Shown here one piece after another: positions 1 through 64,000 of a DNA stretch of 64,000 nt. The first letter of the stretch is position 1; each line of letters begins with the position of its first letter. The stretch is taken from positions 56,095 through 120,094 of the forward strand of contig DAOUFR010000013.1 in the NCBI GenBank assembly GCA_034429715.1, given 5' to 3'. The position numbers and the translations under genes are program-made. The notes below the pieces were generated by a model, which was not told the origin of the DNA, did not search any database, and saw only the letters and a program-made list of their open reading frames with translations. This stretch comes from Dehalococcoidia bacterium (GTDB lineage Bacteria; Chloroflexota; Dehalococcoidia; GIF9; UBA5629).

Positions 1-378
1 TAGACTCATAAAATTTGAGATTATCCTTATCACAAGCAACATACCTATTGCCCATATTAATGCTTTCCCAAGTTTCATCCTCTGTTTGTATTGTAATCTT
101 GTGGACATTATCAAGAGGAACTGCTTTCACAAAACCCAAAGAAATTAGTTGTTCTTTAGTATTTTGAACTTGATCGCTGAACTCGCCCAAAAGATATTTT
201 TTATAAGAAAAAGGTTTTATTTTTTTACTATATCGCTCAGATATATAAGTGATTTTCTGAAGGCGTAGTGCTCCATATACACCGTTGTCAAATTTTCCTA
301 TGATGGTATATAAGTATATTCTTCGGAATACATCAGCAGGAATAGCGCATAAGTTATTGTCACACGTATCTTGCTTCA
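1..378 (-). CDS. hypothetical protein, 5' part only (continues past the window start)
   Basis: ATG at 378 on the minus strand is preceded by a GGAGGAG Shine-Dalgarno (plus 384-390). An open frame of at least 126 codons runs to position 1. The region is AT-rich and I recognise no family. Confidence 0.4.
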
Positions 379-452
379 TATCTCCTCCAATTACTTAATT
401 TGATTATACACTGTGCTAATTCAAAATGATATGATGCCAAGCATGACCTAAA

Positions 453-1022
453 TCATTTAGTTAACCACTTAGCAACTCCACCGTGATGTGAACAAGTACC
501 TTGGCGGTGTTGGCTATAACTACATGTCCCATCTCTGCAAATTGCCGTAGCTCCGCTGCATGGCTGCGTGTTTGTGCTTTTCATTGGGGGTATGTTATTT
601 GGTTTTGTGGTCTTTGTGGCTGAAGTATCAGTGCTGGATTTTGAAGGGGTATTATCTGTAGTTGAATTAGGGATGGTACTAGTAGGTATATTAGTAATCG
701 GTTTTGAAGGAGCATAGTTTGAATCTAAATTGGTCGTGGTATTGGATGGTATGATCGGTAGATTTGGTGTACTCTGGATATTTGTATCAGCGGTGATCGT
801 AGAGTTAGAGGAACAAGCACCTAATGTTATTCCACCTAGTACCACAATAATAAATACACTTATTGAGATACAGCATCCAAGCGCACTTCCTATTTTTCTT
901 TGGCGTCCCTGTCTTGTAAGGGGAATACCAGTTGTTCGGGAAACTTTTCCTTTAGCACCTGAGATTCCTACCGCTCGTTTCCACGAAAAGGAAACCCCGA
1001 ATTTCTTGCCCACCCTAACCAC
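453..1022 (-). CDS. secreted or lipo-anchored protein with an S/T/N/P-rich linker and a C-terminal Cys-rich DUF3761-like domain
   Basis: Hydrophobic signal segment with a lipobox-like LGAC. Long low-complexity Ser/Thr/Asn/Pro linker. C-terminal motif CSGATAICRDGTCSYSQHRQGTCSHHGGVAKWL resembles the DUF3761 consensus (C.DG..S.S...G.CS.HGGV..W). The true start is probably an internal non-ATG codon. Confidence 0.5.
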   Translation of the reverse strand: MVRVGKKFGVSFSWKRAVGISGAKGKVSRTTGIPLTRQGRQRKIGSALGCCISISVFIIVVLGGITLGACSSNSTITADTNIQSTPNLPIIPSNTTTNLDSNYAPSKPITNIPTSTIPNSTTDNTPSKSSTDTSATKTTKPNNIPPMKSTNTQPCSGATAICRDGTCSYSQHRQGTCSHHGGVAKWLTK

Positions 1023-1100
1023 CTTCCAACTAAAATCAGCATTCTATTATATACCTTCTAAATCATATTTGCTATACTTAAATAATCATCGTTTGGGAGG

Positions 1101-1355
1101 GTGGATATGTCGAGCTATTTCAATCAGCGGCCAAACACTTCCGAACAACAGGAGAAATACGACATACTTCACAGAGCGAACGGAAGGTGCGAATGTGATA
1201 GCACAAGGCACGATCACAACCAAAAATGCAACCGGCGATTGTACAGTACCTATAGATTCTACTCACAAATTGGCGACCAAGCTAATATTCGTTCTTATAA
1301 TTCTGTTGTGGTTTGCAGTGTGTGTGCTCGTTACATAAAGGACGTAGGATATTAA
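1101..1355 (+). CDS. small 84-aa Cys4 zinc-finger-like hypothetical protein
   Basis: GGGAGGGTGG Shine-Dalgarno lies 5 nt upstream of the ATG. Two Cys pairs (CEC...C and CSVC) are present. The gene overlaps the convergent 147-aa gene by about 74 bp. Confidence 0.35.
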   Translation: MDMSSYFNQRPNTSEQQEKYDILHRANGRCECDSTRHDHNQKCNRRLYSTYRFYSQIGDQANIRSYNSVVVCSVCARYIKDVGY

Positions 1356-1725
1356 CTAACTTGTCTATGTAATGAGGTTCAATACGCAATACTATCGTTG
1401 GCGTGTGTCTTGAATACCATTCAATTCCTATTGATACAGCATCACATTCAATATCATTTTGTATATTCTGACCAATAAAAGTCCATAACCTATCAGCAAA
1501 ATTTGCAACCTCGGCTAAGTCTGCTGTCTCATCATTATCGTAATTAACGGCGTAATCAAGTTCAACTGTGGCCCAATGAGTATCGCTTCCCTGACAACTT
1601 TCAATAGTACATACTTTTGGTATCTGGTTTAACAGTTCCACCAATTCCTTTATGCCTTCATCAACATAAACAGTAACTTTTGCAGGCACTTGTTTGTGCA
1701 CAGAATCCCACACATTGGCACTCAT
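1282..1725 (-). CDS. hypothetical protein, 147 aa, no recognised family
   Basis: GGAG lies upstream of the ATG at 1725. Codon use is consistent and AT-rich, matching the surrounding island. Confidence 0.45.
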   Translation of the reverse strand: MSANVWDSVHKQVPAKVTVYVDEGIKELVELLNQIPKVCTIESCQGSDTHWATVELDYAVNYDNDETADLAEVANFADRLWTFIGQNIQNDIECDAVSIGIEWYSRHTPTIVLRIEPHYIDKLVNILRPLCNEHTHCKPQQNYKNEY

Positions 1726-1778
1726 TTCCGATACTCCCTATATTAGAAACATATTGATATGCGTATTATCCACCTGAT

Positions 1779-2006
1779 ATGATTGTTTATATGGATCGTT
1801 GGGTTGCGGTAGTGTTAGCTTTTATTGTCTTGAGTGCTGGCATAGCGGTAGAGGTAATAATTGGAATAGCAATCACCCAATTCTTTATTGAAGTATCTAA
1901 ATTTGATCCCACAGGAATTGTCATTTTAATCATAGTTGTGTTTGATGTAGCTGGGATTGTTGCTTTATGGAAAGAAATATCTTCATTTTTTAGTGGCCTT
2001 TTCTAA
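1779..2006 (+). CDS. small hydrophobic membrane protein with 2 predicted TM helices
   Basis: 75-aa ORF made almost entirely of two hydrophobic helices. Located in the AT-rich island. Confidence 0.3.
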   Translation: MIVYMDRWVAVVLAFIVLSAGIAVEVIIGIAITQFFIEVSKFDPTGIVILIIVVFDVAGIVALWKEISSFFSGLF

Positions 2007-2343
2007 TTTCCTTTTATACCACAGAGCGGTCAGCAACATGGCTAAAGCTGATATAGCCAATACTAGCATTAGTGCCGCCATTAATCCCATATAACTTAGA
2101 ATTAGATACTTCTGGCAAGAAGTCATCGTACTCGTAAGAATAGCATCAATTATATAGTTAAACATTTTATCTATACGACCTTAACTTCCCAATTTCTTAA
2201 TGCGTTGGCTGGTGAAATACTTAGACGTAGGCAATCTTTTATGGCAGAATAAAGGTGAACATGAATTGTGCGCTTGAATAGGAAAATCAACAAGGAGTTT
2301 ACTTGAGCATAATTGTACATTAGAACATAATAGGTGTTCACCG

Positions 2344-3312
2344 ATGTCGAATTTAAAATATTTTATCACTTCAAAGGCCAAGCGCAACGTGCTTTACCTC
2401 TTTTTGCGCGACACAAGCAAGCGATATTATACCCGGGAGGTGGCCCGCTTAACCGGGGAGCCGCTGAATGCTGTCCGCCGGGAGCTCGGATACCTGGAGA
2501 ACGCCGGATTGTTCACTTCACGTGCTCAGGGCAACCTCAAATATTATGAAGTCGTTAAGAGCTTCCCGCTTCTGTCGCAGTGGCGGAAAATAATTTTAGA
2601 GTCCTATGCGGATCAGCATCCCGCAACTGCTGAGACCCCCACTCCCGCCATTGCCATCGTAGAAAATCGTACTCCACAGGCTATTGAGTTCATAGACGAG
2701 GAAGTTAAAAAGCGTCCGCCGGAGATAAAGCATGCCATTGCCATGACCGAATCATTCAAACATACACCGCTGGAAGACGGCGACAAACCCATCATACCGG
2801 GCATGCGTGTGGTTCCCAATCACGGCCGACAACCGCTGCCCGATGTCATAGAACTCCCTGCCCATGTTGTTTCAGCAGGGGAAATCGAAGAAACTGTTTT
2901 AATCAACGCGGCGGCGGAACAGCCGATGGAACAACCGATGGAACAACCGATCGAACAGCCAACGGAACAGCCACAGGAGTCAGGGCCCAGGACCATCCTC
3001 ACACTCCAGTCAGTGGTCAACCATCTGCGTGACCAGTTGAAAGACATAAACACCATCAACCTCGCCCTCATACACGGCGAGGCCGCCAGGCTGGAGAGCA
3101 TTCCTGAAAACGGCCTCGACCTGCTGATCGTGGGGGACATGAGCAGGGATATGATCATGGAGCTGATAGCCGTTTTCGAGGATGCCTCCGGCATCGAGGT
3201 TAACCTGACCAGCATGACCCGCAGCGACTTCGACTACCGTAACGCCAAGGGCGACGCGTTCGTCAGGCGCATCTGGGGAGAGAAGAAACTGGTGATAAAG
3301 GGACGGCAGTGA
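2344..3312 (+). CDS. winged-helix DNA-binding protein with a C-terminal minimal-nucleotidyltransferase-like (MNT-fold) domain
   Basis: N-terminal region (YYTREVARLTGEPLNAVRRELGYLENAGLF) looks like an ArsR/MarR-type wHTH. C-terminal HGEAARLESIPENGLDLLIVGD aligns to the pol-beta/MNT motif hG[GS]xARGx5SDhDLhhh but with degenerate acidic residues. An internal (EQPM)x5 linker repeat is present. The gene begins exactly where GC content rises. Confidence 0.6.
   Translation: MSNLKYFITSKAKRNVLYLFLRDTSKRYYTREVARLTGEPLNAVRRELGYLENAGLFTSRAQGNLKYYEVVKSFPLLSQWRKIILESYADQHPATAETPTPAIAIVENRTPQAIEFIDEEVKKRPPEIKHAIAMTESFKHTPLEDGDKPIIPGMRVVPNHGRQPLPDVIELPAHVVSAGEIEETVLINAAAEQPMEQPMEQPIEQPTEQPQESGPRTILTLQSVVNHLRDQLKDINTINLALIHGEAARLESIPENGLDLLIVGDMSRDMIMELIAVFEDASGIEVNLTSMTRSDFDYRNAKGDAFVRRIWGEKKLVIKGRQ
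2917..2976 (+). repeat. 5 x 12-bp in-frame tandem repeat encoding (E-Q-P-M/I/T) units in the 2344-3312 CDS
   Basis: Units are gaacagccgatg, gaacaaccgatg, gaacaaccgatc, gaacagccaacg, gaacagccacag. Confidence 0.8.
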
Positions 3313-3364
3313 GAGCGCCGGCCCGTACCATGCTACAGATCGGCCATTTCTGTTAAAATATCGC

Positions 3365-5311
3365 ATGCCAGTCGATCCTTCGATTATTTTTCAGGCGTCC
3401 AAGCTGGGCGACCTGCCTTATATAGTCAAGGAACTCGATCGCGCCGATAAGCTCCTTGAAAAGAATCAGCCGGTCGGGCGCATCTACGGCGTCAGTGGCG
3501 GAGCTCTGACGGCAACGGCCTTTGCGCTGGCGCTGGCTGCGAAAAAAGATCCGCAAAAGTGGGGCAAAGCCGCTACAGCCATAAGCGATTTCCGCAGTTT
3601 CCTCTCGAAGGCCAGAGGTGACCAGATCCGCTCGTTCAACGTCAACCCATGGTACGGACGGTCCAACCTCAATCCTTTGAGGAAATGGCTGGAAAGGAAG
3701 TTAAATCATTACTGCAGCGATACGGCGGGCGCACCTGAAGGTACGCCTCTACAGCAGTTACAGGTATCCGACCTGGGCCTTCCGCTTTACATCTGCACCA
3801 TGGACCGCGATGCCGTCTTCACCATGTTCGGCCCGCCCGACGATACTCTGCAGTGCCCGTATCAGTTCATGCACATGGGCCCGCCGCAGGATGCTCCCCT
3901 GATAGATGCCGTAATAGCGGCGCTAAGTACATTGCTTTCGACCCGTCCATCCACCGTCAACGATAAGTATGTTTACGACTGCCGGCCGCCTATAGTCGAT
4001 GCGGGCGCCATCGTGGCCGACCTTGAGGCCAAGGACCCTCGTCCTATTCTTCGCACCAAACCGCATGCTGAGGTGCGCAAATGGAAGCTCAACTTCATTA
4101 CCTCGGTCTTCATCATGCACTCGCAGCATGAGCGTAACCAGACTATAACGGCCGATTATTACCTGGACCTACTGCGGCGCCATCGCGAGCTCCTGCAAAA
4201 GGTAAAGCAAGCGCAGCCCGATTTCTCCATGCAAACGCTCAAGACAAAGGGCCCTCTTCCGGCCGCTGGCCATGCGGACCTGCCATACGTGGGCTCGACC
4301 GAGGCCGCCACCAACATGCTCGAATCGTCGAAAAACCGCGTGGCCATTATGGCCCGCTTCAGCGAGATACTGAACGGCCAGCTTGACAGCTTCCCCTTCG
4401 ATCGACCGGCAAACATCATCTACGGCGCCGGCGGCTTCTCGGGTATACTGGGAGGACTGGTTACCGCGCGAGCCGTGGACGAAGGCTTCAGGCAGGGAGG
4501 AGGTGAGATAAAGCAGATCTACGGCGTCTCCGCAGGCGTGCTCAACGGCTTTTTCCACGCGGTACAGGTGGCAGCAGCGCACTATCCAGACACATATAGA
4601 CCCGAAGCACAACATGCGCTGGAGGACCTGGAGGATTTCATCGCCAACCTGCGTACCGACAGGCTGGTCAGAATAAACCGCAATCCCCTGCGTTTCTGGC
4701 AGGGCTGGGGCAACCTCGAGCCACTGCAGGAATTTCTGGCCCAAAAGCTGAAAGAGTACACGGGTGCGGCCAGCCCTGAAACGCTGACCTTCGATGATAT
4801 TAAACTTCCCCTGACCGTAACTGCTGCGCGCGCCGACGGTTTCACGGATTTCCTGGGCATGACAGGTCCTGACAGGCATTTCGAATTCGGCGGCCTCACC
4901 TGGAAGGTGCTGGAAGCCCCCATCATCAGGGCTGTAGCAGCCGGCTGGAGCATGAACACCTACATCGAACCGGCCGATCTCAACGGCCAGAGGTATCGCG
5001 ACGGCGGGGGAACATTTTACGACCCGTCGCTGCTGGTAGTCTGCCTGGACCCGGAGCTGGTCAATCTCATCACGGTCCATCTCGATCACCCGGAGAGCCA
5101 CAGCGAGAACCTGCCGGAATACCCGGACATCAGCCGTATTATCCTTGACACACACAACTATACCTTCCCCGAGCAGCAGCGCCGCATGCGCAGACTATCT
5201 ATGCTTTTCTACGACCACTTCCGCCTGCGACTGTACGCCCGGGAGAACAATATACCTGTGGAACCTGATTTCCGCCGCCAGTGGAAACTGCAGAATACCG
5301 GTTACCTTTAG
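3365..5311 (+). CDS. patatin-like phospholipase with two tandem patatin domains
   Basis: Two GxSxG nucleophile elbows (IYGVSGGAL near the N-terminus, IYGVSAGVL mid-protein). The second domain has a DGG catalytic Asp motif (YRDGGGTFYDP). The first domain has DAGA in its place, possibly degenerate. Glycine-rich oxyanion stretches (GAGGFSG) are present. Confidence 0.8.
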   Translation: MPVDPSIIFQASKLGDLPYIVKELDRADKLLEKNQPVGRIYGVSGGALTATAFALALAAKKDPQKWGKAATAISDFRSFLSKARGDQIRSFNVNPWYGRSNLNPLRKWLERKLNHYCSDTAGAPEGTPLQQLQVSDLGLPLYICTMDRDAVFTMFGPPDDTLQCPYQFMHMGPPQDAPLIDAVIAALSTLLSTRPSTVNDKYVYDCRPPIVDAGAIVADLEAKDPRPILRTKPHAEVRKWKLNFITSVFIMHSQHERNQTITADYYLDLLRRHRELLQKVKQAQPDFSMQTLKTKGPLPAAGHADLPYVGSTEAATNMLESSKNRVAIMARFSEILNGQLDSFPFDRPANIIYGAGGFSGILGGLVTARAVDEGFRQGGGEIKQIYGVSAGVLNGFFHAVQVAAAHYPDTYRPEAQHALEDLEDFIANLRTDRLVRINRNPLRFWQGWGNLEPLQEFLAQKLKEYTGAASPETLTFDDIKLPLTVTAARADGFTDFLGMTGPDRHFEFGGLTWKVLEAPIIRAVAAGWSMNTYIEPADLNGQRYRDGGGTFYDPSLLVVCLDPELVNLITVHLDHPESHSENLPEYPDISRIILDTHNYTFPEQQRRMRRLSMLFYDHFRLRLYARENNIPVEPDFRRQWKLQNTGYL

Positions 5312-5383
5312 TCAGGCGCAAGGCCCTGGCTTCGGGGAATGGTATAATGAATCCGGCCGGCACTCCGGCGAGGAAAAACAAGC

Positions 5384-6136
5384 ATGAATAAATTCGCATT
5401 TTTATCCGTTGCCGTCTGTCTTCTAATGACGCTGCTGGTAACAGCCTGCAACCCGACGCCTTCGTCCCCGGCCAAGCTAAGAGTAGCCTGCGACGCCACA
5501 TGGCCGCCGTTCGAGATAATCAACGAGCAGACCAAGGAACTGGACGGCTTCGGGCCCGAGCTGATACGCGCCGTGGCAGCCAGAGCGGGACTCGATATAG
5601 AGCTGATCAACGTGGGATTCGACTCGGTGCTGGCCGGTGTTTCCCAGTGCCAGTACGACATGGCGGTCTCATCTATAACGATCACAGATGACCGCAAAAA
5701 GACCATACTTTTCTCCGACCCTTACTACCTGGCAGGGCAGATAGTTACAGTCCGAAAGAACAATGACAGCATTTCGAGCAAGGATGACCTGTCCGGCAAA
5801 ACCGTAGGCGGCCAGATCGGCACGACGGGAATCATCGAGGCCAACAAAATACCCGGCGCCAGAGTCAAGACCTTCGACGAGGTCGGGTTCGCCTTCCAGG
5901 ACCTCATGAACGGGCAGCTCGATGCAGTCATAGCCGACTACCCCGTGGCCCAGGGCTACGTTGTAAAGAATAAAGAAACCCTGAAGACCGTGGGGCCGAT
6001 CTTCACGGACGAATACTACGGCATCGCCATCTGCAAGAAGAACGCCCACCTCGTGCCCAAGATAAATGCCGCTCTCAAATCACTCAAGGACGAGGGATTC
6101 CTGGACAGGCTCGACCAGAAATGGGTCGGCCGCTAA
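5384..6136 (+). CDS. ABC transporter substrate-binding lipoprotein, polar amino-acid family
   Basis: Signal peptide plus lipobox (LLVTACNP). Periplasmic-binding family 3 fold. Followed directly by permease and ATPase genes. Confidence 0.85.
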   Translation: MNKFAFLSVAVCLLMTLLVTACNPTPSSPAKLRVACDATWPPFEIINEQTKELDGFGPELIRAVAARAGLDIELINVGFDSVLAGVSQCQYDMAVSSITITDDRKKTILFSDPYYLAGQIVTVRKNNDSISSKDDLSGKTVGGQIGTTGIIEANKIPGARVKTFDEVGFAFQDLMNGQLDAVIADYPVAQGYVVKNKETLKTVGPIFTDEYYGIAICKKNAHLVPKINAALKSLKDEGFLDRLDQKWVGR

Positions 6137-6166
6137 GCGCTGCGCTCAGTCTACCCTCAACTACGC

Positions 6167-7021
6167 TTGAGGCGTATAATAATAGCCTGCTCAATGAGTA
6201 CGCCCGACAGACCGCAGATTCCCCAGGAGGAGCTGGGTCATATACCCGGCGCAGAGCCATCCACGCGCATGGATGCCTGGTGGTGGCTGGTGGCTCTGGT
6301 GGTCGGCATCACAGTCCTTCTGCTTTTTGCCTGGCCCGACCCCTTCATGAATATCTTCAAGTTCGTCCAGGACGGCATCGTGATAACGATAACCGTCACC
6401 CTGGTCTCCTTTTTACTGGTACTGGTCGTGGGCATGGCAGGCGGACTGGGCCGGCTATCGAGTAATCGCGCCGTCTATATAATCTCCACACTGTACGTTG
6501 AACTCGTGCGCGGCGTGCCGCTGCTGGTCCAACTTATAATCTGGTACTTCGCCGTGCCGGTCATGATCCAGTACCTGGGCAAGGCCTGGGCCATCCCGGC
6601 GCTGGAGGGCTTCCAGGCAGATCCCGTCGTGATGGCCATAATCGGCCTGGTCTTCTGCTACGGGGCCTATATGAGCGAGATCTACCGCGCAGGCATCCAG
6701 AGTATCCCCAAAGGACAGATGGAGGCAGCGCGCAGCCTGGGTATGACCTACTTCCAGTCGATGCGGCATGTCGTCCTGCCGCAGGCCGTGCGCATAATCC
6801 TTCCGCCCATCGGCAACGAGTTTATCGCGCTGCTTAAGGATTCCTCGCTGGTCAGCGTGGTTGCCGTGGCAGACCTGACGCGGCGCGGCCGGGAATATGC
6901 CTCGATCCACTTCGATCCCATCGAGGTCTGGATGCTGGTGGCTCTGCTGTACCTGATTATGACGCTCTTCTCGGCGCGCGTGGTGAACTGGATAGAAAAG
7001 AAAACCAAATTCGAGAGGTAA
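6167..7021 (+). CDS. amino-acid ABC transporter permease (HisM/GlnP-type)
   Basis: Multiple TM helices and an EAA-like loop. In operon with the SBP and ATPase genes. An alternative in-frame ATG lies at 6269. Confidence 0.85.
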   Translation: MRRIIIACSMSTPDRPQIPQEELGHIPGAEPSTRMDAWWWLVALVVGITVLLLFAWPDPFMNIFKFVQDGIVITITVTLVSFLLVLVVGMAGGLGRLSSNRAVYIISTLYVELVRGVPLLVQLIIWYFAVPVMIQYLGKAWAIPALEGFQADPVVMAIIGLVFCYGAYMSEIYRAGIQSIPKGQMEAARSLGMTYFQSMRHVVLPQAVRIILPPIGNEFIALLKDSSLVSVVAVADLTRRGREYASIHFDPIEVWMLVALLYLIMTLFSARVVNWIEKKTKFER

Positions 7022-7024
7022 TGA

Positions 7025-7762
7025 TTGGCTGAACCTATTATCAGCATCCGCGGGGTGCACAAATATTTCGGCAGGGTACATGCGCTGCGCGGCCTGGATC
7101 TCGACATAGCACGAGGTGAGGTCGTGGTTATAGTAGGCCCGTCCGGCTCGGGAAAATCAACTTTGCTGCGCTGTATTAACCGACTCGAGACCTACGACAA
7201 CGGCAAGATCGTAGTGGACGACATTCCGCTGGACAGCGCCAGGAACATCAACGCCGTACGGCGCGAGGTGGGCATGGTCTTCCAGTCATTTAACCTCTTC
7301 AGTCATCTCACAGTCATGGATAACCTGATGCTGGCCCAGCGCATCGTGCGCAAACGTCCGCCTGCCGAGGCCAGGCAAACTGCGATGGACCTGCTTGTGA
7401 AGGTGGGCATACCCGATAAATCCGATGCAAAACCGGCCCAACTTTCAGGCGGGCAGCAGCAGAGGGTCGCCATCGCACGCGCACTGGCAATGAATCCCAA
7501 GGTCATGCTTTTCGATGAGCCCACCAGCGCTCTTGATCCCGAGATGATCAAAGAGGTGCTCGAAGTCATGCTGGCGCTGGCTGACGAGGGGATGACCATG
7601 GCCGTAGTCTCGCATGAGATGGGCTTCACCCGCGCTGCGGCCAAGCGCGTAATTTTCATGGACGAGGGGCAGATCATCGAGCAAGCCCCTCCTGACGTGC
7701 TCTTTAATAATCCCCAGCATGAGCGTACCAGGCAGTTCCTGGGCAAGATACTCAGCCACTGA
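7025..7762 (+). CDS. amino-acid ABC transporter ATP-binding protein (GlnQ-like)
   Basis: Walker A GPSGSGKST, ABC signature LSGGQQQRVAIARAL, Walker B MLFDEPTSALD. Uses a TTG start. Confidence 0.9.
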   Translation: MAEPIISIRGVHKYFGRVHALRGLDLDIARGEVVVIVGPSGSGKSTLLRCINRLETYDNGKIVVDDIPLDSARNINAVRREVGMVFQSFNLFSHLTVMDNLMLAQRIVRKRPPAEARQTAMDLLVKVGIPDKSDAKPAQLSGGQQQRVAIARALAMNPKVMLFDEPTSALDPEMIKEVLEVMLALADEGMTMAVVSHEMGFTRAAAKRVIFMDEGQIIEQAPPDVLFNNPQHERTRQFLGKILSH

Positions 7763-7779
7763 AGCCGTGGCCGCCTGCT

Positions 7780-8040
7780 TTAATAGCCCTCCCCCTCTTT
7801 ATCGCGCCCTATCAGTACATACTCGAGGGCCGAGATAAAGAAGATGCTGAAGAAAACGATGGCCAGCATGTCGCCCGGACGCAGTCCGTTGCTTTTCACA
7901 AATTCACCCACGGAGGTATTTTCATACATCCAGGAAGCCAGCATGAAAAAGTTGAATATTGTGAGGTAAAACGTGATGCGGCTGAATGTGTAGTTGAACG
8001 ACCTGCGTATCACGTGCTTGATGTAGTTATAGGTATCCAT
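7780..8040 (-). CDS. small membrane protein of unknown function
   Basis: 86-aa ORF with two hydrophobic helices. Family not confidently recognised. Confidence 0.35.
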   Translation of the reverse strand: MDTYNYIKHVIRRSFNYTFSRITFYLTIFNFFMLASWMYENTSVGEFVKSNGLRPGDMLAIVFFSIFFISALEYVLIGRDKEGEGY

Positions 8041-8089
8041 TATTCTCCTTGTATTTAGAAATTTAGATGGCTCTGAATCTTCAAAACGC

Positions 8090-10375
8090 CTATTTTAGCA
8101 CGTTAAGCAGTCCGCGTAATAAAATGACAGCCGCTTTTTTATCCAGGGGCTCGTTGTTATTCCCGCACTTGGGCGACTGTATGCAGGCCGGGCAGCCCTC
8201 TCGGCAGGGACATTCCTCAATAGTCTTGAGCGTCGCAGCCCACAGGCCCTCGATGATTTCATAGCCTTTCTCCGCTATACCTATTCCGCCCGGGTAGCCG
8301 TCGTAAATAAAAATCTGCGCTTTTCCGGTATCTACATGAAAGGGTGTGGAGACCCCCCCGATATCATTGCGGTCGCACATGGCGAACAGCGGCAGTATAG
8401 CGATTGCGGCATGCTCCACCGCATGAAGCCCGCCATGAAAATCGAGCTTGTTCTTTTCTATGACATCCATCGCCTGCTGCGGCAGATCGAACCACAACGA
8501 CTGGGTGATGAAACGCATGGGCGGCAGATCCAATACCTCTTCGCCGATAACCTCGTCGGTGTAATGCTTTTTCTTGCGAAAGCCTTCGACCTGGTTGGTC
8601 ACGTCCACCATGCCAAGCCGGATTTTCACGCCTCCGGACTCCTTATCCTTCATCTGCTGAAGTATCTTTATGTCGGTCAACTCCATGGTCTGCGTGTAAT
8701 AAGGGACTGCGGCCGGCTCAACCAGGGCAATATGCTTCTCGATATCAAGCTCCTTGACGAAATAGGAATCGCCCTGGTGCAGGTAGATGGCGCCGGGATG
8801 CACCTGCCAGAAGGCATGGTCCTCCTCGATCGTCTCCAGTACCTGAAAGCCTCTGGAGGCATCCAGTAGCTGATACTGATCGGAAGAGGCGGTCCTGATA
8901 TTCACATCCTGCGCCGGATGTGACAGCCGGGGTGAGATATGCCAGCGGTCGCCCTCCTTTCTCAGCTTACCCTCTTCGCTCAGCTCGGCTCCGGCTGCAT
9001 CGAGCGCATCACCGAAATATTCCCTGTCTTTTTCGTCAATGTGTTTCTCCCAGGCGGCGCACAGCAAGTGCGGGTGAAGAATGTTTATGTTCTCCCAGTT
9101 GATGAGGGCATTCTCAAAGGGTTTACCGAAGAAGAAATCGGGATTATGCATGAAATACTGGTCCAGCGGATTATTCTGCGCCACGAGAAAGGTGATCGAC
9201 TTCTCGCCCCTCCGCCCGCTTCGCCCGGCCTGCTGCCAGGTGCTGGCGATGCTGCCCGGGTAGCCGGTCAATACCGTGGCATCCAGCCCGCCGATGTCGA
9301 TTCCCAGTTCAAGGGCGCTGGTGGCCACCGCCCCCAGCAGCTCGCCCGAGAACAGTTCTCTTTCAATCTCACGCCGGTCGGCGGCCAGGTAGCCGGCTCT
9401 GTACGGCTTAATCTTTTCACCCAGGGGGCTGCCCAGCTGGTCTCGGCTGTACACATAGATCAGCTCTGTTAACCGGCGCGTGGAGGCAAAGGCAAGGGTA
9501 CGCACCTGCCTGCGCACAAGCTCTGTGAACAGCTGGGTTACCTCGCTGTTGGCGCTGCGCCGCAGGCTGCGTGCCTCATCGACGATGGGAGGGTTCCAAA
9601 ATACGAACGCCTTGCCTCCGTAAGGAGCTCCATCATTATCCACGACTTCAAACGGCAGGCCCGCCAGTCCTTCAGCATGTTGCCCCGGGTTGGCAATCGT
9701 TGCTGAACAGAACACAAATTGTGGCCTGCTGCCGTAATGAGCACATATACGTCTCAATCTGCGCAGGACGCAGGCCACGTGCGATCCGAACACTCCCCGG
9801 TATATATGCGCCTCATCGACCACCACATATTTGAGACGCCTGAAGAACTTGTCCCACGATTTATGGTTCGGCAGGATGCCGGCGTGCAGCATATCCGGGT
9901 TGGTGAGCACAATACGTGCTCTTTTCCTGATGCCCGAACGGTCTTCGCCGGGCGTATCCCCATCGTAAGTGGCGCATTCCCAGGGCAGATTAATGGCGCC
10001 GCCGGCCAGCCAGGTAAGTCCGCGCAACTGGTCCTGGGCCAGAGCTTTGGTGGGGAAAAGGTAGAGGGCGCGGGCATAAGGCTCCTCCAGCATAGTATTC
10101 AATACCGGTATGTTGTAGCAGAGGGTCTTGCCGCTGGCGCTGGGCGTTGCGACCATTACATTTTTTCCCAGTCTGATGCTGTTAATGGCCTCAGCCTGGT
10201 GTGAATAGAGAGTGTTCAGCTCGAGCTTGTCGAGCCGTCCCTGTAGAACAGTGTGAAAGGGCCTGTCAGGCCACCCGGGGCGCGCGTCGCGCGGTGGTAT
10301 ATATTGAACATGAACGATCTGGTCTTTGTACTCGGGGTCGTTCTTGAGGTAATCGAGGAACGCGGAGGTATCCAT
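8090..10375 (-). CDS. DEAD/DEAH-box helicase of the YprA/MrfA family with a C-terminal DUF1998 (MrfA Zn-binding) domain
   Basis: Walker A ATPSASGKTL, DEAH box VVVDEAH, helicase C motifs, and C-terminal 4-Cys CPCREGCPAC...CG characteristic of DUF1998. Confidence 0.85.
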   Translation of the reverse strand: MDTSAFLDYLKNDPEYKDQIVHVQYIPPRDARPGWPDRPFHTVLQGRLDKLELNTLYSHQAEAINSIRLGKNVMVATPSASGKTLCYNIPVLNTMLEEPYARALYLFPTKALAQDQLRGLTWLAGGAINLPWECATYDGDTPGEDRSGIRKRARIVLTNPDMLHAGILPNHKSWDKFFRRLKYVVVDEAHIYRGVFGSHVACVLRRLRRICAHYGSRPQFVFCSATIANPGQHAEGLAGLPFEVVDNDGAPYGGKAFVFWNPPIVDEARSLRRSANSEVTQLFTELVRRQVRTLAFASTRRLTELIYVYSRDQLGSPLGEKIKPYRAGYLAADRREIERELFSGELLGAVATSALELGIDIGGLDATVLTGYPGSIASTWQQAGRSGRRGEKSITFLVAQNNPLDQYFMHNPDFFFGKPFENALINWENINILHPHLLCAAWEKHIDEKDREYFGDALDAAGAELSEEGKLRKEGDRWHISPRLSHPAQDVNIRTASSDQYQLLDASRGFQVLETIEEDHAFWQVHPGAIYLHQGDSYFVKELDIEKHIALVEPAAVPYYTQTMELTDIKILQQMKDKESGGVKIRLGMVDVTNQVEGFRKKKHYTDEVIGEEVLDLPPMRFITQSLWFDLPQQAMDVIEKNKLDFHGGLHAVEHAAIAILPLFAMCDRNDIGGVSTPFHVDTGKAQIFIYDGYPGGIGIAEKGYEIIEGLWAATLKTIEECPCREGCPACIQSPKCGNNNEPLDKKAAVILLRGLLNVLK

Positions 10376-10410
10376 ATGTCAATTATACTGCCCTGGATTA
10401 AAAACCAGAT

Positions 10411-10695
10411 TCAGTAGGTTTCGATCTCTTTCTCCACGATCTCAACCGAAGGATAATCGTGTTCGATCAGGCTGATGGCCGCGCTGATGACCTCGTCAAC
10501 GCGGTTGTTATGGTTGGATACGCAGGCTAATCCGATCGTGGTCATCTGCCAAAGGTCATGGTCATCGACCTCGGCGATGGAGATGTTGAACTGCTTCTGC
10601 AGGCGCATTACAAGGGACTTAACGATGCTCCTTTTATCCTTGAGAGACCTGCTCCCCGGGATATGGATCTTTAATTTGCAGACGCCTACATTCAC
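10411..10695 (-). CDS. DUF503 (YlxP-like) family protein
   Basis: About 94 aa with the HIPGSRSLKDKRS motif typical of DUF503. Confidence 0.65.
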   Translation of the reverse strand: MNVGVCKLKIHIPGSRSLKDKRSIVKSLVMRLQKQFNISIAEVDDHDLWQMTTIGLACVSNHNNRVDEVISAAISLIEHDYPSVEIVEKEIETY

Positions 10696-10767
10696 TAAAG
10701 ACCGCTCTGCCGCCCCGCAGCTATCGGAATATGGTGGCTCCCGCGGGAGACTGCGGGAGCAATATAT

Positions 10768-11061
10768 TTAACGTTCCGGTTTGGACGATGCGTAGCAGCT
10801 GCTGCAATAAACCGGACGTTCCTGTCTCGGCTCAAAGGGTACTTCGCACTCGGTACCGCACCTTGCGCAGGTGGCTTTAAACATCTGCCTGGCTTTGCCG
10901 GCGCCTCCTGAGCGGGACTGTTTCCTGCTGGTCCTGCAATCAGGGCAGCGCTTGGGCTCGTTCTGAAGTCCTTTTGACTGATAGAATTCCTGCTCGCCTA
11001 CTGTGAATACAAATGATCCACCACATTCAGCGCAGGTTAGATTTTTGTCCGTTAGGGCCAT
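10768..11061 (-). CDS. double zinc-ribbon small protein (zf-trcl-like)
   Basis: CAECG...FYQSKGLQNEPKRCPDCR, then CARCG...CSSC. Two CxxC-x(n)-CxxC ribbons. Confidence 0.55.
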   Translation of the reverse strand: MALTDKNLTCAECGGSFVFTVGEQEFYQSKGLQNEPKRCPDCRTSRKQSRSGGAGKARQMFKATCARCGTECEVPFEPRQERPVYCSSCYASSKPER

Positions 11062-11290
11062 TGATGCCTCCTTGTTGATAATAACTATGCACCATGGATA
11101 CTGAGGGGTCTATATGGCCCAGGACCTCTTGAAACATACGCTGGGAGTCTTAATCCCGGCATTATGGTCTCCCGATTTAAGAGGCAGCCAGCTTAAGACT
11201 CACCATCAACCAGGGTTTGCATACTCGCAATAGTGTAGATTATAATTTTCTGCAAGTCAAGGCCTTTGGATAGAAAAAAAGGATGGTAAT

Positions 11291-11833
11291 ATGCCAGACT
11301 ATGAATATGATAAACAGCCCATGGTGCGCAGCGTCATCAGCATCGTCGCCTGCCTTCTCATCGGGTTAACACTCATCTTTGCGGGCGGCGGAAAGCTGGC
11401 CAACCTGGGCGCGGTCCCCGGACAGACCGAATTCCTCGACAGGTTCATCCCGGACTTCCTCATGACCCCGGAATTCGCCCGCTTCATCGGCTTGGTTTTT
11501 ATACCCTGGATCCTGCCCGCCGTTGAAGTGGTGCTCGGTCTCCTGCTGGTTATAGGTATCTGGCCGCGCGTCATGGCCATACTGATACTGCCGATGGTGC
11601 TGGGTTTCATGGCCAATAACTCTTATATGATTTCCCAGGGCCTCGAGCAATACCCGGAGTGTGAGTGCTTCGGCGTCTGGGAGCTATGGCTGGGGGGATT
11701 AACCCCTATTCAGTCGATGTACTACGACGTAGCCCTCTTTATACTGGCAATAATCATAATTATCGTACATCCGGGACCCTTCTTCTCTCACCAGGTCTGG
11801 GTCAATAAATTGATATCCAGGGACAAGGTATAA
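11291..11833 (+). CDS. MauE/DoxX-like integral membrane protein
   Basis: Four to five TM helices and an ECECFG motif typical of the MauE/DoxX family. Confidence 0.55.
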   Translation: MPDYEYDKQPMVRSVISIVACLLIGLTLIFAGGGKLANLGAVPGQTEFLDRFIPDFLMTPEFARFIGLVFIPWILPAVEVVLGLLLVIGIWPRVMAILILPMVLGFMANNSYMISQGLEQYPECECFGVWELWLGGLTPIQSMYYDVALFILAIIIIIVHPGPFFSHQVWVNKLISRDKV

Positions 11834-11877
11834 TTTCCGCCTGCCCCCCCCCTTTTTAGACAGGAGGTACTATAATC

Positions 11878-12621
11878 ATGTTATCAAATCTGCGTTTTCG
11901 CCTGGCGCTTGTATGCGCGCTCGGTTTAATCCTTATCGCCGCCCTATCCGGATGCGGCGGACAACCGGACACACAACCTGTTCAGGCGCCCACCGCGCCG
12001 GTTAACAATCCACCCGTGATTACCGACCTCCATGCCGACACTCCACTAGTTCAACCCCTGGGCAAATCAAATGTTATTTGTGCGGCCAGCGACCCCGACA
12101 GCGATGAGCTTATTTACCGCTGGACCACCAGCGGCGGCATGGTCGACAACACGGGCGCTGCCGTGACCTGGACAGCCCCCGCAGATCCCGGCAGCTATGT
12201 GATTACTGTGGTGGTCAGCGACGGAAAGGGCGGGGCGACCTCCCAGGAGACCACCGTTATGGTGCCGGAAAAGCCCAACAATCCGCCGGCGATCGGTGCC
12301 ATCAAATTCACCAGACCGGGCCGCATGCCTGTCACAGTCAAAGCAAATGCTTCCGCAGAGGAGCTTAAAAAGACCCCCGAACTGGTCATCCGTAAATACG
12401 AGACAGCGCTCGTGGAGTGCGTCGCCGAAGACCAGGACAAAGACCAGTTATCTTATATCTGGAGGGCCAGCGGCGGGAAAGTCATCGGGAACGGCCCGAA
12501 TATACAGTGGATAGCTGCCGGAGACGCAGGAACATACACCATCAATTGCGAGGTCTCCGACGGCAACGGCGGGACTAACTCGTTCACCATTACCATTAGC
12601 GTACACTGCTGCAGCGGTTAG
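11878..12621 (+). CDS. lipoprotein with two PKD/Ig-like repeats
   Basis: Signal peptide plus lipobox (LSGCGG). Two internally repeated modules of about 95 aa (NNPP...SDGKGG / NNPP...SDGNGG) with a PKD-like beta-sandwich signature. Confidence 0.6.
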   Translation: MLSNLRFRLALVCALGLILIAALSGCGGQPDTQPVQAPTAPVNNPPVITDLHADTPLVQPLGKSNVICAASDPDSDELIYRWTTSGGMVDNTGAAVTWTAPADPGSYVITVVVSDGKGGATSQETTVMVPEKPNNPPAIGAIKFTRPGRMPVTVKANASAEELKKTPELVIRKYETALVECVAEDQDKDQLSYIWRASGGKVIGNGPNIQWIAAGDAGTYTINCEVSDGNGGTNSFTITISVHCCSG

Positions 12622-12630
12622 CCCGGCAGG

Positions 12631-13380
12631 TTATATTTTCACCAGACTGATATCGCCCCAGGCGCCCATATTGCTTCCGGCTATCACAACGATTCCGCTG
12701 ATCCCTTTGATTCTGCGGCCGAGTTCAAGTGCGGCATCCACGTCCTTCTCGCTTTTCACCGCGTTGCCCACTGCCGTCGCCGCGGCGTCAGCCAGCGCCG
12801 CAGACGGCGCGACGACAACCGCAGCATCCGCCATCCCCAGACTGAGCGATGGTCCGACTCTCCCGGATGAAGTACAGACCCCCAGCGGCGTACGGTCCGG
12901 TTCAACCTCTATAGCCAGCTTGCCTGTAAACACGGATTCGCCGGCATAAATGGCGATCACCCTCTTCCTGCTGACTTTGAGGTAGATATCGCCGCCGTTC
13001 TCCACAATTACTTCGCCGGACGAATGCAACAGTCTTTCACCTACCATCTGTGCTACGGCGCCGGCCACCGCCGCCATCGGGCCGACGTTCGCCAGCCGGG
13101 CGGCCCGTTCCATCCTCTGTACGATCTCAGGCGCATCTTTCCTCACCTTTAAAGGCTCCAGGCTGTGAAGGAATATGGGATGCTCCCTGATATATCTCTC
13201 CAGCGGGCCCCTCACCTCTTTGATGGCAGTCACGGCTTCGGTGCTGAGGTCTCTCGAGGCGCGTATGTAAAGGTCCGTTTCCTTCACAGCAGCCTGAAAG
13301 GAGACAAGGTCTGCGTCTTTGATGCTGTGGCGATAGGTGCGTTGCTCGTACATACCATTCCCGGGCGCACGTGAAGTCAC
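12631..13380 (-). CDS. UPF0280-family protein
   Basis: About 249 aa with a Gly/Ala-rich C-terminal half resembling UPF0280. Same strand as, and directly downstream of, the homocysteine gene pair. Confidence 0.45.
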   Translation of the reverse strand: MTSRAPGNGMYEQRTYRHSIKDADLVSFQAAVKETDLYIRASRDLSTEAVTAIKEVRGPLERYIREHPIFLHSLEPLKVRKDAPEIVQRMERAARLANVGPMAAVAGAVAQMVGERLLHSSGEVIVENGGDIYLKVSRKRVIAIYAGESVFTGKLAIEVEPDRTPLGVCTSSGRVGPSLSLGMADAAVVVAPSAALADAAATAVGNAVKSEKDVDAALELGRRIKGISGIVVIAGSNMGAWGDISLVKI

Positions 13381-13420
13381 GCCCCTTCCTTCGCAGAGGC
13401 GGGTTTTTAAACCCGCCCGT

Positions 13421-13831
13421 TTAGAATTTTAATTCCATGGCCCGGGGCGGGCAGGCCCTTACGCACAGCTCGCATACAATGCATTTCGAATTATCGAAGA
13501 GGACCTTGCGCGTCTTCTCCTCGAGCGTAAACGCCCTTGTGGGGCACATGGCTATACATGCTCCGCAATGGGTGCATCTATCGTCGTTACGCCATACGTC
13601 CTGGCTGAGGTACTGTATCTCAAGCCCCGCCTCCCGCAGGTATTTTATGCCGCGGTTATAGTCCTTCTGTTCACCGGTCAACTCCATGATCATCAGACCT
13701 TCCTCGCCCGGGGAAATGGAAGCCTTGAGAATATTGAAATCGAGCCCGAACTCCCTGATGAGGCTGCTGACAATGGGCTTGTCGATGGTCTGCTGTGGAA
13801 AATGCAATACGATTTTCTTCGCTACCTTCAT
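13421..13831 (-). CDS. NIL-domain / 4Fe-4S ferredoxin protein (MA1822-type homocysteine biosynthesis component)
   Basis: N-terminal NIL domain. Two CxxCxxCxxxCP 4Fe-4S motifs (CTHCGACIAMCP, CIVCELCVRACP). Confidence 0.8.
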   Translation of the reverse strand: MKVAKKIVLHFPQQTIDKPIVSSLIREFGLDFNILKASISPGEEGLMIMELTGEQKDYNRGIKYLREAGLEIQYLSQDVWRNDDRCTHCGACIAMCPTRAFTLEEKTRKVLFDNSKCIVCELCVRACPPRAMELKF

Positions 13832-13845
13832 AATCTTTGCCTCCT

Positions 13846-15051
13846 TCAGGGCAACGGCCTTTCCTCGAGGGCTTTGAGCTTGATACCGGATTCCACTCCG
13901 GGCAGGGGCGCAACCGGTTCACTCAACAGGAACTTGCCGCTGCTGATCCATTGTTTGAGCGTAGCTGCTATCTCCACTGCTCCGGGGTAGCTCGAAAGCG
14001 ACGCTGTCGGGACATCTTTGCCGCCCACGTTGATCTTTCCCGATTTCAGATCGGCATAGCTGACCTCGGCCAGCACATCCGGCTTCCTGTTGGGATAGGC
14101 ATCGGAATAGTCCACCACCGGCGCCAGTATATCCGCATCGGTCACCAGCGTGTACTGAAGTATCTCCTCGCTCAACACGGGTATCGGCACACCTATGCCG
14201 ACGGTCAACGTTGCGCCATACCCCAGGAAACTGGTGCCCACCAGCCATTTAGCATTCATTTGCTTGAGGTCGCCGATAACCGCCAGCGTGCCGGCGCCGC
14301 GCGTGGGAACGCCCTTCTCGGTGCGGGGTGCGGACGGATTATGCTGCGTACCTTGCCATGCCACATAACCGACGCCACCTCCCAGGAAGATGCGTGTGCC
14401 TATACCGATCGTTTTGTACAGAGGGTCGTTCATCAGCGGAGCAAGCTGGCCCGCGGAGCAGAAATTGGCGTTGCCCAGCCTGGGCTTGAGAACGCCCATA
14501 TACGTATAAATCATACGGCTGCCGGCATTTACGGCCACGTTGTAGTTCTGGTAGGCATTGCGCAGATTAAACAGGACGGCCTCATTAATGCTCTTGATAT
14601 TTATCAGTGTCTCCAGCTTCTTGCGCGGATAGCAGTCCGTGCCGTAGCCGCTGGCCACCATCCGGATATCTTTTCCCGCTACAAGCTCCTCGATCACGTG
14701 GCCGCCGCCGTAGTTAAACTCTCCCGGGTAAATCCTGTTCTTCGGGTCGTCGTCAGGCATGGCCGTGGCGCCCAGTATGATATCAACGGCCGCTACACCC
14801 GTATAAGCCGGCACATCATTGAGGTAGACCCTACCCCCGCCCACTTTCATCCTGGGTTTGGTATGGCCAAGGTTCATATAAGCGCTGGAGGAGCACATCG
14901 GGCCGAAAGTCCCGGTGGTCACAACATCGATCTCTTTAGCTGCGGCTGCGACTCCTTTCTTACGGGCGATGCCGATCACTTCTTCAGCAGTGACCACGAC
15001 CGCCCGGCCTTTTTTGATTTTTTCATTGATCTCTGCGATCGTCCTGGCCAT
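13846..15051 (-). CDS. COG1900/DUF39 homocysteine biosynthesis enzyme (MA1821-type)
   Basis: N-terminus MARTIAEINEKIKKGRAVVVTAEE matches the DUF39 start. AAGGAGGG Shine-Dalgarno lies before this ATG, so I trimmed the track ORF start from 15084. A long plus-strand ORF here is an antisense artefact. Confidence 0.8.
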   Translation of the reverse strand: MARTIAEINEKIKKGRAVVVTAEEVIGIARKKGVAAAAKEIDVVTTGTFGPMCSSSAYMNLGHTKPRMKVGGGRVYLNDVPAYTGVAAVDIILGATAMPDDDPKNRIYPGEFNYGGGHVIEELVAGKDIRMVASGYGTDCYPRKKLETLINIKSINEAVLFNLRNAYQNYNVAVNAGSRMIYTYMGVLKPRLGNANFCSAGQLAPLMNDPLYKTIGIGTRIFLGGGVGYVAWQGTQHNPSAPRTEKGVPTRGAGTLAVIGDLKQMNAKWLVGTSFLGYGATLTVGIGVPIPVLSEEILQYTLVTDADILAPVVDYSDAYPNRKPDVLAEVSYADLKSGKINVGGKDVPTASLSSYPGAVEIAATLKQWISSGKFLLSEPVAPLPGVESGIKLKALEERPLP

Positions 15052-15153
15052 ATCTCCCTCCTTTATAAAATTACAGGCCCGCACGGTGAAGCTGTTCCGG
15101 CTGCCTCAGCCGCAGCGGGCGGTGATTGTTCTGCGAGGTACGCTGCCTAAATT

Positions 15154-15705
15154 CTAATGCCTGCCGTACTTTTCGTAAAATACGAGCTCCGACATTTCCC
15201 TGCGCGGCGGCCCTTTTGACTCGCCGGCAGGATAGCCGAGCGGCGTCATTTCCACCGAGACCACGCCCTCCGGCAGGCCGAGTATGGCGTCCACTTTTTT
15301 GGAATCCGGTATAAATCCCACATGCACCGTCCCCAGACCCATGGCACAAGCCGCCAGTACCAGGTTCTGCATGGCGATGCCGACATCGAACATAAACCAC
15401 TCACCCCTGTCGGTCACCGTCACACCTTTATAATATCCTGATTTACCCAGCTCGGCGCAGGCCACAATGACAACAGGCGCCTGTTTGATGGCCTCTGTGG
15501 AGGGGTTACCCTTATTTAAACACTCCGCCAGACGGGCTTTAGTCCCGGGATCCTTCACAATCACGTAGCGCGTGCACTGCGAATTGGCCCATGAGGGCGC
15601 CCAGCGGGCGGCTTCCAGCACCCTGTTGAGAATATCGTCGGAAACAGGGGTATCCTTGTACCGACGCACGCTGCGCCTGCTGTAAATGGCTTCGAAAGTA
15701 TCCAT
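15154..15705 (-). CDS. nitroreductase-family protein
   Basis: RRSVRRY FMN-binding start motif and nitroreductase fold length. Confidence 0.8.
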   Translation of the reverse strand: MDTFEAIYSRRSVRRYKDTPVSDDILNRVLEAARWAPSWANSQCTRYVIVKDPGTKARLAECLNKGNPSTEAIKQAPVVIVACAELGKSGYYKGVTVTDRGEWFMFDVGIAMQNLVLAACAMGLGTVHVGFIPDSKKVDAILGLPEGVVSVEMTPLGYPAGESKGPPRREMSELVFYEKYGRH

Positions 15706-15724
15706 CGCAGTATTCTCCTGCCTG

Positions 15725-16981
15725 TTATTTGGCGTCCTTCAGAAGCGCGATAAGCTCGTCCGGCCGCATCTCCTGTTGTTCGCCCGTCTCCATGTTGCGC
15801 ACCATCGTGGTGCCGGCCTTCATTTCATCGCCCCCGATGATGGCCGCGTACCTGACACCGGCGGTATTGGCATTTCTGAGCTGGGCCTTGAGACTGCGCT
15901 CGCCCGAAGAGGTCAACAGCGAGATGCCTTCGCCGCGCAGCGCCGCCGATAACTTCACAGCTTCCACCCTGGCCTCCTCTCCCAGACAGGCGATATAAAC
16001 CGCCGGCCTATCTCCTGGGGGTACCTTAATATTCTGCGTTTTCAAGTTCAGTACTATGCGCTCCAGCCCGGCGGCAAAACCTATGCCCGGCACAGGCTTA
16101 CCCCCTATCATGGCGATCAAATCATCGTAACGGCCCCCGCCGCCCAGCGCGCTCTGCGATCCGCCATCGGCAGGCTGAATCTCAAATACAGTTTTAGTGT
16201 AGTAATCCAGCCCTCTTACCAGCCTGTGATTCAATACGAACTTGATACCCAGGGCAGCGAGATAACTCCTCAAAGAGTCGAAGTGTTGGCCGCATTCCGG
16301 GCAGAGATAGTCGGCGCTTTTGGGGGCCAGATCGGCCGCAGACTGGCAGGCAGGCTTCTTGCAATCCAGCAGCCTCAAAGGATTCTTCTCAAGCCTGACT
16401 CGGCAGTCGTCACACAGCTGTTCTCTCAGCGGAGCGTAGTGTTCCTTCAATTTCTGCAAATGGCCCGGGCGGCACTTTTTACAGCCGATGCTGTTTAACT
16501 GCAGCGAGAAGTCCGTCAGTCCCAGCGACCCGAAGAAGCTGAGCGCCATATGGATTACTTCTGCATCCAGCACGGGAGATTGTTCCCCGATGGCCTCGCA
16601 GCCGAACTGGTGGTGCTGCCGGTAACGCCCCGCCTGGGGCCTCTCGTATCGAAAGATATCGGCGAAATAGAACAGCTTTACAGGCTGAGGGAGGTTATCC
16701 ATGCCATGCTCCAGATAAGCACGGCAAACGGGCGCAGTGCCCTCCGGTCGGAGGGCCATTTCGTTATCGCTGCGGTCCTTGAAGATATACATCTCCTTGC
16801 TAACGATATCCGTGCCCTCTCCCACGCTGCGCAGGAAAAGGCCTGCCTCCTCAAAAGCCGGGGTGCTGATGCGGCTGTACCCGTACAGGCGGCAAATCTC
16901 CAGAGCCCTGTCTTCGATATAGCTCCAGTAGGGCTGTTCCTCCGGTAAAGTATCGGCTGTGCCTCGCGGTGCTTTAAACAA
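15725..16981 (-). CDS. hisS: histidine--tRNA ligase
   Basis: Class II aaRS HisRS motifs (FKAPRGTAD, GGRYD) and an anticodon-binding C-terminal domain. Confidence 0.9.
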   Translation of the reverse strand: MFKAPRGTADTLPEEQPYWSYIEDRALEICRLYGYSRISTPAFEEAGLFLRSVGEGTDIVSKEMYIFKDRSDNEMALRPEGTAPVCRAYLEHGMDNLPQPVKLFYFADIFRYERPQAGRYRQHHQFGCEAIGEQSPVLDAEVIHMALSFFGSLGLTDFSLQLNSIGCKKCRPGHLQKLKEHYAPLREQLCDDCRVRLEKNPLRLLDCKKPACQSAADLAPKSADYLCPECGQHFDSLRSYLAALGIKFVLNHRLVRGLDYYTKTVFEIQPADGGSQSALGGGGRYDDLIAMIGGKPVPGIGFAAGLERIVLNLKTQNIKVPPGDRPAVYIACLGEEARVEAVKLSAALRGEGISLLTSSGERSLKAQLRNANTAGVRYAAIIGGDEMKAGTTMVRNMETGEQQEMRPDELIALLKDAK

Positions 16982-17033
16982 ATGCGTTCTCCCTCTCAGG
17001 CCATTATTATATTACAGGCGGTCAAATCGTTGC

Positions 17034-17363
17034 TTATTCTTTCACTTCGCCCGCGATCCAGTCCAGGTAATCGGCGTTCCCCGCTATGACAGGCAGCGCT
17101 ATCACCTCGGGTATGGAGTAGCTGTGGACGCTTTTCACAGCGTCTATGATATCTTTGATCCGTGACGCCCTGGTCTTGATGATCAGCAGCACCTCGTCAG
17201 CCGCATCGATTTTACCCTGCCACCAGAATAGAGAAGATATCTTGGGAACGATGTTAACACAAGCAGCCAGGCGCTTATCCAGTATAACAGACGTGATCTT
17301 GTTGCCTTCGTCCAACCCGGACGCAGTTACCAGCACAACCGCAAAGCCGGTCATCTCCGCCAT
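17034..17363 (-). CDS. cutA: divalent-cation tolerance protein CutA
   Basis: About 109 aa. The conserved CutA1 core is recognisable. Confidence 0.75.
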   Translation of the reverse strand: MAEMTGFAVVLVTASGLDEGNKITSVILDKRLAACVNIVPKISSLFWWQGKIDAADEVLLIIKTRASRIKDIIDAVKSVHSYSIPEVIALPVIAGNADYLDWIAGEVKE

Positions 17364-17385
17364 GCCGCAACCCCCTTATCATCAA

Positions 17386-18828
17386 TTATTTTTTAATGGC
17401 AGCGTACTTGTACATATAAGACACCGCCCTGATAGCTTCCCTGAGTGACGCGGCCACAGGAAATCCAGCATCCTCGCACATCTTCTTGGCTAATAAAGTC
17501 ATCCGTCGTTCCGCCTCGTTATCAGTATAGGCATCGATGGCTACCGTTATTATTACCAGCCTGCCGGCCTCATCGCGTGCGAAGCGGCAGCCGGCCAGAA
17601 AATCCTCGGTTATAGCTCTCAGTTTCTCCTCGGTGCCATTACCCCACATCATTGTCATGAACCTTATTATGTCGAATTGCAGAATAATAGAATGAATTTG
17701 TTTCTCGCCCGCCACAATGCGCAGCACATCCGACAGCCTGCCTTCGCCCGAGTGCCTGTAAAACAGTTGCCATGAATCGAGTGGATTGCCTATCATAGTG
17801 CCTGCAGCCGGGACAAACGTCCTCAGTTCATCCACAGCCTTGCTGGAAAACTGCGGGACCTGAAGCCCTGCCTTCACGCACATGTCACTCTGAACCACGG
17901 CAAACCCGCCGGAGTATGTTACGATTGCTACTCCGTTTCCGGACGGCACCCTGGATAAGTCCATGGTAACGGTGGTATTGAGCAGGTCATCTATATCGTC
18001 TACCTGCACCACACCGCTCTGTTTGAACATGGTCGACCATGTCTCTCCCGTTCCGGCCAGCGAACCCGTGTGTGAGGAAGCCACTCTACCACCTGCCCCG
18101 GTGACGCCGCCCTTGAGCGCAACCAGCGGCTTTTTACCGGCCGCATATTCCAGCGCAGACCTCAACCGCCTCCCATCACGGATACCTTCGATATAAAGGG
18201 CGATAACGCTGGTATCGGGATCATCCGCCAGGTATTCAAGAAAATCGGGGCAATCGAGATCAACAGCGTTGCCGTAGCTGACCATCTTACTGATCTTCAT
18301 ATTCATTGTCCTGCCGGCATAGACAAATAGTTGAGCAAAGGTGCCGCTCTGGGAGATGACGCCTATATTCCCCTCTACATTGGTGGACGCGGGATTAAAC
18401 GACAGGCCGGATTTGGGGCAATATGTTCCCATGCAGTTGGGTCCGATGATCCTTAGCTTACCCCGCGCCATATCCGCCAGCTCTTTCTCACGCTTGACGC
18501 CCTCCGGCAGCCCGGTCTCGCTAAATCCCGACGTGAATAAATGAACGCCTTTTACCCCCTTATTAATACAGTCGCTGACGGCGCTCAATGCGAACCGGAC
18601 CGGGACCGCTATAACGGCATAATCAATGGGGACATCGATATCCATGATGCTTGCATATGATTTCCTGCCCAGTAGTTCCTGGTAGTTGGGGTTCACCAGG
18701 TAGAGCCTGTCGCGCATTTTAGTCGCAAGCAGAGCGTAAGTGTAGCCGTCTGTCGGAGAAGCTCCTATGATTGCTGTATTGCGGGGGAAAAAGATGCTGT
18801 TCAGCTCTTGAAACTTAGAAGTATTCAT
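17386..18828 (-). CDS. acetate--CoA ligase (ADP-forming) family protein, CoA-binding / succinyl-CoA-synthetase-like alpha domains
   Basis: N-terminal CoA-binding Rossmann fold (IIGASPT), then ligase-CoA and flavodoxin-like domains. Paralog of 58181-59626. Confidence 0.75.
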   Translation of the reverse strand: MNTSKFQELNSIFFPRNTAIIGASPTDGYTYALLATKMRDRLYLVNPNYQELLGRKSYASIMDIDVPIDYAVIAVPVRFALSAVSDCINKGVKGVHLFTSGFSETGLPEGVKREKELADMARGKLRIIGPNCMGTYCPKSGLSFNPASTNVEGNIGVISQSGTFAQLFVYAGRTMNMKISKMVSYGNAVDLDCPDFLEYLADDPDTSVIALYIEGIRDGRRLRSALEYAAGKKPLVALKGGVTGAGGRVASSHTGSLAGTGETWSTMFKQSGVVQVDDIDDLLNTTVTMDLSRVPSGNGVAIVTYSGGFAVVQSDMCVKAGLQVPQFSSKAVDELRTFVPAAGTMIGNPLDSWQLFYRHSGEGRLSDVLRIVAGEKQIHSIILQFDIIRFMTMMWGNGTEEKLRAITEDFLAGCRFARDEAGRLVIITVAIDAYTDNEAERRMTLLAKKMCEDAGFPVAASLREAIRAVSYMYKYAAIKK

Positions 18829-18917
18829 ATTTCTTCCTTTCTAACGGCGCTGGGGAAAAAACGGCTTATCAAGGATACATTTTACAGGGCGGGAAGTTCA
18901 ACTCTGCACATGGGCGG

Positions 18918-18962
18918 CTCATACAAAATAGGACCCACCGGGTGGGACGGTGGATCCTATTT
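18918..18962 (-). terminator. rho-independent terminator hairpin downstream of the 51-aa gene
   Basis: Inverted repeat aaataggacccacc-[gggtgggac]-ggtggatcctattt flanked by T/A runs on both strands. Confidence 0.5.
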
Positions 18963-18982
18963 GATTACTTATTTTGGTGTTT

Positions 18983-19138
18983 TTAGATTTCTCTGGCGAG
19001 AATCTTCTCTTTGAGTATCTCGAACTCGTCGCGCGTGAGGACGCAGGTGTTAGCGTCTTCGCCGATCTCGACTTTGTCTTCGAATACGGTTACTGCCGGG
19101 CAGCAGGAGCCTTCGCGGCACAGTTTCACAATTTTCAT
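18983..19138 (-). CDS. unannotated 51-aa Cys-rich small protein (MKIVKLCREGSCCPAVTVFEDKVEIGEDANTCVLTRDEFEILKEKILAREI)
   Basis: Below the 60-aa ORF-track cutoff. GGAGGT Shine-Dalgarno 6 nt upstream of the ATG. Own terminator hairpin downstream. Four Cys residues (C-x4-CC ... C). Confidence 0.5.
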   Translation of the reverse strand: MKIVKLCREGSCCPAVTVFEDKVEIGEDANTCVLTRDEFEILKEKILAREI

Positions 19139-19340
19139 CTAAGTACCTCCAGATATTTGGTCCTTGTACTGACGGTTTGCCCCACCAGCAATCAGATTCT
19201 TACTGAATATCCGGTACCGCCAGTTAAAATATGATAATACCCCGGCATACGGCATGCAAATGACGTAAGTCACATTGCATACGGAAAGCATTTGCTATTG
19301 ATCACAGCCATGCTTTATTATACATTTGACAGGAACGCGT

Positions 19341-21506
19341 ATGGATCCCTCTCCACTATTCAATAAGGCCAGGGAATACCTGCCTCCCGACAAGCTGGCT
19401 ATCGTGGAGGCTGCCTATAATTATGCCCTCAAGGCACATGACGGCCAGAAGCGCAAATCCGGCGCACCCTTCCTGGAACATCCCCTCCAAACTGCCATAA
19501 CCCTGGCCGACCTGCAGCTCGACGCCGCCACACTGGCTGCCGCACTCCTGCACGACGTGCCTGAAGACTGTAATATACCGATCGCACAGCTTGAAAAACA
19601 GTTCGGCCCGGATGTCAGCAAGCTGGTGGACGGGGTGACCAAGCTGAGCAGGCTGGCATGGAGGCGCGACATAGCGGTCAGCAGCCGGGAGACGCAGGCG
19701 GAGAACCTGCGCAAGATGCTTATCGCCATGGCTGAGGACCTGCGCGTGGTCTTCATCAAGCTGGCTGACAGGCTGCATAATATGAATACGCTGGAGGCAT
19801 TGCCGCCTGAACGGAGACAGGCCATCGCGCAGGAGACGCTGGAGATATATGCCCCGCTGGCTCACAGGCTGGGCATGTGGGAGATCAAGTGGCAGCTTGA
19901 AGACCTGTCTTTCCGATACCTTCAGCCGGAGGAGTACCGCAAAATCGCGCGTATGGTGGCGGTGCGCCGGTCGCTGCGCGAAGGCTTTATCGATGACGCC
20001 GCCCGAGTACTGCGCGACGAGATGGTCATAGCCGGCATCCAGGGAGAGGTATACGGCCGGCCCAAGCACATCTTCAGTATCTTCAACAAGATACAGAGGT
20101 ATACAGCCATCGGCAGGAGCTTCGGTGATATCCACGACCTTTTCGCCCTGCGCGTGCTGGTCAATACCATCCCCGACTGCTACAAGGTGCTGGGCATCAT
20201 ACACAATACCTGGCACCCGATCACAGAAGAATTCAACGACTATATAGCCAATCCCAAAGACAACGGGTACCAGTCTTTGCATACCACTGTAATGGTGGGC
20301 GACGGCGCCTCCACGCCGCTGGAGATACAGACCAGAACATACGAGATGCATCGCATGTCGGAATACGGTGTTGCAGCTCACTGGCGATACAAAGAAGGGG
20401 CCAAGCCGGACCTGAATTTCGAGGAGAAGATCTCCTGGCTGCGCCAGCTCATCGACTGGCAGAGCTCGCTGGACAGCGAAGAATTCCTTACCTCACTGAA
20501 AGAGGACTTTTTCGTCGACCAGGTCTTTGTCTATACGCCTAAAGGGGAGATCAGGCCCTTCCCGCGCGGAGCTACACCCCTGGATTTCGCCTACCGCATC
20601 CATACAGACCTCGGCCACCGCTGCATCGGCGCAAAAGTCAACGGCAAGCTGGTCCCCCTCAACTACGAGCTCAAGAACAGCGATATAGTCGAGATAGTAG
20701 CCAGCAAGACCGAGAAAGCGCCGAGCCTGGACTGGATCAATCCGGACCTGGGATTCGTTAAGACAGCCCATGCCAAGGAGAAGATCCGAGCCTGGTATAA
20801 AAAGCAGGAGCGCACGCAGAATATTGAGCGGGGCAGGTCCATACTGGAAAAAGAGCTCAAGCGGATGGGTGTCGATGTGGCCAACTACGAGGAGCTTGCG
20901 GGGCAGCTCAATTTCGACACTACCGATGACTTCCTGGCCTCCGTGGGTTACGGCGGTATCACACCTCATCAGATCGCCACTAAACTGGCGGGAGAGCCGG
21001 AGGAGATCCCGCTGGCCAAACCCACGGCCGCACCTGCGCAGCATAAGGGCTCGGGCATTCAGGTACTGGGAGTAGGCGACCTGCTCACGCACCTTGCTCA
21101 ATGTTGCCATCCGGTGCCCGGTGATGATATTATCGGGTACATTACGCGTAGCCACGGCATCACCGTACACCGCAAAAACTGCATAAACGTTATCAACGAA
21201 GAGGAGCAGGAGCGGCTGATCAATGTGAGCTGGGGCCAGATGGAGGACGTGTACCCGGTTGATATACAGGTGGAAGCTTTCGACCGGGTGGGGCTGTTGC
21301 GGGACATTACCACGGCGGTAGCCGAAGAAAAGATTAATATTACCAGCGTGAGCACCCAGTATAATGACGATGTGTTCACCATGTTTGCGACTATAGAGAT
21401 TAAGAACATGGCCCAGTTGAATCATATATTGAACAGGCTTATGAGCCTGCGTGGCGTTATCAATGCCACCAAGGCCCATACTGCCAGGATGAACGTCAGT
21501 TCATGA
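19341..21506 (+). CDS. relA: bifunctional (p)ppGpp synthetase/hydrolase RelA/SpoT
   Basis: HD hydrolase domain, RelA/SpoT synthetase domain, TGS and ACT C-terminal domains. The ATG at 19341 is preferred over the TTG at 19326. Confidence 0.9.
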   Translation: MDPSPLFNKAREYLPPDKLAIVEAAYNYALKAHDGQKRKSGAPFLEHPLQTAITLADLQLDAATLAAALLHDVPEDCNIPIAQLEKQFGPDVSKLVDGVTKLSRLAWRRDIAVSSRETQAENLRKMLIAMAEDLRVVFIKLADRLHNMNTLEALPPERRQAIAQETLEIYAPLAHRLGMWEIKWQLEDLSFRYLQPEEYRKIARMVAVRRSLREGFIDDAARVLRDEMVIAGIQGEVYGRPKHIFSIFNKIQRYTAIGRSFGDIHDLFALRVLVNTIPDCYKVLGIIHNTWHPITEEFNDYIANPKDNGYQSLHTTVMVGDGASTPLEIQTRTYEMHRMSEYGVAAHWRYKEGAKPDLNFEEKISWLRQLIDWQSSLDSEEFLTSLKEDFFVDQVFVYTPKGEIRPFPRGATPLDFAYRIHTDLGHRCIGAKVNGKLVPLNYELKNSDIVEIVASKTEKAPSLDWINPDLGFVKTAHAKEKIRAWYKKQERTQNIERGRSILEKELKRMGVDVANYEELAGQLNFDTTDDFLASVGYGGITPHQIATKLAGEPEEIPLAKPTAAPAQHKGSGIQVLGVGDLLTHLAQCCHPVPGDDIIGYITRSHGITVHRKNCINVINEEEQERLINVSWGQMEDVYPVDIQVEAFDRVGLLRDITTAVAEEKINITSVSTQYNDDVFTMFATIEIKNMAQLNHILNRLMSLRGVINATKAHTARMNVSS

Positions 21507-21527
21507 TATCAAAGGAGGTAGTCACAA

Positions 21528-21797
21528 TTGCCCAAGACTAAGACAGCGGAAAAATCAGCCCGGTCTGCTGAAAGGAAAGCAGAGCGCAATAAGGCCATCA
21601 AGAGCGGCACCAAGAGCAAGGTCACCAGAGCGGAAAAATTAATTGCCACTAAAAAAGGCGCTGCGGCCGGTGGGGCGGTAACCGAGGCCATAAGCTCCCT
21701 GGACCGGGCGGCCAAACGCAAAGTTATTCATGCCAATACCGCAGCCCGCAAGAAATCGCGCCTGATGAAGAAATTCAACGCATCTCAAAAGAAATAA
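21528..21797 (+). CDS. rpsT: 30S ribosomal protein S20
   Basis: Basic, Lys/Ala-rich 89-aa protein. AAAGGAGGT Shine-Dalgarno before a TTG start. Confidence 0.85.
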   Translation: MPKTKTAEKSARSAERKAERNKAIKSGTKSKVTRAEKLIATKKGAAAGGAVTEAISSLDRAAKRKVIHANTAARKKSRLMKKFNASQKK

Positions 21798-21819
21798 TAC
21801 TTCCGCAGGAGGCCTGCCA

Positions 21820-22392
21820 GTGACTGACTATTTGTTATCCCATTTTCAGTCCGTAGGATCGGACCTTTTCAGCCGCGGCATGGTTTCCGTACACGGTGGC
21901 AACCTGAGCGTCAGGGACCAGGACAGCGTCATAATCACGCGCAGCGGCAGCCGCCTGGGTTACCTGTCTGAATCGGACCTGATCAGAACCGGCCTCGAAA
22001 AAGATGACGAAAATACCCGCCTCGCTTCGACGGAACTGCAGGTGCACCGGGCTATCTACCGGAAGGGACTGTTCAAAGCCATTGTACACAGCCACCCGAT
22101 TCATGCTACAGCCCTCTCCTTCGTCCGGCATGTCATCCATACCGAGGATGAGGGAGGAAAGCTCTTTATCCCCGAAGTGCCGGTAGTAGGATTCGGCCTG
22201 GAGCCGCAGCCGGGCGGAGCGGCAGAGGAGATCGCCGAGGCGTTGAAAACGCATGCAGTGGTCATGGTTCACCGCCACGGCAGCTTTGCCAGAGGTATGA
22301 CCCTTGAGGAAGCCTACGTTATTACAGAACTGCTTGAGATCAGTTGCCGCATACTCTGCCTGGTGAAGAACTTAAAAATCCAGCAGCTGTAG
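21820..22392 (+). CDS. class II aldolase/adducin-family protein
   Basis: Class II aldolase fold with His-rich metal site (HSHPIHAT). GTG start. Confidence 0.7.
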   Translation: MTDYLLSHFQSVGSDLFSRGMVSVHGGNLSVRDQDSVIITRSGSRLGYLSESDLIRTGLEKDDENTRLASTELQVHRAIYRKGLFKAIVHSHPIHATALSFVRHVIHTEDEGGKLFIPEVPVVGFGLEPQPGGAAEEIAEALKTHAVVMVHRHGSFARGMTLEEAYVITELLEISCRILCLVKNLKIQQL

Positions 22393-22413
22393 GGGATTAC
22401 ATTCGTTCGCCAT

Positions 22414-23190
22414 CTATACCGGCGGCGTGGGCGGCGCCGGCCTCCGGCCCTGTTTGAACCTCTCCAGCCCTTCGAACATCTCCACGTCCCGGAAAAACTC
22501 GGCATGTATCTCTTTTTCCCGCTTGATGCCCCGCGGCAAATCGAGGGCTAACCCCTCGTAAGCCGCCCTGCGGTCATTGATCAGGCTGGTCCACGGGTAC
22601 TCCGCCATCCTTACAGCCAGCTCGACCGCCCTGTCCAGGGCCGTCCCGTCAGGCACTATCTCTTGAATCAGGCCCATCCTCAACGCATGCTCGGCGTTTA
22701 TCATGGCGCCGCTCTCGATCAGGTAGAGCGCATTGCCCAGCCCCACGATGCGGGGCAGCCTTTGCGTGCCGCCGTCGATAAGCGGTACACCCCAGCGGCG
22801 GTTGACCACACCGAATTTTGCCCCGGCAGACGCGATGCGGAAATCGCACCAGCAGGCTAATTCCAGCCCTCCCGCCAGGCAGTACCCATTGACGGCCGCT
22901 ATGGTCGGTTTGCCTAAATCGGTGATGCGGCTGAACCCCATAGGGCCGCTCCTCCCGGCGCCCCTTCTCTCTATCAGACCCCTCGCTGCTTTCAGGTCGG
23001 CGCCCGCACAGAAGGAAACGTCCCCTGAGCCTGTCAGCACCATGACCCTGAGACCTTTATCGTGCTTGAACTCGTTCACAGCCGTTTCCAGCAGGCCGGC
23101 CGTCTCGGCGTCCACGGCATTGCGGGCTTCGGGCCGGTTTATCCTCGCCACAAGGATCTGCCCGCGCCTCTCTATCTCAACCTTTGCCAT
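22414..23190 (-). CDS. enoyl-CoA hydratase/isomerase (crotonase family)
   Basis: Crotonase fold. The oxyanion-hole segment AAVNGYCLAGGLELA is present. Confidence 0.85.
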   Translation of the reverse strand: MAKVEIERRGQILVARINRPEARNAVDAETAGLLETAVNEFKHDKGLRVMVLTGSGDVSFCAGADLKAARGLIERRGAGRSGPMGFSRITDLGKPTIAAVNGYCLAGGLELACWCDFRIASAGAKFGVVNRRWGVPLIDGGTQRLPRIVGLGNALYLIESGAMINAEHALRMGLIQEIVPDGTALDRAVELAVRMAEYPWTSLINDRRAAYEGLALDLPRGIKREKEIHAEFFRDVEMFEGLERFKQGRRPAPPTPPV

Positions 23191-23199
23191 CGTTAACTC

Positions 23200-24435
23200 C
23201 TACTGGTAGCGCAGCGATTCCACGGGGTCCATACCGGCCGCATGGATAGCCGGGTAGAGTCCGGATGCTATGCCGATAAAAGTGGACACGCCCAGTGCGA
23301 CCAGCACTATATCGAGCGAAAAAGGCGCCTGAACCGTATAGCCTCCCAGACTGACACCGGTCACCATCAGCACAAAGAGAAAAGCGACAAGTATACCGAT
23401 GATGCCGCCTGATACGCTGAGTATGGCGGACTCGACCAGGAACTGCTTCACGATGTCCACCCTCCTCGCCCCAATAGCCTTTCTAATACCGATCTCGCGC
23501 GTCCGTTCCGTGACCGAAACGAGCATGATATTCATGATACCTATTCCGCCCACAACCAGAGAAATGGCGCCGACGCTGGCCAGGAAAAGCTGAAAAATCT
23601 CCAGCGCCTGTTTCATCTGGTTGATGATATCGCGCATATCCATGACATAGAAATCGTTGTCCTCACCCTCACGGATATGGTGGCGCTGCCTGAGCACAGA
23701 TACCGCCTCGTCCTTGGCGCTGTCGATATGGGCAGGAGAGAGGGCCCTGACAGCGATTGTCTGCACCGGCCGGCCTTCAGTGGTGGTCTCGCCCATCAGC
23801 TTGGCCTGCATGGTCGTCAACGGGATCATGATGAAGTCGTCCGCACCCGGCAGAAACCCTCCCTTGGCCTCCAGCACCCCAACGACCTCGAAATTCCGGC
23901 CGTTTATGCGTATGTTTTTACCCAGCGGATCCTCGTCCTTAAACAGATTACTTTTAGCCGTTGCGCCCAGCACAGCCACGTTGGAGCCTGACATAATATG
24001 CTCATCCGTTATATACGAACCCCGCTCAATGGGATAATCGATGATGCTGCGGATATTGGGCATAGCTCCCATTACATCCGTGCCGACTTTCTCGTTAGCA
24101 TAGGTGACCGTCGACATCTTTTCCGTCATCGGGGATACCAGCGCCACCGAGGGCAGCCGGCTGGAGTTCTCCAGGGCCAGGGCATCTTCCATGGTCAATT
24201 TACGCGTTATACCGGACATCTGGTCGACCATCTGGGAGGCGCTGGTGATATAGATAGTCTCAGCGCCCAGGCTTTTAAAAATGCCCATCAGGTTAGCCTC
24301 GTGTCCCCGTCCGAAGGAGATCATGAACACGACCGAGCTGACACCAATGACGATACCCAGGATGGTGAGCGCGGAACGCATCTTGTTCGAGCGCAGTACC
24401 TGGATTGATACCTGCAGGCAGTCTCTGAAACTCAT
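23200..24435 (-). CDS. ABC transporter permease, MacB/FtsX family
   Basis: N-terminal TM helix, periplasmic MacB-like core, C-terminal FtsX 3-TM domain. No cognate ATPase gene is adjacent. Confidence 0.8.
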   Translation of the reverse strand: MSFRDCLQVSIQVLRSNKMRSALTILGIVIGVSSVVFMISFGRGHEANLMGIFKSLGAETIYITSASQMVDQMSGITRKLTMEDALALENSSRLPSVALVSPMTEKMSTVTYANEKVGTDVMGAMPNIRSIIDYPIERGSYITDEHIMSGSNVAVLGATAKSNLFKDEDPLGKNIRINGRNFEVVGVLEAKGGFLPGADDFIMIPLTTMQAKLMGETTTEGRPVQTIAVRALSPAHIDSAKDEAVSVLRQRHHIREGEDNDFYVMDMRDIINQMKQALEIFQLFLASVGAISLVVGGIGIMNIMLVSVTERTREIGIRKAIGARRVDIVKQFLVESAILSVSGGIIGILVAFLFVLMVTGVSLGGYTVQAPFSLDIVLVALGVSTFIGIASGLYPAIHAAGMDPVESLRYQ

Positions 24436-24566
24436 TAATACTATTATATTGCAAATTTATTTCAGAGACCTGCCGCAGTTTCGGCGGCGCATCTTTGGCT
24501 GTATTTTCAATAATGCTGCTATAATGGTCGCAGGAAGAAGTAAGTTATCTGATATGTGAGGTGGCT

Positions 24567-24725
24567 ATGAACATTCTATTAATCATCGGCATCATCCTGC
24601 TGGTACTCTGGCTTTTAGGCTTCATTGCCATTCCCGGCCTCGGCTGGCTGATCAACATTGCTCTCATCATCGGTATTATTTTAATCATCATCTGGTTACT
24701 GAAGAAGGTTTTCAAGGTATTTTAG
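24567..24725 (+). CDS. lmo0937-family small membrane protein (52 aa, two tandem TM helices)
   Basis: Below the ORF-track cutoff. GAGGTGG Shine-Dalgarno. Internally duplicated motif (LLIIGIILLVLWLLGF / IALIIGIILIIIWLLKK) typical of the lmo0937 family. Confidence 0.55.
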   Translation: MNILLIIGIILLVLWLLGFIAIPGLGWLINIALIIGIILIIIWLLKKVFKVF

Positions 24726-25960
24726 CCGGCCGGCGGTTTATCATCCTTGATACGGCGCCCGGCATATTTACGCTTTAACTCAATCGTATAGCCCGTCTGG
24801 ATGGCGTCGAAGCCGTACTTATCGCGCACCCGGTCGATGGCGCGGTCCAGTTTCTCCAGCCTTTTTGTTTCGGCATCGAACAGGCTGAGTTGTATTTCCG
24901 CGCCGGTCAGATTAGAAACTTCGAGCCCGATAAGCCTGACCGGCCGATATTTTTTCCCCAGAGCTGATTCCAGCAATTGCACGGCTGCCCGGAAAATTGC
25001 ATCGTCCAGGTTGGTGGCCATTCTGGAAGTCGAACCCCGGTTAACAGTCTCAAAATCTGCATACCTCAGCTTGAGAGTTACAGTCCTGGCCATTTTATCC
25101 ATGTCCCTCAGCTCCGCACCCAGCTTCTCTGCGAAGTAACGAAGGGTGGCCTTAAGCATGGCCGAATCCACGGTATCCTGCTCGAAGGTGGTCTCGCGAC
25201 TGACTGATTTGGCCTCGCCTCTCTCTTCAACAGGACTGCCGTCGAGGCCGCGGGCGTGCTGCTGCAGCCACATCATACCGTCCCCGAATCGTGTCTTAAA
25301 CAAACCGTCCGGCATATCCGACAGCTGGCCGATCGTCTGAATTCCCATCGATCGCAGTACTTTGCCGGTCTTATCACCCACACCGGGCAACTTCTCCACC
25401 GGCATAGGGGCCAGAAAGCTCCTTTCCTGCCCCGGCATTACCTCAACCAGCCCATCCGGTTTTCCGGCATCGGAGGCCACCTTGGCCACAACTTTACACG
25501 GGGCAATGCCTACCGAGGCCACTAAACCGGTCTCCTTTCTTATGTGTTCTTTGATCCTGGAAGCAAGCTCCCGCCAGGAGCCGAAATTCTGACAACCGGT
25601 CACATCGAGATACGCTTCATCAAGCCCGCCGGATTCGAGAGATGGACTGTAATCGCCCAGTATCCGCATAAACTTTTGCGAGAACTCGGCATATCTGTGA
25701 TAGTTGCCCGCCAGGAAAATGGCCTGCGGGCAGAGGCGTTTGGCCCTGGACAGCGGCATGGCAGCGTGTATCCCGAACTTGCGTGCCTCATATGAAGCCG
25801 AAGCCACCACACCCCTTCCTTCCGGTCTGCCGCCGACTATCACGGGCTTGCTCCGCAGGGCAGGATTAAGCACCTGCTCTACAGTGACGAAGAAAGCATC
25901 GAGATCGATATGGAAAATGGTGCGCAAGGTTCCTTTTCCGGCATCACCCATTTGGGGCAT
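24722..25960 (-). CDS. dinB: DNA polymerase IV (Y-family)
   Basis: IFHIDLDAFFVTVE N-terminus, Y-family palm, fingers and little-finger domains. Confidence 0.85.
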   Translation of the reverse strand: MPQMGDAGKGTLRTIFHIDLDAFFVTVEQVLNPALRSKPVIVGGRPEGRGVVASASYEARKFGIHAAMPLSRAKRLCPQAIFLAGNYHRYAEFSQKFMRILGDYSPSLESGGLDEAYLDVTGCQNFGSWRELASRIKEHIRKETGLVASVGIAPCKVVAKVASDAGKPDGLVEVMPGQERSFLAPMPVEKLPGVGDKTGKVLRSMGIQTIGQLSDMPDGLFKTRFGDGMMWLQQHARGLDGSPVEERGEAKSVSRETTFEQDTVDSAMLKATLRYFAEKLGAELRDMDKMARTVTLKLRYADFETVNRGSTSRMATNLDDAIFRAAVQLLESALGKKYRPVRLIGLEVSNLTGAEIQLSLFDAETKRLEKLDRAIDRVRDKYGFDAIQTGYTIELKRKYAGRRIKDDKPPAG

Positions 25961-25975
25961 CCTCCGTGTATATGT

Positions 25976-26773
25976 CTAAACGCCACGGAATTTGTTGATG
26001 CTGTCGCGAAGCTCTCGTGCGGCTTCGCGGGCCGCCTGTGCGTAGCCGGGTCCCTGGGAGGCATAGATCACCTGTCGGGTAGCCGAGATAATGGCCTTTT
26101 CCCCGGAGGCATTTACGCCGTACCTGACGGACAGCTCCAGATCGCCGCCCTGCGCTCCTATGCCGGGTATAAGCAGAGGCATGTCCGGGCATAGCTTTCT
26201 TATCTCCTTCAACTCCTCAGGATATGTGGCGCCTACCACCAGTCCGATATTGCCGCCCTTGTTCCAATCACCGGCGCGCAGCGCGACCGACTGATAGAAC
26301 TTCATGCCGAAATTGTCCACCAGATCCTGGAAATCGGAGGCGCTGCTGTTGGAAGTGCGGCAGAGAACAAATATGCCCTTGTTCCGATAATCGAGAAAAG
26401 GCTTCACCGAATCGTAGCCCAAGTAAGGGTTGACCGTCACGGCGTCGAATTTATAATAGTCGAAAAGCGCCCTGGCATAGGCGGCCGCGGTGTTGCCTAT
26501 GTCCCCCCTTTTGGCATCGCCGATAACCGGGATATCCCGCGGAATATAGGCCACGGTTTTCTTGAGCGCCTGTAGCCCGCGTATGCCCATAGCCTCGTAG
26601 AAGGCCAGGTTGGGCTTATAGCAACAGACCAGGTCGGCCGTTGCATCGATGATTGCCCGGTTGAACTCGAAGACATCCTTGACGGGCAGCTTAGAGGGAT
26701 CCGGGTCCAGCCCAACGCACAGCAGGCTGCGGTTGCGCCGCGAGGCATCAAGTAGGCGGCTGACAAATTCCAC
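25976..26773 (-). CDS. pyrF: orotidine-5'-phosphate decarboxylase (type 2, long form)
   Basis: LCVGLDP motif and TIM-barrel ODCase length. Confidence 0.85.
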   Translation of the reverse strand: MEFVSRLLDASRRNRSLLCVGLDPDPSKLPVKDVFEFNRAIIDATADLVCCYKPNLAFYEAMGIRGLQALKKTVAYIPRDIPVIGDAKRGDIGNTAAAYARALFDYYKFDAVTVNPYLGYDSVKPFLDYRNKGIFVLCRTSNSSASDFQDLVDNFGMKFYQSVALRAGDWNKGGNIGLVVGATYPEELKEIRKLCPDMPLLIPGIGAQGGDLELSVRYGVNASGEKAIISATRQVIYASQGPGYAQAAREAARELRDSINKFRGV

Positions 26774-26798
26774 GGCTTAATTATATAATAATTATCTG

Positions 26799-27416
26799 AT
26801 GATTAGCCTGGCCTGGATTGCCGCGGGGCTGATACTCGGCTCTTTGCCTTTCTCCGTCTGGATCGGCAAAATATTCCTGCGCAAGGATATCCGGGAATAC
26901 GGCGACGGCGCGCCCGGGGCCACCAATGTGGCCCGGGCCGGCAGCAAAACTCTATACGTGATCGCTGCCCTGCTGGACGCCTTCAAAGGCACTGTGCCCG
27001 TGTGGCTGTCCCAGCTGTTATCCGGAGTCGCCGGCTGGGAGCTGGCGGCCGTTGCGGTGGCGCCGGTGATAGGACATGCCTTTTCCCCTTTTCTTGGATT
27101 CAGGGGAGGCATGGGCGTCGCGACCACCTTCGGCGTCTGGCTGGGTCTGACAGGCTGGTTGGGACCGTCGGCCATGGCACTCTGTATCGGATTTATGTTT
27201 ATTCTTCAGAAGAACTGGGTCTGGGGCTCTGTGTTCGGCATGTTTCTTTTCCTTATTTTCCTGCTGATTGTCCCGGATCCCTTTATTAAAATGTACAGGG
27301 CGCCCCTTTTCTGCGCCGGATTGACACATACCGCTATACTTACTATCAGGCGCTATTCCTATTTTAAAAGCTGGCCGGAGCCGCAGCCCTGGCTCAGCAA
27401 GGTGTTAAGAAAATAA
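26799..27416 (+). CDS. plsY: glycerol-3-phosphate acyltransferase PlsY
   Basis: PlsY signature (GSGNxGATN-like GDGAPGATNVARAG) and 5-6 TM helices. Confidence 0.85.
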   Translation: MISLAWIAAGLILGSLPFSVWIGKIFLRKDIREYGDGAPGATNVARAGSKTLYVIAALLDAFKGTVPVWLSQLLSGVAGWELAAVAVAPVIGHAFSPFLGFRGGMGVATTFGVWLGLTGWLGPSAMALCIGFMFILQKNWVWGSVFGMFLFLIFLLIVPDPFIKMYRAPLFCAGLTHTAILTIRRYSYFKSWPEPQPWLSKVLRK

Positions 27417-28576
27417 TGATAGCCGGCGATCCCCTGCTGCTGCCGAATCTGCTCATCGTGCTATGCATGCTCATCATGCTCACCATAGCCGGCATAAATA
27501 TGCGTACGCTGCGCAATTTGAAAGATTATAAAAACCTTGAAGTCCGGCGGCGTATCTCGGTACTAATCCCGGCCAGGAACGAGGAGGAAAACATCGGCGC
27601 CTGCGTCAGGTCATTGCTGGGGCAGGATTATCCCGATTTCCAGGTCATAGTGCTGAATGACGGCTCTACGGACGACACCGGCAAGATACTTGCGCAACTG
27701 GCAAAGGCGGACAGCCGTCTCAAGGTTATCAGCGGCCAACCGCTGCCTCCAGAATGGATTGGCAAGCACTGGGCCTGCCATCAGCTATATCGCGCGTCCG
27801 ACGGCGAACTGCTCCTGTTCACCGATGCGGATACAGTCCACGCGCCCGACACACTTAGATGCTCGGCGGCAGCCCTCGATGCGGAAGAAGCCGATATGCT
27901 TTCAATCATACCCAGGCACAAGCTGGGCAGCCTGGCCGAGAAGCTGATAATGCCGTTTTTTGCGCTGGGCGTTTTTGGCAGCAGGCCACTGCCAGCCCGC
28001 TTGAGGCCCCGCAGCATCACAGTTTTATCCGCCAGCGGAAAGCTGATGCTCTTTACCCGCGGTTCCTACGAAGCGATAGGGGGATTCGAAGGTATCCGTC
28101 AGTTCGTGCTGGACGATTTACAACTGGCAGAAAAAATAATAGCTTCCGGCATGCGTTATCGGCTTTTCGACGGCACCGACAATGTTTCCTGCCGTATGTA
28201 TCATAACTGGACGGAATTGCATGAAGGCCTCGCCAAGAACAGCTTCCCGGCCTGCGGGTATAATGTGCCGCTCTCCTTTATCACCTGGCTGTGGATCAAT
28301 TTCGCATTCTGGGCGCCGGTCATAGAACTGGGCGTGCACAAGATGCCGAACTATCCCCCCGTATTGTCGCTGGGGCTGGCAGCCATATCGATAATAGCAT
28401 CACTGCTGCTGTTTACCGGTTATTACCTGCGCTTCAAGCTGCCGCTTTACATGGTGCCGTTTTATCCGGTCAGCGCGTCGTTGATCACGGCAATTTCATT
28501 CTCGTCCATGTACCTCACGCTCTCCGGCCGGGCTACCTGGAAGGACCGCAAATTACCGAAAAGTAAGCTACCCTGA
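27416..28576 (+). CDS. membrane-embedded family-2 glycosyltransferase
   Basis: GT2 motifs VLIPARNEE, DGSTDDT and a DAD/DxD. N- and C-terminal TM segments. Tandem paralog of the next gene. Confidence 0.75.
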   Translation: MIAGDPLLLPNLLIVLCMLIMLTIAGINMRTLRNLKDYKNLEVRRRISVLIPARNEEENIGACVRSLLGQDYPDFQVIVLNDGSTDDTGKILAQLAKADSRLKVISGQPLPPEWIGKHWACHQLYRASDGELLLFTDADTVHAPDTLRCSAAALDAEEADMLSIIPRHKLGSLAEKLIMPFFALGVFGSRPLPARLRPRSITVLSASGKLMLFTRGSYEAIGGFEGIRQFVLDDLQLAEKIIASGMRYRLFDGTDNVSCRMYHNWTELHEGLAKNSFPACGYNVPLSFITWLWINFAFWAPVIELGVHKMPNYPPVLSLGLAAISIIASLLLFTGYYLRFKLPLYMVPFYPVSASLITAISFSSMYLTLSGRATWKDRKLPKSKLP

Positions 28577-28630
28577 TAGATCCCCGCTTAGAGAAAATAC
28601 AGACGCCTGAAACTTATGATATAGGACAGA

Positions 28631-29800
28631 GTGCCTCAAATACTATTTTTCGAAATCCTGTTCTACGTACAGTCCGCTATAGTGGTCAGCCTGGTGGTAC
28701 TGCTGACAGTATCGCTATTCAATATGCGGTACTTGCGGCACCTTTACAGCTACCCGGCGCCCCCCGCCTGGCCGCGCTGCTCGGTGCTGGTCCCTGCCCG
28801 TAATGAGGAGGCCAATATCGGAAGATGCGCCGGCAGCCTGCTGGACCAGGATTACCCCGATTTCCAGGTCATAGTGCTGGACGATAACTCCACCGACCGC
28901 ACCTGGCAGATACTGCAGGAGCTTGCCGCTAAGGATACAAGGCTTGCCCTGATAAAGGGTAAACCGTTGCCAGACGACTGGCTGGGCAAGCACTGGGCCT
29001 GCTCGCAGCTTGCCGAGGCCGCAGACGGCGAACTGCTGGTTTTTGTCGACGCGGATACCTACCACGAGCCGGGCATGCTGCGCGGCGCAGCCTCTGCCAT
29101 GATAGCCGAGAACACGTGCCTGATCTCGGCGCTGCCGCGGCAGATCGTTGTCTCATGGTCCGAGCTGCTGAGCATACCGGCTTTTTACCTGGGCATGCTG
29201 TGCGGAGTGCCGCTGGAGCTGACCCGCCTTCAGCGTAACCCGCTGCTATTCGCCATACTCGGGCAGTTCCTGATCTTTCGCAGGGACGCTTACGATGCAG
29301 CCGGGGGCTATGCGGCGGTCAGGCACAATGTTGTCGACGATATAGCCATCGGCAGGCGGGTGCATGCCATGGGACTCAAATACAAACTGCTGGACGGAGG
29401 CGGCCTGGCCTCCTGCAGGATGTACCGCAATTTCGACCAGACCTGGAAGGGGTTGACTAAAAGCACTTTCGCCACCTTCAATTTCGATCCCTTTTTCCTG
29501 ATACTGATGTATACGCTGGTGCTGATCTTCTATGTCAGCCCGCCGATTGTTCTGGGAATAGGTCTGTCCCAGCCGCAAATCCCGCTGGAGATAACGGCCA
29601 TGGCCGGCATTGCCGTCGTTCTCAACCTGGTGCTCTGGACGGTCAGCAATATACGTTTCCATTTCCCCCTATATGTCGTGCTATTCTACCCTTTCAGCGC
29701 TATTTTCATGACGGTGGTAGCCTTCGCTTCCATGATTCTGACCATGCAGGGCAAGGCGCTGTGGAAGGGCCGCATCATGCCCAAGTTCGTAAAGCTCTGA
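28631..29800 (+). CDS. membrane-embedded family-2 glycosyltransferase (tandem paralog)
   Basis: Same GT2 motifs (VLVPARNEE, DDNSTDRT, FVDADT) and the same TM topology as 27416-28576. Confidence 0.75.
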   Translation: MPQILFFEILFYVQSAIVVSLVVLLTVSLFNMRYLRHLYSYPAPPAWPRCSVLVPARNEEANIGRCAGSLLDQDYPDFQVIVLDDNSTDRTWQILQELAAKDTRLALIKGKPLPDDWLGKHWACSQLAEAADGELLVFVDADTYHEPGMLRGAASAMIAENTCLISALPRQIVVSWSELLSIPAFYLGMLCGVPLELTRLQRNPLLFAILGQFLIFRRDAYDAAGGYAAVRHNVVDDIAIGRRVHAMGLKYKLLDGGGLASCRMYRNFDQTWKGLTKSTFATFNFDPFFLILMYTLVLIFYVSPPIVLGIGLSQPQIPLEITAMAGIAVVLNLVLWTVSNIRFHFPLYVVLFYPFSAIFMTVVAFASMILTMQGKALWKGRIMPKFVKL

Positions 29801-29895
29801 ATCAGTATCCACCATTCTATTCCCTCCGGCACGTGCGCCTGTCGCTGCACGGCTGACTTCCTGCCGTCCCCGGCAATGCTATAATTCAGTCTGCG

Positions 29896-31224
29896 ATGGA
29901 CTATAACGCCGCGGTCGCCTATCTCGCGGGACTCACGGATTACGAAGTATCGCCTGCCGCAGCCTACAACGCCGCCAATTTCGACCTGCGCAGGGTTGAG
30001 ATATTGCTGCGCAAGCTGGGCCTGCCCCAGAGGGGGAGGAAGACGGTACACATAGCGGGCACCAAAGGCAAGGGCAGCACGGCGGCTATGCTGTCCTCTA
30101 TCCTGACCTCCGCAGGCTACCGCACCGGCCTTTTCACATCGCCGCACCTGTATACATGGCAGGAAAGAATCGTCGTTGACGGCCGCCCGATAACAAAAAA
30201 GGATTTCGCCCGCCTGGTGGGCGCCGTTCAAAAGCACGTGCAGAAAATCAATGGGGAAGGCCGATTTGGAAAAATCACGACGTTTGAAGCACTGACCGCC
30301 GTGGCATTCCTCTATTTCAGAGACAGGGGCGCAGACTTCCAGGTGCTGGAGACAGGGATGGGAGGCAGGCTGGATGCCACCAACGTCGCCGAGCCGGACG
30401 TGTGCATTCTGACCTCCATCAGCTTCGACCATACCGGGGTGTTGGGCGATACCCTGTCCAAGATCGCCGGCGAAAAAGCGGGGATAATCAAGTCCGGCTG
30501 CACAGTGATCAGCGCCCCTCAGAAACCGGAAGCTCTGGCGGTGATCAAACAAAAATGCAGACAATTCAATTTAGAGCTGGTCCTGGCGGGAAAAGATATA
30601 TCCTGGAAACGCCTGGGCGGAAATTTGAACGGCCAGTCTTTTACCGTCCGATGCCTGAGCGGCAGTTATATGCTGCGAATACCTCTGCTGGGCGATCATC
30701 AGATGGAAAATGCCGGCCTGGCCGTGGCTGCCGCAGAGGCCCTGCGGCAGCGCGGAGCGAAGATCACTCGGGATCATATCGCATCGGGGCTAAAAAGCGT
30801 GCACTGGCCGGCTCGCCTGCAGATACTGAAAAGGGCTCCCCTGCTCGTGATAGACGGAGCACACAATGCCCACTCGATGAACGCTCTTCTCGAATCAGTA
30901 AAAAGGTATTTACCCCATAAAAAACTTATTGTGATATTCGGCTCGTCCGGCGATAAAGATATCGAAGGCATGGCAAAAGCGCTGGCGGGGCCGGCATCGA
31001 AGGTAATCATCACCAGCTCGGGCCATCCCAGGGCCGCCGCCGCGTCGCAACTGGCCGGCATTTTCGGGCGGCAGGGCGTGACGGCGGACATCAGGCGTAA
31101 TGCTAAAGAAGCGCTGTCGGCAGCTTTGTCCACCTCCTCAAACGACGACCTCATACTGGCAACCGGATCGCTATTTCTGGCAGCGGATGTCGCAAGAGCC
31201 TTTAAGGATGGTAATTTTAGATAA
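29896..31224 (+). CDS. folC: bifunctional folylpolyglutamate synthase / dihydrofolate synthase
   Basis: Mur-ligase P-loop HIAGTKGKGST and FolC central and C-terminal domains. Confidence 0.85.
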   Translation: MDYNAAVAYLAGLTDYEVSPAAAYNAANFDLRRVEILLRKLGLPQRGRKTVHIAGTKGKGSTAAMLSSILTSAGYRTGLFTSPHLYTWQERIVVDGRPITKKDFARLVGAVQKHVQKINGEGRFGKITTFEALTAVAFLYFRDRGADFQVLETGMGGRLDATNVAEPDVCILTSISFDHTGVLGDTLSKIAGEKAGIIKSGCTVISAPQKPEALAVIKQKCRQFNLELVLAGKDISWKRLGGNLNGQSFTVRCLSGSYMLRIPLLGDHQMENAGLAVAAAEALRQRGAKITRDHIASGLKSVHWPARLQILKRAPLLVIDGAHNAHSMNALLESVKRYLPHKKLIVIFGSSGDKDIEGMAKALAGPASKVIITSSGHPRAAAASQLAGIFGRQGVTADIRRNAKEALSAALSTSSNDDLILATGSLFLAADVARAFKDGNFR

Positions 31225-31269
31225 ATTGACCCTGCACCGTATCACGGCGCCCGGGAATAATGTCGCTAA

Positions 31270-31524
31270 TTAAGCCTTTTGAGAGGTTTCGGCCGCTACG
31301 GGAAGCATCCTTTCGAGCAGGCGCTGCAACGTCATGATGTGAACACACTGGCCCCACTGAGAGAAGAAATGGCAGTTGCAGTTCCAATTACCATCGCTGA
31401 ATGACAGGACATGGCTGTCATTTTCGCCGCGGAAATCGGCTGAGAAATTGTGGATGGTTACTCGCTCGGGCTCCTCTGCATAGCGTTTGGCTTTTTCGAT
31501 CTTGCCGGCGAGACTGGGTTGCAT
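31270..31524 (-). CDS. small SWIM zinc-finger-like protein
   Basis: CNCHFFSQWGQCVH fits the SWIM C-x-C-x(n)-C-x-H pattern. Confidence 0.45.
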   Translation of the reverse strand: MQPSLAGKIEKAKRYAEEPERVTIHNFSADFRGENDSHVLSFSDGNWNCNCHFFSQWGQCVHIMTLQRLLERMLPVAAETSQKA

Positions 31525-31689
31525 CGGTTACCTCCGCCAAAAGTATATAACGGCCGGTATTAAAAGTCTATCTTAATATAATAGTCGTTATGTCAACAAA
31601 TTGCGTCTCCGCTGACATTCAGCCAGGGCTCCGCCTTGTTTACACCCTATCTAAGGTTATCTGCTAAAATTGAATATCCAAGATAGACT

Positions 31690-33048
31690 ATGCAGGACAA
31701 ATTGTTTTCCGTTATCCGCAAGCTCAAAGCTGATTACGTCGAGGTCCGCCTTGATGAGAGCCAATCGAGCCGTCTGGTCTTCCGGGGCGAGCGCCTGGAA
31801 GAGGCGGGCAGGACGGCCGGCGCGGGCGGATGCGTGCGCGCGCTGGTGAAAGGAGGATGGGGCTTTGCCAGCTTTAACAGTCCGGGCAGGATGGAGGAGA
31901 GCGCTGCCCTGGCGGTGGAGCAGGCTGCCCGTGTGGGAAAAGGAAAGAGCGAGTTCAGCCCCGCCCGGGCCGTCGTCGATAAGGTTGACGCCGAGTATAA
32001 GAAGAATCCTCTGGCAGTCCCCCTCTCGGCCAAGAAGTCCCTGCTGGATGAGTATAACCGCATCATGCTTGAAACACCGGACATCCAGACTACCAGCATC
32101 GGTTACGGTGATATCAGAAAAAAGGTAATTTTCGCCAGCTCCGACGGCTCTTATATCGAGCAAAGCCGCATAGACTTGAACCTGCGCCTGTCGGCCATCG
32201 CCAGCCGCAACGGCGACGTCCAGCAGGTCGGCCTGAGTATAGGCAGCAAGGGTGATTTCTCAACCGTGGAAGGCCTGCAAGAGAAGGTGCGGGGCATCGC
32301 CCGGCGGGCCGCAGCCATGCTCTCCGCTCCCGAGGTCAAAGGGGGAACCTACACCGTGGTCCTTGACCCGGTGCTGGCGGGCGTATTCGTTCATGAGGCA
32401 TTCGGCCATCTCTCAGAAGCAGATCATATCTATGAGAATCCCCAGATGCGGGAGATAATGGTTCTGGGACGCAGGTTCGGCGGACAACATCTCAATATCG
32501 TGGACGGCGCGGCCTTGCCGGGCCTGCGCGGCAGCTACAGGTATGACGACGAAGGGACGCCGGCCGGCAAGACTTATTTGATCAAAGAAGGGGTGCTCAA
32601 CAGCCGGCTTCATTCCCGTGAGACGGCCGCCAAAATGGGGGAGAAACCCACCGGCAACGCACGGGCTATTAATTATGCTTATCCACCCATAGTGCGTATG
32701 ACCAATACCTATATCGAGCCGGGATCCACCACGTTCGACGAGATGATTGGCGGGATCAAGGAGGGCGTTTACGCCAGGGACTGGTACGGCGGCACAACCA
32801 GCCTCGAGATGTTCACTTTCTCTGCCGGTGAAGCCTACATGATCAGGGATGGTAAGATCGCTGAGATGATCAGACCGGTGGTCCTGAGCGGCAACGTCTT
32901 CACAACGCTGCACAATATAGATGCGATCGGCAACGACCTTGATATGAACCAGGGCGGCGGCTGCGGAAAAGCCGGCCAATCGCCGCTGCCCGTCTCCAAC
33001 GGCAGCCCTCACATAAGAATTCAGAACTGCCTGGTGGGGGGCAAATAA
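31690..33048 (+). CDS. tldD: metalloprotease TldD
   Basis: TldD/PmbA-family fold with the conserved HExxxH-like region (HEAFGHLSEADH) and a Gly-rich C-terminus. Confidence 0.85.
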   Translation: MQDKLFSVIRKLKADYVEVRLDESQSSRLVFRGERLEEAGRTAGAGGCVRALVKGGWGFASFNSPGRMEESAALAVEQAARVGKGKSEFSPARAVVDKVDAEYKKNPLAVPLSAKKSLLDEYNRIMLETPDIQTTSIGYGDIRKKVIFASSDGSYIEQSRIDLNLRLSAIASRNGDVQQVGLSIGSKGDFSTVEGLQEKVRGIARRAAAMLSAPEVKGGTYTVVLDPVLAGVFVHEAFGHLSEADHIYENPQMREIMVLGRRFGGQHLNIVDGAALPGLRGSYRYDDEGTPAGKTYLIKEGVLNSRLHSRETAAKMGEKPTGNARAINYAYPPIVRMTNTYIEPGSTTFDEMIGGIKEGVYARDWYGGTTSLEMFTFSAGEAYMIRDGKIAEMIRPVVLSGNVFTTLHNIDAIGNDLDMNQGGGCGKAGQSPLPVSNGSPHIRIQNCLVGGK

Positions 33049-33049
33049 A

Positions 33050-34348
33050 ATGGAAGAGATACTTGAGATCGCCCGCAGGTCTGCAGACAGCGCCGAGGTC
33101 TGCCGCGTAACATCCATCAGGACTCCGGTCCAGTTCGAGGCCAACCGCCTCAAGCAGATCCAGACCAAGGAATCGGTCTCCGTCGCCCTTCGCCTGATCA
33201 AGAACGGTAAAATGGGCTTCGCCCAGGCCAGCGGTGATATCGCTCCCGCCGACCTGGTTGACATGGCACTCGAGACCAGCCAGTTCGGCTACCCGGTGGA
33301 CTTCGACTTCCCCGTACTCGGGCCTTTTGAAGAAGTCGCCGTCTACGATCCGCAGGTCGAACGTGTCGGAATCAATAGTCTGATCAGCCTCGGCCAGGCC
33401 GTCGTCGACGCCGTGTGTGCCAATACGCCCGGTATACTCTGCGAGGGAAGTATATCGCGCGGTATGTCCACCTTCGAAATCGCTGTCAGCGGAGGCGGGC
33501 GCGCATCATGCAAGCGCAGCAATTTCAGTATCAGCATGGACGGTATGCTGGTCAGGGACGGGGACATTCTGTATGTCGGCGACATACGCAGCTCCTGCCG
33601 TCCCATCACCGACCCTGAGCCGGTTGCGGGCGAGATCATCAGGCAGCTCGACCTGGCCAGGAACAATGCTTCCATCAAGTCGGGCGGCATGCCGGTGATT
33701 TTCACGCCTTTCGGCGTGGCAGGCTCGCTTCTGGCCCCGCTCATATCCGCCTTTAACGGCAAGACCGTGCTGGACGGCGCCTCGCCCATCAAAGATAAAA
33801 AGGGCGCGGTTATATTCGACAGCAGACTATGCTTATCTGATGATCCCACCATACCCTACCAGCCGGGAAGCACACCTTTCGATGACGAGGGGATGCCGGC
33901 AAGGCGCAACGCTCTGATAGACCACGGGAAGGTGGTCCAATTCTATTATGACCTGCATACGGCGGCGCTGGCCGGATCATCGAGCACGGGCAATGGCGGC
34001 CGCAACGGTGGAATGCCCGCCCCGGCGGTCCACGCGCTGGTGATCGAAGGCGGTAAGATATCCCTGGCTGATATGGTCAAAGATATGAAAGAAGGTCTGA
34101 TCATCGAGCAGATGATGGGCGCCGAACAGGGAAACATACTCAACGGGGATTTCAGCGGCAATGTGCTGCTGGGTTACAAGGTTGAGGAAGGGGAAATCAC
34201 CGGCAGGGTCAAGGACACCATGGTCTCCGGCAACGTATATCAGCTATTGAAAGAGGTCCTGGCCATGGGCAGCGACAGCCGCTGGATAGCCGGCTACGTG
34301 AATACACCAAGCATCTACTGCCCCTCTATCTCCGTTGCAGCGAAATAA
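33050..34348 (+). CDS. pmbA: TldE/PmbA-family protease partner
   Basis: TldD/PmbA family member lacking the metal-binding motif. Start is 2 nt after the tldD stop. Confidence 0.8.
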   Translation: MEEILEIARRSADSAEVCRVTSIRTPVQFEANRLKQIQTKESVSVALRLIKNGKMGFAQASGDIAPADLVDMALETSQFGYPVDFDFPVLGPFEEVAVYDPQVERVGINSLISLGQAVVDAVCANTPGILCEGSISRGMSTFEIAVSGGGRASCKRSNFSISMDGMLVRDGDILYVGDIRSSCRPITDPEPVAGEIIRQLDLARNNASIKSGGMPVIFTPFGVAGSLLAPLISAFNGKTVLDGASPIKDKKGAVIFDSRLCLSDDPTIPYQPGSTPFDDEGMPARRNALIDHGKVVQFYYDLHTAALAGSSSTGNGGRNGGMPAPAVHALVIEGGKISLADMVKDMKEGLIIEQMMGAEQGNILNGDFSGNVLLGYKVEEGEITGRVKDTMVSGNVYQLLKEVLAMGSDSRWIAGYVNTPSIYCPSISVAAK

Positions 34349-34353
34349 AAGAA

Positions 34354-35169
34354 ATGAAGAAACTGGTCAATTTTCGCAAGGAACCGCGGCCGCACGCCTG
34401 CGACATGGTGGCGGCATGGCCGGGCATCGGCAACCTGTCCCTTATCGTAACGCGCTACCTGAGGGAGAAGCTGGGCGCAGAGGAGATAGGGGAGATCGAG
34501 CCCTTCACCTTCTTCGACCCCATCGGCGTGATGGTTAAAGACAACATCGTCGAAACTCCGCAGTTCCCCGAAGGCAAGTTCTTCTACTGGCATAATGCAT
34601 CCGGCAAAAAGGACATCCTCTTTTTCATCAGCGACGAGCAGCCGGCCTACAAAGGTTACGACCTGGCAAACTTTATTCTCGATATAGCCAAGAAATTCAA
34701 GGTCCAGCGTATCTACACATTTGCAGCCGCCATCGCCAAGATCCACCATACTGAGCAGCCCAAGGTATGGGGCGTGGCCACCGACGCGTCGCTGGTCGCC
34801 TACCTCAAGAAGTTTGACGTCGTGCTGCGCGGCCGCCTTCAGATCGCCGGATTGAACGGCCTGCTGCTGGGGGTTGCCAGGGAGCGCTCCATGGAAGGCA
34901 TCTGCCTCCTGGGGGAGGTCCCCTCTTACACCACGCGAATACCCAATCCCAAGGCTTCGCTGGCCGTATTGAAGGTGCTGCTTCAGGTGCTGGAAGTCGA
35001 GATCGATCTCAGCGAGCTGGCCAAAATCGCCGAGGAGTCGGACCAGCAGATGAAACGGCTGGCTGCGCAGGCGATGGGTGAATATATAGACCGCTACACG
35101 CGTCCGGTATGGCCGCCCCCGGAGGACGAGGGCGAATTCGAGGACGAAGAGGAAGAGGAGGAGGAATGA
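34354..35169 (+). CDS. PAC2-family (proteasome-assembly-chaperone-2-like) protein with an acidic Glu-rich C-terminal tail
   Basis: PAC2/DUF75-like fold length and motifs. C-terminus EDEGEFEDEEEEEEE. Start is 6 nt after the tldE stop. Confidence 0.55.
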   Translation: MKKLVNFRKEPRPHACDMVAAWPGIGNLSLIVTRYLREKLGAEEIGEIEPFTFFDPIGVMVKDNIVETPQFPEGKFFYWHNASGKKDILFFISDEQPAYKGYDLANFILDIAKKFKVQRIYTFAAAIAKIHHTEQPKVWGVATDASLVAYLKKFDVVLRGRLQIAGLNGLLLGVARERSMEGICLLGEVPSYTTRIPNPKASLAVLKVLLQVLEVEIDLSELAKIAEESDQQMKRLAAQAMGEYIDRYTRPVWPPPEDEGEFEDEEEEEEE

Positions 35170-36098
35170 GTGAATCACAGCCACCGCTGAGTGAAATCAT
35201 CGCGAAAACACTGTATTCGAATGATGAGATCAGTCACTCCGACCTGGTCCGGCTATCTGATTTGAGTGATGACGACCTGTCGCAATATAAGAGGGCCTGG
35301 AACAGCGCCCACCTGGAAAGGCGCGCGCTGATCATATCTAAACTATGTAGCCTGGGCGAGGACGACGCCAGGCTGGATTTCACACGCATATTTAAGTTTT
35401 GCCTCGATGATGTCGATGCCGGTATACGTATCAAAGCGCTGGAGGGTCTGGAGCTGGAAGACAAATACAATTTCGCACTACCTGTAATCAAAACGCTCAA
35501 GATGGATGAGTCGCCGGAGGTAAAGGAAGCCGCCGCCCGGGTGATGGGCAAATTCGCACTCATGGCTGAGCTGGGGGAGCTTCCTTCGGCTGTGGGTGAC
35601 GATATATTCGATGCCCTGCTCGGCGTGCTGGAGAATCCTTCCGAACCCGATTCGTTGCGAAGGCGGGCGCTGGAGTCCATCTCACCCTTCCGGCAGGAAC
35701 TCGTGGCAAGCTACATTGAGGACTTTTACTTCAGCGAGAACCCGGCGCTCAAGACCAGCGCCATATTCGCCATGGGTCGCAACTGCGATCCCCGCTGGCT
35801 GGATTACCTGAATAAAGAGCTGCAGGATAGCAACGCACGGTTTCGATTCGAGGCGGCACGGGCCTGTGGCGAGATAGAAGAAGAGGATACCGTCCCCGGC
35901 CTTCTGAATTTATTAAACGACAACGATCACGAGGTGCAGGAAGCCGCCATCGCAGCCCTGGGCAAAATCGGCGGCCAAAAGGCCAGGGACGCCCTAAACA
36001 AATTGAAAACATCACCTGAAAACAGGATTAAAGAAGCGGCCATGTCCGCGCTGACAGAGCTTGAGATTTGCCAGGATCCACTATCTTCGAGTTCCTGA
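35166..36098 (+). CDS. HEAT/PBS-lyase repeat protein
   Basis: GGAGGA Shine-Dalgarno before the ATG at 35166, which overlaps the PAC2 stop. Repeated HEAT-like units (VRIKALEGL, VKEAAARVMG, EVQEAAIAALGKIG). Confidence 0.6.
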   Translation: MSESQPPLSEIIAKTLYSNDEISHSDLVRLSDLSDDDLSQYKRAWNSAHLERRALIISKLCSLGEDDARLDFTRIFKFCLDDVDAGIRIKALEGLELEDKYNFALPVIKTLKMDESPEVKEAAARVMGKFALMAELGELPSAVGDDIFDALLGVLENPSEPDSLRRRALESISPFRQELVASYIEDFYFSENPALKTSAIFAMGRNCDPRWLDYLNKELQDSNARFRFEAARACGEIEEEDTVPGLLNLLNDNDHEVQEAAIAALGKIGGQKARDALNKLKTSPENRIKEAAMSALTELEICQDPLSSSS

Positions 36099-36628
36099 AA
36101 CGGCAATCTGTGCTTGCAGGGGACAAAGTCCGGCTGCGTCCCCGCCGGCTGGATGACGCCGCAGCCGAGTACAGATGGCGTATGGATGAAGAGCTGTGCC
36201 GCTTGGACGCCACTGAACTACTCACATGTAGCTACGAAGAATTCCATTTGAAATACAGCGCTGAACTGGAGTTCCCCGGCCTGACCCACACCCTCGCCAT
36301 CGATACACTGGACCCCATCCATATAGGAAGCTGCAGCCTTTTCAATTTTAACCTGGCGGGAAACACGGCCGAAATTGGGATAATGTTGGGCGATAAGACG
36401 TACTGGGGGCGCGGTTACGGGGAAGACGCATTGAACACCTTTATGCTCGACATTTTCGAGGTCTCCGGCCTGCAGAGCCTGATCCTGCGTACGCTTGACT
36501 GGAACGTGCGCGCCCGGACCTGCTTCGAGAAATGCGGCTTCGTGCCACGCGGAGATATAGTGCGAGGGGAGCACCGTTTCGTAATCATGCAGGCGGAGCG
36601 GGGAGCGGTGCTGAACAAAGGTCAGTGA
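36068..36628 (+). CDS. GNAT-family N-acetyltransferase (RimJ/RimL-like)
   Basis: GNAT acetyl-CoA binding core (WGRGYGEDAL). The true start may be the GTG at 36110 or the ATG at 36179. Confidence 0.7.
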   Translation: MPGSTIFEFLKRQSVLAGDKVRLRPRRLDDAAAEYRWRMDEELCRLDATELLTCSYEEFHLKYSAELEFPGLTHTLAIDTLDPIHIGSCSLFNFNLAGNTAEIGIMLGDKTYWGRGYGEDALNTFMLDIFEVSGLQSLILRTLDWNVRARTCFEKCGFVPRGDIVRGEHRFVIMQAERGAVLNKGQ

Positions 36629-37548
36629 ACCGCTATGGGCGAGGCGTCTGTTATGATACGGCGCGACCGGCCCAGCTTGCGGCGCAGCCTCAGCGGCAGC
36701 GAGAAAAGCCCCCGGTGGGCGATCCCGTCATAAGAACGCAGCTTGCCGCTGACCCTGTCCGCCATCCTGCTGTTGATCTCCCTGGGCGACAGGCGCGCCG
36801 GATCGAGCAAGTCGGATGCTGTATGAAATCCCCACAGGTCGACAAAGGACGGCACATAGACCTGGTACGGGCGCACGATCTTGAAGATACTTTTTAAAGT
36901 GCCGTTGATGGCCACGAAATTATGCAGGTTGATCCAGCCGGACTGGCCGGACTGCACCACCATGATGCCTCCCGGCTTCAGTTTGTCCCTGACGAGCTTG
37001 TAGAATTCCTGCGTGTAAAGCATGCGGGCCGGGCCCTCCTCCACCGGGTCGGCCAGGTCGATCACAGCGACATCGAAACGTTCTCTTGTCTCGGCGATGT
37101 ATTTTCTGGCATCGTCGTGGAGGACGACCGCTCTTTTGTCATCGAATGAGCCCTGGTGAAAGGTCGGCAGGTACTTGCGGCACAGCCTGACCACCTCACC
37201 ATCGATATCCACCATCACCGCCCTGCTTACCGTCCTGTGTTTCAGCACATCGCGCAGGGTTGCCCCCTCGCCGCCGCCGGCTATAAATACCTTCTCAGGA
37301 TTGGGATGGGCCAGCATGGCCGGATGGACCAGGGATTCGTGATAGATGAACTCGTCTTTTTCACCGGATTGGATCTTTCCGTCCAGCACCAGGCAGATCC
37401 CGAAGGTATGGGTCTGGGATATCTGAGCATGCTGAAAGCGGGTTTTCCTGTCGTGCAGTACCCGCCGCACACCATGGATCTGCACCAGGTCGTCGGACAG
37501 CTCATCGATGAGCCACCTTTTGCTGTCGAAATAGTCCGGCCTGGCCAT
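36622..37548 (-). CDS. speE: polyamine aminopropyltransferase (spermidine synthase)
   Basis: Spermidine-synthase N-terminal tetramerisation domain and the Rossmann VFIAGGGEG (GGGDG-like) motif. Confidence 0.85.
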   Translation of the reverse strand: MARPDYFDSKRWLIDELSDDLVQIHGVRRVLHDRKTRFQHAQISQTHTFGICLVLDGKIQSGEKDEFIYHESLVHPAMLAHPNPEKVFIAGGGEGATLRDVLKHRTVSRAVMVDIDGEVVRLCRKYLPTFHQGSFDDKRAVVLHDDARKYIAETRERFDVAVIDLADPVEEGPARMLYTQEFYKLVRDKLKPGGIMVVQSGQSGWINLHNFVAINGTLKSIFKIVRPYQVYVPSFVDLWGFHTASDLLDPARLSPREINSRMADRVSGKLRSYDGIAHRGLFSLPLRLRRKLGRSRRIITDASPIAVH

Positions 37549-37923
37549 CTACCTTCCCGCAGCCGCCGGGCTCTCCATCATGACGCCCCGTTTCAACTCT
37601 ATATAAGATGTAGATTTGGCTTTCAATTTCTCTGCCAGAGGCTTGACGGCCTTTGCCGGCTGGATTACCTCGCCGCAGGTAAAAACATCCACAGCGGCGT
37701 AGCAGAATTCCGGCCACGTATGTATGGATATATGCGATTCCGCGATGATGACAACGCCGCTGATCCCCTGCGGTGAAAACTGGTAAAAGGAATCTTTGAT
37801 CACCGTCGCCCCGATCAATATCGCCACTGCGTTGAGCGCCTCCCTTAGATATTCCATATCGTTGAGAAGCCCTGCGTCGCAGTCCTTCAATTCCAGCAGC
37901 ATATGTTTTCCCAGGGCGGCCAA
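37549..37923 (-). CDS. speH: S-adenosylmethionine decarboxylase proenzyme (small prokaryotic type)
   Basis: AdoMetDC class 1 self-cleavage region ESHISIHTWPE. Adjacent to speE. Confidence 0.85.
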   Translation of the reverse strand: MAALGKHMLLELKDCDAGLLNDMEYLREALNAVAILIGATVIKDSFYQFSPQGISGVVIIAESHISIHTWPEFCYAAVDVFTCGEVIQPAKAVKPLAEKLKAKSTSYIELKRGVMMESPAAAGR

Positions 37924-38040
37924 GCGGTTTCCCTCCTTATGACATTACATAAATCATAAAACATGCTATTATTAATGCGAAACAGAGTGTAATTTTATAT
38001 TTTATGTTGACTTATTTCAAGAAATACCTTAAGCTGCCTA

Positions 38041-38069
38041 TTGACAAAGTCTATTTGACCTTGTAAAAT
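38041..38069 (+). promoter_or_regulatory. near-consensus sigma70-type promoter for the Cys-rich secreted protein gene
   Basis: TTGACA (38041-38046), 17-nt spacer, TAAAAT (38064-38069). AAGGAGG Shine-Dalgarno at 38090-38096. GTG start at 38105. Confidence 0.5.
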
Positions 38070-38104
38070 GCGTTCAAAATTCACTATTTAAGGAGGCGTA
38101 TGCC

Positions 38105-38788
38105 GTGAGGAGAATTTTTGGAACCCTCGTTGCAATCGTAGTGGCTTTATCTTTAGTTTTGATACCGGCCACTGTCTCAGCCGACCTCGGCAAATGCACG
38201 GGTTGGGACAAAGTTAAATGGGAAAACAACCAGAATTCCTGGAAGCTATACCTCCAGCACTGGGGAAGGACGCCCACGAGCGCCATGTCCCGACTTGCTG
38301 GTTTATGCGGCCCGGATAAGCTTTGTTCCGGCGTGTGCAACACTTCCCAATGTCCGAAGCCCACGGGCTGCGACATCGCTGAATGCCTGGGTGGATGCAG
38401 CAACTGCAATACACAGGCGGGAACTCTTGGATCTGCATGTGACGATTCCAAGAAATGTCTCAACCCCGAGACCAAGCCCACCTCTCTACCTCTGGATGAC
38501 TGCCCGCTCAATTGCCCGGCCAATGCCACCACCGCAGGCCTCGGCACTTCCAAGTGCTCCGGCTGCTGGGGCAAGAGCCTGTCCTATGCCAACAAGAGCT
38601 GGGCTGCCGCCGATGTCGGCACGAGGGCCAACATCAATAACAGCCACATGAACCACAGGGGCACATCTCCCATCGGTGGCGGTGACTGGGGTATCACCGG
38701 TTGCCCGCATCCCGAGTGTGTGTCTCTCACCTGGTGCCTGCAGAACAACCTTCTGGCCAAGTGCAAGGTCTGCAGCAGCGGCAAATAA
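38105..38788 (+). CDS. secreted cysteine-rich protein (227 aa, about 26 Cys), unknown family
   Basis: N-terminal signal peptide (LVAIVVALSLVLIPATVSA). Many CxxC, CxC and CSxC spacings. Own strong promoter, Shine-Dalgarno and terminator. Confidence 0.7.
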   Translation: MRRIFGTLVAIVVALSLVLIPATVSADLGKCTGWDKVKWENNQNSWKLYLQHWGRTPTSAMSRLAGLCGPDKLCSGVCNTSQCPKPTGCDIAECLGGCSNCNTQAGTLGSACDDSKKCLNPETKPTSLPLDDCPLNCPANATTAGLGTSKCSGCWGKSLSYANKSWAAADVGTRANINNSHMNHRGTSPIGGGDWGITGCPHPECVSLTWCLQNNLLAKCKVCSSGK

Positions 38789-38814
38789 ATCTCGATACAA
38801 TTGATTTGAAAATA

Positions 38815-38853
38815 AATAAGCGCTGCCTCGATCGGCAGCGCTTATTTATTTTA
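38815..38853 (+). terminator. rho-independent terminator
   Basis: Perfect 10-bp stem aagcgctgcc-[tcgatc]-ggcagcgctt followed by atttattttat. Confidence 0.75.
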
Positions 38854-38869
38854 TCCTGATTACAGTTAC

Positions 38870-39109
38870 ATGGACGAGAAAGAAAAGCTGGTTACTGTCT
38901 ATAAAGCCTGCGGGCAACCTGAGGCCGAGATAGTGAGGGGCAGGCTCGAGATAGAAGGTATACTTGCCCTGCTTAAATACGAAAGCATTGGCAGCGTATA
39001 CGGTTTGACGGTGGACGGTCTGGGCCAGGTGGAGGTACAGGTGCCCGCCAGGTTTGCCGACCGGGCAAGGGAGATAATCGGGTCAGCCGGCGACGAAGTC
39101 GAAGATTAA
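38870..39109 (+). CDS. DUF2007-family small protein
   Basis: About 79 aa. KLVTVY...EAE..R..LE..GI motif typical of DUF2007. Confidence 0.55.
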   Translation: MDEKEKLVTVYKACGQPEAEIVRGRLEIEGILALLKYESIGSVYGLTVDGLGQVEVQVPARFADRAREIIGSAGDEVED

Positions 39110-39117
39110 ACGGCCCT

Positions 39118-40170
39118 TTATTTCAGCCCGAGCGCGGCGTTGAGGGACTTATAATCGAATCTGCTGTCGAGCAGAGCGGACATAGCCTGCAGCTTCTGTA
39201 CCTGATGGAAGCCCGCGCCAGCCAGCGATTGCTCGATCCCCTTGACTATTTCATTGATATCTCTGTCAACCACGATCACCGGCACCTTTTTATCCTCGGA
39301 TTTGACCATGACCGATGTCGAAGGCCTTTTGCCGCTGACCACCAGGCATTTGGTCGAAGTCTCCAGCGCAGCGAGCTGCATGTCGGCCCGCTCATGGCGG
39401 GTGACCACGGCCTTGTTGCGCAGCCTGTTATAGTAATCTCTGGCTGAATCGGGCGACATGGCGCCCAGCATAACGTTCTCCACCAGCTCGCCGGCCTTGT
39501 CCTTAAAATTGATGATCTCCCCACCCACAGCGCCGGCGATCTCCCCCACCGTCACGCCCAGCAGTGCTCTCGATTCGGGCAGCACGCCCAGCACCACGAT
39601 GCCCTTCTCTTTAAAGTAGGCGGCACATTCCGCCTGGACCGGGGTTATCCTGGAAGAAGGCACCTGGTTCAACACCACTCCTACCAGCCTGCTCCCCAAT
39701 TTTTCGGCCGCCTGCAGGATACCCGCCTCGCGGTAATCCGAGCACCAGCAGAGCAGAAGTATCACACGGGCATCGAGCTTCTCGGCGATGGTATACGCAG
39801 CCAGGGTGGATACCTGGTCATTCTTGAATGCTCCGGGACTTTCGATTATCAGGACATCTTTGCCGGCGCCGGCCTTATCGCAGGCCGATTTAATTCCGGC
39901 GGAGAAGTTCTCAGCATCCTCCGAGAGGCTGCGCCACAGCTCCTCCTGTTTGATATGTATCGGGCAGAGGAGTTCCCTGCTCTCGCCCAGCTCGAGGGCC
40001 TGACCGATAAAGGCCGCATCCAGGCATTCCTCTCCGGCGCCCTCCGCTTTTACATGGATGGGCTTAATATAGCCGACCCTTTTACCCGAATTGGCCAGTT
40101 TTTTACCTATACCGGCGCATAATGCCGTTTTCCCGCAGGGATCATAAGCCGCGATAAGTAAATTAGTCAT
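39118..40170 (-). CDS. P-loop (CobQ/Pta N-terminal-like) plus DRTGG domain protein
   Basis: N-terminal P-loop-like DPCGKTALCAGIGKKL resembling the Pta N-terminal / AAA_26 domain, followed by a DRTGG-type domain. Confidence 0.55.
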   Translation of the reverse strand: MTNLLIAAYDPCGKTALCAGIGKKLANSGKRVGYIKPIHVKAEGAGEECLDAAFIGQALELGESRELLCPIHIKQEELWRSLSEDAENFSAGIKSACDKAGAGKDVLIIESPGAFKNDQVSTLAAYTIAEKLDARVILLLCWCSDYREAGILQAAEKLGSRLVGVVLNQVPSSRITPVQAECAAYFKEKGIVVLGVLPESRALLGVTVGEIAGAVGGEIINFKDKAGELVENVMLGAMSPDSARDYYNRLRNKAVVTRHERADMQLAALETSTKCLVVSGKRPSTSVMVKSEDKKVPVIVVDRDINEIVKGIEQSLAGAGFHQVQKLQAMSALLDSRFDYKSLNAALGLK

Positions 40171-40319
40171 GGTGCCTCCTGAATTTTAGCCGGCAGACAT
40201 TATACCATTCTTTACTTCCCGGTTGCATCGGAATATAATGTTTTGAAAGGTACTGAAAAAGCTGAGAGTTATTGCGGCTCTCAGTTTTTTAATATCCGGC
40301 ATGCTGGGAGGTGACACCC

Positions 40320-40787
40320 ATGACACTAAAAAAGTTTGATATCACCCGTGAGGGCCTCGAAAAGCTGAAAGTTGAATACGACCAGCTTACCTCGACACGC
40401 CGCCAGGAGGTGGCCGACAAGATCAAGCGGGCACGTGAGATGGGTGGCACGGAGAACAACGCCGAATATGAAGACGCCAAGAACGAGCAGGCATTTATCG
40501 AGGGCCGGATAAGCTCTCTGGAGAATATTATCCTCAACGCCCGCATCATCGAGGCCCCGCACCAGCCCGGGGTTGTGGAGCTTGGCGATTCAGTACTTAT
40601 ACAGAACCAGGACGGCAAGATCGACCGCTATACAATCGTGGGGACGGCTGAAGCCAATCCGCACGAAGGCAAGATCTCCTGCGAGTCGCCCGTTGGCAAG
40701 GCGCTGCTGGGCAAGAAAAAGGGTGATAAGATAGAGGTACGCACGCCGTCGGGAATTATGAAACTGCAGCTCATCGAAGTAAGCTAA
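40320..40787 (+). CDS. greA: transcription elongation factor GreA
   Basis: GreA coiled-coil N-terminus and FKBP-like C-terminus. GGGAGG Shine-Dalgarno 9 nt before the ATG at 40320 (the track's GTG at 40311 abuts the SD). Confidence 0.9.
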   Translation: MTLKKFDITREGLEKLKVEYDQLTSTRRQEVADKIKRAREMGGTENNAEYEDAKNEQAFIEGRISSLENIILNARIIEAPHQPGVVELGDSVLIQNQDGKIDRYTIVGTAEANPHEGKISCESPVGKALLGKKKGDKIEVRTPSGIMKLQLIEVS

Positions 40788-40791
40788 GAAC

Positions 40792-42315
40792 ATGGCCGGG
40801 GAGGAACGCATTGAGCAACCGCGCCTGGAAAAACTGTCCAGGCTGATAAATCGCGGCCTTGACCCATATCCGCACAAATTCCACAGATCCCACACCGCCA
40901 GGGAAGCCACGCGCCTTTTCCTGGAGCTGATCGAAAAAGACCCTTCAGCGACAATGCCGGGCGTCAGCCTGGCCGGGCGCGTCACCGCCGCCAGGTTCAT
41001 GGGTAAAGCGGCCTTTTTCGATATCCGCGACGGTTCGGGCAAGATACAGGTTTTCTTCCGCCGCGATTCCCTGGGAGACGATAAATATGAGCTGCTGCAT
41101 GAGCTCGACCTGGGCGATTTCATGGGCGCATCGGGCCGTGTATTCAAGACACGCAGCGGCGAGGTAACCCTCGAGGCAGCCGACTTCACCATACTGGCCA
41201 AGTCTCTGCGGCCTATGCCGGAGAAATGGCACGGCCTCCAGGATGTGGAAAAAAGATACCGCCAGCGCTACCTCGACCTGATCGCCAACGAGGAAGCCAG
41301 GGAGCTTTTCATCAGGAGGAGCGGAGTCATCAACGCCCTGCGCAATTTCATGAACGCACGCGGATTTATCGAAGTGGAGACCCCGGTACTGCAGCCCATG
41401 TACGGCGGAGCGCTGGCCAGGCCCTTCATAACGCGCCACCACGCCCTCGGCCAGGACCTTTATCCGCGCATCGCGCTCGAGCTTTACCTCAAGCGGCTGC
41501 TGATCGGCGGCTTCGACAAGGTTTATGAGATCGGACGCGTGTTCCGCAACGAGGGAATCTCAACCAAGCACAACCCCGAGTTCACCATGATGGAAAGCTA
41601 CGAGGCTTATGCCGATTATAATGACGTGATGCAGATGACGGAGGAGCTTGTCAGCAGCGTATGCGCTGAGGTTCTGGGCACCACCCGGATCAGTTACGCC
41701 GGAGAGACTATTGATTTAACCCCTCCCTGGAAAAGGATCCCCCTCCGCCAGGCGCTGATCGACAAGTGCGGTATAGATTTCATGCAATACGCGGATTCTA
41801 ATAGTCTGCGCGCGCGCATGGAGGAAATGGGTTTACAGGTCGACCCATTTAAGGACAGGGGCAGGCTTATAGATGAGCTGCTCTCCACCTATGTTGAGCC
41901 GGACCTGCGCCAGCCCACGTTTCTAATCGACTATCCAATTGATATGTCGCCTCTGGCCAAGCTACATCGCGAGGTGCCCGGCCTGGTCGAGAGGTTCGAG
42001 GCGTTCATCTGCGGAATGGAGGTGGCCAACGCGTTTTCCGAATTGAATGATCCGCGCGAGCAGCGCGAGCGGTTCGGCCGCCAGCGGGAAATGCATGCTG
42101 CCGAGATAGAACGCGCTATCGCGGCCGGCGAGCTGCCCGAGACCGATATGATCGATGAAGATTTTATTACCGCCATGGAGCACGGCATGCCGCCCGCCGG
42201 CGGCCTGGGAGTCGGCATCGACCGGCTGATCATGCTGCTCAGCGACAGACAATCCATACGTGAAGTTATCCTCTTCCCGCAGCTCAAGACCAGGCAGGGG
42301 AGGGGCGAAGAATGA
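40792..42315 (+). CDS. lysS: lysine--tRNA ligase (class II)
   Basis: OB-fold anticodon-binding N-terminus. Class II motifs 1-3 (FIEVETPVLQ, GGLGVGIDRL). Confidence 0.9.
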   Translation: MAGEERIEQPRLEKLSRLINRGLDPYPHKFHRSHTAREATRLFLELIEKDPSATMPGVSLAGRVTAARFMGKAAFFDIRDGSGKIQVFFRRDSLGDDKYELLHELDLGDFMGASGRVFKTRSGEVTLEAADFTILAKSLRPMPEKWHGLQDVEKRYRQRYLDLIANEEARELFIRRSGVINALRNFMNARGFIEVETPVLQPMYGGALARPFITRHHALGQDLYPRIALELYLKRLLIGGFDKVYEIGRVFRNEGISTKHNPEFTMMESYEAYADYNDVMQMTEELVSSVCAEVLGTTRISYAGETIDLTPPWKRIPLRQALIDKCGIDFMQYADSNSLRARMEEMGLQVDPFKDRGRLIDELLSTYVEPDLRQPTFLIDYPIDMSPLAKLHREVPGLVERFEAFICGMEVANAFSELNDPREQRERFGRQREMHAAEIERAIAAGELPETDMIDEDFITAMEHGMPPAGGLGVGIDRLIMLLSDRQSIREVILFPQLKTRQGRGEE

Positions 42316-43574
42316 TCGACATCAAATTAATACGAGATAATCCTGAAGTTGTATACCAGGCCATGGACAGGCGCGGGGAAGGGCGCGCGGACGTCGATCA
42401 GATCATAGAGCTGGACGTCTCTTACCGTCTGATGCTCAAGGAGGCCGAAGCCCTGCGCGCCCGCCGCAACGACGTGAGCAAGCAGATCAGCCGTATGAAA
42501 GAAAAGCCGGCCGATCTGATAGCCGAGATGCGCCAGGTCGGCGACCGCATCACCCAGATCGAGGCCGAGGCAAATCTGCTGTCGGACAGGCTGGAGGATA
42601 GGTTGCTGCGCCTGCCCAACCTGCCATCCGACGATGTACCGGAAGGGCAGGGCTCGGAAGATAACGTCGAAGTCCGATCATGGGGCCGGACCCCTGAATT
42701 CGCCTTCACACCGCTTCCCCACTGGGACCTGGCTGAAAAGCTGGGCATCATCGATTTCCAGCGCGGCGTCAGACTCTCGGGAACCAGGTTTTACGTGTTG
42801 CGTGGCATGGGCGCCCTGCTGCAGAGAGCTTTGATCAGCTTCATGCTCGACCTTCACGTCAGGGAGCACGGATACATAGAGATCTACCCCCCGTTCATGG
42901 TTAAGCGCGAATGCCTGGTCGGATCAAGCAACCTGCCCAAGTTTGCCGATAACCTGTATCACGACGCGGAGGAAGATTACTGGTTCATCCCCACCGCCGA
43001 GGTCCCTCTGACAAACCTGCACCGCGACGAGATACTGGCGGCCGGCAGCCTCCCTTTATATTATGCCGCGCATACTTCATGTTTCCGCCGCGAGAAAATG
43101 GCGGCCGGCAAGGACACGCGCGGCATCAAGCGCGGGCACCAGTTCGAAAAAGTGGAAATGTACAAGTTCGTCGATCCCTCCACCTCGGACAACGAACTAA
43201 ATAGCCTGCTGGATAATGCCGAGGATATCTGCCGCAGGCTGGAACTGCCCTACCGGGTGATACAACTTTGCACGGGAGACCTGGGCTTTGCCGCCGTCAA
43301 GACCTTCGATATCGAGATGTGGGCGCCTGGCTGCGGCGAGTGGCTTGAAGTCAGCTCCTGCAGCAATTGCGGCGATTTCCAGGCGCGCCGCGCCAATATA
43401 CGCTACCGGCCCGACCCCGAGGCCAAACCTCGCCTGGTACACACGCTTAACGGCTCGGGACTGGCGCTGCCGCGCGTGATGATCGCCGTCATGGAAAACT
43501 ACCAGCGGGAAGACGGCAGCATCGGCGTGCCCGCCGTATTGCAGCCGTACATGAATACCGATATCATCCGATAG
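42312..43574 (+). CDS. serS: serine--tRNA ligase
   Basis: N-terminal coiled-coil arm and class II catalytic core. Start overlaps the lysS stop. Confidence 0.9.
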   Translation: MIDIKLIRDNPEVVYQAMDRRGEGRADVDQIIELDVSYRLMLKEAEALRARRNDVSKQISRMKEKPADLIAEMRQVGDRITQIEAEANLLSDRLEDRLLRLPNLPSDDVPEGQGSEDNVEVRSWGRTPEFAFTPLPHWDLAEKLGIIDFQRGVRLSGTRFYVLRGMGALLQRALISFMLDLHVREHGYIEIYPPFMVKRECLVGSSNLPKFADNLYHDAEEDYWFIPTAEVPLTNLHRDEILAAGSLPLYYAAHTSCFRREKMAAGKDTRGIKRGHQFEKVEMYKFVDPSTSDNELNSLLDNAEDICRRLELPYRVIQLCTGDLGFAAVKTFDIEMWAPGCGEWLEVSSCSNCGDFQARRANIRYRPDPEAKPRLVHTLNGSGLALPRVMIAVMENYQREDGSIGVPAVLQPYMNTDIIR

Positions 43575-43589
43575 ACAGGCCCGCACGCC

Positions 43590-43618
43590 GCCGGTGCCGG
43601 CTCACCGGCCGATTTTTC
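43590..43618 (+). terminator. rho-independent terminator after serS
   Basis: gccggtg-[ccggct]-caccggc followed by cgattttt. Confidence 0.55.
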
Positions 43619-43724
43619 CAGCCTGAACGACGCCAACACCTCCGTTATCTTGACATAGGCTTCAAATTCAATTTAACTATATGTATAATTAAAAGAAATA
43701 TTATAGGCAAGACCCTGAAAAGAT

Positions 43725-45317
43725 ATGGCAGAAGGTGAACCGCAGACCGGTCCGAAGTTTTGCCGCCAGTGCGGCGGTGTAGTACCCGAGGGGACCCCGA
43801 TCTGCCCGCGCTGCGGCCAGAAGTGGTACATGGATCGCGTGGAGCAGCAGGGAGCGGACCTCTGGCAGAAGATCATTGAGAAAAGGGCGGCGGCTGGGAT
43901 CGGTGAAGCCGGTCCGTCTCAGGAACAGAAGCAGTACCGCTGCCCCAACTGCATGGCGGTGCTGCAGGGACCTTCGCCTACATGCCCGCACTGCGGGAAA
44001 AGCACGGCTAAAGCCAGGATCATTCCGCCCGGGAAGGAGGATGAGGCGTCTATTGAAGAGACCGCCGAAGCTCTGAACCTGCCGCCTGCGGCAAAAGGTC
44101 TGGCCTCCATCAAGGGCGCTTCCCAACGCGCAGAGAGAAAGGGCGGCCGGCGCCGGGTCAAAACCCTCGATATTATAATCGGCATTGTTATCATAATTAT
44201 TCTGCTGGGCGTCGGTTACATGTTAGCCAGGCAATACGGCGTCCTGCCTTCATCTCTGACCTTCTTCAATCCGCCCCAGCAACAGGAGGTGCCACCGGAG
44301 CCGACCACCACGGCTGAGAAGGTATCCGATATAGCTATATCGGATATAACCTCGGATGGAGCAGCCATCGCCTGGACCACCCCCGAGCCTGCCTGGGGCA
44401 AAGTCCTATACGGCAAAACGGAGTCCTACGGGGATTCTGCCGCCGCCGTCCTGCAGGGCAGTGCCCAGAAGGTCACACTCAGCGGGCTCGAGCAGTCCAC
44501 GACCTACCACTTCGCTGTAATGGTAACGGACGGTAAGGGCAACGAGCTTTACCGCAGCAATGACCATATGTTCGATACGGTCCAGCGGGTGAACACCACG
44601 CCGCCCGTCGTGACCGGGTTCAAGGTCTTGCCCACGGACGTAAGCGCCGTTATAAGCTGGACCACCGACAACCCTTCCAGCAGCCAGGTGCTTTATGGAT
44701 CGGACGCGTCATGTTCAAGCTCCACCGTCGAGGATACCAGGATGCTCACGGACCACCTGGTGCGTATTCTCGGCCTCGAGGCTAACAGCAGCTATTATTA
44801 CCGCATCAGGTCGGTGGACGCCGATGGGAACGTGGCAACGATGGATCCCCCCAATATATTCACCACCCTGGTCGCAGTGCCCACCGGGCCGCGAATCGGC
44901 GACAGGGCGCCTGATTTCACACTCCCCCTGTTCGGGAAACAGGAGACAATTTCGCTGCGCGACTACCGCGGTCAGAAGGTCCTGCTCACGTTCTGGGCCG
45001 TTTACTGCCCCGAATGCGACCGTGAGCTGTCTTTGCTGCAGTCCATCCAGGATAAAAATATGCCCGGTGTCAAGATCATAGCCGTCTTCATGGAGAGCAA
45101 GCTGGATGACATAGAGAAAACCATCACCAAGTACAAGTCAGAGCGCGGCGAACTCACGGTGCCGGTGGTGTTCGATATGTATAAGACCACAGCCCATTTA
45201 TACAATGTAGAGAAAGCGCCCTATACGGTGTTCATCGATGGTGAAATGATCATCCGCGATATCGAACCGGGCAACTTCAATATTGAGCAGGTCGAGAGGA
45301 CGCTTAATACTTTATAG
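43725..45317 (+). CDS. membrane protein: 2 cytoplasmic zinc ribbons, 1 TM helix, 2 FN3-like repeats, C-terminal TlpA/ResA-like thioredoxin domain (CPEC)
   Basis: CRQCG...CPRCG and CPNC...CPHCG ribbons. Hydrophobic helix LDIIIGIVIIIILLGVGYML. Two W/Y-x-T FN3-like modules. Redoxin motif FWAVYCPEC. Confidence 0.7.
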   Translation: MAEGEPQTGPKFCRQCGGVVPEGTPICPRCGQKWYMDRVEQQGADLWQKIIEKRAAAGIGEAGPSQEQKQYRCPNCMAVLQGPSPTCPHCGKSTAKARIIPPGKEDEASIEETAEALNLPPAAKGLASIKGASQRAERKGGRRRVKTLDIIIGIVIIIILLGVGYMLARQYGVLPSSLTFFNPPQQQEVPPEPTTTAEKVSDIAISDITSDGAAIAWTTPEPAWGKVLYGKTESYGDSAAAVLQGSAQKVTLSGLEQSTTYHFAVMVTDGKGNELYRSNDHMFDTVQRVNTTPPVVTGFKVLPTDVSAVISWTTDNPSSSQVLYGSDASCSSSTVEDTRMLTDHLVRILGLEANSSYYYRIRSVDADGNVATMDPPNIFTTLVAVPTGPRIGDRAPDFTLPLFGKQETISLRDYRGQKVLLTFWAVYCPECDRELSLLQSIQDKNMPGVKIIAVFMESKLDDIEKTITKYKSERGELTVPVVFDMYKTTAHLYNVEKAPYTVFIDGEMIIRDIEPGNFNIEQVERTLNTL

Positions 45318-45387
45318 CTCCATGCCCGAAAATCTCTTGACAGCAGCTACGTCCCGTTGTAGTGTAGATTCATAGGGAGATACCCTT

Positions 45388-47211
45388 TTGGACAGCCAGT
45401 TCAGATGTAAATGCGGCAAGCCGATGGCCTACTCAAACGAGCCGTGCAAAGACTGCGGCAGCCTCGGCCCGCATGCCTATGCCGGCAAGCCCGGCCCCCC
45501 GGCCCCGACCACGCAGGTCCCACCCCAGCAAAGGCGACCTGAGAATATGCCTGTCGACAGGGGTGAGTGGCAGCCTCCTGCATCCACCGGACATGAGGCC
45601 CCGGTCAATTACGAGCCTGATACTACCGACATCGCAAAGGGGCGCGGCCACCACGATACCGCAGGGTTCCCCGTCGGAATCAGCCGCAGGGCCGAGATTC
45701 TCAACCACATAGAGGGCATGGACAGGGAGGACAGGAATGGGCCGTCCAGGCAGCCCCGCAAAGAAAAGAAGCGGACGTCCGACGGTGATTGGGATACCGA
45801 CGAAAGGCCTGCCAGGGTCAAACACTACGAATCCTTCCTCGACGAGGGGGAGGAGGAGGAGAAGCCGCGCAAGAGAGGCGGAGGTCTCGCAGGAAGTATC
45901 ATCAGCATCATACTGGTCGTGGCACTGATAATAGGCGCTCTCTGGGCCTACAGTAATCAGGAAGAGATATCCGGCTGGCTGATGTCACCCACAACCCCGG
46001 AAACGGTTCCTGCCTCGGATCAGCCTGCAAATTCCTCCGGTTCCGGACAGGGTCCCTTTGCCGGCCTGCTGGCGATATTTGGATGGGGAAAAGCGGCGCC
46101 GGTATCCTCCGACAATACCAGTTCGCCGGCCGCATCATCCAACCAGACGGAGCCGGCCGCCACGGACAACGTGCAGACTCCGGTAACGCCCGCCGTGCCT
46201 TCGGATACGACACTTCCCGTTATATCCGAGATACTCATAACGTCCATCACCGATCACGGCGCCAAGGTGACATGGAAGACGGATGAACTCTGCACCGGCA
46301 GGATCACCTATAAGACTGAGGTAGGCGAACCTCACCTCGTTAATGGGGCGGTCACACCCACCCGTTATCATCAGGCCGATTTCAGCGAACTTGAAAGCGG
46401 CAAAACTTATTACATAACCATCATCAGCCGCGATGACTCCGGCAACGAGGCTAAACAGGAGCGGAGCTTCCAGACGTTATTATCGGCCGCAGATACGGCC
46501 GCGCCTCAGCTAACCAGCGAGCCGACAGCATCGGCCAGCGACAGGAATGCCACCATCTCCTGGAAAACAAACGAGAAGGCCAAATCACAGGTCAAATACA
46601 GCCTGGGCACGGGATACGATTTCCCGTCCGGCTTTACTTATGAGTTCAGCAATACTCATAGCGTCTTCCTCAGCGGGCTTTCGCCCAACACGGAGTACCA
46701 TTACCAGCTTATATCCAGAGACGCCTCAGGTAACGTGATGACATCCGGTGATTACACTTTCAAGACCGAGCCCGAGACAGGGGCTGCTCCCTACATGGGC
46801 AGCAAGGCCCCCGATTTCACGCTGCGGAACCTACAGGGTGAGACTGTATCTCTCAGCCAGTTCCGCGGCCAAAAGGTCATCCTCAATTTCTGGGCCAGCT
46901 GGTGTACGCCCTGCAAGATTGAGCTGCCGCATTTCCAGACGCTTTGGGCCAGGTATAATCCGGGCGCCGACTTTGTCATCCTGGCCGTGGCCGGCAGCCA
47001 GTCGGATGAGTCTATTATCAGGGACTTCATTACCGACGGCAATTACACTTTTCCCGTTTGCCTCGATCCGGGCGACGAGGCCTTCAACAAGTATGAGCTT
47101 ACCAGCATACCCAAGACCTACTTTATCGATAAAGACGGCGTCATCCGCAGGATACAGCAGGGCATGTTCACGGGGCCGGGCGAGATCGAGTTCATGCTCA
47201 ACTCGTACTGA
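45388..47211 (+). CDS. membrane protein paralog: zinc ribbon, charged linker, TM helix, 2 FN3-like repeats, TlpA-like thioredoxin domain (WCTPC)
   Basis: CKCG...CKDCG ribbon. TM SIISIILVVALIIGALWAY. FN3-like repeats. Classical thioredoxin active site FWASWCTPC. Confidence 0.7.
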   Translation: MDSQFRCKCGKPMAYSNEPCKDCGSLGPHAYAGKPGPPAPTTQVPPQQRRPENMPVDRGEWQPPASTGHEAPVNYEPDTTDIAKGRGHHDTAGFPVGISRRAEILNHIEGMDREDRNGPSRQPRKEKKRTSDGDWDTDERPARVKHYESFLDEGEEEEKPRKRGGGLAGSIISIILVVALIIGALWAYSNQEEISGWLMSPTTPETVPASDQPANSSGSGQGPFAGLLAIFGWGKAAPVSSDNTSSPAASSNQTEPAATDNVQTPVTPAVPSDTTLPVISEILITSITDHGAKVTWKTDELCTGRITYKTEVGEPHLVNGAVTPTRYHQADFSELESGKTYYITIISRDDSGNEAKQERSFQTLLSAADTAAPQLTSEPTASASDRNATISWKTNEKAKSQVKYSLGTGYDFPSGFTYEFSNTHSVFLSGLSPNTEYHYQLISRDASGNVMTSGDYTFKTEPETGAAPYMGSKAPDFTLRNLQGETVSLSQFRGQKVILNFWASWCTPCKIELPHFQTLWARYNPGADFVILAVAGSQSDESIIRDFITDGNYTFPVCLDPGDEAFNKYELTSIPKTYFIDKDGVIRRIQQGMFTGPGEIEFMLNSY

Positions 47212-47350
47212 TCGTCCGCCGCCCGCAGTCCATCAATCAGTCAACCGGCTTCAGACAGCTGCCTGACACGTAATGATAAACTTGACATAGAGAATATCTT
47301 GTCTTACCGTTAATATAACGTTGAATATAGATTGAGATGGATAATAGTTA

Positions 47351-49576
47351 ATGCCCAGCACGGTTATCTGCCAGAGGTGTCATGAGATCAATGAACCCAA
47401 CGCTACAGTCTGCCAGAAATGTGGCGCGAGGTTCTGCCCGCATTGCCACCTGTTAATCCCCTCACCCGACGCGGCCATCTGCCCGCACTGCGGCAAGAAA
47501 GATCTATCTTTCAGGCCGGGTAAATATTCCGCCGGCAATGTCGCAGCTTCGACGGTGGCGCCGGGCGCCATGCCGGCCAGCAGGTATGTCTGCCCGAGCT
47601 GCGGGAACAGGATAGATCCTTCGCTGGGCAAGTGCCCCTATTGCGGCCAGCTGGGAAACCGTTTCACCATGATTCCCACGCAGGGCCACGGCGTGATGAA
47701 GCCCGCCCAGGGCGACTACGCCCACACATTCGCGGCGCCTCCCCCCGCCGAGGAGGGACAGAGCACGCAGAAGGTCTGTTCCAAGTGCGGCCGTGTCATA
47801 CCGCCCGGCTCCAGCCTGTGCCCTGTGCACGGCAAGTTCGGGGGCGGCAACGCGCTGAGAAATATCACTCCTCCCGTCAGGGACAAGACATTTGAGGGAG
47901 AAGTATACAAGAGGATGGAGGAGAGGAAGGCCGGCCCCGCTCCCCGTTCCAGCGTCAGGCAGGTAGCGCCGGAGGAGATATATCCGCAGATGCAGGCCGC
48001 TCCGGCTACGCCGGAGGCGCCGGCCGCGCCCGCTGAGCAACGCACCTGTTCCAACTGCGGGAATGCCGTGCCCGACCGCAGCAAGGTCTGCCCCACCTGC
48101 GGCAACAACCGTCTTCCGCCGGAGAGGAAAAAGCCCTTTTTGAAGGCCGAGGACCGCTATAGGGCTGTGGAGGCTGCGCAGCAGGCTTACGCCGCATATC
48201 CACCTCAGCAGCAGGCCTATGCAGCATATTCTGCGCCGCAGCAGAGCCAGTATTACGGGCAGCCGGCGGTGCAGCCGTACGAGATGGCCTACCCGGCGCC
48301 GTCGCCCGGATTCGTAGAGGAGATTTATCCTGAGAAAAAACGCGGGAAGGAGAAAATGCCCCGTGAGCGCAAGGAGAGGATGGCAAAGCCGGGGCAGAGG
48401 TCTTCCCCCATTCCCATACTGCTGGCGCTTATCGCGCTGGCCGGGGTCATCATCATCGGAGTCGTATTCCTGATCGACCAGCTCAAGACGCCCGCGCCAG
48501 CCGTTATTAGCAATCCCCCCATCACAACTCCCACCGGCACAACCGAGGGACCCGAGATATCCGAGGTCGAATATTCCAATATCACGCGTACCGGCGCTAC
48601 CGTGACCTGGAAAACCGACAAAGAGTCCAACAGCCTGGTGATCTACTGTCTGGAGGGTGGTACCCTCTGCGAAAACGCCAGGGACAACGAGCTGGTCACC
48701 AACCACAGTGTCAACCTGACCAATCTCGAACAGGGCACATCATATCACATAACCGTGAAATCGGCGCTGGGCGACGATCCCGATTCGCCGGACTCCAGCC
48801 TGGAGGTCACGGGCGTTCTGACCACCCTGAACGTACAGGATACGACACCGCCGATACTCAGCAATGTAAAGGTCACCAATGTCACCAGCGGAGGGTCGGC
48901 GGAGATCACCTGGAACACCGACGAGCCGGCCACCAGCCAGGTCAGCTACGGGACGTCCGCCAGTTACGGAACACTGCAGCCTTCGCAGACCGACACCCAG
49001 CTGACTACCTTCCACGATGTGATGCTCAACGGGCTGGCGCCGCAGACGACCTTCCATTACAAGGTGATATCGAGGGATGCCGACGGCAACGAGAAGTCGT
49101 CCGCCGATGCCACATTTACAACGCCCGTCCCGGCCGGAGCAAATATTGGAAATTCGGCGCCCGATTTCACACTGCAATGCGCGGACGGTACCCAGGTGAC
49201 GCTCAGCTCGCTGCAGGGCAAGAAAGTCATCGTCAACTTCTGGAATTTAAACTGCCACTTCTGCATGGAGGAGATGCCCGATTTTCAGACTGTGCGTGAT
49301 AACCATACCGACAGCAGTGTGGCCATACTGATGATCAACAGCGCCGCCGGAGGATTCCCCGCCAACAATAATGTGTACGTAGGTAATGAGATTACAACTA
49401 ACGAGTGGACCTTCACTGTTCCATTGGACGACTCCGGCGCCGTTGCCCAGGCCTACGACGTAATGAGCGGCATACCGGTGACCTTTTTCATCGACTCCAG
49501 CGGAATCATCAGGGCCAAGCAGGACGGCAAATTCCTCAGTGCAGACGCCATCGAGGCCAAGCTGAGTTCTTATTAA
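47351..49576 (+). CDS. membrane protein paralog: 5 zinc ribbons, Pro/Gln/Ala-rich linker, TM helix, 2 FN3-like repeats, TlpA-like thioredoxin domain (CHFC)
   Basis: Five CxxC...CxxCG ribbons. TM IPILLALIALAGVIIIGVVFLI. FN3-like repeats. FWNLNCHFC redoxin motif. Confidence 0.7.
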   Translation: MPSTVICQRCHEINEPNATVCQKCGARFCPHCHLLIPSPDAAICPHCGKKDLSFRPGKYSAGNVAASTVAPGAMPASRYVCPSCGNRIDPSLGKCPYCGQLGNRFTMIPTQGHGVMKPAQGDYAHTFAAPPPAEEGQSTQKVCSKCGRVIPPGSSLCPVHGKFGGGNALRNITPPVRDKTFEGEVYKRMEERKAGPAPRSSVRQVAPEEIYPQMQAAPATPEAPAAPAEQRTCSNCGNAVPDRSKVCPTCGNNRLPPERKKPFLKAEDRYRAVEAAQQAYAAYPPQQQAYAAYSAPQQSQYYGQPAVQPYEMAYPAPSPGFVEEIYPEKKRGKEKMPRERKERMAKPGQRSSPIPILLALIALAGVIIIGVVFLIDQLKTPAPAVISNPPITTPTGTTEGPEISEVEYSNITRTGATVTWKTDKESNSLVIYCLEGGTLCENARDNELVTNHSVNLTNLEQGTSYHITVKSALGDDPDSPDSSLEVTGVLTTLNVQDTTPPILSNVKVTNVTSGGSAEITWNTDEPATSQVSYGTSASYGTLQPSQTDTQLTTFHDVMLNGLAPQTTFHYKVISRDADGNEKSSADATFTTPVPAGANIGNSAPDFTLQCADGTQVTLSSLQGKKVIVNFWNLNCHFCMEEMPDFQTVRDNHTDSSVAILMINSAAGGFPANNNVYVGNEITTNEWTFTVPLDDSGAVAQAYDVMSGIPVTFFIDSSGIIRAKQDGKFLSADAIEAKLSSY

Positions 49577-49793
49577 ATCTCCTCTGCCGTTTGTAACCAG
49601 CCTCCCGATCCCACGCAGCCATATGAGCGGATCAATAAGATTTTTCTGCAGGCCATTATTATTATGCCAATAATATACTGAATATTGCCAACATTTTTCA
49701 CATTAAGTCGTCTTAAACAACAGTGTTGTCACTTATTTATACCTGTGATAATATTGGAAAATCAATTAAGCATTTCTACAGGATCAACAAATA

Positions 49794-50252
49794 GTGATTG
49801 ACAAGATTGACCGTAAACTGATTATCGAACTACAGAAAGATGGCCGTTACAGCTGTGCATCTTTAGCAAAAAAGCTGGGAATCGGTATATCATCCGTATC
49901 CAGAAGGATCAGACGATTACAGCAGGAAAAGATAATTAAAGTCATAGCCGTGCCAAACGCTGAAAAGCTGGGGCTTGTGGCAACTGCAATAATTGGAATG
50001 GATGTCGATATTGATAAGATAGACAGCGTGTGCTCCAAGCTTGTTATTCACGAAAACATACTCAACGTGGCAATTACTTTTGGGCGGTACAATGTACTGA
50101 TTGAAGCCTATCATCAATCTACAGAGGCATTGCTCAATTTTCTTAAGAATGAACTTTCACAGATCGATGGAATACGCAGTATAGAGACTTACTATATTGC
50201 CGAACTCAAGAAGCGTACCTACGGTTTATTGCAGGAACATATTCAAGCTTAA
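49794..50252 (+). CDS. Lrp/AsnC-family transcriptional regulator
   Basis: N-terminal HTH (DRKLIIELQKDGRYSCASLAKKLGI) and C-terminal RAM/ACT-like domain. GTG start. Confidence 0.8.
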   Translation: MIDKIDRKLIIELQKDGRYSCASLAKKLGIGISSVSRRIRRLQQEKIIKVIAVPNAEKLGLVATAIIGMDVDIDKIDSVCSKLVIHENILNVAITFGRYNVLIEAYHQSTEALLNFLKNELSQIDGIRSIETYYIAELKKRTYGLLQEHIQA

Positions 50253-50301
50253 CGACAGCAAATACAAAACTCTTGTTCAAGAATTCCCATGGAAATCACA
50301 A

Positions 50302-51498
50302 TCACATGACTACTTTATCATGACGCAGATCAGCCATTTTCTTACTATTGTAACCAAGCTCTTTTAATATTTCGGCGGTGTGTTCACCCAGAAACGGCCC
50401 GAAACTTCTTACTCCGCCCGGTGTATCAGAGAGTTTAATAGGCAGACCCACCTGCTTTACCTTTCCCTCAGTCGGATGGTCGAGTTCAAGCATCATCTTG
50501 CGGTGCGCGATCTGAGGATCGGAAAAAACCTCACCAAGCTGATAAACAGGAGCAATACATATATCTTTGCTTTTCAAGAAATCAAACCATTCATCTCTGG
50601 TTTTTGTCAGAAAAATACGTTGGAAACAATCTCTTATCGCTTCCCTTTCCTGTCCGCCAGCAAATTGCTTCGGTATGAAATCCTCTTTGCCTAAAGACCT
50701 GCAAAGGTTCTCCCAGAATTTTGGTTCAAAGCACCCCAAAGTGATATAACCGTCATCTTTAGTTCTATAAACAGTAGCCCAGGGAAAGACGCCGCTAAAC
50801 ATGGTATTCCCCCTTCCGGGTTCGTCTCCCGTCATAAAATAATCAGAGATGAAGCGAACCAATAACGAAACAACTCCATCGGTCATCGATATATCCAGGT
50901 ATTGTCCCCTGCCGGATTTTTGCGCTGCTATTAAAGCCAGCAGAATACCGACAGTCGCCATTAAGCCACCACCTGCGTAATCAGCCAGTAAATTCAAAGG
51001 TAATACGGGGGCTTCACCCGAATTGCCGATCAGGCCTAATGCACCTGCAATCGCGATGTAATTTGGATCATGTCCGGGCAATCCAGCATAAGGCCCGGTC
51101 TGACCATAGCCGCTGATTGAACAGTAGATCATCCTTGGATTGATCCGGCGAATATTCTCATAATCTATGCGGAGACGTTTGACCACACCGGGTCTGAATC
51201 CATCTACGATTACATCTGCTTTACAGGCAAGTTGCATAAAAATGGCGTGTCCCTGCTCTGTTTTAAGATCGATCGCTATACTTTTCTTGTTTCGCAGCAG
51301 CGCCGTAAATGCAGTTGCCGCCCTTCCACTTTCTCCCTTCAGGGGAGATACACCAGATCCAAAGATCGGTTCGTCTTGTCCCCTCGGCTGTTCAACCTTT
51401 ATCACTTCCGCGCCCATATCTGCAAGCATCATCGTACAGTAGGCATGCGGTGCAACACGGCTCAAATCTAAAACTCGTATGCCATCTAATGGGCCCAT
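50302..51498 (-). CDS. family III CoA-transferase (CaiB/BaiF family)
   Basis: N-terminus GPLDGIRVLDLSRVAPHAYC. Conserved catalytic Asp region of CaiB/BaiF. Confidence 0.85.
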   Translation of the reverse strand: MGPLDGIRVLDLSRVAPHAYCTMMLADMGAEVIKVEQPRGQDEPIFGSGVSPLKGESGRAATAFTALLRNKKSIAIDLKTEQGHAIFMQLACKADVIVDGFRPGVVKRLRIDYENIRRINPRMIYCSISGYGQTGPYAGLPGHDPNYIAIAGALGLIGNSGEAPVLPLNLLADYAGGGLMATVGILLALIAAQKSGRGQYLDISMTDGVVSLLVRFISDYFMTGDEPGRGNTMFSGVFPWATVYRTKDDGYITLGCFEPKFWENLCRSLGKEDFIPKQFAGGQEREAIRDCFQRIFLTKTRDEWFDFLKSKDICIAPVYQLGEVFSDPQIAHRKMMLELDHPTEGKVKQVGLPIKLSDTPGGVRSFGPFLGEHTAEILKELGYNSKKMADLRHDKVVM

Positions 51499-51652
51499 TC
51501 AGGTACCTCCATCTAAATATCGATCGGTTATCAAGCTGTTCACCATTCCATCGGGCGGCTCAAAGGGAGGCGCGGGCAATTGACCCGCCTCCTGCATGTT
51601 ATGTCGACTGCCACAATAAATACCGTGGCTCAGGCTATTTCAAAGGCTTATC

Positions 51653-52945
51653 TCACCTGGTCTCAAAAACAATCTGGACTTTCTCAACTTTATCCACATC
51701 TTTCTTATAGAAAAACGACCCTGCGAAAAAGAGGACACCGGCAACTATGAGCAACACAGGCATTCCCTGCAATGCTTTATCCAGGCCGTATACATCAGAT
51801 AAAGCTCCGATAACGAGGGGGCCAAGAGCACTGCCCAGCAGGCATTGAATAACTATGTTAACGCTGTGCGAGGTGGACCTGAGGCCGGGGTGGACGACGT
51901 CCTGTGTAACGGCTATAGCACCCGGGGCATACATTATAACCAGTAATCCGAAGCCAAGAAGTATGCTGAACTGAAGGCTCCCGTGAAAGAGAAAGGCGAT
52001 GAACAGCAATATTGCCGCCAGGGTACAACTGATGGCGGGAACAAGCATTCTGGCATTGGATTTCCGTTTAAGCCACTGATCGGTGAGAAAGCCGCTCAAC
52101 GGGGCGCCTACAATTGCCAGCAACATAACCACACTGGCCATCAAACCCGAGCGTTCGATGCTCATCCCCTCGAATCTCTGAAAATATGAAGGCAGCCAGG
52201 TCGTCATGGCCGTAGTAGTAAATCCACATGCAGCAAATGCCAGGTTGTTAAAGACCAGCGACTTGCTGCGGAACAGCTCTTTGACAACATCGAGTTTGCT
52301 CATTTTTACTTTGCTTGATGATTCATCCGCGGTCACAGACTTTTCGAGTGCAATTGTTTTATAATCCTTCACCCAGAAAAACAAGATAGCAATGATAATC
52401 CCGGGAATTGCCACAATGCCCAGTGCATGCCTCCACCCCAGCGCAACAGCAATTACACCACCTACTGTAACTCCCACAGCCATCCCCAGCGGGATGGCAG
52501 ATTGCCATATCCCTATCATCCTGGCACGCTTTTCCGGCTTGAAAATTGCAGAGATCATCGCAGCGCCACCCGGTGAATACCCGGCTTCGCCAACCCCAAC
52601 GACACAACGTGTGGCAAAGAGTTGCGCGAAGTTCGTGGTAAACGCACCGGCTGCCGTCGCCAAACCCCATATAATTGACATTAAACCGATGCTCTTTTTT
52701 CGGCTCCAACGATCCACCAGAGCACCAACAGGCAAGGTGAATACCACGAGAGACCAGAAAACCGCTGATATCATCAGCCCGCATTGAACATCAGTTAAAC
52801 CCCAGTCGCTCTTAAGAAACGGGAATAGTGATATGATGACAAACCTGTCGATGTAATCAAACATGAAGAGCAGATATAAGAGAATATAGGCATACCATGC
52901 TCTCCACCGCGGGTAAGTTACAGCTGCTTCCGTGCTCTGGTTCAT
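51653..52945 (-). CDS. MFS transporter
   Basis: 12 predicted TM helices. MFS loop motif (GALVDRWSRKK). Confidence 0.8.
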   Translation of the reverse strand: MNQSTEAAVTYPRWRAWYAYILLYLLFMFDYIDRFVIISLFPFLKSDWGLTDVQCGLMISAVFWSLVVFTLPVGALVDRWSRKKSIGLMSIIWGLATAAGAFTTNFAQLFATRCVVGVGEAGYSPGGAAMISAIFKPEKRARMIGIWQSAIPLGMAVGVTVGGVIAVALGWRHALGIVAIPGIIIAILFFWVKDYKTIALEKSVTADESSSKVKMSKLDVVKELFRSKSLVFNNLAFAACGFTTTAMTTWLPSYFQRFEGMSIERSGLMASVVMLLAIVGAPLSGFLTDQWLKRKSNARMLVPAISCTLAAILLFIAFLFHGSLQFSILLGFGLLVIMYAPGAIAVTQDVVHPGLRSTSHSVNIVIQCLLGSALGPLVIGALSDVYGLDKALQGMPVLLIVAGVLFFAGSFFYKKDVDKVEKVQIVFETR

Positions 52946-52985
52946 TTAAAACTACCTCCCCTCGCTTTTTATTTCATATGGGCCG

Positions 52986-54221
52986 TTATTGCACAACGCC
53001 GTCGTTTATTAACGAAGCAAAATCTTCACCAGATAAATTGAGAATTTTGGTGCAGACGAATTCGTTGTCCTCACCTAAAAGCGGCGCTCGTCCTGCTGCA
53101 TATGGTGTTGCGGACAGTTTAACCGGCCAACCTTGCACTATGTACTGTCCCAGTGTCGGATGGTCGACGGATGAATAATAGCCTCGATGCTTCAGCTGGG
53201 AATCCTTATATACTAAATCCTCTCCTCGTTTGACAACACCCGCTGCTATGCCTGCCTTCTGCAATTTACGTACCAGCTCTTCCGGTGAATAGCCAGATGT
53301 CCATGCCCCTATCAGCTCATCCAGTTTATCCTCATTGTCTTTCCTGCCAGACAGGGTAGAGAACTCAGGCTTACCAGTCCAGCCGGGATTACCCATCAGC
53401 CGGCATAAGGTGTCCCAGTCCACGTCTGTGGAAATAGATATAACACACCATCTGTCCTCACCTTTGCATCGATATACATTATTGGGGCAGGCATAAGATG
53501 ATCTGTTACCACATCTGATCTCTTCATGCCGGTTAACTGCATAATCAAGAATTGTGGGGGATATGCTGTGAAGAGTGGCCTCGAGCTGAGATATGTCAAT
53601 ATATTGGCCTTTACCTGTACGCTGCCGGTAGTCCAGAGCTGCCATTATGGCACACAGAGAAATCACGGGAGTAACAACGTCCGGATACACATCCGGAGGT
53701 GCGGTGGGTTCTCTGTCCTCCCAACCTGTAATGTGATAAAGCCCCGTTGCACCGGCTGCGTGTATGCCCCAGCCCTTAAAGGAAGAAAGAGGACCGGTTT
53801 GCCCCTGGTTACTTATGCTTACCAGGATGACATCGCTTTTAACTTTTTTAAGTTCGTTATAGTCCAATCCCCATCTTTCCATGCCGCCCGGACCGAAGTT
53901 CTCAATGACCACGTCACTCCACGCGACAAGCATCTTGGCAACTTCTATTCCGCGAGGGTGACCGAGATTGAGCGTCAGGCTGCGTTTACCATTGTTGAAT
54001 ACAGGGAATGCTATCGAGTGATCAAGGTCGACTTTGTCATCTTTATATGGCGAGCTTAACCGGCATAAATCAGGATGGATCCTGGATTCTAACTTTATCA
54101 CCTGTGCTCCAAAATCAGCCAGGTATGCGCCGCATATTGGTCCGGCCACCACCCATGTGAAATCAAGTACTTTCAATCCCTGCAGAGCATACATCTTTCG
54201 CACCTCGTTCAAATAATGCAA
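52986..54221 (-). CDS. family III CoA-transferase (CaiB/BaiF family)
   Basis: LQGLKVLDFTWVVAGP N-terminus and CaiB/BaiF fold. Confidence 0.85.
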   Translation of the reverse strand: MHYLNEVRKMYALQGLKVLDFTWVVAGPICGAYLADFGAQVIKLESRIHPDLCRLSSPYKDDKVDLDHSIAFPVFNNGKRSLTLNLGHPRGIEVAKMLVAWSDVVIENFGPGGMERWGLDYNELKKVKSDVILVSISNQGQTGPLSSFKGWGIHAAGATGLYHITGWEDREPTAPPDVYPDVVTPVISLCAIMAALDYRQRTGKGQYIDISQLEATLHSISPTILDYAVNRHEEIRCGNRSSYACPNNVYRCKGEDRWCVISISTDVDWDTLCRLMGNPGWTGKPEFSTLSGRKDNEDKLDELIGAWTSGYSPEELVRKLQKAGIAAGVVKRGEDLVYKDSQLKHRGYYSSVDHPTLGQYIVQGWPVKLSATPYAAGRAPLLGEDNEFVCTKILNLSGEDFASLINDGVVQ

Positions 54222-55465
54222 TCCTGCTTCAACTTTCCAAGCTCCTGCGATGAAAGTCCTATCTCCTTTCCAAGAATTTCAGCATTATGTTCACCGATAA
54301 GCGGAGCCCGGCGGTGCATTGCACAAGAGGTCTCGTTAGAAATGAAGATGAAAGCCGGATAAGGGATAGGACTGTCTAATTCAGGATGCTCCAAATACCT
54401 CCAGTATCCTCTGGACCGAAAATGTGAACTCTCATATACATCTTTAGGAGAATATACCTTTAGAATTCGCAGGCCTCTTTTAAGCGCCTCATTTTGGATT
54501 TCGTCCTTTGTAAAGTGATTGAAGAAATCCTGGATGATGCTATTCCAGGAGTCGACTTCCGACTGTGATATCTTCGACATGTCGATCGATGCCCAATCGA
54601 CTTCTTTCAAGATACCCGCTTCTCCCTGTTCATCAATCCATTTCACCAGGGCAGTCCACTCCTGCGCACCCCATATGCCACCCATAAATCGCCAGAGTAC
54701 ATAACCGTCTTTACATTTCCAGACGTCTCGCTGATAAGCATTGCCTCGCAATATGATATTGCCTCTTCTGGTTTCGGATATCCCCCTTCCCGCAATCCAC
54801 GGCAGAATGCTATAGCCAAAACGCAGGACAGCCTCCTGGATTGAGACATCCACATGCTGCCCTTGCCCCGTCGCCTTACGATAGTAATGAGCAATCAGTG
54901 CTCCTGCAGTCGCATGTATGCCAGCAAGGAAATAAGATTGGTCACCTCCCATTCGCAGGGGAGGTCTGTCGGCATCGCCCGTTATATACATCAGCCCCCC
55001 TTCCGCCATACAAACAATATCCGATCCCCTGCGATCCTTATACGGACCTGTCTGCCCAAAAGGAGTAATCGATATCATTATCAGCCCGGGATTCAGTTTA
55101 CTCAGCGTACTATAGCCCAGTCTCAGTGAATCCAGATATCCCGGGGTGTAAGTCTCCAGCAAGAAATCAGCCTTTCCAACCAAATCTTTGAAAATGTTTT
55201 TGCCGGCCGCGGTCTCAATATCAAGCGTAATGCCTCGCTTGTTAGCATTGTAAGCAAACCAGTGAAGGCTCTTCTCCGGGTCCTGAATATTGTGGTAAAA
55301 CGGCCCGATTCTCCGGCTGGCATCTCCTCCGGGCCTTTCCACTTTGATGACATCCGCTCCTAAATCCGCCAGTAATTTGCCGCAGATAAAACCTGTTTCA
55401 TCTGCTAAGTCTAAAACACGGTATGGATCTAACGGCGCGCTGTGATCCTCACCTTTATCTACCAT
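54209..55465 (-). CDS. family III CoA-transferase (CaiB/BaiF family)
   Basis: YRVLDLADETGFICGKLLADLGADVIKVE N-terminus. Stop overlaps the next CoA-transferase start. Confidence 0.85.
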   Translation of the reverse strand: MVDKGEDHSAPLDPYRVLDLADETGFICGKLLADLGADVIKVERPGGDASRRIGPFYHNIQDPEKSLHWFAYNANKRGITLDIETAAGKNIFKDLVGKADFLLETYTPGYLDSLRLGYSTLSKLNPGLIMISITPFGQTGPYKDRRGSDIVCMAEGGLMYITGDADRPPLRMGGDQSYFLAGIHATAGALIAHYYRKATGQGQHVDVSIQEAVLRFGYSILPWIAGRGISETRRGNIILRGNAYQRDVWKCKDGYVLWRFMGGIWGAQEWTALVKWIDEQGEAGILKEVDWASIDMSKISQSEVDSWNSIIQDFFNHFTKDEIQNEALKRGLRILKVYSPKDVYESSHFRSRGYWRYLEHPELDSPIPYPAFIFISNETSCAMHRRAPLIGEHNAEILGKEIGLSSQELGKLKQDCII

Positions 55466-55517
55466 TGATTAATCTCCTGCCATTAGAGCATTAAATAAAT
55501 ACCTGGAACACCCTGCT

Positions 55518-56681
55518 TTATTTCCTTTGGTCAAATCTTCGATGCAGCAGGAGAGAGGCCAGAGTGATTTTCTGAATCTCAATCGTACCGCCGGCGACAC
55601 CCCAGCCCCAGGCGTCGCGCATCAGCCGCTCTACAGGATAATCCGTGGAATAGCCGTATCCGCCGTGTACCTGTAAGGCCATTCCGGTGACCTCTCTCAC
55701 CATTTGATTGGCAAAGCACTTGGCCAGATTGGCCTCAAGCGGAGCAGGCAATCCTGCTGCCGCGTTGACCGTAGCTTTGTAAATAAGAAGACGGGCGGCC
55801 TCCACTTTAAGCGCCATATCCGCCAGCATGAACTGGATTGCCTGGAATTCGCAGATTTCCTTTCCCCACTGCTTCCTTTGCAGCGAATAGGCCATTGCTT
55901 CCTCAAGCGCACCCTGGGCTATGCCCAGGCACATAGTCGCGTTGCCGCATCGCTCAAGATCAAAGGCGACCATTAACTTTCTGAATTCACCCTCCTTAAC
56001 TATGAGATTCTCTTTTGGAACCCGGCAATTTTCGAAAATCAGGTCGCAACTCGGGGCGCCCCTCATACCCATGAACTGCTCCTGTTTACCAAAGAGGAAA
56101 CCCGGGGACCCTTTATCGATGATTAAGCCGCCTATACCTTTAGCCCCTTTCTGTTCGCCGAGTCTGATATAGACAACGTAAACATCGGCTTCCCCTCCGC
56201 CGCTGATAAAGCGTTTTGTTCCATTCACAATATAGAAATTGCCGTCCGGCACTGCTTTAGTCCTGAGATCGGTCAATGCCGAACCGGCTTCAGGTTCAGT
56301 CATTGCAGCAGCAATCCACAGTGTTCCCTCGCATACGGGTCTAACATACTTATCCTTCTGTTCTTCCGTGCCGAACAGTTCAATGATCCTCACCGGTCCT
56401 ACACTGGATTCGAAGATGGGCGCAGCACATATGCACGATACCCGTGCAAACTCTTCAATAGCTAAAATAGCCTCAAAAGCAGTTCGCCCCTGTCCCCCAT
56501 ATTTTGTAGAGATGGGTAATCCCAGCAACCCCAGATCTGCCAGCTTCTTGAAATACTCGTGGCGGGGCATATGCTCGGCTTTTGAATCCCATTCTGCAAC
56601 TTTCGGTCGGAACTCCTTTTCAACGACATCGTGCGCCAGCTTCTTGATCATTTTCTGCTCTTCGTTTAGCTCAAATTCCAT
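55518..56681 (-). CDS. acyl-CoA dehydrogenase
   Basis: ACAD N-terminal alpha, middle beta and C-terminal alpha domains. Catalytic Glu region near the C-terminus (YGYSTDYPVERLMRDA). Confidence 0.85.
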   Translation of the reverse strand: MEFELNEEQKMIKKLAHDVVEKEFRPKVAEWDSKAEHMPRHEYFKKLADLGLLGLPISTKYGGQGRTAFEAILAIEEFARVSCICAAPIFESSVGPVRIIELFGTEEQKDKYVRPVCEGTLWIAAAMTEPEAGSALTDLRTKAVPDGNFYIVNGTKRFISGGGEADVYVVYIRLGEQKGAKGIGGLIIDKGSPGFLFGKQEQFMGMRGAPSCDLIFENCRVPKENLIVKEGEFRKLMVAFDLERCGNATMCLGIAQGALEEAMAYSLQRKQWGKEICEFQAIQFMLADMALKVEAARLLIYKATVNAAAGLPAPLEANLAKCFANQMVREVTGMALQVHGGYGYSTDYPVERLMRDAWGWGVAGGTIEIQKITLASLLLHRRFDQRK

Positions 56682-56967
56682 GTAATTCCCTCCTCTAAGA
56701 AATCCCGGCTATTTTAAATTTCGCTAATCAAGCAACCGCAGCAATAATAATAAGGTATTACGTTTTTATTGTCAATATTATGCTACTTTTATAAAGGTTA
56801 ATAACATTATATTGCTATTTCACCTACTGAATTGGCATATTATGGCTTTCATATGGCAATAGGAGGCTGCCCGGTCCTTGTTTTCACATAATTACACCTG
56901 CATTTTCATCATGCCTTCATACGTGCCGCATACAATTAAAGAACGATAAAAATACAGGAGCAATAAA

Positions 56968-57198
56968 ATGATGGGTTACTGGTTAACTGGAATGGGATGG
57001 TGGATGGCATTAGCAGGCATCCTGTTTGTGCTGTTCTGGGGCGGCGTTATCTGGCTGATAGTCTGGGGCGTGACGAAAGCGACCGGGCACGGGGCTGGCT
57101 GCACTACGATAGAAAGCCCGCTGGAGATCGCCAAGCGGCGCTATGCGCAGTCGGAGATAACCAGGGAGCAGTTCGAGCAGATTAAAAAAGACCTTTAG
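56968..57198 (+). CDS. SHOCT-domain small membrane protein
   Basis: N-terminal TM helix plus C-terminal LEIAKRRYAQSEITREQFEQIKKDL (SHOCT motif). Confidence 0.6.
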   Translation: MMGYWLTGMGWWMALAGILFVLFWGGVIWLIVWGVTKATGHGAGCTTIESPLEIAKRRYAQSEITREQFEQIKKDL

Positions 57199-57246
57199 CC
57201 ATAACTTGCCTCTGCGCGGGGCATTAAATATACTATTATGTCCCGC

Positions 57247-57335
57247 GGAGGGGTGACCGAGTGGACGATGGTGACGGTCTTGAAAACCGTTTTAGCTTCG
57301 TGCTAACGCGGGTTCGAATCCCGCCCCCTCCGCCA
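57247..57335 (+). tRNA. tRNA-Ser (anticodon UGA), type II with long variable arm, CCA encoded
   Basis: Acceptor stem GGAGGGG/CCCCTCC. Anticodon loop CUUGAAA. Long variable arm. T-arm GCGGGTTCGAATCCCGC. 3' GCCA. Confidence 0.85.
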
Positions 57336-57364
57336 CCTTTCCAACGCCTGGTTCCGGCAGGTTC

Positions 57365-57970
57365 TTATTTTCTGATCTCCGCCTCTATCTCCTTGCGCAG
57401 CTTATCAACGTCCAGACTCTTCAAGGAGAAGCCGAGCAGCATCAGCAGCAGGCCGAAAATCACCAGGTAAACGGAAACAATGACGACCAGCAGCAACGTG
57501 CCCGCAACGATGTTGGCCAGTATCAGTCCGCCCAGCAGCACGGAGATGATGCCGGAGACAAGTATCATCCAGGCGCCGGGTATGTACTTCCACTGGGCGA
57601 TGGAGAACACCAGCTCGAGTATGCCCGTGAGCAGCGCCCAGAAAGCGATAAAATAAATGATGATGACGCCCGCCAGCAGCGGCGCGAACAGTATGGCGAT
57701 ACCCGCCAGTATGCCGATAATGCCCTCTGCAATCAGCCAGGCGCGGTCTCTGTGGGGCGGCCTATTGATGATGCCCACTATCAGGGCGAATATACCGTCC
57801 AGCAGGGCATAGATACCGATAAACAGAATCAGCAGTTCAGCTGCCGTCAGGGGATCTAGGATCAGCAAGACGATGCCCAGGACAAGGGCGACCAGCCCGC
57901 GCAACGAGATCAGCCACCATCTCTTTACCATTGTCTCCAGCATTTCAACCTCCTTTTGGGAGCACTCCAA
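57365..57970 (-). CDS. HdeD/DUF308-family membrane protein
   Basis: Repeated GxxxG-rich TM helices of the DUF308 type. The likely true start is an internal Met (MLETMVKRWW, near 57934). Confidence 0.55.
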   Translation of the reverse strand: MECSQKEVEMLETMVKRWWLISLRGLVALVLGIVLLILDPLTAAELLILFIGIYALLDGIFALIVGIINRPPHRDRAWLIAEGIIGILAGIAILFAPLLAGVIIIYFIAFWALLTGILELVFSIAQWKYIPGAWMILVSGIISVLLGGLILANIVAGTLLLVVIVSVYLVIFGLLLMLLGFSLKSLDVDKLRKEIEAEIRK

Positions 57971-58180
57971 GCGTATTATATATTGTCAGGCAATGCCGCG
58001 GCTACTATAATGTGTACCCGACATCATGGACAATAAATATATTAAGATAGCTGTCATACTGGTTATCGCCAGCTTCATCATTGTAACAATGGTTTTCGCT
58101 GTCATCGTGCTGGCCGTCCGGGGCCCGGAATGGCTGGGCAAATGACGCTTGAGTAGCCTCAGCCCGGGCGCTGCTATAGC

Positions 58181-59626
58181 TCAGCCGCGCTTGAGGAATT
58201 CCCCGTAGGTCACCATGGAGTTAAGCACTTTGGCTGCCTCGTCGGGCATGCTGTAGCAGACCATATTCTCCTTCGCGATGCAGCGCAATATGTCCACATC
58301 GAGCGCACGCTCGCCGCGCGGCGTCGGCAGCTCCGCCGCTATGATGACGGGTTTGTCGTATTTGCGGGATATGGCCTTCATCTCGCGGAAGGAATTGGTG
58401 TAGGAGTCGACGACGAACTCAAAAAATTTCTTTTTCTCTTCCTCATTGGTGGGAAGTCCCACCCTGGCGAAGTGCGGGAAGGGCACACCCAGGGCCAGAA
58501 CGCTGTCGGTTGCTTCGCACCTGGCCAGTATATCCACCACCCTGGTGATGTTGTCGGCCGACCCGGCCACCAGGTCCACGGGATTATTGCGGCTCCACCA
58601 ACCCGGCAGGAACGAGTCCAGCTCTTTAATCACATCCTCCGGCAGCTTGATAACGTCCAGACCCAACCTGGCGCAGGCGTCCGCTGCCAGCACGCCCCAG
58701 CCTCCTCCCAGCGTAGCGATGCCCACCCTGCGTCCGCGAGGTATGGGATGGCAGATAAAGCCATAGCCCAGGTTCATCAGCTCCTGCAGGTTGTTGGCTC
58801 TGACTATACCTGCCTGCCGGCTGATGCCGTTAAATACCTCGGCCGATCCGGAGAGGGCGGCGGTGTGCGACCTGGCCGCCGAGGCGCCGGCCTCTGTCTC
58901 CCCCACCTTGATCATCACGATGGGTTTTTTAAGGCTGGTTCTCTTTGCTATCTCAAAAAACCTGCGCCCGTCCTTGAAGCCTTCGATATAGCTGAGGATA
59001 ACTTTTGTGTGATCGTCGCCCGCCAGGTACTCCAGAAAATCCTCGGTGCGCAGGTCCGCCTCGTTGCCGATGCTGACCAGACGGCTGACTCCGAATTCGA
59101 TGGACATGGCCCGGCGCGCTATGGTCAGTCCCACGTTGCCGCTCTGGGAGACGACCGCCATCTCACCGTCCGGTGGAAAGATGGGCGGCATTTGCGCATA
59201 GAGCTTGGCCGCCGGGCTGAGTATGCCGAAGCAGTTGGGGCCGACCAGCCTGAGGCCGCCCTGCCTGGCGATGCGCACTATCTCCTCCTGCACCGCCGCC
59301 CCGTCCCGGCCTACCTCGGCGAAGCCCGCGGTCACCACCACACCGGCCTTGATACCTTTGGCGACACACTCTTTTATAGTGTCAACCATAGCCGGGGGCG
59401 GAACCACGATAACCGCCAGGTCCGGGACCTCGGGTATCTCCTCGATTGTGCTGTAAATCTTCAGGCCCAGCACCTCGCCGCCTTTGGGATTGACCGGATA
59501 TATATTGCCCTGGAAGCCTCCTGTACGCACATTGGCCAGGATTCGAAATCCCCATTTCTTGGTATCCGTGGATGCCCCCAGAAAGGCGAGTGAACGCGGC
59601 GCGAAGAAGCGGTTGAAATCAGTCAT
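58181..59626 (-). CDS. acetate--CoA ligase (ADP-forming) family protein, alpha-domain paralog
   Basis: CoA-binding N-terminus (FLGASTD), succinyl-CoA-synthetase-like fold. Paralog of 17386-18828. Confidence 0.75.
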   Translation of the reverse strand: MTDFNRFFAPRSLAFLGASTDTKKWGFRILANVRTGGFQGNIYPVNPKGGEVLGLKIYSTIEEIPEVPDLAVIVVPPPAMVDTIKECVAKGIKAGVVVTAGFAEVGRDGAAVQEEIVRIARQGGLRLVGPNCFGILSPAAKLYAQMPPIFPPDGEMAVVSQSGNVGLTIARRAMSIEFGVSRLVSIGNEADLRTEDFLEYLAGDDHTKVILSYIEGFKDGRRFFEIAKRTSLKKPIVMIKVGETEAGASAARSHTAALSGSAEVFNGISRQAGIVRANNLQELMNLGYGFICHPIPRGRRVGIATLGGGWGVLAADACARLGLDVIKLPEDVIKELDSFLPGWWSRNNPVDLVAGSADNITRVVDILARCEATDSVLALGVPFPHFARVGLPTNEEEKKKFFEFVVDSYTNSFREMKAISRKYDKPVIIAAELPTPRGERALDVDILRCIAKENMVCYSMPDEAAKVLNSMVTYGEFLKRG

Positions 59627-59798
59627 GAATAGCCAGTCCTTTTAGAAAAATAGCGGCGCCGGTTGGCGGTCACATAAAACAGCAGATATTTTAACACCAC
59701 CTGTAGCCTGTAACAAATGGAGCAGCCTGTCCGGTCACCTGCCGGGCGATGCAAACTGTTATAATAAGCCCGGGCACACCGGGAGTGAGAGGGTTAGC

Positions 59799-60368
59799 AT
59801 GGAGATATGGAGAAAGCTGCTCAACCGTATGATGCGGGCCTCAAGGCTGGATTCCGGCTTCTTCGAGGAGATGGAGACCGAGGAAGATGCCCTGGCGCAC
59901 GCCATAATGGTAGCCTTAATAGTCAGCGCGGCCACGGGCATCGGCATGGGCCTGGCCGCCCTGGTAGGAGGCGCGGGCGCCCTGTGGTTCCTCTGGGGTT
60001 TGTTGAGCGGGTTCCTGGCTTCGCTGGCCGGATGGTACGCCTGGGTGCTGATCACCTTCTTCTGCGGCACAACCTTCCTGCGCGGGCCTGAAAAGGCCAG
60101 CCTGGGCGAACTGACCCGTACCCTGGGCCTGGCCAACTCGCCGGGTATCCTGCGCATACTGGCCTTCGTCCCCATGTTCGGATGGCTCATGCTGGCGTTG
60201 TCAGGCATCTGGACGCTGGCCTCCGGCGTGATCGCCGTAAAACAGACCCTTGAATTCGATACGGGCAGGGCTGCAGCTACGTGCATCTTCGGCTGGCTCG
60301 TTTACATGGCCGCGCTTGTCCTGGTTTATATCTGGCTGCCTTCGCCCTATAAGATACTGAATTTTTAA
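59799..60368 (+). CDS. Yip1-family membrane protein
   Basis: Five TM helices with Yip1-domain topology. Confidence 0.65.
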
Positions 60369-60415
60369 TACCTGTCACGCGGCAGCCCCTGGAAATCTGC
60401 AGATGGGGACAGTCC

Positions 60416-63400
60416 TTGTTAAACACACTCGTTAAGAAACACAAAAAGGGCGATCTCTCCCCTCTTACCGTCATCGTACCTACCACCTATGCCGGCCTTT
60501 CCCTGCGCCGCAGGATGGCTGAGGACAGGGGACTGGTCAACGTCCGCTTCATGGCCCTGCCCCGACTGGCCGAATATTTAGGCGCGCCTTCGCTGGCGGC
60601 GCAGGGCAAATCCCCGCTCACGCCCATGATCCGACTGGCGGCGGTCAGGCATTTCGCCCGCGAAATGGCGGCCAAACCGCCCCTGGGCGCCGTGTCGCTT
60701 CACCCGCAGTTCCACCTTTACCTGAGGCAGACTTTCAGCGAATTCAATGGATTGTCCGAGAGCGATTTACACGGCCTGGAGGCCTCCGGCGACGTGGTGC
60801 GCCAGGTCGTGCACTGGTACAGAAAATATATCAATCGACTAACTCCGTTTTACACGCGTGAGGAGCTCTACCGCGCAGCCGCCTCCGCCGTGAAGGACGG
60901 CACAGCGGGTGGAGCCCTGCGCGACCTGGGCTTCATCATTTTCTACGGCACACCCCGCTTCACGCGCTCCGAGAGGGAGCTTATCGCAGAGCTGGCCCGG
61001 GCCGGGCTGTGCGAGGTCGTTCTTCCCATCACGGGTGAACCGGAAGCCGACAGGCCGGCGATGCTGGAGGCCGAAAAGCTGAAGGCGTGCAGGGCGCCGG
61101 TGCAAACGCGCCCCACCTTCGGAAATAGCGGCGCGGGTGCAAGCCATATGCTGGTTTCGCCCAGCGCGACCGAAGAGGTGCGCTGGACGGTCCGCAGCAT
61201 CATGCAGGACGCAGAGACAGGACTGCCTTTCCACCGCACGGCCGTGCTTTATCGCAACGCAGACCCATATGCATCCATAATCCAGAGTCAGTTCTCCGCA
61301 GCCGGCATCCCGCTATCCGGGCCCGACCCCAGGACGCTGCGCGATACGCCGGCGGGCAGGCTGCTGACCGGCCTGCTGGACGTGCTGGCCGGCGATCTCG
61401 ATCGCGCCCGCCTGATGCACTGGATCGCCGAGGCGCCTGTGAGTGCCAAACAGGGCCTTTACCCGGCATCGTCCGAGCTGGTCCGCTGGGAGGTGATCTC
61501 CCAGGAGGCCGGCATCGTCTCAGGCCGGCGGTCCTGGGCCGAGCGGCTGGCCGGCTACATCCAGAGCAGGAAGGCCGAGCTTGACGACCTGCGGTCGGAC
61601 GAGGAGGCCAGCCCGGCCCGCATCGCGGGCAAAGAGGGGCAGGTCGCATCCGCAGCCAGACTGCTGGAGTTCGTGGGTGAAGTTGCCTCGCAGAAACCGC
61701 CTGCAGAGGGCAGGCCATGGAGCGAGTTCGCTGATTGGGCGCTGGCCATGCTGAAGAAGTTCGCGCACCGCCCGGATGAGTGGCCCGAAACAGACCGGGA
61801 GTCCCTTGAGCGCGTGCGTGAGACTATCGGCGACATGAGGGGGCTGGACACCATTGAGGACGGCACGACCCTGGCCTCATTCCGCCAGATGCTGGACGAT
61901 ATGCTGGCCGCGGCGGCCGATATACTGGGCAAGGTGGGAAAGGGTGTCTTCGCCGCCCCTCTCAAGATGGCCCAGTGCATGGATTTCGATACCGTTTACA
62001 TCATAGGCATGGCCGAGGGCGCCTTCCCTCCGGCCAACGCCGACGACGCCGTATTGCCCGACGCCGTGCGCGCATCGCTGGACATGGAAGAAGCGCTGCC
62101 GCTGAGGTCCGAGCGCAGGATGGAGGAGCGCAGGCTTTTCCTCGAGGCGCTGGCCTCGGGTCAGAAGCGCATCCTGTCCTACTGCAAGGCAACGGCCTCC
62201 AATGAGCGCTCTCAGTATCCTTCGCCGTGGTTCGTAGCCGCGGCCTCGGCTCTGAGCGGCAGCCCCTTGAGCACTTCGGCGCTGGAGAAGATGGGCAGCC
62301 GTCCCTGGCTCACCATCATCCAATCGCCCCGGCACGGGCTGAAGCTGGCAGCAGGCGCATCCTTCGCCGATGAACGCGACTATGAGCTGAGCAGCCTGGC
62401 GCGCTGGCACGATGCGGGCAGGCCGGTCCGGGACCACTTCCTCAACCCGCCGGGCAGCACCGGCAGGCGTGTCCTGGACATGGAGGACGCCCGCAACAGC
62501 ACCCGCTTCACCGCCTGGGACGGCAATCTGGCAGGGGCCAGGCAGGCCAGCCAGAGGTTGACCATCGTGGACGGCGCAGCTTTTTCCGCCACGCGGCTGG
62601 AGAAATGGGCAGGCTGTCCCTTTAAATATTTCCTGGAGAACATACTCAATATTGCTGTGCTCGATCCTCCCGAAGAGCTGCTGGAGATCGATCCCATGGA
62701 GCGAGGCTCGCTGCTCCACAGGGTGCTGGAGCGGTTTCATAACGAGTGTTCGTCCTCCAGTATCGTGCCGGCTCACGGCGCCCCCTGGCAGAAAAAGCAT
62801 CTGGCTCTGCTCACCGGCATCGCCATGGATGAGTTCGAGGAGGCCGGCAGGCGCGGCGTTACCGGCCATCCCCTGCTCTGGCAGGCGGCTCAAACCGAGA
62901 TGCTGCACGATCTTTCCGTCTTCCTGCAGGAGGACAACGCTCTACGCGCCCGCAACGTTTCGAAACCCGAGTATGCCGAGTACAGCTTCGGCATAGACGG
63001 CGACGCAAGGTCCCACGCCGCGCCCCGCGTGCGGCTGGCAGGGGGACCGACTATAAAATTTCGCGGCAAGATAGACCGCATCGATTTCAATCCGGGTCGC
63101 AGCAGAGCCTGGGTGATTGATTACAAAACCGGCAGGGCGCGCAACCTGGATGTGTTCAAAAAGGACATGCTGATCGGCGGCACGCTGCTGCAGCTGCCGG
63201 TTTACGCGCTCGCGCTGCGCGCCGGCATGGACAAGGATTGTGTGATCGAGGCCATGTACTGGTACAACACGGGCCGCGGGGGCTTCAGGCGTATGGAGGT
63301 CCCGCTGGCAGAGGTCGAAAACAGATTCCGGGAGTGCCTGGACGTGATCATAAGCGGCATTGCCGCCGGCATGTTTGCGGCCAATCCCGGCCGCGTCGAA

Positions 63401-63547
63401 AACGAAGACTTCGGAAGCTGCGGCTGGTGCGATTTCAAACGCGTTTGCCATTCAGACCGCCATATACAGTGGGAGAGGAAGTCCGGCGACCCCGGGCTGC
63501 AACGTTACCTGCGCATGCAGGATATCGAAGGGCATTTGAATCCATGA
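60416..63547 (+). CDS. addB: AddB-type helicase-nuclease subunit (inactive helicase-like N-terminus, C-terminal PD-(D/E)XK nuclease with Fe-S cluster)
   Basis: C-terminal nuclease motif GKIDRIDF...IDYKTG. Four Cys (CPFKYF ... [10 protein letters not shown]) matching the AddB Fe-S staple. No intact N-terminal Walker A. Confidence 0.75.
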
Positions 63548-64000
63548 ACAACCTACCGCTTACGGCCGATCATGCTTCCCGCAGCAGGATATCTGAAAAC
63601 CTGCAGGAAGGCCTCTTCGTTGAGGCCGGCGCCGGCACGGGGAAAACCACCGAGATGGTCTCACGCATCGTCAACCTGATCAGGCAGGGCGTGACCACCA
63701 TCGACCGCCTGGCCGCCATCACCTTTACCGAGATGGCGGCCGCCGAGCTGCGCGATCGTGTCAGGCGCGGCCTGGAAGATTATGCCCTCTCATCCGGCGC
63801 CGGCGAAGAGGAGAGACGGCGCTGCCGGCAGGCGGCCGCCGATATGGACGGCGCCAGCATCCAGACATTGCACAGCTTCGCAGCCTCTCTGCTGCGCGAG
63901 CGTCCGCTGGAGGCGGGGCTGCCGCCCAACTTCCGCATCGCCGAGCCCATCGAGGCCGACATACGTTTCGAGGATAAATGGCAATCGTGGCTGCACGGTG
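63544..64000 (+). CDS. addA: AddA/UvrD-type helicase-nuclease subunit, N-terminal part (continues past the window end)
   Basis: Walker A AGAGTGKT and UvrD-like motif Ia. Start overlaps the addB stop. Confidence 0.75.

Follow-up and report, generated by a model that had tools for sequence, protein, structure and literature searches.

A degenerate winged-helix antitoxin relative and a tandem patatin as probably independent chromosomal neighbours in Dehalococcoidia

Two adjoining genes of a Dehalococcoidia genome, one (gene 1) encoding a winged helix-turn-helix (wHTH) protein with a degenerate minimal nucleotidyltransferase (MNT)-like domain and the other (gene 2) a tandem patatin, are probably two independent, vertically inherited chromosomal genes that are neighbours through conserved synteny and form no functional module. 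A preliminary description of the same DNA had read the domains of both proteins in this way and had suggested that the pair, just outside a horizontally acquired island, is a CBASS-like defence or abortive-infection module; the domain readings held, and the module did not. All positions given below are those of the window, the whole stretch of 64,000 nucleotides that was analysed, and all gene features lie on the forward strand.

Locus layout and the AT-rich boundary

Gene 1 (2344..3312, 322 aa) and gene 2 (3365..5311, 648 aa) are separated by a gap of 52 bp, in agreement with the spacing and shared strand first described. The reported change in composition at the start of gene 1 was also recovered, with a GC content of 35–37% up to about 2300 (35–38% in the inserted DNA as a whole) and of 48–58% thereafter, the AT-rich DNA stopping about 33 nt before gene 1. 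Homology to the related loci L076, L079, L081, L001 and L035 begins only at about 2312, 33 nt 5' of the gene 1 ATG; in relatives the AHSA1/flavin-reductase intergenic region abuts gene 1 at the place where AT-rich DNA stands in the window. From the composition and this homology limit, the inserted DNA was assigned to 1..2311, without a strand; it is truncated by the window edge and lies outside both genes. It encodes one DUF3761 protein, its edge-truncated ORF at 2–379 gave no Pfam match, and none of its ORFs matched a PADLOC model. This AT-rich DNA arrived separately and recently, at a site next to gene 1 that is a recurrent hot spot of integration.

In relatives, mobile and defence cargo (SoFic, a C5 methyltransferase and IS elements) is gathered at the gene 1 flanks, so the neighbourhood of gene 1 is not purely housekeeping.

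The gene 1 protein, its operator and its descent

The N-terminal domain of gene 1 (residues 1–88, 2344..2607) was identified as a wHTH from the family alignment, an AF2 model and matches to HTH_20 and DUF2250 in family members, 10 of 20 of which match HTH_20. It is ArsR/HTH_20-like, nearly invariant within the family in the alignment, and modelled in an H-H-H-E-E topology with a pLDDT of about 90; the match of gene 1 to the NCBIfam ArsR-type model (E = 0.003) fell under the cut-off. The linker that follows (residues ~89–214, 2608..2985) is disordered, with a pLDDT below 50, includes EQP(M/I/T) repeats and a weak PT-repeat match, and differs in length among homologues, being missing in some. 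The C-terminal domain (residues 215–322, 2986..3312) was assigned as MNT-like from PADLOC, Pfam and the motif register. Its 105 aa match the PADLOC PDC-M05A model PDLC04368 with an E value of 2.9e-27, four more M05A models also match, and the PDC-M05A models cover both the wHTH and the MNT domain; Pfam Polbeta is matched by 8 of 20 family members (best E of 1e-5), and NTP_transf_2 matches were obtained as well. AF2 modelled gene 1 dependably only at the wHTH, the C-terminal domain having a pLDDT of 40–68, and PDB sequence searches with the gene 1 and gene 2 proteins returned nothing useful. No transmembrane segment was found in gene 1.

In a register fixed only by a marginal match of the C-terminal domain profile to a PDB nucleotidyltransferase (E = 1), Gly-245–Glu-246 (3076–3081) stands where G-S is expected and Gly-257–Leu–Asp-259 (3112–3120) where D-x-D is expected. 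These changes are subfamily-wide, with G245-E/D/K in place of G-S and G257-x-D/E259 in place of D-x-D, the first Asp being an invariant Gly; each of the 20 aligned members has degenerate motifs. The fusion of a wHTH to an MNT-type domain with a degenerate GS/DxD motif, as noted in the preliminary description, is borne out by the PDC-M05A, HTH_20 and Polbeta matches and by the alignment. With this catalytically degenerate domain fused to a wHTH, a regulatory role is likelier for gene 1 than an enzymatic one, as had been proposed.

The 5' control region of gene 1 (2314..2343) is near-invariant across loci whose gene 1 proteins are 44–90% identical, and conservation marks within it a −10-like TACATT (2316–2321), a palindrome GAACA-N7-TGTTC that is a putative operator (2323–2339), and an SD-like AGGTG (2332–2336). 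Island DNA now stands where the ancestral −35 element TTGAAA was; a promoter scan found a window-specific TTGAGC-17-CATAAT (2303–2331) that could stand in for it. The palindrome lies at −20 to −28 in 16 of 17 loci, and no further than 60 nt upstream in 63 of the 72 orphan relatives and in 6 of the 7 that are paired with HEPN. The exact pattern is unique within the window. The palindrome also recurs where znuC meets znuB in five relatives, and another copy stands at window position 11967; both are probably due to chance, as about one random match is expected in a sequence set of this size and the recurrent copy lies inside conserved coding DNA. A hairpin formed by the gene 1 leader RNA was considered instead of a DNA operator and rejected (−6 kcal/mol, z = −1.1).

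A profile search with gene 1 gave 3198 cluster representatives at E ≤ 0.001, the best 150 of which are mostly proteins of ~190–200 aa with a wHTH and an MNT domain; the canonical GS...SDIDL is kept by most of the aligned broader relatives of ~195 aa. In the nearest canonical relatives a HEPN gene overlaps the wHTH-MNT gene or lies at +5 to +8 nt. The PADLOC candidate system PDC-M05 is described as a nucleotidyltransferase plus a HEPN protein (PMC12988326), and it is with such MNT-HEPN modules (MntA-HepT type, M05A plus M05B) that gene 1 has its closest ties, through the M05A homology of both domains, its ~195-aa wHTH-MNT kin with their overlapping HEPN genes, and the same promoter and GAACA-N7-TGTTC palindrome in the HEPN-paired relatives. 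In contrast to these modules, the gene 1 subfamily lacks the GS...DxD used for toxin nucleotidylation that is canonical in most of the broader relatives, has a disordered linker of ~125 aa inserted, and occupies a fixed, syntenic chromosomal slot. The ORFs flanking gene 1 in the window gave no HEPN match with Pfam or PADLOC as an M05B partner would, and no HEPN match was found by tblastn in the orphan-type loci, whereas loci L075 and L137–L146 do match. Toxin AMPylation by gene 1 is implausible, given the change of G-S to G-E/D/K and of the first Asp of DxD to an invariant Gly.

Judged from these sequence comparisons, gene 1 descends from the wHTH-MNT antitoxin of the MNT-HEPN modules and is now an orphan with a degenerate catalytic domain. 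Its lineage would have lost the HEPN partner, the catalytic Ser and the first Asp and gained the long disordered linker, and would have retained the ancestral promoter and palindromic operator. With this operator retained, gene 1 is most likely an autoregulated transcription factor, its product acting as a DNA-binding autorepressor in which the dead nucleotidyltransferase domain would serve dimerisation or ligand binding. An AHSA1 or flavin-reductase gene lies divergently within 300 bp of gene 1 in 40 of 60 loci, and this operon, the steadiest neighbour, may also be under gene 1 control.

The tandem patatin and its promoter

Gene 2 as a whole matches Pfam Patatin (PF01734) with 50.1 bits, above the curated cut-off. 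Its halves match the same model separately (28.7 bits for the N-terminal and 25.6 bits for the C-terminal half), and they are homologous to each other (BLASTP, 1e-16), which confirms the tandem, pseudo-dimeric patatin of the preliminary description. The N-terminal part (residues 1–343, 3365..4393), delimited by Pfam, the repeat, invariant columns and the model, consists of a divergent patatin copy and a long helical connector. It carries an invariant Ser-44 in GVSGG (3494–3496) and an invariant Asp-205 (3977–3979), the DGG motif being altered to D-C-R-P, and it lacks the glycine-rich oxyanion loop, at the place of which FQxxKLG is invariant; the absent loop had gone unmentioned in the preliminary description. 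The C-terminal part (residues 344–648, 4394..5311) is a canonical copy with all three patatin motifs, GxSxG, DG[GA] and the oxyanion loop; Ser-389 in GVS389AG (4529–4531), Asp-546 in D546-G-G (5000–5002) and the loop G354-A-G-G...S-G are all invariant. The contrast drawn at the outset between an intact second copy (GVSAG plus DGG) and a first copy with an altered Asp motif is thus accurate, the altered residue being Asp-205 in D-C-R-P. In the model of gene 2, the two copies are confidently packed together (pTM of 0.87), and the fold resembles plant patatin, iPLA2beta and PlpD as closely as it does CapV/CapE. No transmembrane segment was found.

Unlike the single-domain patatins (plant patatin, PlpD, iPLA2beta and the RssA type), gene 2 fuses two copies per chain, one of which has no glycine-rich loop and D-C-R-P for DGG with Ser and Asp invariant, and its family is restricted to Chloroflexota (64 of 64 genome loci). 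A literature search found nothing relevant on a tandem patatin, on a patatin in Dehalococcoidia, or on a patatin with a lysophospholipid transporter. The gene 2 product would be a soluble cytoplasmic acyl hydrolase in which a canonical and an altered Ser-Asp site are joined in a covalent pseudo-dimer, and with this predicted activity and a presumed lipid substrate it likely has a role in membrane (lyso)lipid turnover.

A putative promoter of gene 2 was recognized by its conservation as an extended −10-like element, TGTTAAAAT, at 3351–3359 (region 3351..3364). The element, TGnTAAA[AC]T, stops 5 nt short of the gene 2 start codon (ATG) and is kept in all Dehalococcoidia-type loci in any upstream context; a regular expression recovered it in 30 of 32 metagenome loci, and it is visible in the other two. 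No SD sequence is evident at the gene 2 start, and the mRNA would be leaderless or near-leaderless from this extended −10. No terminator-like site was detected in the 52-bp gap of the window, so read-through co-transcription and some regulatory coupling with gene 1 are possible.

Conserved synteny, rival readings and meaning

The association of the two genes was counted in both directions, and pairing was found to be obligate in neither, contrary to what a module would imply. Starting from the patatin, 9 of 10 informative Dehalococcoidia-type loci have gene 1 upstream, almost always adjoining and on the same strand, and none of 38 Anaerolineae-type loci has it. Starting from gene 1, the patatin is present in 22 of 36 informative loci and absent from 14, and patatin-free loci (L068/69, L071/72 and L073/74) occupy the same syntenic slot. 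Between 0.4 and 5.3 kb of unrelated genes are inserted between gene 1 and gene 2 in relatives. The chromosomal backbone around both genes is syntenic in relatives, and the two proteins diverge in step with their neighbours in identity, namely the ABC transporter, the MrfA-like helicase, DUF503 and zf_Tbcl. The GC content is host-like for gene 1 and for gene 2 (56–59%), gene 2 holds the same position in relatives without the AT-rich island, and tblastn gave no plasmid or phage match for its patatin. In the Anaerolineae, a same-strand GPH-family MFS transporter adjoins the patatin in 26 of 37 loci, following it after 7 nt in L003 and after ~25–40 nt in most other cases. Its best solved-structure matches are the MFSD2A lysolipid symporters (E of 3e-54, as against 5e-27 for MelB), MFSD2A being a lysophosphatidylcholine symporter, and it resembles glucuronide and YagG-type sugar symporters too. 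Pairs of a lysolipid transporter and a lipid enzyme are known, as in LplT-Aas of E. coli, an analogy that applies to the Anaerolineae arrangement only; the window contains no GPH-family transporter.

These counts bear on the idea that gene 1 is a sensor or antitoxin that activates or restrains a membrane-destroying patatin during phage infection, in the manner of CBASS (CD-NTase plus CapV) or a toxin-antitoxin pair, which we consider very unlikely. Gene 1 matches no PADLOC CBASS cyclase and no Pfam CD-NTase model; its domain is of the 105-aa MNT type, not cGAS/DncV-like, and appears catalytically dead without the Ser and first Asp. Gene 2 matches no PADLOC model, CapV, CapE and other effectors included, and is a 648-aa tandem patatin as near in fold to non-immune patatins as to the CBASS effectors; the match of gene 1 to PDC-M05A is the only PADLOC match of the pair. 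The patchy, mobile operon conservation of CBASS is not seen: the two genes diverge vertically in a core-like manner and are not kept as a unit, and the patatin has no plasmid or phage copies. Their own promoter-like elements, the frequent occurrence of each without the other and their separate inheritance argue against a CBASS-like module. The location at the island edge had been counted as a sign of defence in the preliminary description; the island is separate and recent, and the genes are host-like in GC and diverge with their housekeeping flanks. We give almost no credence to the patatin being a stand-alone toxin or defence effector brought in by the AT-rich island. Many defence systems use a patatin as effector, the fold matches of gene 2 include CapV and CapE, and the gene lies 1 kb from the island boundary; however, its host-like GC, its constant position in island-free relatives, its 50–63% identity across Anaerolineae, including the cultured Leptolinea tardivitalis YMTK-2 and Leptolinea sp. 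HRD-7, and the lack of any PADLOC, plasmid or phage match all speak against such an arrival.

A closer functional link, in which gene 1 serves in the Dehalococcoidia lineage specifically to regulate transcription of the patatin gene, is favoured by the two genes lying side by side on one strand in most Dehalococcoidia-type loci, by the gap without a predicted terminator and by the strong conservation of the wHTH. Such a local regulator-target pair is nonetheless unlikely. Save for the one probably fortuitous coding-region site, the palindrome occurs at the gene 1 promoter alone and not near gene 2, which has its own unrelated −10 element; gene 1 still occupies this locus in relatives that lack the patatin, and its most constant companion is the divergent AHSA1/flavin-reductase operon. 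Two unrelated core genes in conserved synteny thus remain the probable reading. The outcome that the preliminary description had set against its own proposal, a lineage-conserved lipid-remodelling patatin beside an ordinary local regulator, is essentially what we found, the lipid-remodelling role being a predicted one.

These results carry a caution, as a nucleotidyltransferase-like gene beside a patatin at an island edge mimics CBASS, and it took a two-way neighbourhood census to expose the conserved synteny of two unrelated core genes. A lone PADLOC match to PDC-M05A should likewise not count as a defence system. More tentatively, the tandem patatin may found an undescribed, Chloroflexota-wide lipid-handling system, in which a pseudo-dimeric (lyso)phospholipase with an altered N-terminal copy for regulation or a second substrate would, in Anaerolineae, join the MFSD2A-like GPH partner in repairing membranes and salvaging lysolipids or glycolipids. 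Gene 1, for its part, may be an MNT antitoxin that was recruited as a chromosomal transcription factor and still acts on the ancestral toxin-antitoxin operator. Gene 1, kept with its operator, would in that case illustrate antitoxin domestication. The uncharacterised tandem-patatin family, which spans Dehalococcoidia and Anaerolineae, could bear on membrane lipid turnover in this poorly studied phylum.

Composition boundary and insertion hot spot

Genes 1 (2344..3312, 322 aa) and 2 (3365..5311, 648 aa) lie on the plus strand, separated by 52 bp. The GC content is 35–38% until ~2300 and 48–58% thereafter, and in alignments homology with the closest relatives starts at ~2312, 33 nt 5′ of the gene 1 ATG. 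Because ORF positions, gap, GC change and homology start all agree, the preliminary description of a closely spaced same-strand pair at a composition shift is accurate. In relatives the two genes are 43–87 nt apart in most loci and 0.4–5.3 kb apart in others.

The AT-rich insertion (1–2311, its left part cut by the window edge) encodes on the minus strand an edge-truncated ORF (2–379), a DUF3761-domain protein that includes a Thr/Ser/Asn/Pro-rich stretch of low complexity (453–1022) and a 147-aa protein of unknown function (1282–1725), followed by two small hydrophobic ORFs (1779–2006, plus; 1983–2165, minus). PADLOC gave no matches for the ORFs of this DNA, and no integrase is visible within 1–2311. 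In the closest relatives (L076, L079 and L081) AHSA1 begins ~145–160 bp 5′ of gene 1; the insertion takes the place of this region up to ~2311, displacing an AHSA1-flavin reductase cluster. Low-GC insertions occupy both flanks of gene 1 in other relatives, with cargo comprising IS transposases of the IS240-type DDE class (L077 4100–8000 and 8967–11800; L093 3850–8000), SoFic (L093 3850–8000; PADLOC, 8e-102), a C5 DNA methyltransferase with HTH_17 (L096 921–3800), a CHASE2-cyclase/FecR/GAF-HD/metallo-beta-lactamase signalling cluster (L084 8877–14100; CHASE2-cyclase/GAF-HD also in L091) and a HicB-like gene (L001 7507–7746). Since both flanks collect such insertions, genes 1 and 2 form the conserved frame of an insertion hot spot and are not part of its cargo.

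Elsewhere, a second lower-GC stretch (49794–56681, 43–50% GC) encodes an AsnC-type regulator, three family III CoA-transferases, an MFS_1 transporter and an acyl-CoA dehydrogenase, and ends near the only tRNA gene of the window (tRNA-Ser, anticodon TGA, 57247–57335); it is possibly an acquired set of catabolic genes. To its left (47351–49576, plus), a 741-aa protein has an unusual domain fusion in which several zinc ribbons at the N terminus are joined to fn3, a purple-acid-phosphatase N domain and, at the C terminus, an AhpC/TSA redoxin.

Gene 1 and MNT-HEPN modules

No Pfam family scored above its cut-off on the gene 1 protein of the window, and among 20 family members HTH_20 was detected in 10, Polbeta in 8 (best E 1e-5) and NTP_transf_2 in 2. 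Both ends of the protein match models of PDC-M05A, the PADLOC MNT-HEPN nucleotidyltransferase (best E 2.9e-27). AF2 predicts a winged helix at residues 10–88 (pLDDT ~90) and disorder at residues 92–222, and models the C-terminal domain with low confidence; among the aligned family members the wHTH hardly varies, and the linker ranges from absent to ~130 aa. The C-terminal domain follows the pattern LALIHG[E/D/K]AAR..IP..G[ILV][D/E]LL[IV]VGD, in which, on alignment with a PDB nucleotidyltransferase, G-E pairs with G-S and G-I-D with D-I-D. Searching 1.84 billion cluster representatives with a profile gave 3198 relatives at E <= 0.001; most of the best 150 listed are wHTH + MNT proteins of ~190–200 aa, and most of the broader relatives aligned retain the canonical FIYGS...SDIDL. 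The subfamily alignment, the PDB register and the canonical motif in broader relatives thus confirm that the GS/DxD motif is degenerate, a property of the whole subfamily.

PDC-M05 consists of a nucleotidyltransferase and a HEPN protein, with an unconfirmed antiviral role (PMC12988326), an architecture that is that of MNT-HEPN toxin-antitoxin modules. An overlapping HEPN gene lies directly 3′ of P0243, the nearest canonical relative of gene 1 (locus L075), and a metagenome scan yielded wHTH-MNT genes (L137–L145) whose wHTH shares 59–67% identity with the gene 1 wHTH and which are followed, after 5–8 nt, by a HEPN gene. Whereas in these modules the HEPN gene adjoins the wHTH-MNT gene, we found no HEPN partner in the window or in the orphan subfamily to which gene 1 belongs.

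The ~30 nt 5′ of gene 1 hardly vary between loci, although the encoded proteins share only 44–90% identity, with the conserved order TTGAAA-17-TACATT, palindrome GAACA-N7-TGTTC, AGGTG and ATG. The palindrome lies at -20 to -28 of gene 1 homologues in 16 of 17 loci, and within 60 nt upstream in 63/72 orphan-type and 6/7 HEPN-paired loci; in the latter it is immediately 3′ of a TTGACA-17-TACGAT promoter. Its exact match occurs once in the window. An RNA hairpin was rejected as its meaning (z = -1.1); we infer a putative autoregulatory operator inherited from a toxin-antitoxin ancestor. AT-rich DNA has taken the place of the ancestral -35 in the window, where its role could be filled by a TTGAGC-17-CATAAT match. 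Five relatives (L001 3209; L009 1922; L007 1887; L010 2755; L070 3198) carry a second copy of G[AG]ACA-N7-TGT[TC]C at the znuC/znuB junction, ~2.8–3.3 kb 5′ of gene 1, and one copy lies inside a PKD-domain gene at 11967 of the window; these are probably chance matches conserved within coding sequence.

Relatives of gene 1 share one syntenic slot, bounded on the left, on the opposite strand, by FUR/ZnuABC/flavin reductase/AHSA1 and on the right by an MrfA-like helicase, DUF503 and zf_Tbcl. Between these may be nothing (L071/72), an amino-acid ABC transporter only (L073/74), DUF5671 genes (L068/69) or patatin plus ABC transporter (window, L001, L070). The helicase (8090–10375, minus; 761 aa, DEAD/Helicase_C/WHD_HRQ1/MrfA zinc-binding MZB) matches the PADLOC SngC, BrxHI and DruE models (E 1e-37 to 1e-39); as a syntenic core gene beside DUF503 and the treble-clef zinc-finger gene in all relatives, its context argues against a defence reading of these single-gene matches. 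A divergent AHSA1 or flavin reductase gene lies no more than 300 bp from gene 1 in 40 of 60 loci, and 5 more have one at a greater distance, with starts of gene 1 homologue and AHSA1 ~100–160 bp apart (L076, L079, L081 and most of L076–L155) and the order AHSA1 (SRPBCC)-flavin reductase(-FUR-ZnuABC). This operon, not the patatin, is the constant neighbour of gene 1, and is a candidate regulatory target. The most probable reading of gene 1 is an MNT antitoxin that has been domesticated as a transcription factor regulating its own gene.

The tandem patatin and its neighbours

The preliminary domain assignments were right for both genes. Gene 2 scores 50.1 bits with Pfam Patatin (separate halves, 28.7 and 25.6 bits), its halves align to one another (E 1e-16) and its AF2 model is confident (pLDDT 85, pTM 0.87). 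Across 23 homologues the C-terminal copy keeps G354-A-G-G..S-G, G-V-S389-A-G and D546-G-G invariant, and the N-terminal copy S44-G-G and D205-C-R-P, with FQxxKLG in the glycine-rich loop position; half scores, self-alignment and motif columns bear out one intact and one altered patatin. No hydrophobic segment was found in the protein.

The pair had been read as a CBASS-like or abortive-infection module, for which co-occurrence speaks in part: gene 1 lies upstream of the patatin in 9 of 10 informative Dehalococcoidia-type loci. It does so in none of 38 Anaerolineae-type loci, and among 80 metagenome loci the patatin is present in 22 of 36 informative gene 1 loci and absent from 14, so the module is not supported. 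From relative to relative, the identity of genes 1 and 2 to their window counterparts changes in step with that of the adjoining SBP, permease, ATPase, helicase, DUF503 and zf_Tbcl genes, in line with vertical descent. The element TGnTAAA[AC]T, ending 5 nt short of the start codon of gene 2, is kept in every Dehalococcoidia-type locus, whatever lies 5′ (gene 1 stop, HicB-like gene, methyltransferase or other cargo), suggesting a putative extended -10 promoter of gene 2's own with a leaderless start. Some room is left for regulatory coupling because adjacency is tight within one clade and no terminator was found in the gene 1-gene 2 gap of the window.

Full-length gene 2 homologues (55–90% identity) occur in Dehalococcoidia, Anaerolineales and Leptolinea. 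All 64 patatin loci found with one genome per GTDB species are from Chloroflexota, among them Leptolinea tardivitalis YMTK-2 and, as a complete genome, Leptolinea sp. HRD-7, and tblastn against plasmids and phages gave no matches. A GPH-family MFS transporter adjoins the patatin in 26 of 37 informative Anaerolineae-type loci (among L018–L067) and in 0 of 13 Dehalococcoidia-type loci; it lies 3′ on the same strand, after 7 nt in L003 (9943–11322) and mostly ~25–40 nt elsewhere. The Anaerolineae transporter matches TIGR00792 (300 bits); among solved structures it matches MFSD2A lysophosphatidylcholine (lysolipid) symporters best (3e-54, versus 5e-27 for MelB), and it has further similarity to symporters of the glucuronide and YagG types. 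The literature searched held no description of this pair. Gene 2 encodes a tandem patatin conserved in its lineage, with a probable role in (lyso)lipid turnover. The main interest, low to moderate overall, is in this uncharacterised tandem-patatin family and its transporter link in Anaerolineae.

Follow-up and report, generated by a model that had tools for sequence, protein, structure and literature searches.

What does a PAC2-family protein do in a bacterium whose lineage is reported to have no proteasome? The PAC2 family comprises chaperones for proteasome assembly as well as proteasome activators, and Chloroflexi are reported to contain PAC variants but no proteasome, so a PAC2 protein would need a different partner there. 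We analyzed a 64,000-nucleotide stretch of DNA from a member of the Dehalococcoidia (Chloroflexota), referred to as the window, in which a PAC2 gene lies directly behind the genes for the TldD/E metalloprotease. The conserved block around it suggests that this reportedly proteasome-free lineage has a protein-processing module not yet described.

Layout of the gene block

Re-reading of the open reading frames placed five plus-strand genes at positions 31690-36628 in the order TldD-TldE-PAC2-HEAT-GNAT, as in the original prediction, and Pfam searches confirmed the domains given there. The following features were annotated:

31270-31524, minus strand: divergent small ORF, upstream of the intergenic gap
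31525..31689, no strand assigned: presumed operon promoter region, 165 nt, AT-rich, intergenic between the divergent small ORF and tldD
31690..33048, plus strand: TldD, catalytic subunit of the TldD/E metalloprotease, 452 aa (Pfam PmbA_TldD domains 1-3, C-terminal domain 209 bits)
33050..34348, plus strand: TldE/PmbA, non-catalytic partner subunit, 432 aa (Pfam PmbA_TldD_3rd, 217 bits)
34354..35169, plus strand: PAC2-family protein, PbaB-like, 271 aa (Pfam PAC2, 142 bits)
35122..35166, plus strand: acidic C-terminal tail of PAC2, EDEGEFEDEEEEEEE (sequence read)
35155-35165, plus strand: putative ribosome-binding site of the HEAT gene, GAGGAGGAGGA, in dual use with the last tail codons of PAC2
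35166..36098, plus strand: HEAT / PBS-lyase-type repeat protein, 310 aa, pI 4.6 (Pfam HEAT_2, 104 bits in 3 stretches; HEAT_PBS, 44 bits)
36068 or 36110..36628, plus strand: GNAT acetyltransferase, 186 aa (TTG 36068) or 172 aa (GTG 36110) (Pfam Acetyltransf_3, 65 bits)

Stop-to-start spacing is 1 nt at the TldD/TldE junction and 5 nt at TldE/PAC2, while PAC2 and HEAT overlap in an ATGA (-4), with a Shine-Dalgarno-like run in the poly-Glu codons of PAC2 ahead of the HEAT start. For HEAT/GNAT, a 31-nt overlap is likely, the alternative being an 11-nt gap, because the codon equivalent to TTG 36068 serves as start codon in 51/72 related loci and that equivalent to GTG 36110 in only 14 of 72. Of the spacings originally predicted (2, 6, -4 and 12-80 bp), the -4 overlap thus stands, the first two are corrected to 1 and 5 nt and the last is probably wrong. 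A crude gene call of the window, which is 88% coding, gave a median same-strand gap of ca. 50 nt, with gaps of 15 nt or less in 10/34 cases (ca. 29%); the block is packed more tightly than this background. The operon-like packing that had been predicted is also kept in relatives, with median gaps of 0, 5 and 0 nt at TldD/TldE, TldE/PAC2 and PAC2/HEAT. The PAC2-HEAT gap is at most 30 nt in 78/79 genome loci and the HEAT/GNAT spacing varies between -61 and +76 nt across relatives. TldE|PAC2 is the loosest junction, exceeding 100 nt in 9/79 genome loci and carrying inserted genes in loci L074, L075 and L085.

The region 31525..31689 is the presumed operon promoter region because no other non-coding stretch of notable length lies upstream of the block; a sigma-70 consensus scan of it returned no plus-strand site. 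Scanning inside the block revealed no promoter- or terminator-like site above chance. The surrounding genes of the window are core housekeeping genes (PyrF, PlsY, glycosyltransferases, FolC, SpeE/H, GreA, LysRS and SerRS).

The five proteins and their closest relatives

TldD/TldE is a hollow heterodimeric metalloprotease with a narrow channel that chains can enter only when unfolded and with the N-terminus leading (Ghilarov et al. 2017, PMC5810440). As in E. coli, the two subunits encoded here are paralogs of the PmbA_TldD fold, with HExxxH, ExD and a distal Cys-x-Lys in TldD alone. The TldD motifs HEAFGHLSEAD (residue 235) and GGCGK (residue 423) match the E. coli metal ligands and tethering residues and are both present in 67/67 orthologs, whereas the HExxxH motif was absent from TldE in 70/70 orthologs. 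This distribution fits the E. coli TldD/E mechanism, and a hollow shell for unfolded chains would be expected here by homology. TldE matched PDB 6j6a (E=3e-35) and E. coli PmbA (5nj5_B, E=7e-19). The relation to the E. coli enzyme is nevertheless distant (E=1.4e-47 for TldD against 5nj5_A), and the NCBIfam model for archaeal TldD gave the higher score for TldD (273 bits, under the equivalog cutoff). Further, tldD and tldE are adjacent here and followed by three more apparently coupled genes, whereas the E. coli study (PMC5810440) describes no accessory factors.

The PAC2 protein is closest to archaeal PbaB both by sequence (family profile against PDB 3vr0, E=1e-27) and by predicted fold, PbaB being the best Foldseek match (TM-score 0.73-0.80) of an AlphaFold model with a mean pLDDT of 77.5. 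PbaB of Pyrococcus furiosus forms homotetramers and, without requiring ATP, works via its C-terminal segments both as a proteasome activator and as a holdase (Kumoi et al. 2013, PMC3605417). In both proteins the PAC2 core leads into a long C-terminal helix and then a flexible tail, which in PbaB carries holdase and activator functions alike. The poly-Glu tail noted originally is indeed present and is disordered in the model (pLDDT <50, residues 257-271). All block-linked PAC2 proteins end in a conserved (Y/F)TxP(V/I)W motif followed by 8-45 mostly Asp/Glu residues, and none of them contains the proteasome-docking HbYX motif. Unlike PbaB, the present protein thus has an acidic tail instead of HbYX, comes from a lineage reported without a 20S proteasome and is encoded in an apparent operon with TldD/E, HEAT and GNAT. 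The acidic tail also occurs in L040 and L133, which have no intact adjacent TldD/E, and in a stand-alone PAC2 paralog (L082, L087) that does not adjoin TldD/E; it therefore cannot serve as a marker of partnership with TldD/E. Actinobacterial PAC2-like proteins (Rv2125 5un0, Rv2714 2wam, SCO1997 3e35, Cgl1923 2p90), deposited as of unknown function or as PAC2 homologs, share the bacterial PAC2 fold but are much less similar (E 1e-13 to 1e-4), and actinobacteria possess both proteasomes and PAC homologs (Fuchs et al. 2017, PMC5666114). Nine more distant PAC2 relatives outside the block never adjoined TldD/E, HEAT or GNAT, and no such linkage was seen among the sampled relatives from outside the Dehalococcoidia.

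Matches of the HEAT protein in the PDB comprised alphaRep consensus HEAT proteins, deoxyhypusine hydroxylase (DOHH) and CpcE. It shares the short HEAT_PBS/HEAT_2 repeat type with NblB, CpcE and the alphaRep designs but does not reach the cutoffs of the NblB (53 bits vs 300) or CpcE (31 bits vs 330) models. NblB is a HEAT protein required for regulated phycobilisome degradation; the non-photosynthetic host lineage presumably has no phycobilisomes.

An Acetyltransf_3 match was found in all 30 aligned GNAT orthologs, and the GYG(T/A)DA acetyl-CoA-type motif is largely kept (G104 invariant; Y103, D106 and A107 at least 90%). The closest solved structures to the family profile were AAC(6') (6erd, 4e-12) and SpeG (1.5e-11), with much weaker matches to MccE (1e-4) and RimJ (9e-4). 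Judged by these profile matches, its nearest solved relatives are small-molecule amine acetyltransferases and not protein N-terminal acetyltransferases. The likeness to SpeG, AAC(6') and RimJ/RimL-type Acetyltransf_3 proteins lies in the GNAT fold and the motif and is remote (45-49 bits to SpeG and AAC(6'), 22 bits to RimJ).

Conservation of the block

We sampled 80 species-level genome loci (L002-L081) through PAC2, with PAC2 identities of 57-98%, and independently 80 metagenome loci through the HEAT protein; only loci with enough flank were counted for each gene. The order TldD-TldE-PAC2-HEAT-GNAT is held in nearly all of them. Among genome loci, TldD was present in 68/69, TldE in 73/73 (one a remnant only), HEAT in 75/76 and GNAT in 69/70, compared with 45/56 for FolC, 40/65 for orf84, 40/63 for SpeE and 36/60 for SpeH in the flanks. 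The metagenome loci gave PAC2 49/51, TldE 43/44, TldD 35/36 and GNAT 62/63, compared with SpeE 20/48 and FolC 13/25. In both samplings block genes are hence retained at 96-100% and flanking genes at 42-80%. The original prediction had left conservation of gene order beyond tldD-tldE to be checked; the five-gene order proved to be class-wide and to outlast the surrounding synteny. Three diverged PAC2 subfamilies (ca. 45-48% PAC2 identity) have the same block among entirely different neighbors: in L083 an ABC transporter precedes it and an aminotransferase follows, and in L085 and L086 the adjoining genes are unrelated to those of the window. Overall, the block is kept together in well over 100 Dehalococcoidia genomes and metagenome contigs, and all organism-named loci belong to Dehalococcoidia/Chloroflexota.

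Rare natural variants lack TldD/E, PAC2, HEAT or GNAT, and the parts are therefore separable. In L134 and L171, PAC2 is lost and TldD-TldE-HEAT kept with a gap of only 24-28 nt, which ties the downstream genes directly to TldD/E. Conversely, PAC2-HEAT-GNAT occurs without intact adjacent TldD/E in L133 and in L040, where only a C-terminal TldE remnant is left. Together with the loose TldE|PAC2 junction, these variants weaken the case for a single obligate complex. In a distance-matrix test of co-evolution, block members could not be told apart from the neighbor SpeE.

A possible processing module and competing explanations

Because the five-gene order is class-wide and outlasts synteny, with no internal promoter or terminator signal above chance, a dedicated processing or quality-control complex is a reasonable inference. 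Our preferred reading, held tentatively and at somewhat less than even confidence, is that the block forms an operon particular to the Dehalococcoidia, transcribed as one unit with coupled translation, and that its five products cooperate in a module for processing proteins or peptides that is built around TldD/E and needs no proteasome. It rests on the gene linkage observed, together with fold assignments and active-site motifs, from which we infer interactions and the direction of substrate flow. The PbaB-like PAC2 would serve as a holdase or adaptor that requires no ATP, and its long C-terminal helix together with the strongly acidic, flexible tail would capture unfolded, probably basic, polypeptides and/or gate the TldD/E chamber. 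Such a role would parallel the PbaB tetramer, in which the C-terminal tentacles serve both to hold unfolded proteins and to open the 20S proteasome. The HEAT protein, still adjoining TldE where PAC2 is lost, may be a bridging scaffold, and GNAT may acetylate an amine of a substrate, product or partner. Counting against this reading are the separable variants and the loose TldE|PAC2 junction, the acidic tails and PAC2 relatives found away from TldD/E, the co-evolution result and the small-molecule substrates of the nearest solved GNAT relatives. A literature search found no publication joining TldD (or PmbA) with PAC2.

Less probable, though the most serious competitor, is that one promoter simply serves both housekeeping TldD/E and an independent PAC2-HEAT-GNAT unit, or three functions with no relation to each other, in an order inherited from the class ancestor, with no physical cooperation. 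The variable TldE|PAC2 junction with its insertions, L040 and L133, and the PAC2 relatives elsewhere that never adjoin TldD/E all suit this explanation; one ancestral arrangement would suffice for loci confined to Dehalococcoidia/Chloroflexota, and in the compact genomes of this class functionally unrelated genes can share operons, the dense coding and frequent short gaps of the window being in line with this. It accounts poorly for the higher retention of the block than of its flanks in two independent samplings, the movement of the block as a unit into different neighborhoods and the TldE-HEAT adjacency that outlives PAC2 loss. We consider it improbable that GNAT is a SpeG-like polyamine N-acetyltransferase belonging with the convergent speE-speH (spermidine synthase and AdoMet decarboxylase), with acidic PAC2 and HEAT as perhaps polyamine-related partners and the link to proteolysis incidental. 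In the window the GNAT and speE stops overlap by 7 nt and speH is next, GNAT matches many SpeG structures (E ca. 1e-11) beside AAC(6'), and the HEAT protein weakly matches DOHH, a spermidine-pathway enzyme. Against this, SpeE and SpeH are kept far less often than GNAT with HEAT, GNAT has no NCBIfam equivalog or SpeG model match, the HEAT alignment has no invariant His and hence no DOHH-type His-Glu metal site, and speE, being convergent, is not co-transcribed with the block.

Slightly less credible still is that PAC2 serves a proteasome-like protease encoded elsewhere, such as a divergent beta-subunit homolog, TldD/E adjacency reflecting a general proteostasis neighborhood. PAC2 family membership and a PF00227 proteasome-family gene 7 kb downstream of the block in L085 point this way, but that gene is absent from all other fetched loci and from the window, its product matches beta subunits faintly (25 bits vs a cutoff of 192), and neither the HbYX-free tails nor the reported lack of proteasomes in Chloroflexi agree with it. 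A RiPP-type cluster for maturation of a peptide natural product, with TldD/E as leader peptidase and GNAT modifying the product, is very improbable and already disfavored. TldD/E does mature microcin B17 and occurs in RiPP pathways, and GNATs like MccE, the weak match noted above, modify peptide antibiotics; within ca. 10 kb, however, there is no precursor peptide gene, cyclodehydratase, radical-SAM enzyme or exporter among the housekeeping neighbors, and the block is class-wide in a core-genome context. The only conserved small ORF nearby, the divergent one of 84 aa, carries a zinc-binding-like CxC...CxH arrangement and is missing from L083 and L085.

Operon architecture

Using Pfam and NCBIfam, five plus-strand open reading frames were assigned to the block that follows the divergent 84-aa ORF (orf84). 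The block and the sites needed to describe it are:

31690-36628, plus strand: TldD, TldE/PmbA, PAC2-family protein, HEAT/PBS-lyase-type repeat protein and GNAT, in this order
34315-35184, minus strand: 289-aa antisense ORF opposite the PAC2 gene, rejected as a gene
36068, plus strand: TTG, upstream start option of GNAT (31-nt overlap with the HEAT gene)
36110, plus strand: GTG, downstream start option of GNAT (11-nt gap)
36622-36628: 7-nt overlap of the 3' ends of GNAT and the convergent speE

As the sequence itself shows, the TldD and TldE genes are separated by 1 nt (TAA-a-ATG), the TldE and PAC2 genes by 5 nt (TAA-aagaa-ATG), and the PAC2 and HEAT genes share an ATGA overlap, so that the spacings of 2, 6 and -4 given in the original prediction were essentially correct. 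Because GAGGAGGAGGA directly precedes this overlap, the final glutamate codons of PAC2 double as the HEAT gene's ribosome-binding site. The 12-80 bp proposed earlier between HEAT and GNAT are probably wrong. The codon equivalent to TTG 36068 is TTG, ATG or GTG in 51 of 72 related loci, the next 14 codons being open, while just 14 of the 72 have a start codon at the position of GTG 36110. This comparison favours the upstream start and with it the 31-nt overlap; conservation of the TTG could result in part from conserved (F/I)-Cys codons in the overlapping HEAT frame. By a crude gene call, genes in the window as a whole are packed less tightly: the median same-strand gap is ~50 nt, and 10 of 34 such gaps measure 15 nt or less. 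Across relatives, the median gaps are 0 nt for TldD-TldE, 5 nt for TldE-PAC2 and 0 nt for PAC2-HEAT; the PAC2-HEAT gap is at most 30 nt in 78 of 79 loci and the HEAT-GNAT span ranges from -61 to +76 nt.

No obvious decoupling signal was found within the block. A consensus scan, which may not cover the promoter type of this lineage, returned 9 promoter-like sites compared with 4.3±2.1 expected, none of them between block genes, and terminator-like sites occurred at chance level. Rfam and tRNA scans yielded no RNA element in or near the block. Further, the anti-phage defence models of PADLOC gave no match for four of the five proteins and only generic HEAT-repeat matches for the HEAT protein, so that no link to a known defence system emerged. 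At the downstream end, the overlap of GNAT and speE leaves no space for a terminator between them, and speE and speH follow each other with a gap of 0 nt. The antisense ORF opposite PAC2 arises from reading a conserved coding region in reverse; it is longer than PAC2, and in part of it the poly-Glu codons, read backwards, give runs of Leu/Phe. Gene callers that go by length can be misled by it, as our crude gene call was.

Conservation of gene order

We sampled one genome per species, seeding the search with a PAC2 alignment, and compared the best 80 of the resulting 336 loci (57-98% PAC2 identity), all of which are from Dehalococcoidia or Chloroflexota MAGs. Based on tblastn with the proteins of the window, the order and strand of TldD-TldE-PAC2-HEAT-GNAT are kept in almost all of these best 80 loci. 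A second, independent sampling of 80 loci from JGI metagenomes, anchored on the HEAT protein, gave similar figures.

Retention of block and flanking genes. Genome loci are those among the best 80 of 336 where the flank suffices; metagenome loci are those testable.
TldD: 68/69 genome loci; 35/36 metagenome loci
TldE: 73/73 genome loci; 43/44 metagenome loci
PAC2: seed of the genome sampling; 49/51 metagenome loci
HEAT: 75/76 genome loci; anchor of the metagenome sampling
GNAT: 69/70 genome loci; 62/63 metagenome loci
FolC (flank): 45/56 genome loci; 13/25 metagenome loci
orf84 (flank): 40/65 genome loci
SpeE (flank): 40/63 genome loci; 20/48 metagenome loci
SpeH (flank): 36/60 genome loci

Diverged PAC2 subfamilies (~45-48% identity) have the same block with unrelated flanks: in one locus (L083) an ABC transporter lies upstream and an aminotransferase downstream, and in two others (L085 and L086) the neighbours differ again and are likewise unrelated. 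Since the block genes are retained better than their flanks and diverged subfamilies keep the block among unrelated neighbours, the block is a unit that outlasts general synteny. The refuting outcome named in the original prediction, an order that is lost past tldD-tldE, is thus not what relatives show.

Protein families of the block

TldD and TldE both carry PF01523, PF19290 and PF19289, TldD having three PmbA_TldD domains, and match chains A and B of PDB entry 5nj5. The TldD motifs HEAFGHLSEAD (residue 235) and GGCGK (residue 423) are kept in 67 of 67 orthologues and match, in E. coli TldD, the pair of His ligands, the tethering Glu/Asp residues and the Cys-x-Lys (Ghilarov et al. 2017, PMC5810440), while HExxxH is absent from 70 of 70 TldE orthologues. 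E. coli TldD/E is a hollow heterodimer that accepts chains only if they are unfolded and enter with the N-terminus leading, and that trims them in a processive manner (PMC5810440); by homology, the pair encoded here is expected to be a hollow heterodimer of the same type. TldD reached the cutoff of neither the archaeal NCBIfam model NF040952 (273 bits, cutoff 635) nor the E. coli-type model NF008006 (170 bits, cutoff 513), and by these scores classifies as a family member that is an equivalog of neither.

The PAC2 protein contains the PAC2 domain PF09754 (142 bits, cutoff 25.8), and its family profile matches Pyrococcus furiosus PbaB with E=1e-27. Its AlphaFold model (pLDDT 77.5) was compared with solved structures using Foldseek, where the best match was again PbaB, with TM-scores of 0.73-0.74 (model-normalised) and 0.79-0.80 (target-normalised), followed by PbaA, Rv2125 and human PAC2 in 20S assembly intermediates. 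The cutoffs of TIGR00162 (120 bits, cutoff 200) and TIGR00161 (73 bits, cutoff 199) were not reached. An identical protein occurs on a Logan contig, and its relatives carry the names Dehalococcoidia or Chloroflexota; the naming of one relative as a member of the ATP-grasp superfamily, found in one source, is unsupported, the fold being PAC2/PbaB-like. The C-terminal helix leads into a conserved (Y/F)TxP(V/I)W, after which come 8-45 almost purely acidic residues. PbaB is a homotetramer with holdase activity (Kumoi et al. 2013, PMC3605417), and activators of its type dock into the 20S alpha ring via a hydrophobic-Tyr-X (HbYX) motif. In contrast, no block-linked PAC2 protein ends in HbYX, and all have Asp/Glu-rich tails. 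PAC2 subfamilies are clearly defined by their C-terminal tails. One large bacterial subfamily, whose members are longer at ~320 aa (P0125, P0126, P0135-P0270), has the strongly conserved ending ELDRLGVFxxYEDRFLDLF(R/K), and the last residues are YIG, VIN or LLN in other subfamilies.

The HEAT protein consists of generic PBS-type repeats, has a pI of 4.6 and falls below all equivalog cutoffs, including those of NblB (53 bits, cutoff 300) and CpcE (31 bits, cutoff 330). Deoxyhypusine hydroxylase is a HEAT-repeat di-iron enzyme with conserved His-Glu metal-binding motifs. This assignment was rejected for lack of conserved His, which occurs in no invariant or 90%-conserved column in an alignment of 30 orthologues, and the likeness to 4d4z does not go beyond the repeats. 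GNAT carries an Acetyltransf_3 domain (65 bits) and largely retains the cofactor motif GYG(T/A)DA. Its nearest solved structures are AAC(6') and SpeG (about 1e-11 to 1e-12), with MccE and RimJ (3igr, 22 bits) being far weaker.

Variants of the block and PAC2 outside it

Rare natural variants show that the parts of the block are separable. One locus (L133) has PAC2-HEAT-GNAT without TldD/E, another (L059) lacks HEAT, and two (L134 and L171) have TldD-TldE-HEAT without PAC2 and with a gap of 24-28 nt, GNAT being missing as well from L171. HEAT therefore stays tied to TldD/E even without PAC2. In the MAG chromosome CP070642.1 (L040), PAC2-HEAT-GNAT is intact and only a C-terminal remnant of TldE is left. 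There, the trio is flanked by TldE residues 302-432 (7594-7986) and SpeE residues 197-308 (10321-10656), with TsaD and DUF2851 genes upstream, and the locus is either a double truncation/rearrangement or an assembly chimera. The weak junction lies between TldE and PAC2, where the gap exceeds 100 nt in 9 of 79 genome loci. Inserts at this position comprise a Cas4-like PD-(D/E)XK ORF (27 bits; L074, 6160-6972) and an HSDR_N_2 protein accompanied by two small ORFs (L085, 6514-7729); a DUF4177/Sp36-like small protein is also found among the inserts of these two loci and L086 (3-548).

We checked the context of nine PAC2 relatives from outside the block-carrying subfamilies, and none adjoins TldD/E, HEAT or GNAT. 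On this sampling, the association of PAC2 with these genes looks like a Dehalococcoidia innovation. Stand-alone PAC2 paralogues adjoin genes for acyl-CoA dehydrogenase and ETF beta and alpha on three unrelated contigs (L082, 8001-11953; L087, 3775-8747; L088, 3949-7963), and those of L082 and L087 have a short acidic tail as well. One further relative (L084) adjoins a PCMT-type methyltransferase, and a lone one (L092) has Lon at a distance of 2.3 kb. In the bacterial loci L089 (6219-7894), L090 (a Planctomycetes MAG, 7001-8729) and L091 (7001-8746), two different PAC2-family genes form a tandem pair, an arrangement that recalls the eukaryotic PAC1-PAC2 (Pba1-Pba2) heterodimer.

Interpretation

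Linkage, folds and motifs are observed here, and from them we infer all interactions in the following proposal. Tentatively, and as the reading with the best support, we take the operon to be a module for proteasome-independent processing or degradation with TldD/E as its core. HEAT could act as a bridging scaffold, and PAC2, via its acidic tails, could be a holdase, adaptor or gate factor that needs no ATP, while GNAT might modify an amine of the substrate, the product or a partner. A bolder and rather unlikely extension is that PAC2-family proteins serve self-compartmentalising proteases in general, as adaptors or activators, instead of being proteasome-specific. In Dehalococcoidia, whose phylum is reported to lack a proteasome, the TldD/E 'pencil sharpener' would then become a regulated, ATP-independent machine for protein degradation through the addition of a PbaB-like protein with acidic tentacles, a HEAT scaffold and an acetyltransferase. 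If true, this would provide a physiological role both for PAC2 proteins of bacteria and for housekeeping TldD/E.

The main rival, a less probable but serious one, is an operon of convenience that has been inherited within one class. A mirror-tree analysis, in which Kimura distance matrices of the five proteins from 31 loci were compared and FolC and SpeE served as controls, does not separate the module from its rivals. Partial correlations were 0.67 for TldE-PAC2 and 0.65 for the positive control TldD-TldE; the raw correlation of PAC2 with its unrelated neighbour SpeE was 0.94, compared with 0.88-0.92 for PAC2 with TldD, TldE and HEAT. Because the PAC2-SpeE value is equally high, the analysis is non-discriminating and was not used as evidence. 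A polyamine role for GNAT together with SpeE and SpeH is improbable, since the likeness of GNAT to SpeG is remote, with no SpeG NCBIfam match at E<0.01 and remote profile matches of 45-47 bits only. Marginally less probable still would be a cryptic proteasome-like protease elsewhere in the genome as the partner of PAC2; Chloroflexi are described as having PAC variants and no proteasome (Fuchs et al. 2017, PMC5666114). In one related locus (L085, 15758-16516, minus strand), a 252-aa PF00227 protein with faint likeness to bacterial/archaeal beta subunits (25 bits) is encoded 7 kb downstream of the block, and no match to it was found in the 64-kb window or in 91 other loci. A RiPP cluster is very improbable and was rejected on gene context, as no precursor peptide or modifying enzyme adjoins the block among the genes annotated at ~20-31.7 and 36.6-43.6 kb.

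The TldD/E-centred module would connect two loose ends. TldD/E is near-universal and its housekeeping role is unexplained beyond the processing of microcin B17 and CcdA, and homologues of PAC2, a proteasome assembly chaperone/activator, occur in bacteria without a proteasome. A class-wide, translationally coupled operon unites both and adds a HEAT scaffold and an acetyltransferase, which leads to the concrete hypothesis of a chambered metalloprotease with accessory factors resembling proteasome activators. We consider this of moderate interest because the roles of bacterial PAC2 and housekeeping TldD/E become directly testable. Should the module reading be wrong, the block would still be a robust synteny marker of Dehalococcoidia and a warning against naming these proteins proteasome chaperones. 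Every component belongs to a known family and the novelty lies in the combination; PAC homologues had already been noted in Chloroflexi, which are reported to lack proteasomes, while their operonic coupling to TldD/E, HEAT and GNAT is not noted in that work (PMC5666114). Full-text literature searches returned nothing relevant joining TldD or PmbA with PAC2, on PAC2 chaperones in Dehalococcoidia or on COG1938, and for Dehalococcoides with TldD only papers with titles on unrelated topics.

Genomic surroundings

The neighbours of the block are core genes. Upstream lie PyrF, PlsY, two glycosyltransferases, FolC and orf84, and downstream the convergent SpeE and SpeH are followed by GreA, LysRS and SerRS. 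The genes annotated from ~20 to 31.7 kb and from 36.6 to 43.6 kb are housekeeping genes, with orf84 and 38105-38788 as the exceptions without Pfam match. Further features of the window are:

31270-31524, minus strand: orf84, with a CxC...CxH pattern (NCNCHFFSQWGQCVH) resembling a SWIM-type zinc finger
50302-56681, minus strand: stretch with a GC content of 46-50% versus about 56%, encoding three paralogous family-III CoA-transferases, an MFS transporter and an acyl-CoA dehydrogenase
57247-57335: tRNA-Ser(tga)
1-2000: GC content of 38%, two ORFs without Pfam match
60000-64000: GC content of 63%, encoding a 1043-aa UvrD_C/PD-(D/E)XK (AddB-like) protein

Homologues of orf84 (43-93% identity) are found at the expected upstream position in 40 of 65 family loci and are missing from L083 and L085. 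The low-GC stretch, near which the tRNA gene is located, could be a metabolic island that was acquired. The window is unusual in composition at either end.

Follow-up and report, generated by a model that had tools for sequence, protein, structure and literature searches.

A monocistronic gene in the window (the whole 64-kb stretch of DNA analysed) appears to encode an exported protein of ∼21 kDa from an orphan family specific to the Dehalococcoidia. Our best explanation, held with roughly even confidence, is that this protein is a probable abundant structural or protective component outside the cell or at its surface. The coding sequence (38105–38788, plus strand) begins with GTG and specifies 227 amino acids, as an earlier note on this DNA had proposed, and the predicted mature protein has ∼201 residues (∼20.8 kDa). 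The product contains 8 Trp and 20 Cys (8.8%), a Cys content at least about three times as high as in any other gene of the window. The earlier note had put the number of cysteines at about 26 and listed CxxC and CxC among their spacings; three CxxC are indeed present, no CxC was found, and the remainder includes three CxxxC and several Cx4-5C. Apart from these two points and the size of the terminator hairpin, its account of the gene, its expression signals and its context stood up, and the descriptive core of its interpretation survives, strengthened by the orthologues, without the bacteriocin and metal or redox roles that it had also entertained.

The GC content of the ORF (57%) equals that of its surroundings (window, 55%), the plus frame has a dN/dS of ∼0.06–0.14 against close orthologues, and a start codon (GTG, TTG or ATG) occupies the equivalent position in the orthologues. 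By these comparisons the gene is shown to be real and under purifying selection. Upstream lies an AT-rich divergent intergenic region (37924–38104) between speD, on the minus strand, and the Cys-rich gene, with promoter-like sites on both strands; at 181 bp and 32% GC, compared with 55% for the window, it matches the AT-rich stretch of ∼180 bp described earlier, and a region of similar length (∼170–270 bp) is found in nearly all orthologous loci. The neighbours are unrelated housekeeping genes, as had been noted, with speE and speD upstream and genes for a DUF2007 protein, a DRTGG protein, greA, lysS and serS downstream, and the gene stands alone among them with its own promoter and terminator.

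This arrangement is widely maintained. Among roughly 69 species genomes recovered, ∼64 carry the gene between speD and the DUF2007 gene, and practically every locus with sufficient flanking sequence keeps the order speE-speD, Cys-rich gene, DUF2007, DRTGG, greA, lysS. The gene occupies one and the same place on the chromosome, with the same strong promoter in front of it, in each of the 63 loci checked, all from widespread, uncultured and anaerobic Dehalococcoidia. The hosts are metagenome-assembled genomes from anoxic sediments (lake, aquifer), peat and deep lake water, according to their record titles. Some of the contigs are short, and we rejected the idea that they represent transcripts; with the promoter or adjacent genes at their ends, these are normal metagenome contigs. 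Two copies, L068 and L069, are the most distant (33–34% identity) and lie outside the speD synteny, next to uninformative neighbours (a cupin, a HAD hydrolase, an fn3 protein and LemA). Judging by the loci examined, this is probably a vertically inherited core gene, carried by each genome at a single fixed site.

One alternative is that the ORF is a mobile gene, bacteriocin-like or accessory, or else no real gene, having arisen by chance or lying opposite an antisense ORF that is the true one. Its stand-alone transcription unit and AT-rich upstream region could be read in this way, and a 166-aa antisense ORF (38074–38574) does exist. Synteny across more than 60 species, a GC content indistinguishable from the surroundings, a plus-frame dN/dS far below 1, the conserved start position and Shine-Dalgarno sequence, and the lack of any copy in the phage and plasmid collections all point the other way. 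Thus, on comparative grounds, this alternative is effectively refuted by synteny, dN/dS and conservation of the promoter and Shine-Dalgarno sequence, leaving it a negligible probability. The bacteriocin-like role suggested in the earlier note is disfavoured for the same reasons, namely the fixed locus and purifying selection together with the absence of phage or plasmid copies, and also by the absence of immunity or exporter genes; no functionally linked, immunity, exporter or processing genes were found near the orthologous loci.

The expression signals described earlier as unusually clean were largely borne out. A sigma-70-type promoter (38041–38069, plus strand) consists of a −35 element, TTGACA (38041–38046), a 17-nt spacer and a −10 element, TAAAAT (38064–38069), with transcription predicted to start near 38076. 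It matches the consensus at 11 of 12 positions, and only 5 sites this good or better occur on both strands of the window. The pattern TTGACA-17-TAnAAT was kept in 63 of 63 orthologous loci (at 11/12 in 60 of them). The Shine-Dalgarno sequence AAGGAGG (38090–38096, plus strand) lies 8 nt before the GTG, and GGAGG or a longer match occurs within 20 nt of the start in all 63 loci, so that the strong ribosome binding site also holds; both elements persist even where protein identity is only ∼40%. Downstream is an intrinsic terminator (38809–38852, plus strand) with a G/C-rich stem (38820–38827 and 38834–38841), a loop (38828–38833) and the flanks AAAATAAATAA and TTATTTATTTT. The hairpin is strong (dG −31.8 kcal/mol, z = −7.8, with none of 200 shuffles as stable), but it is not the 10-bp GC stem reported before: an 8-bp G/C-rich core, GCGCTGCC/GGCAGCGC, comprising 7 G-C and 1 A-T pairs, is followed by TTATTTATTTT and extended by 11 A-U pairs. 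An automated terminator scan of the window made no call at this hairpin, probably because the stem continues into the T-tract. At least 39 of the 63 orthologous loci have a hairpin followed by a T-tract; the stem differs between species by compensatory changes, and the flanks AATAAATAA/TTATTTATT are conserved in the close clade. Because the promoter and Shine-Dalgarno sequence recur in 63 of 63 loci and the terminator shows compensatory changes, the predicted expression signals are more than chance. A search of Rfam over 37400–39300 for a leader RNA element gave no credible match.

The conservation of these strong signals is the reason to propose that the protein is abundant. An abundant envelope-associated protein is, by inference only, the most plausible of the three roles put forward in the earlier note. 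Codon bias, a proxy for expression, is unremarkable (ENC 48.5, mid-range for the window) and lends the abundance reading no support. Counting against a surface role, there is no SLH domain, transmembrane segment, lipobox or sorting signal such as LPxTG to hold a soluble 21-kDa protein on the cell: Pfam revealed no anchoring domain, and there is no C-terminal hydrophobic segment. Binding to an anionic surface through a conserved net charge was rejected, since net charge ranges from +8 to −19 among family members, with an acidic/basic switch between clades, which makes a simple electrostatic association with the surface unlikely.

The protein also carries an export signal. The first 26 residues (38105–38182, plus strand), MRRIFGTLVAIVVALSLVLIPATVSA, form a Sec-type signal peptide with predicted cleavage after VSA; the signal peptide proposed earlier can be read directly from the sequence as MRRIFGTLVAIVVALSLVLIPATVSA|DL. 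By inspection it combines MRR, IFGTLVAIVVALSLVLIP and ATVSA|D, the arrangement of a Sec / signal peptidase I substrate (a positive n-region, a hydrophobic h-region of ∼15–20 residues, and small residues at −3/−1, AxA). This pattern is kept in all complete homologues, with A26 at least 90% conserved. A Tat signal was considered and rejected, as the S/T-R-R-x-F-L-K motif is not kept: the window protein has RRIFG in its n-region, and its relatives have RK, KK or a single R/K. Because the twin Arg is not conserved, the signal is not Tat, and Tat export of a folded, cofactor-bearing protein is unlikely. Nor is the protein a lipoprotein; it has no lipobox ([LVI][ASTVI][GAS]C), and its first cysteine, C31, follows L-G-K (Lys at −1) and is present in only 35 of 81 members.

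The distribution of cysteines across the family points to disulfide partners and not metal ligands, as far as their pattern of gain and loss can tell. Their number is even in 77 of 81 cluster representatives and 66 of 68 species orthologues (range, 10–30); three of the exceptions are full-length cluster sequences, and the others comprise fragments, a truncated copy and a mis-set start. Particular cysteines also come and go together: C200 and C211 are both present in 50 members and both absent in 31, C68 and C74 are both present in 58 and both absent in 23, with no discordant member for either pair, and C101/C118 and C31/C220 come close to the same perfect agreement. Where a cysteine has been lost, Ser, Ala or Gly stands in its place. 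Even totals and paired gain and loss, the marks of a disulfide-rich exported protein, were thus both found, and they favour disulfides over metal ligands. Enzymatic disulfide formation is known to be marked by an even-number bias in the cysteines of Sec-exported proteins (Daniels et al. 2010, PMC2823432), and the Cys-rich family shows this bias in an extreme form. Compared with the disulfide-bonded exported proteins of Actinobacteria and other substrates of DsbA/DsbB, VKOR or MauE, the window protein stands out by its Cys content of 8.8%, and the family by hosts that live in anoxic habitats, where extracellular disulfide-rich proteins would not be an expected strategy.

A metal-binding or redox role, also raised in the earlier note, would make the cysteines ligands or a reservoir of redox-active thiols, as in metallothioneins, copper storage proteins or Fe-S proteins. 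It draws on the 20 Cys in 201 mature residues (three CxxC included), on the RRxF that opens the window protein's signal peptide, and on habitats that are anoxic and metal-limited by their record titles. We consider it highly improbable. Conservation reaches 93% or more at only about 6 of the 20 positions (C94, C98, C133, C137, C151 and C205), and the rest are lost in pairs, to Ser, Ala or Gly, with totals remaining even, across a family with 10–30 Cys; Fe-S and haem motifs are missing, and the unconserved twin Arg (RK, KK or a single R/K in relatives) makes Tat delivery of a folded cofactor protein unlikely. The individual candidates failed in turn: an Fe-S protein, ferredoxin-type 4Fe-4S or other, for want of CxxCxxCxxxCP and of any Fer4 or other Pfam match and by poor conservation of the cysteines; a c-type cytochrome for want of CxxCH, the three CxxC being CSNC-N, CSGC-W and CKVC-S; and metallothionein or Csp-type storage by the variable positions and numbers of cysteines whose ligand role should keep them in place. 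The copper storage protein Csp1, which is exported, and the metallothionein SmtA share a high Cys content with the family, but their cysteines are conserved ligands, whereas those of the Cys-rich family are variable, paired and dispensable, and the family matches neither.

Candidate machinery for folding a disulfide-bonded protein lies in the window as well. The gene at 11291–11833 encodes a member of the MauE family (Pfam, 43.9 bits; cut-off, 27) that carries C-E-C-F-G, and CXC-F-G is the active-site signature reported for MauE proteins that replace DsbB (bioRxiv 10.64898/2026.03.05.709764). The window also encodes three exported TlpA/AhpC-like thioredoxin-fold proteins (CPEC, CTPC and CHFC). 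The MauE gene lies 27 kb and the thioredoxin-fold genes 5 kb from the Cys-rich gene, so that the link, by which these proteins could act as its folding machinery, is one of shared genome only. One parallel is with MauA, the methylamine dehydrogenase light chain and classical client of MauE and MauD, which has six disulfides and requires MauE and the thioredoxin-fold protein MauD for maturation (bioRxiv 10.64898/2026.03.05.709764), and in which Trp is functionally central as the bearer of the TTQ cofactor. Like MauA, the Cys-rich protein is small, exported and, by prediction, exceptional in disulfide density; it has 8 conserved Trp, and the window holds a MauE homologue and MauD-like thioredoxin-fold proteins. 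Unlike MauA, it shows no sequence similarity to that protein, has another Cys pattern, and carries its Cys-rich part as a dispensable insert. Membership of the MauA family (Me-amine-dh_L) was rejected: Pfam gave no such match for the window protein at E up to 10 or for 23 members at E up to 1, and the annotated genes of the window include none resembling mauB or mauG. We found no evidence for a bolder variant, in which conserved Trp and Cys would be joined by cross-links into a quinone-type cofactor like that of MauA.

The statement that the protein has no recognisable family was confirmed. The 80 homologues (38–90% identity) include no characterised protein among those named by source, every one of which is a Dehalococcoidia/Chloroflexota "hypothetical protein". 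The window protein had no match in Pfam at E up to 10, in NCBIfam, or among PDB sequences by profile search, and for 23 family members Pfam at E up to 1 returned only two chance-level, single-member matches (E of 0.17 and 0.29). An exhaustive profile search of 1.84 billion representatives gave 24 matches, all of them full-length family members or fragments, with no other architecture and nothing outside the family; literature searches for the family found nothing. The structure prediction that the earlier note had called for was of limited help: AlphaFold2, with alignments of ∼80 sequences each, reached a pLDDT of 49 for the full protein and 52 for P0032, a naturally occurring short variant, neither of which allowed a fold to be assigned, and Foldseek with the P0032 model returned 0 matches in the PDB. 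A three-fold repeat or beta-trefoil, suggested by three xWGx motifs, was rejected by hhalign of the sub-profiles (at most 6% probability).

Eukaryotic small secreted Cys-rich proteins, such as fungal hydrophobins and effectors or thaumatin-like proteins, form lineage-restricted families that lack detectable homologues, have presumed paired, even cysteines and are often expressed at very high levels. The family resembles them in its signal peptide, even Cys number, small size and lineage restriction, but it is bacterial (Chloroflexota, Dehalococcoidia), and its conserved, Trp-rich core is interrupted by an insert that is variable and rich in Cys. Pfam gave no match to hydrophobin, thaumatin, cerato-platanin or similar families.

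This division into core and insert is visible in the alignments. The N-terminal half of the core (38186–38314, plus strand; aa 28–70) reads WDKVKWxxNxNSWxLYLQHWGRTPxxAMSRLAGLCGP and has the lowest dN/dS of the protein, 0.044. It is followed by the Cys-rich insertion (38315–38554, plus strand; aa 71–150), which holds 13 of the 20 Cys, varies in length and Cys number with lineage, and has a dN/dS of 0.12. The C-terminal half of the core (38555–38749, plus strand; aa 151–215) contains CxxCWGxSLxFANKSW, NHxG and GGDWGITGCPHxECxSxTWCLQxN in that order, and the loop between NHxG and GGDWG takes insertions of ∼40 aa in P0029 and L026. Together the two Trp-rich halves amount to ∼125 aa, with the 8 conserved Trp. 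The short variant P0032/L032, which occurs on 31 contigs including one of 1 Mb, is almost wholly without the insertion, which thus seems dispensable, and this would locate the function in the core.

A rival explanation is that the secreted protein is an enzyme or binds a specific ligand or glycan, with a Trp-rich core of new fold that disulfides merely stabilise and with no need to be abundant or structural. Near-invariant residues cluster in the core (K38, W39, N42, S45, Y49, W53, T56, R63, W155, S158, K164 and W166, and towards the C-terminus N183, H184, D194, W195, H202, E204, W210 and N215), and the polar ones among them (N42, S45, Y49, T56, R63, K164, N183, H184, D194, H202, E204 and N215) would fit an enzyme or ligand site as well as a structural role. 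The very strong constraint on the N-terminal core and the dispensable insert are likewise consistent with a core that is the seat of function. Set against this, Pfam, NCBIfam and PDB sequences show no similarity to an enzyme or carbohydrate-binding family, there is no functionally linked neighbour, and a near-consensus promoter that is conserved universally would be expected of a bulk protein sooner than of an accessory enzyme. We therefore regard this explanation as tentative, a possibility to be taken seriously but not the likely one.

Many disulfide-rich inhibitors and defence proteins are small and have a signal peptide, dense disulfides and a variable exposed insert. The Cys-rich protein could by the same features be a secreted inhibitor or defence effector, such as a disulfide-knotted protease inhibitor or an antimicrobial protein, and the acidic/basic switch between clades implies surface properties that change quickly in evolution. 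We judge this unlikely, as the insert, at a dN/dS of 0.12, bears no sign of diversifying selection, the gene is, in the loci examined, strictly vertical with a single fixed place in each genome, genes for immunity, export or processing are missing from its surroundings, and neither Pfam nor NCBIfam matched an inhibitor or bacteriocin family.

Under our preferred explanation, that of an abundant structural or protective protein, the gene would be transcribed strongly and constitutively and its product exported by Sec and cleaved after VSA26. Oxidative folding outside the membrane, possibly by the window's MauE-type membrane oxidase (CxC-F-G) together with the exported proteins of thioredoxin fold, would then yield a hyper-stable protein with up to 10 disulfides here and 5–15 across the family. 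The Trp-rich N- and C-terminal halves would be the functional core, and the Cys-rich middle a lineage-variable, dispensable, disulfide-stapled insertion. A more far-reaching version, which we hold to be doubtful, is that the family founds a new fold and that uncultured anaerobic Dehalococcoidia coat their surface with very large amounts of this hyper-disulfide-bonded protein, a major client of MauE-based folding in strict anaerobes. If so, these monoderm, small-genome anaerobes would rely on extracellular disulfide chemistry for the integrity of their envelope.

Should the protein prove to be a modestly expressed accessory protein, it would simply be another lineage-specific hypothetical protein. 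Yet a family with no relatives outside itself that keeps one locus and a near-perfect promoter in 63 of 63 loci is likely to be an important, probably abundant extracellular protein, and if abundant it could serve as a proteomic or antibody marker for the lineage and as a natural test substrate for MauE-type oxidases. Its 10–30 paired cysteines are a strong genomic indicator of oxidative protein folding outside the cell in these anaerobes, and they thereby tie the family to the recently proposed MauE pathway of disulfide formation.

The gene at 38105-38788 (+ strand) encodes a 227-aa protein from a GTG start codon. All alternative in-frame starts upstream of 38105 are closed by stops, and the ATG at 38100, which lies in another frame, reads ATG-CCG-TGA. 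The expression signals described in the earlier note were mostly borne out. The promoter (TTGACA, 38041-38046; 17-nt spacer; TAAAAT, 38064-38069; + strand) matches 11 of 12 positions, and only five promoter-like sites score at least 11/12 on either strand of the whole 64 kb. The Shine-Dalgarno sequence AAGGAGG (38090-38096, +) lies 8 nt 5′ of the start, and the upstream AT-rich stretch, given as about 180 bp, spans 181 bp with a GC content of 32% vs 55% window-wide. The terminator hairpin (38809-38852, +) is strong, as had been claimed (folding energy −31.8 kcal/mol, z = −7.8; none of 200 shuffles equally stable), but its stem is not the 10-bp GC stem described: the G/C-rich core is 8 bp (GCGCTGCC/GGCAGCGC), lengthened by A-U pairs between the flanking AAAATAAATAA and TTATTTATTTT. 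The built-in terminator scan did not pick up this hairpin. A second good promoter-like site (37992-38020, − strand; TTGAAA-17-TAAAAT, 10/12) and a minus-strand AAGGAGG at 37938 are also found in the AT-rich intergenic region; since these elements face speD-speE, the region resembles a compact pair of divergent promoters.

We determined the best promoter match in the upstream sequence of the 63 orthologous loci having at least 150 nt of it. The −35 box was TTGACA in 62 of the 63 loci (TTAACA in one), the spacer was exactly 17 nt and the −10 box TAnAAT in all 63 (TAAAAT in 51), and the promoter score was 11/12 in 60. Every locus had a Shine-Dalgarno sequence of GGAGG or longer, and the start codon differed (GTG, TTG, ATG) while its position was constant. 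Downstream, at least 39 of 63 loci had a G/C-rich hairpin with a T-tract after it; within the close clade the stem varies by compensatory substitution (GCGCTGCC, GGGTTGCC, GCGCGGCAC, GCGTCCCG, GCGCGACC and others) between unchanged flanks (AATAAATAA/TTATTTATT). Retention of the near-consensus promoter despite large divergence of the protein argues for selection on strong, probably constitutive, monocistronic expression. Codon bias gave no support for high expression (ENC 48.5, mid-range for the window). In the more distant clade (L002, L035-L050 and similar loci), a second, weaker promoter-like element (e.g. TTGACAAAGGGTGGTCGAACCTTTAAA) lies between the conserved TTGACA-17-TAAAAT and the Shine-Dalgarno sequence, ∼30-70 nt 5′ of the start codon; the leader there is longer (∼55-65 nt), with its GGGTGGTCGAACC(C)TT part conserved.

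A search of 5.8 billion clustered proteins identified 80 homologues (38-90% identity), none with a precomputed Pfam domain, and every source-given name was a Dehalococcoidia ‘hypothetical protein’. When 1.84 billion representatives (50% identity) were searched exhaustively with an HMMER profile, 24 proteins matched, all family members or fragments; the search thus revealed neither distant relatives nor other domain architectures, in agreement with the initial impression of no recognisable family. Literature searches on the family found nothing; the identical protein sequence is present in NCBI on a 126-kb contig. Distribution in related genomes, a check proposed in the earlier note, was examined by scanning one genome per GTDB species. 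All 69 loci returned are in MAGs labelled Dehalococcoidia, Dehalococcoidales, Chloroflexota or similar, from lake sediments, deep anoxic water, peat, fen, aquifers and a sulfidic spring. Elsewhere in the window (13421-15084, −), an HcyBio gene (COG1900-type homocysteine biosynthesis) adjoins a NIL-domain/2x[4Fe-4S] ferredoxin gene, a pair typical of anaerobes and methanogens and consistent with an anaerobic host lifestyle.

As described from the sequence, the flanking genes are unrelated housekeeping genes, with no evident functional tie to the cysteine-rich gene: speE-speD (−), an intergenic region of ∼170-270 bp, the cysteine-rich gene, DUF2007, DRTGG/AAA_26 (−), greA and lysS. This whole order is kept in essentially all loci with enough flank, at protein identities from 96% to ∼40%. 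Only the most distant copies (33-34% identity), in loci L068 (4623-5177) and L069 (6001-6555), are located away from speD; both contigs end inside the gene and the neighbourhood is uninformative (in L069, a cupin/mannose-6-phosphate-isomerase-like protein, a HAD hydrolase, an fn3/Ig protein and a LemA-GIDE protein). Judging by this fixed gene order, the gene is a vertically inherited core gene and not an island. dN/dS relative to close orthologues was 0.06-0.14 (N-terminal core, 0.044; cysteine-rich middle, 0.12; C-terminal core, 0.17), and these low values in the + frame indicate that this frame is coding, ruling out the antisense ORF at 38074-38574 as a real gene. No relatives were encoded in phage or plasmid records, and the short contigs carrying the gene proved to be ordinary metagenome fragments; that the gene is mobile or an artefact is scarcely credible.

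The DUF2007 gene (38870-39109, +) begins 18 nt past the terminator T-tract without a visible Shine-Dalgarno sequence, and in relatives it is always immediately downstream, 80-670 bp away. Upstream of speE, a syntenic run (31690-36628, +; TldD, PmbA, PAC2 (proteasome-assembly-chaperone-like), HEAT-repeat and GNAT acetyltransferase) is kept in relatives down to ∼47% identity of the cysteine-rich protein. Separately, a block of five genes (50302-56681, −) may be a horizontally acquired metabolic island, with an AsnC-type regulator (49794-50252) on one side and tRNA-Ser (57247-57335) on the other. It comprises three CoA-transferase family III genes together with genes for an MFS transporter and an acyl-CoA dehydrogenase, and has GC3 of 0.44-0.55 and ENC of 56-60, vs 0.61-0.78 and 40-52 for almost all other genes.

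The signal peptide noted at first reading is a typical Sec type (residues 1-26: MRR, a hydrophobic stretch, VSA↓D). In relatives the twin arginine gives way to RK, KK or just one basic residue, and the signal peptide has no lipobox, which argues for Sec export with cleavage by signal peptidase I and against Tat export or lipidation. The mature protein (∼201 aa, 20.8 kDa) has two conserved halves, aa 28-70 (WDKVKWxxNxNSWxLYLQHWGRTPxxAMSRLAGLCGP) and aa 151-215 (CxxCWGxSLxFANKSW ... NHxG ... GGDWGITGCPHxECxSxTWCLQxN), separated by a variable middle (aa 71-150) that contains 13 of the 20 cysteines and differs among clades in length and Cys number. A natural 167-aa, 10-Cys variant (P0032; L032 6001-6504), found on 31 contigs, one of 1 Mb, nearly lacks this segment, and on that evidence the Cys-rich middle is dispensable. 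Eight tryptophans are conserved across the family, and function would be seated in this Trp-rich core. Net charge is not conserved (from +8 in the clade of the window protein to −19 in other members), and the NHxG-GGDWG loop tolerates ∼40-aa insertions (P0029 and L026; the L026 form, 6001-6795, is 264 aa). Larger forms include P0058/P0066 (L046; 271-276 aa, 30 Cys) and P0083 (328 aa, with extra Cys-rich N- and C-terminal extensions). The three xWGx motifs were rejected as an internal repeat (hhalign probabilities ≤6%). Structure prediction, another proposed check, gave no fold in two AlphaFold2 runs (pLDDT 49 and 52), and Foldseek found no match in the PDB.

The protein is indeed cysteine-rich (8.8%, nearly threefold that of any other gene in the window, maximum 3.2%), although we count 20 cysteines and not about 26. 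Spacings comprise three CxxC, as described, three CxxxC and longer ones; the reported CxC is absent. Cysteine totals range from 10 to 30 across the family and are even in 77 of 81 cluster representatives (the odd four being one fragment and three full-length proteins) and in 66 of 68 species orthologues (of the odd two, one has a mis-set start codon and the other is a truncated copy). In exported proteins, a bias towards even cysteine numbers is a well-established genomic hallmark of disulfide formation by enzymes (Daniels et al. 2010, PMC2823432). Cysteines are also lost as pairs, replaced by Ser, Ala or Gly: C200/C211 are both present in 50 sequences, both absent in 31 and discordant in none, with corresponding counts of 58, 23 and 0 for C68/C74, 62, 17 and 2 for C101/C118, and 30, 45 and 6 for C31/C220. 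Only six positions are ≥93% conserved (C94, C98, C133, C137, C151 and C205). This pattern points to disulfide partners rather than ligands. The metal-binding or redox role suggested earlier is thus very unlikely, given paired Cys loss, the non-conserved RR and the lack of any ferredoxin-type or CxxCH motif, which likewise make an Fe-S protein unlikely.

The window also encodes candidate oxidative-folding components. A MauE-family membrane protein (11291-11833, +; PF07291, 43.9 bits vs a cut-off of 27) contains C-E-C-F-G. A 2026 preprint (bioRxiv 10.64898/2026.03.05.709764) reports that MauE proteins can stand in for DsbB in E. coli and that, working with a thioredoxin-fold partner (MauD or DsbA, for example), MauE probably ranks second in frequency among the disulfide-forming enzymes of bacteria; the active site reported there, a CXC motif and then a highly conserved Phe-Gly, fits the window protein. 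The next gene (11878-12621) encodes a lipoprotein with PKD/Big_9 domains and a C-terminal HCCSG. Three paralogues arranged in tandem (43725-45317, 45388-47211 and 47351-49576, +), some 5 kb 3′ of the cysteine-rich gene, look like membrane-anchored extracytoplasmic thiol-disulfide oxidoreductases: all have fn3-type/purple-acid-phosphatase-N-like domains and a C-terminal AhpC/TSA-Redoxin thioredoxin fold (CPEC, CTPC and CHFC, respectively), and the first and third also have N-terminal zinc ribbons, which were not detected in the second. In the close clade, synteny with the cysteine-rich gene extends to the first paralogue. With these genes, the host could plausibly carry out extracellular thiol-disulfide chemistry, and their products may act on the cysteine-rich protein.

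Among known classes, the protein passed membership tests only for the generic ‘Sec-exported’ and ‘disulfide-rich’; those for Tat substrates, lipoproteins, Fe-S proteins, cytochromes c, MauA, metallothionein/Csp and bacteriocins failed. The bacteriocin-like role once proposed is disfavoured, and an inhibitor or defence effector is improbable. Functionally, the closest parallel is MauA, a MauE/MauD client that is small, exported and dense in disulfides, although there is no homology and no mau genes are nearby. The best-supported picture is of a strongly expressed, Sec-exported extracellular protein that would be very stable because it is multiply disulfide-bonded. Because the gene is core, its near-consensus promoter conserved and its product extremely stabilised, the simplest interpretation is a structural or protective role at the cell surface. 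Comparison with S-layer and other anchored proteins, however, revealed no anchoring module, and we hold the reading of an abundant structural or protective protein, which is close to the envelope-associated role suggested earlier, to be about as likely as not. An enzyme or binding protein would be just as compatible with the conserved polar residues (H184, D194, H202, E204 and others); we consider this alternative doubtful but well ahead of the remainder. Nothing yet shows an unprecedented mechanism for the family, which we would class as new and lineage-restricted but within a known general kind, secreted disulfide-rich proteins. It is an unusually clear orphan family, with signs of importance and a tie to oxidative folding in anaerobes.
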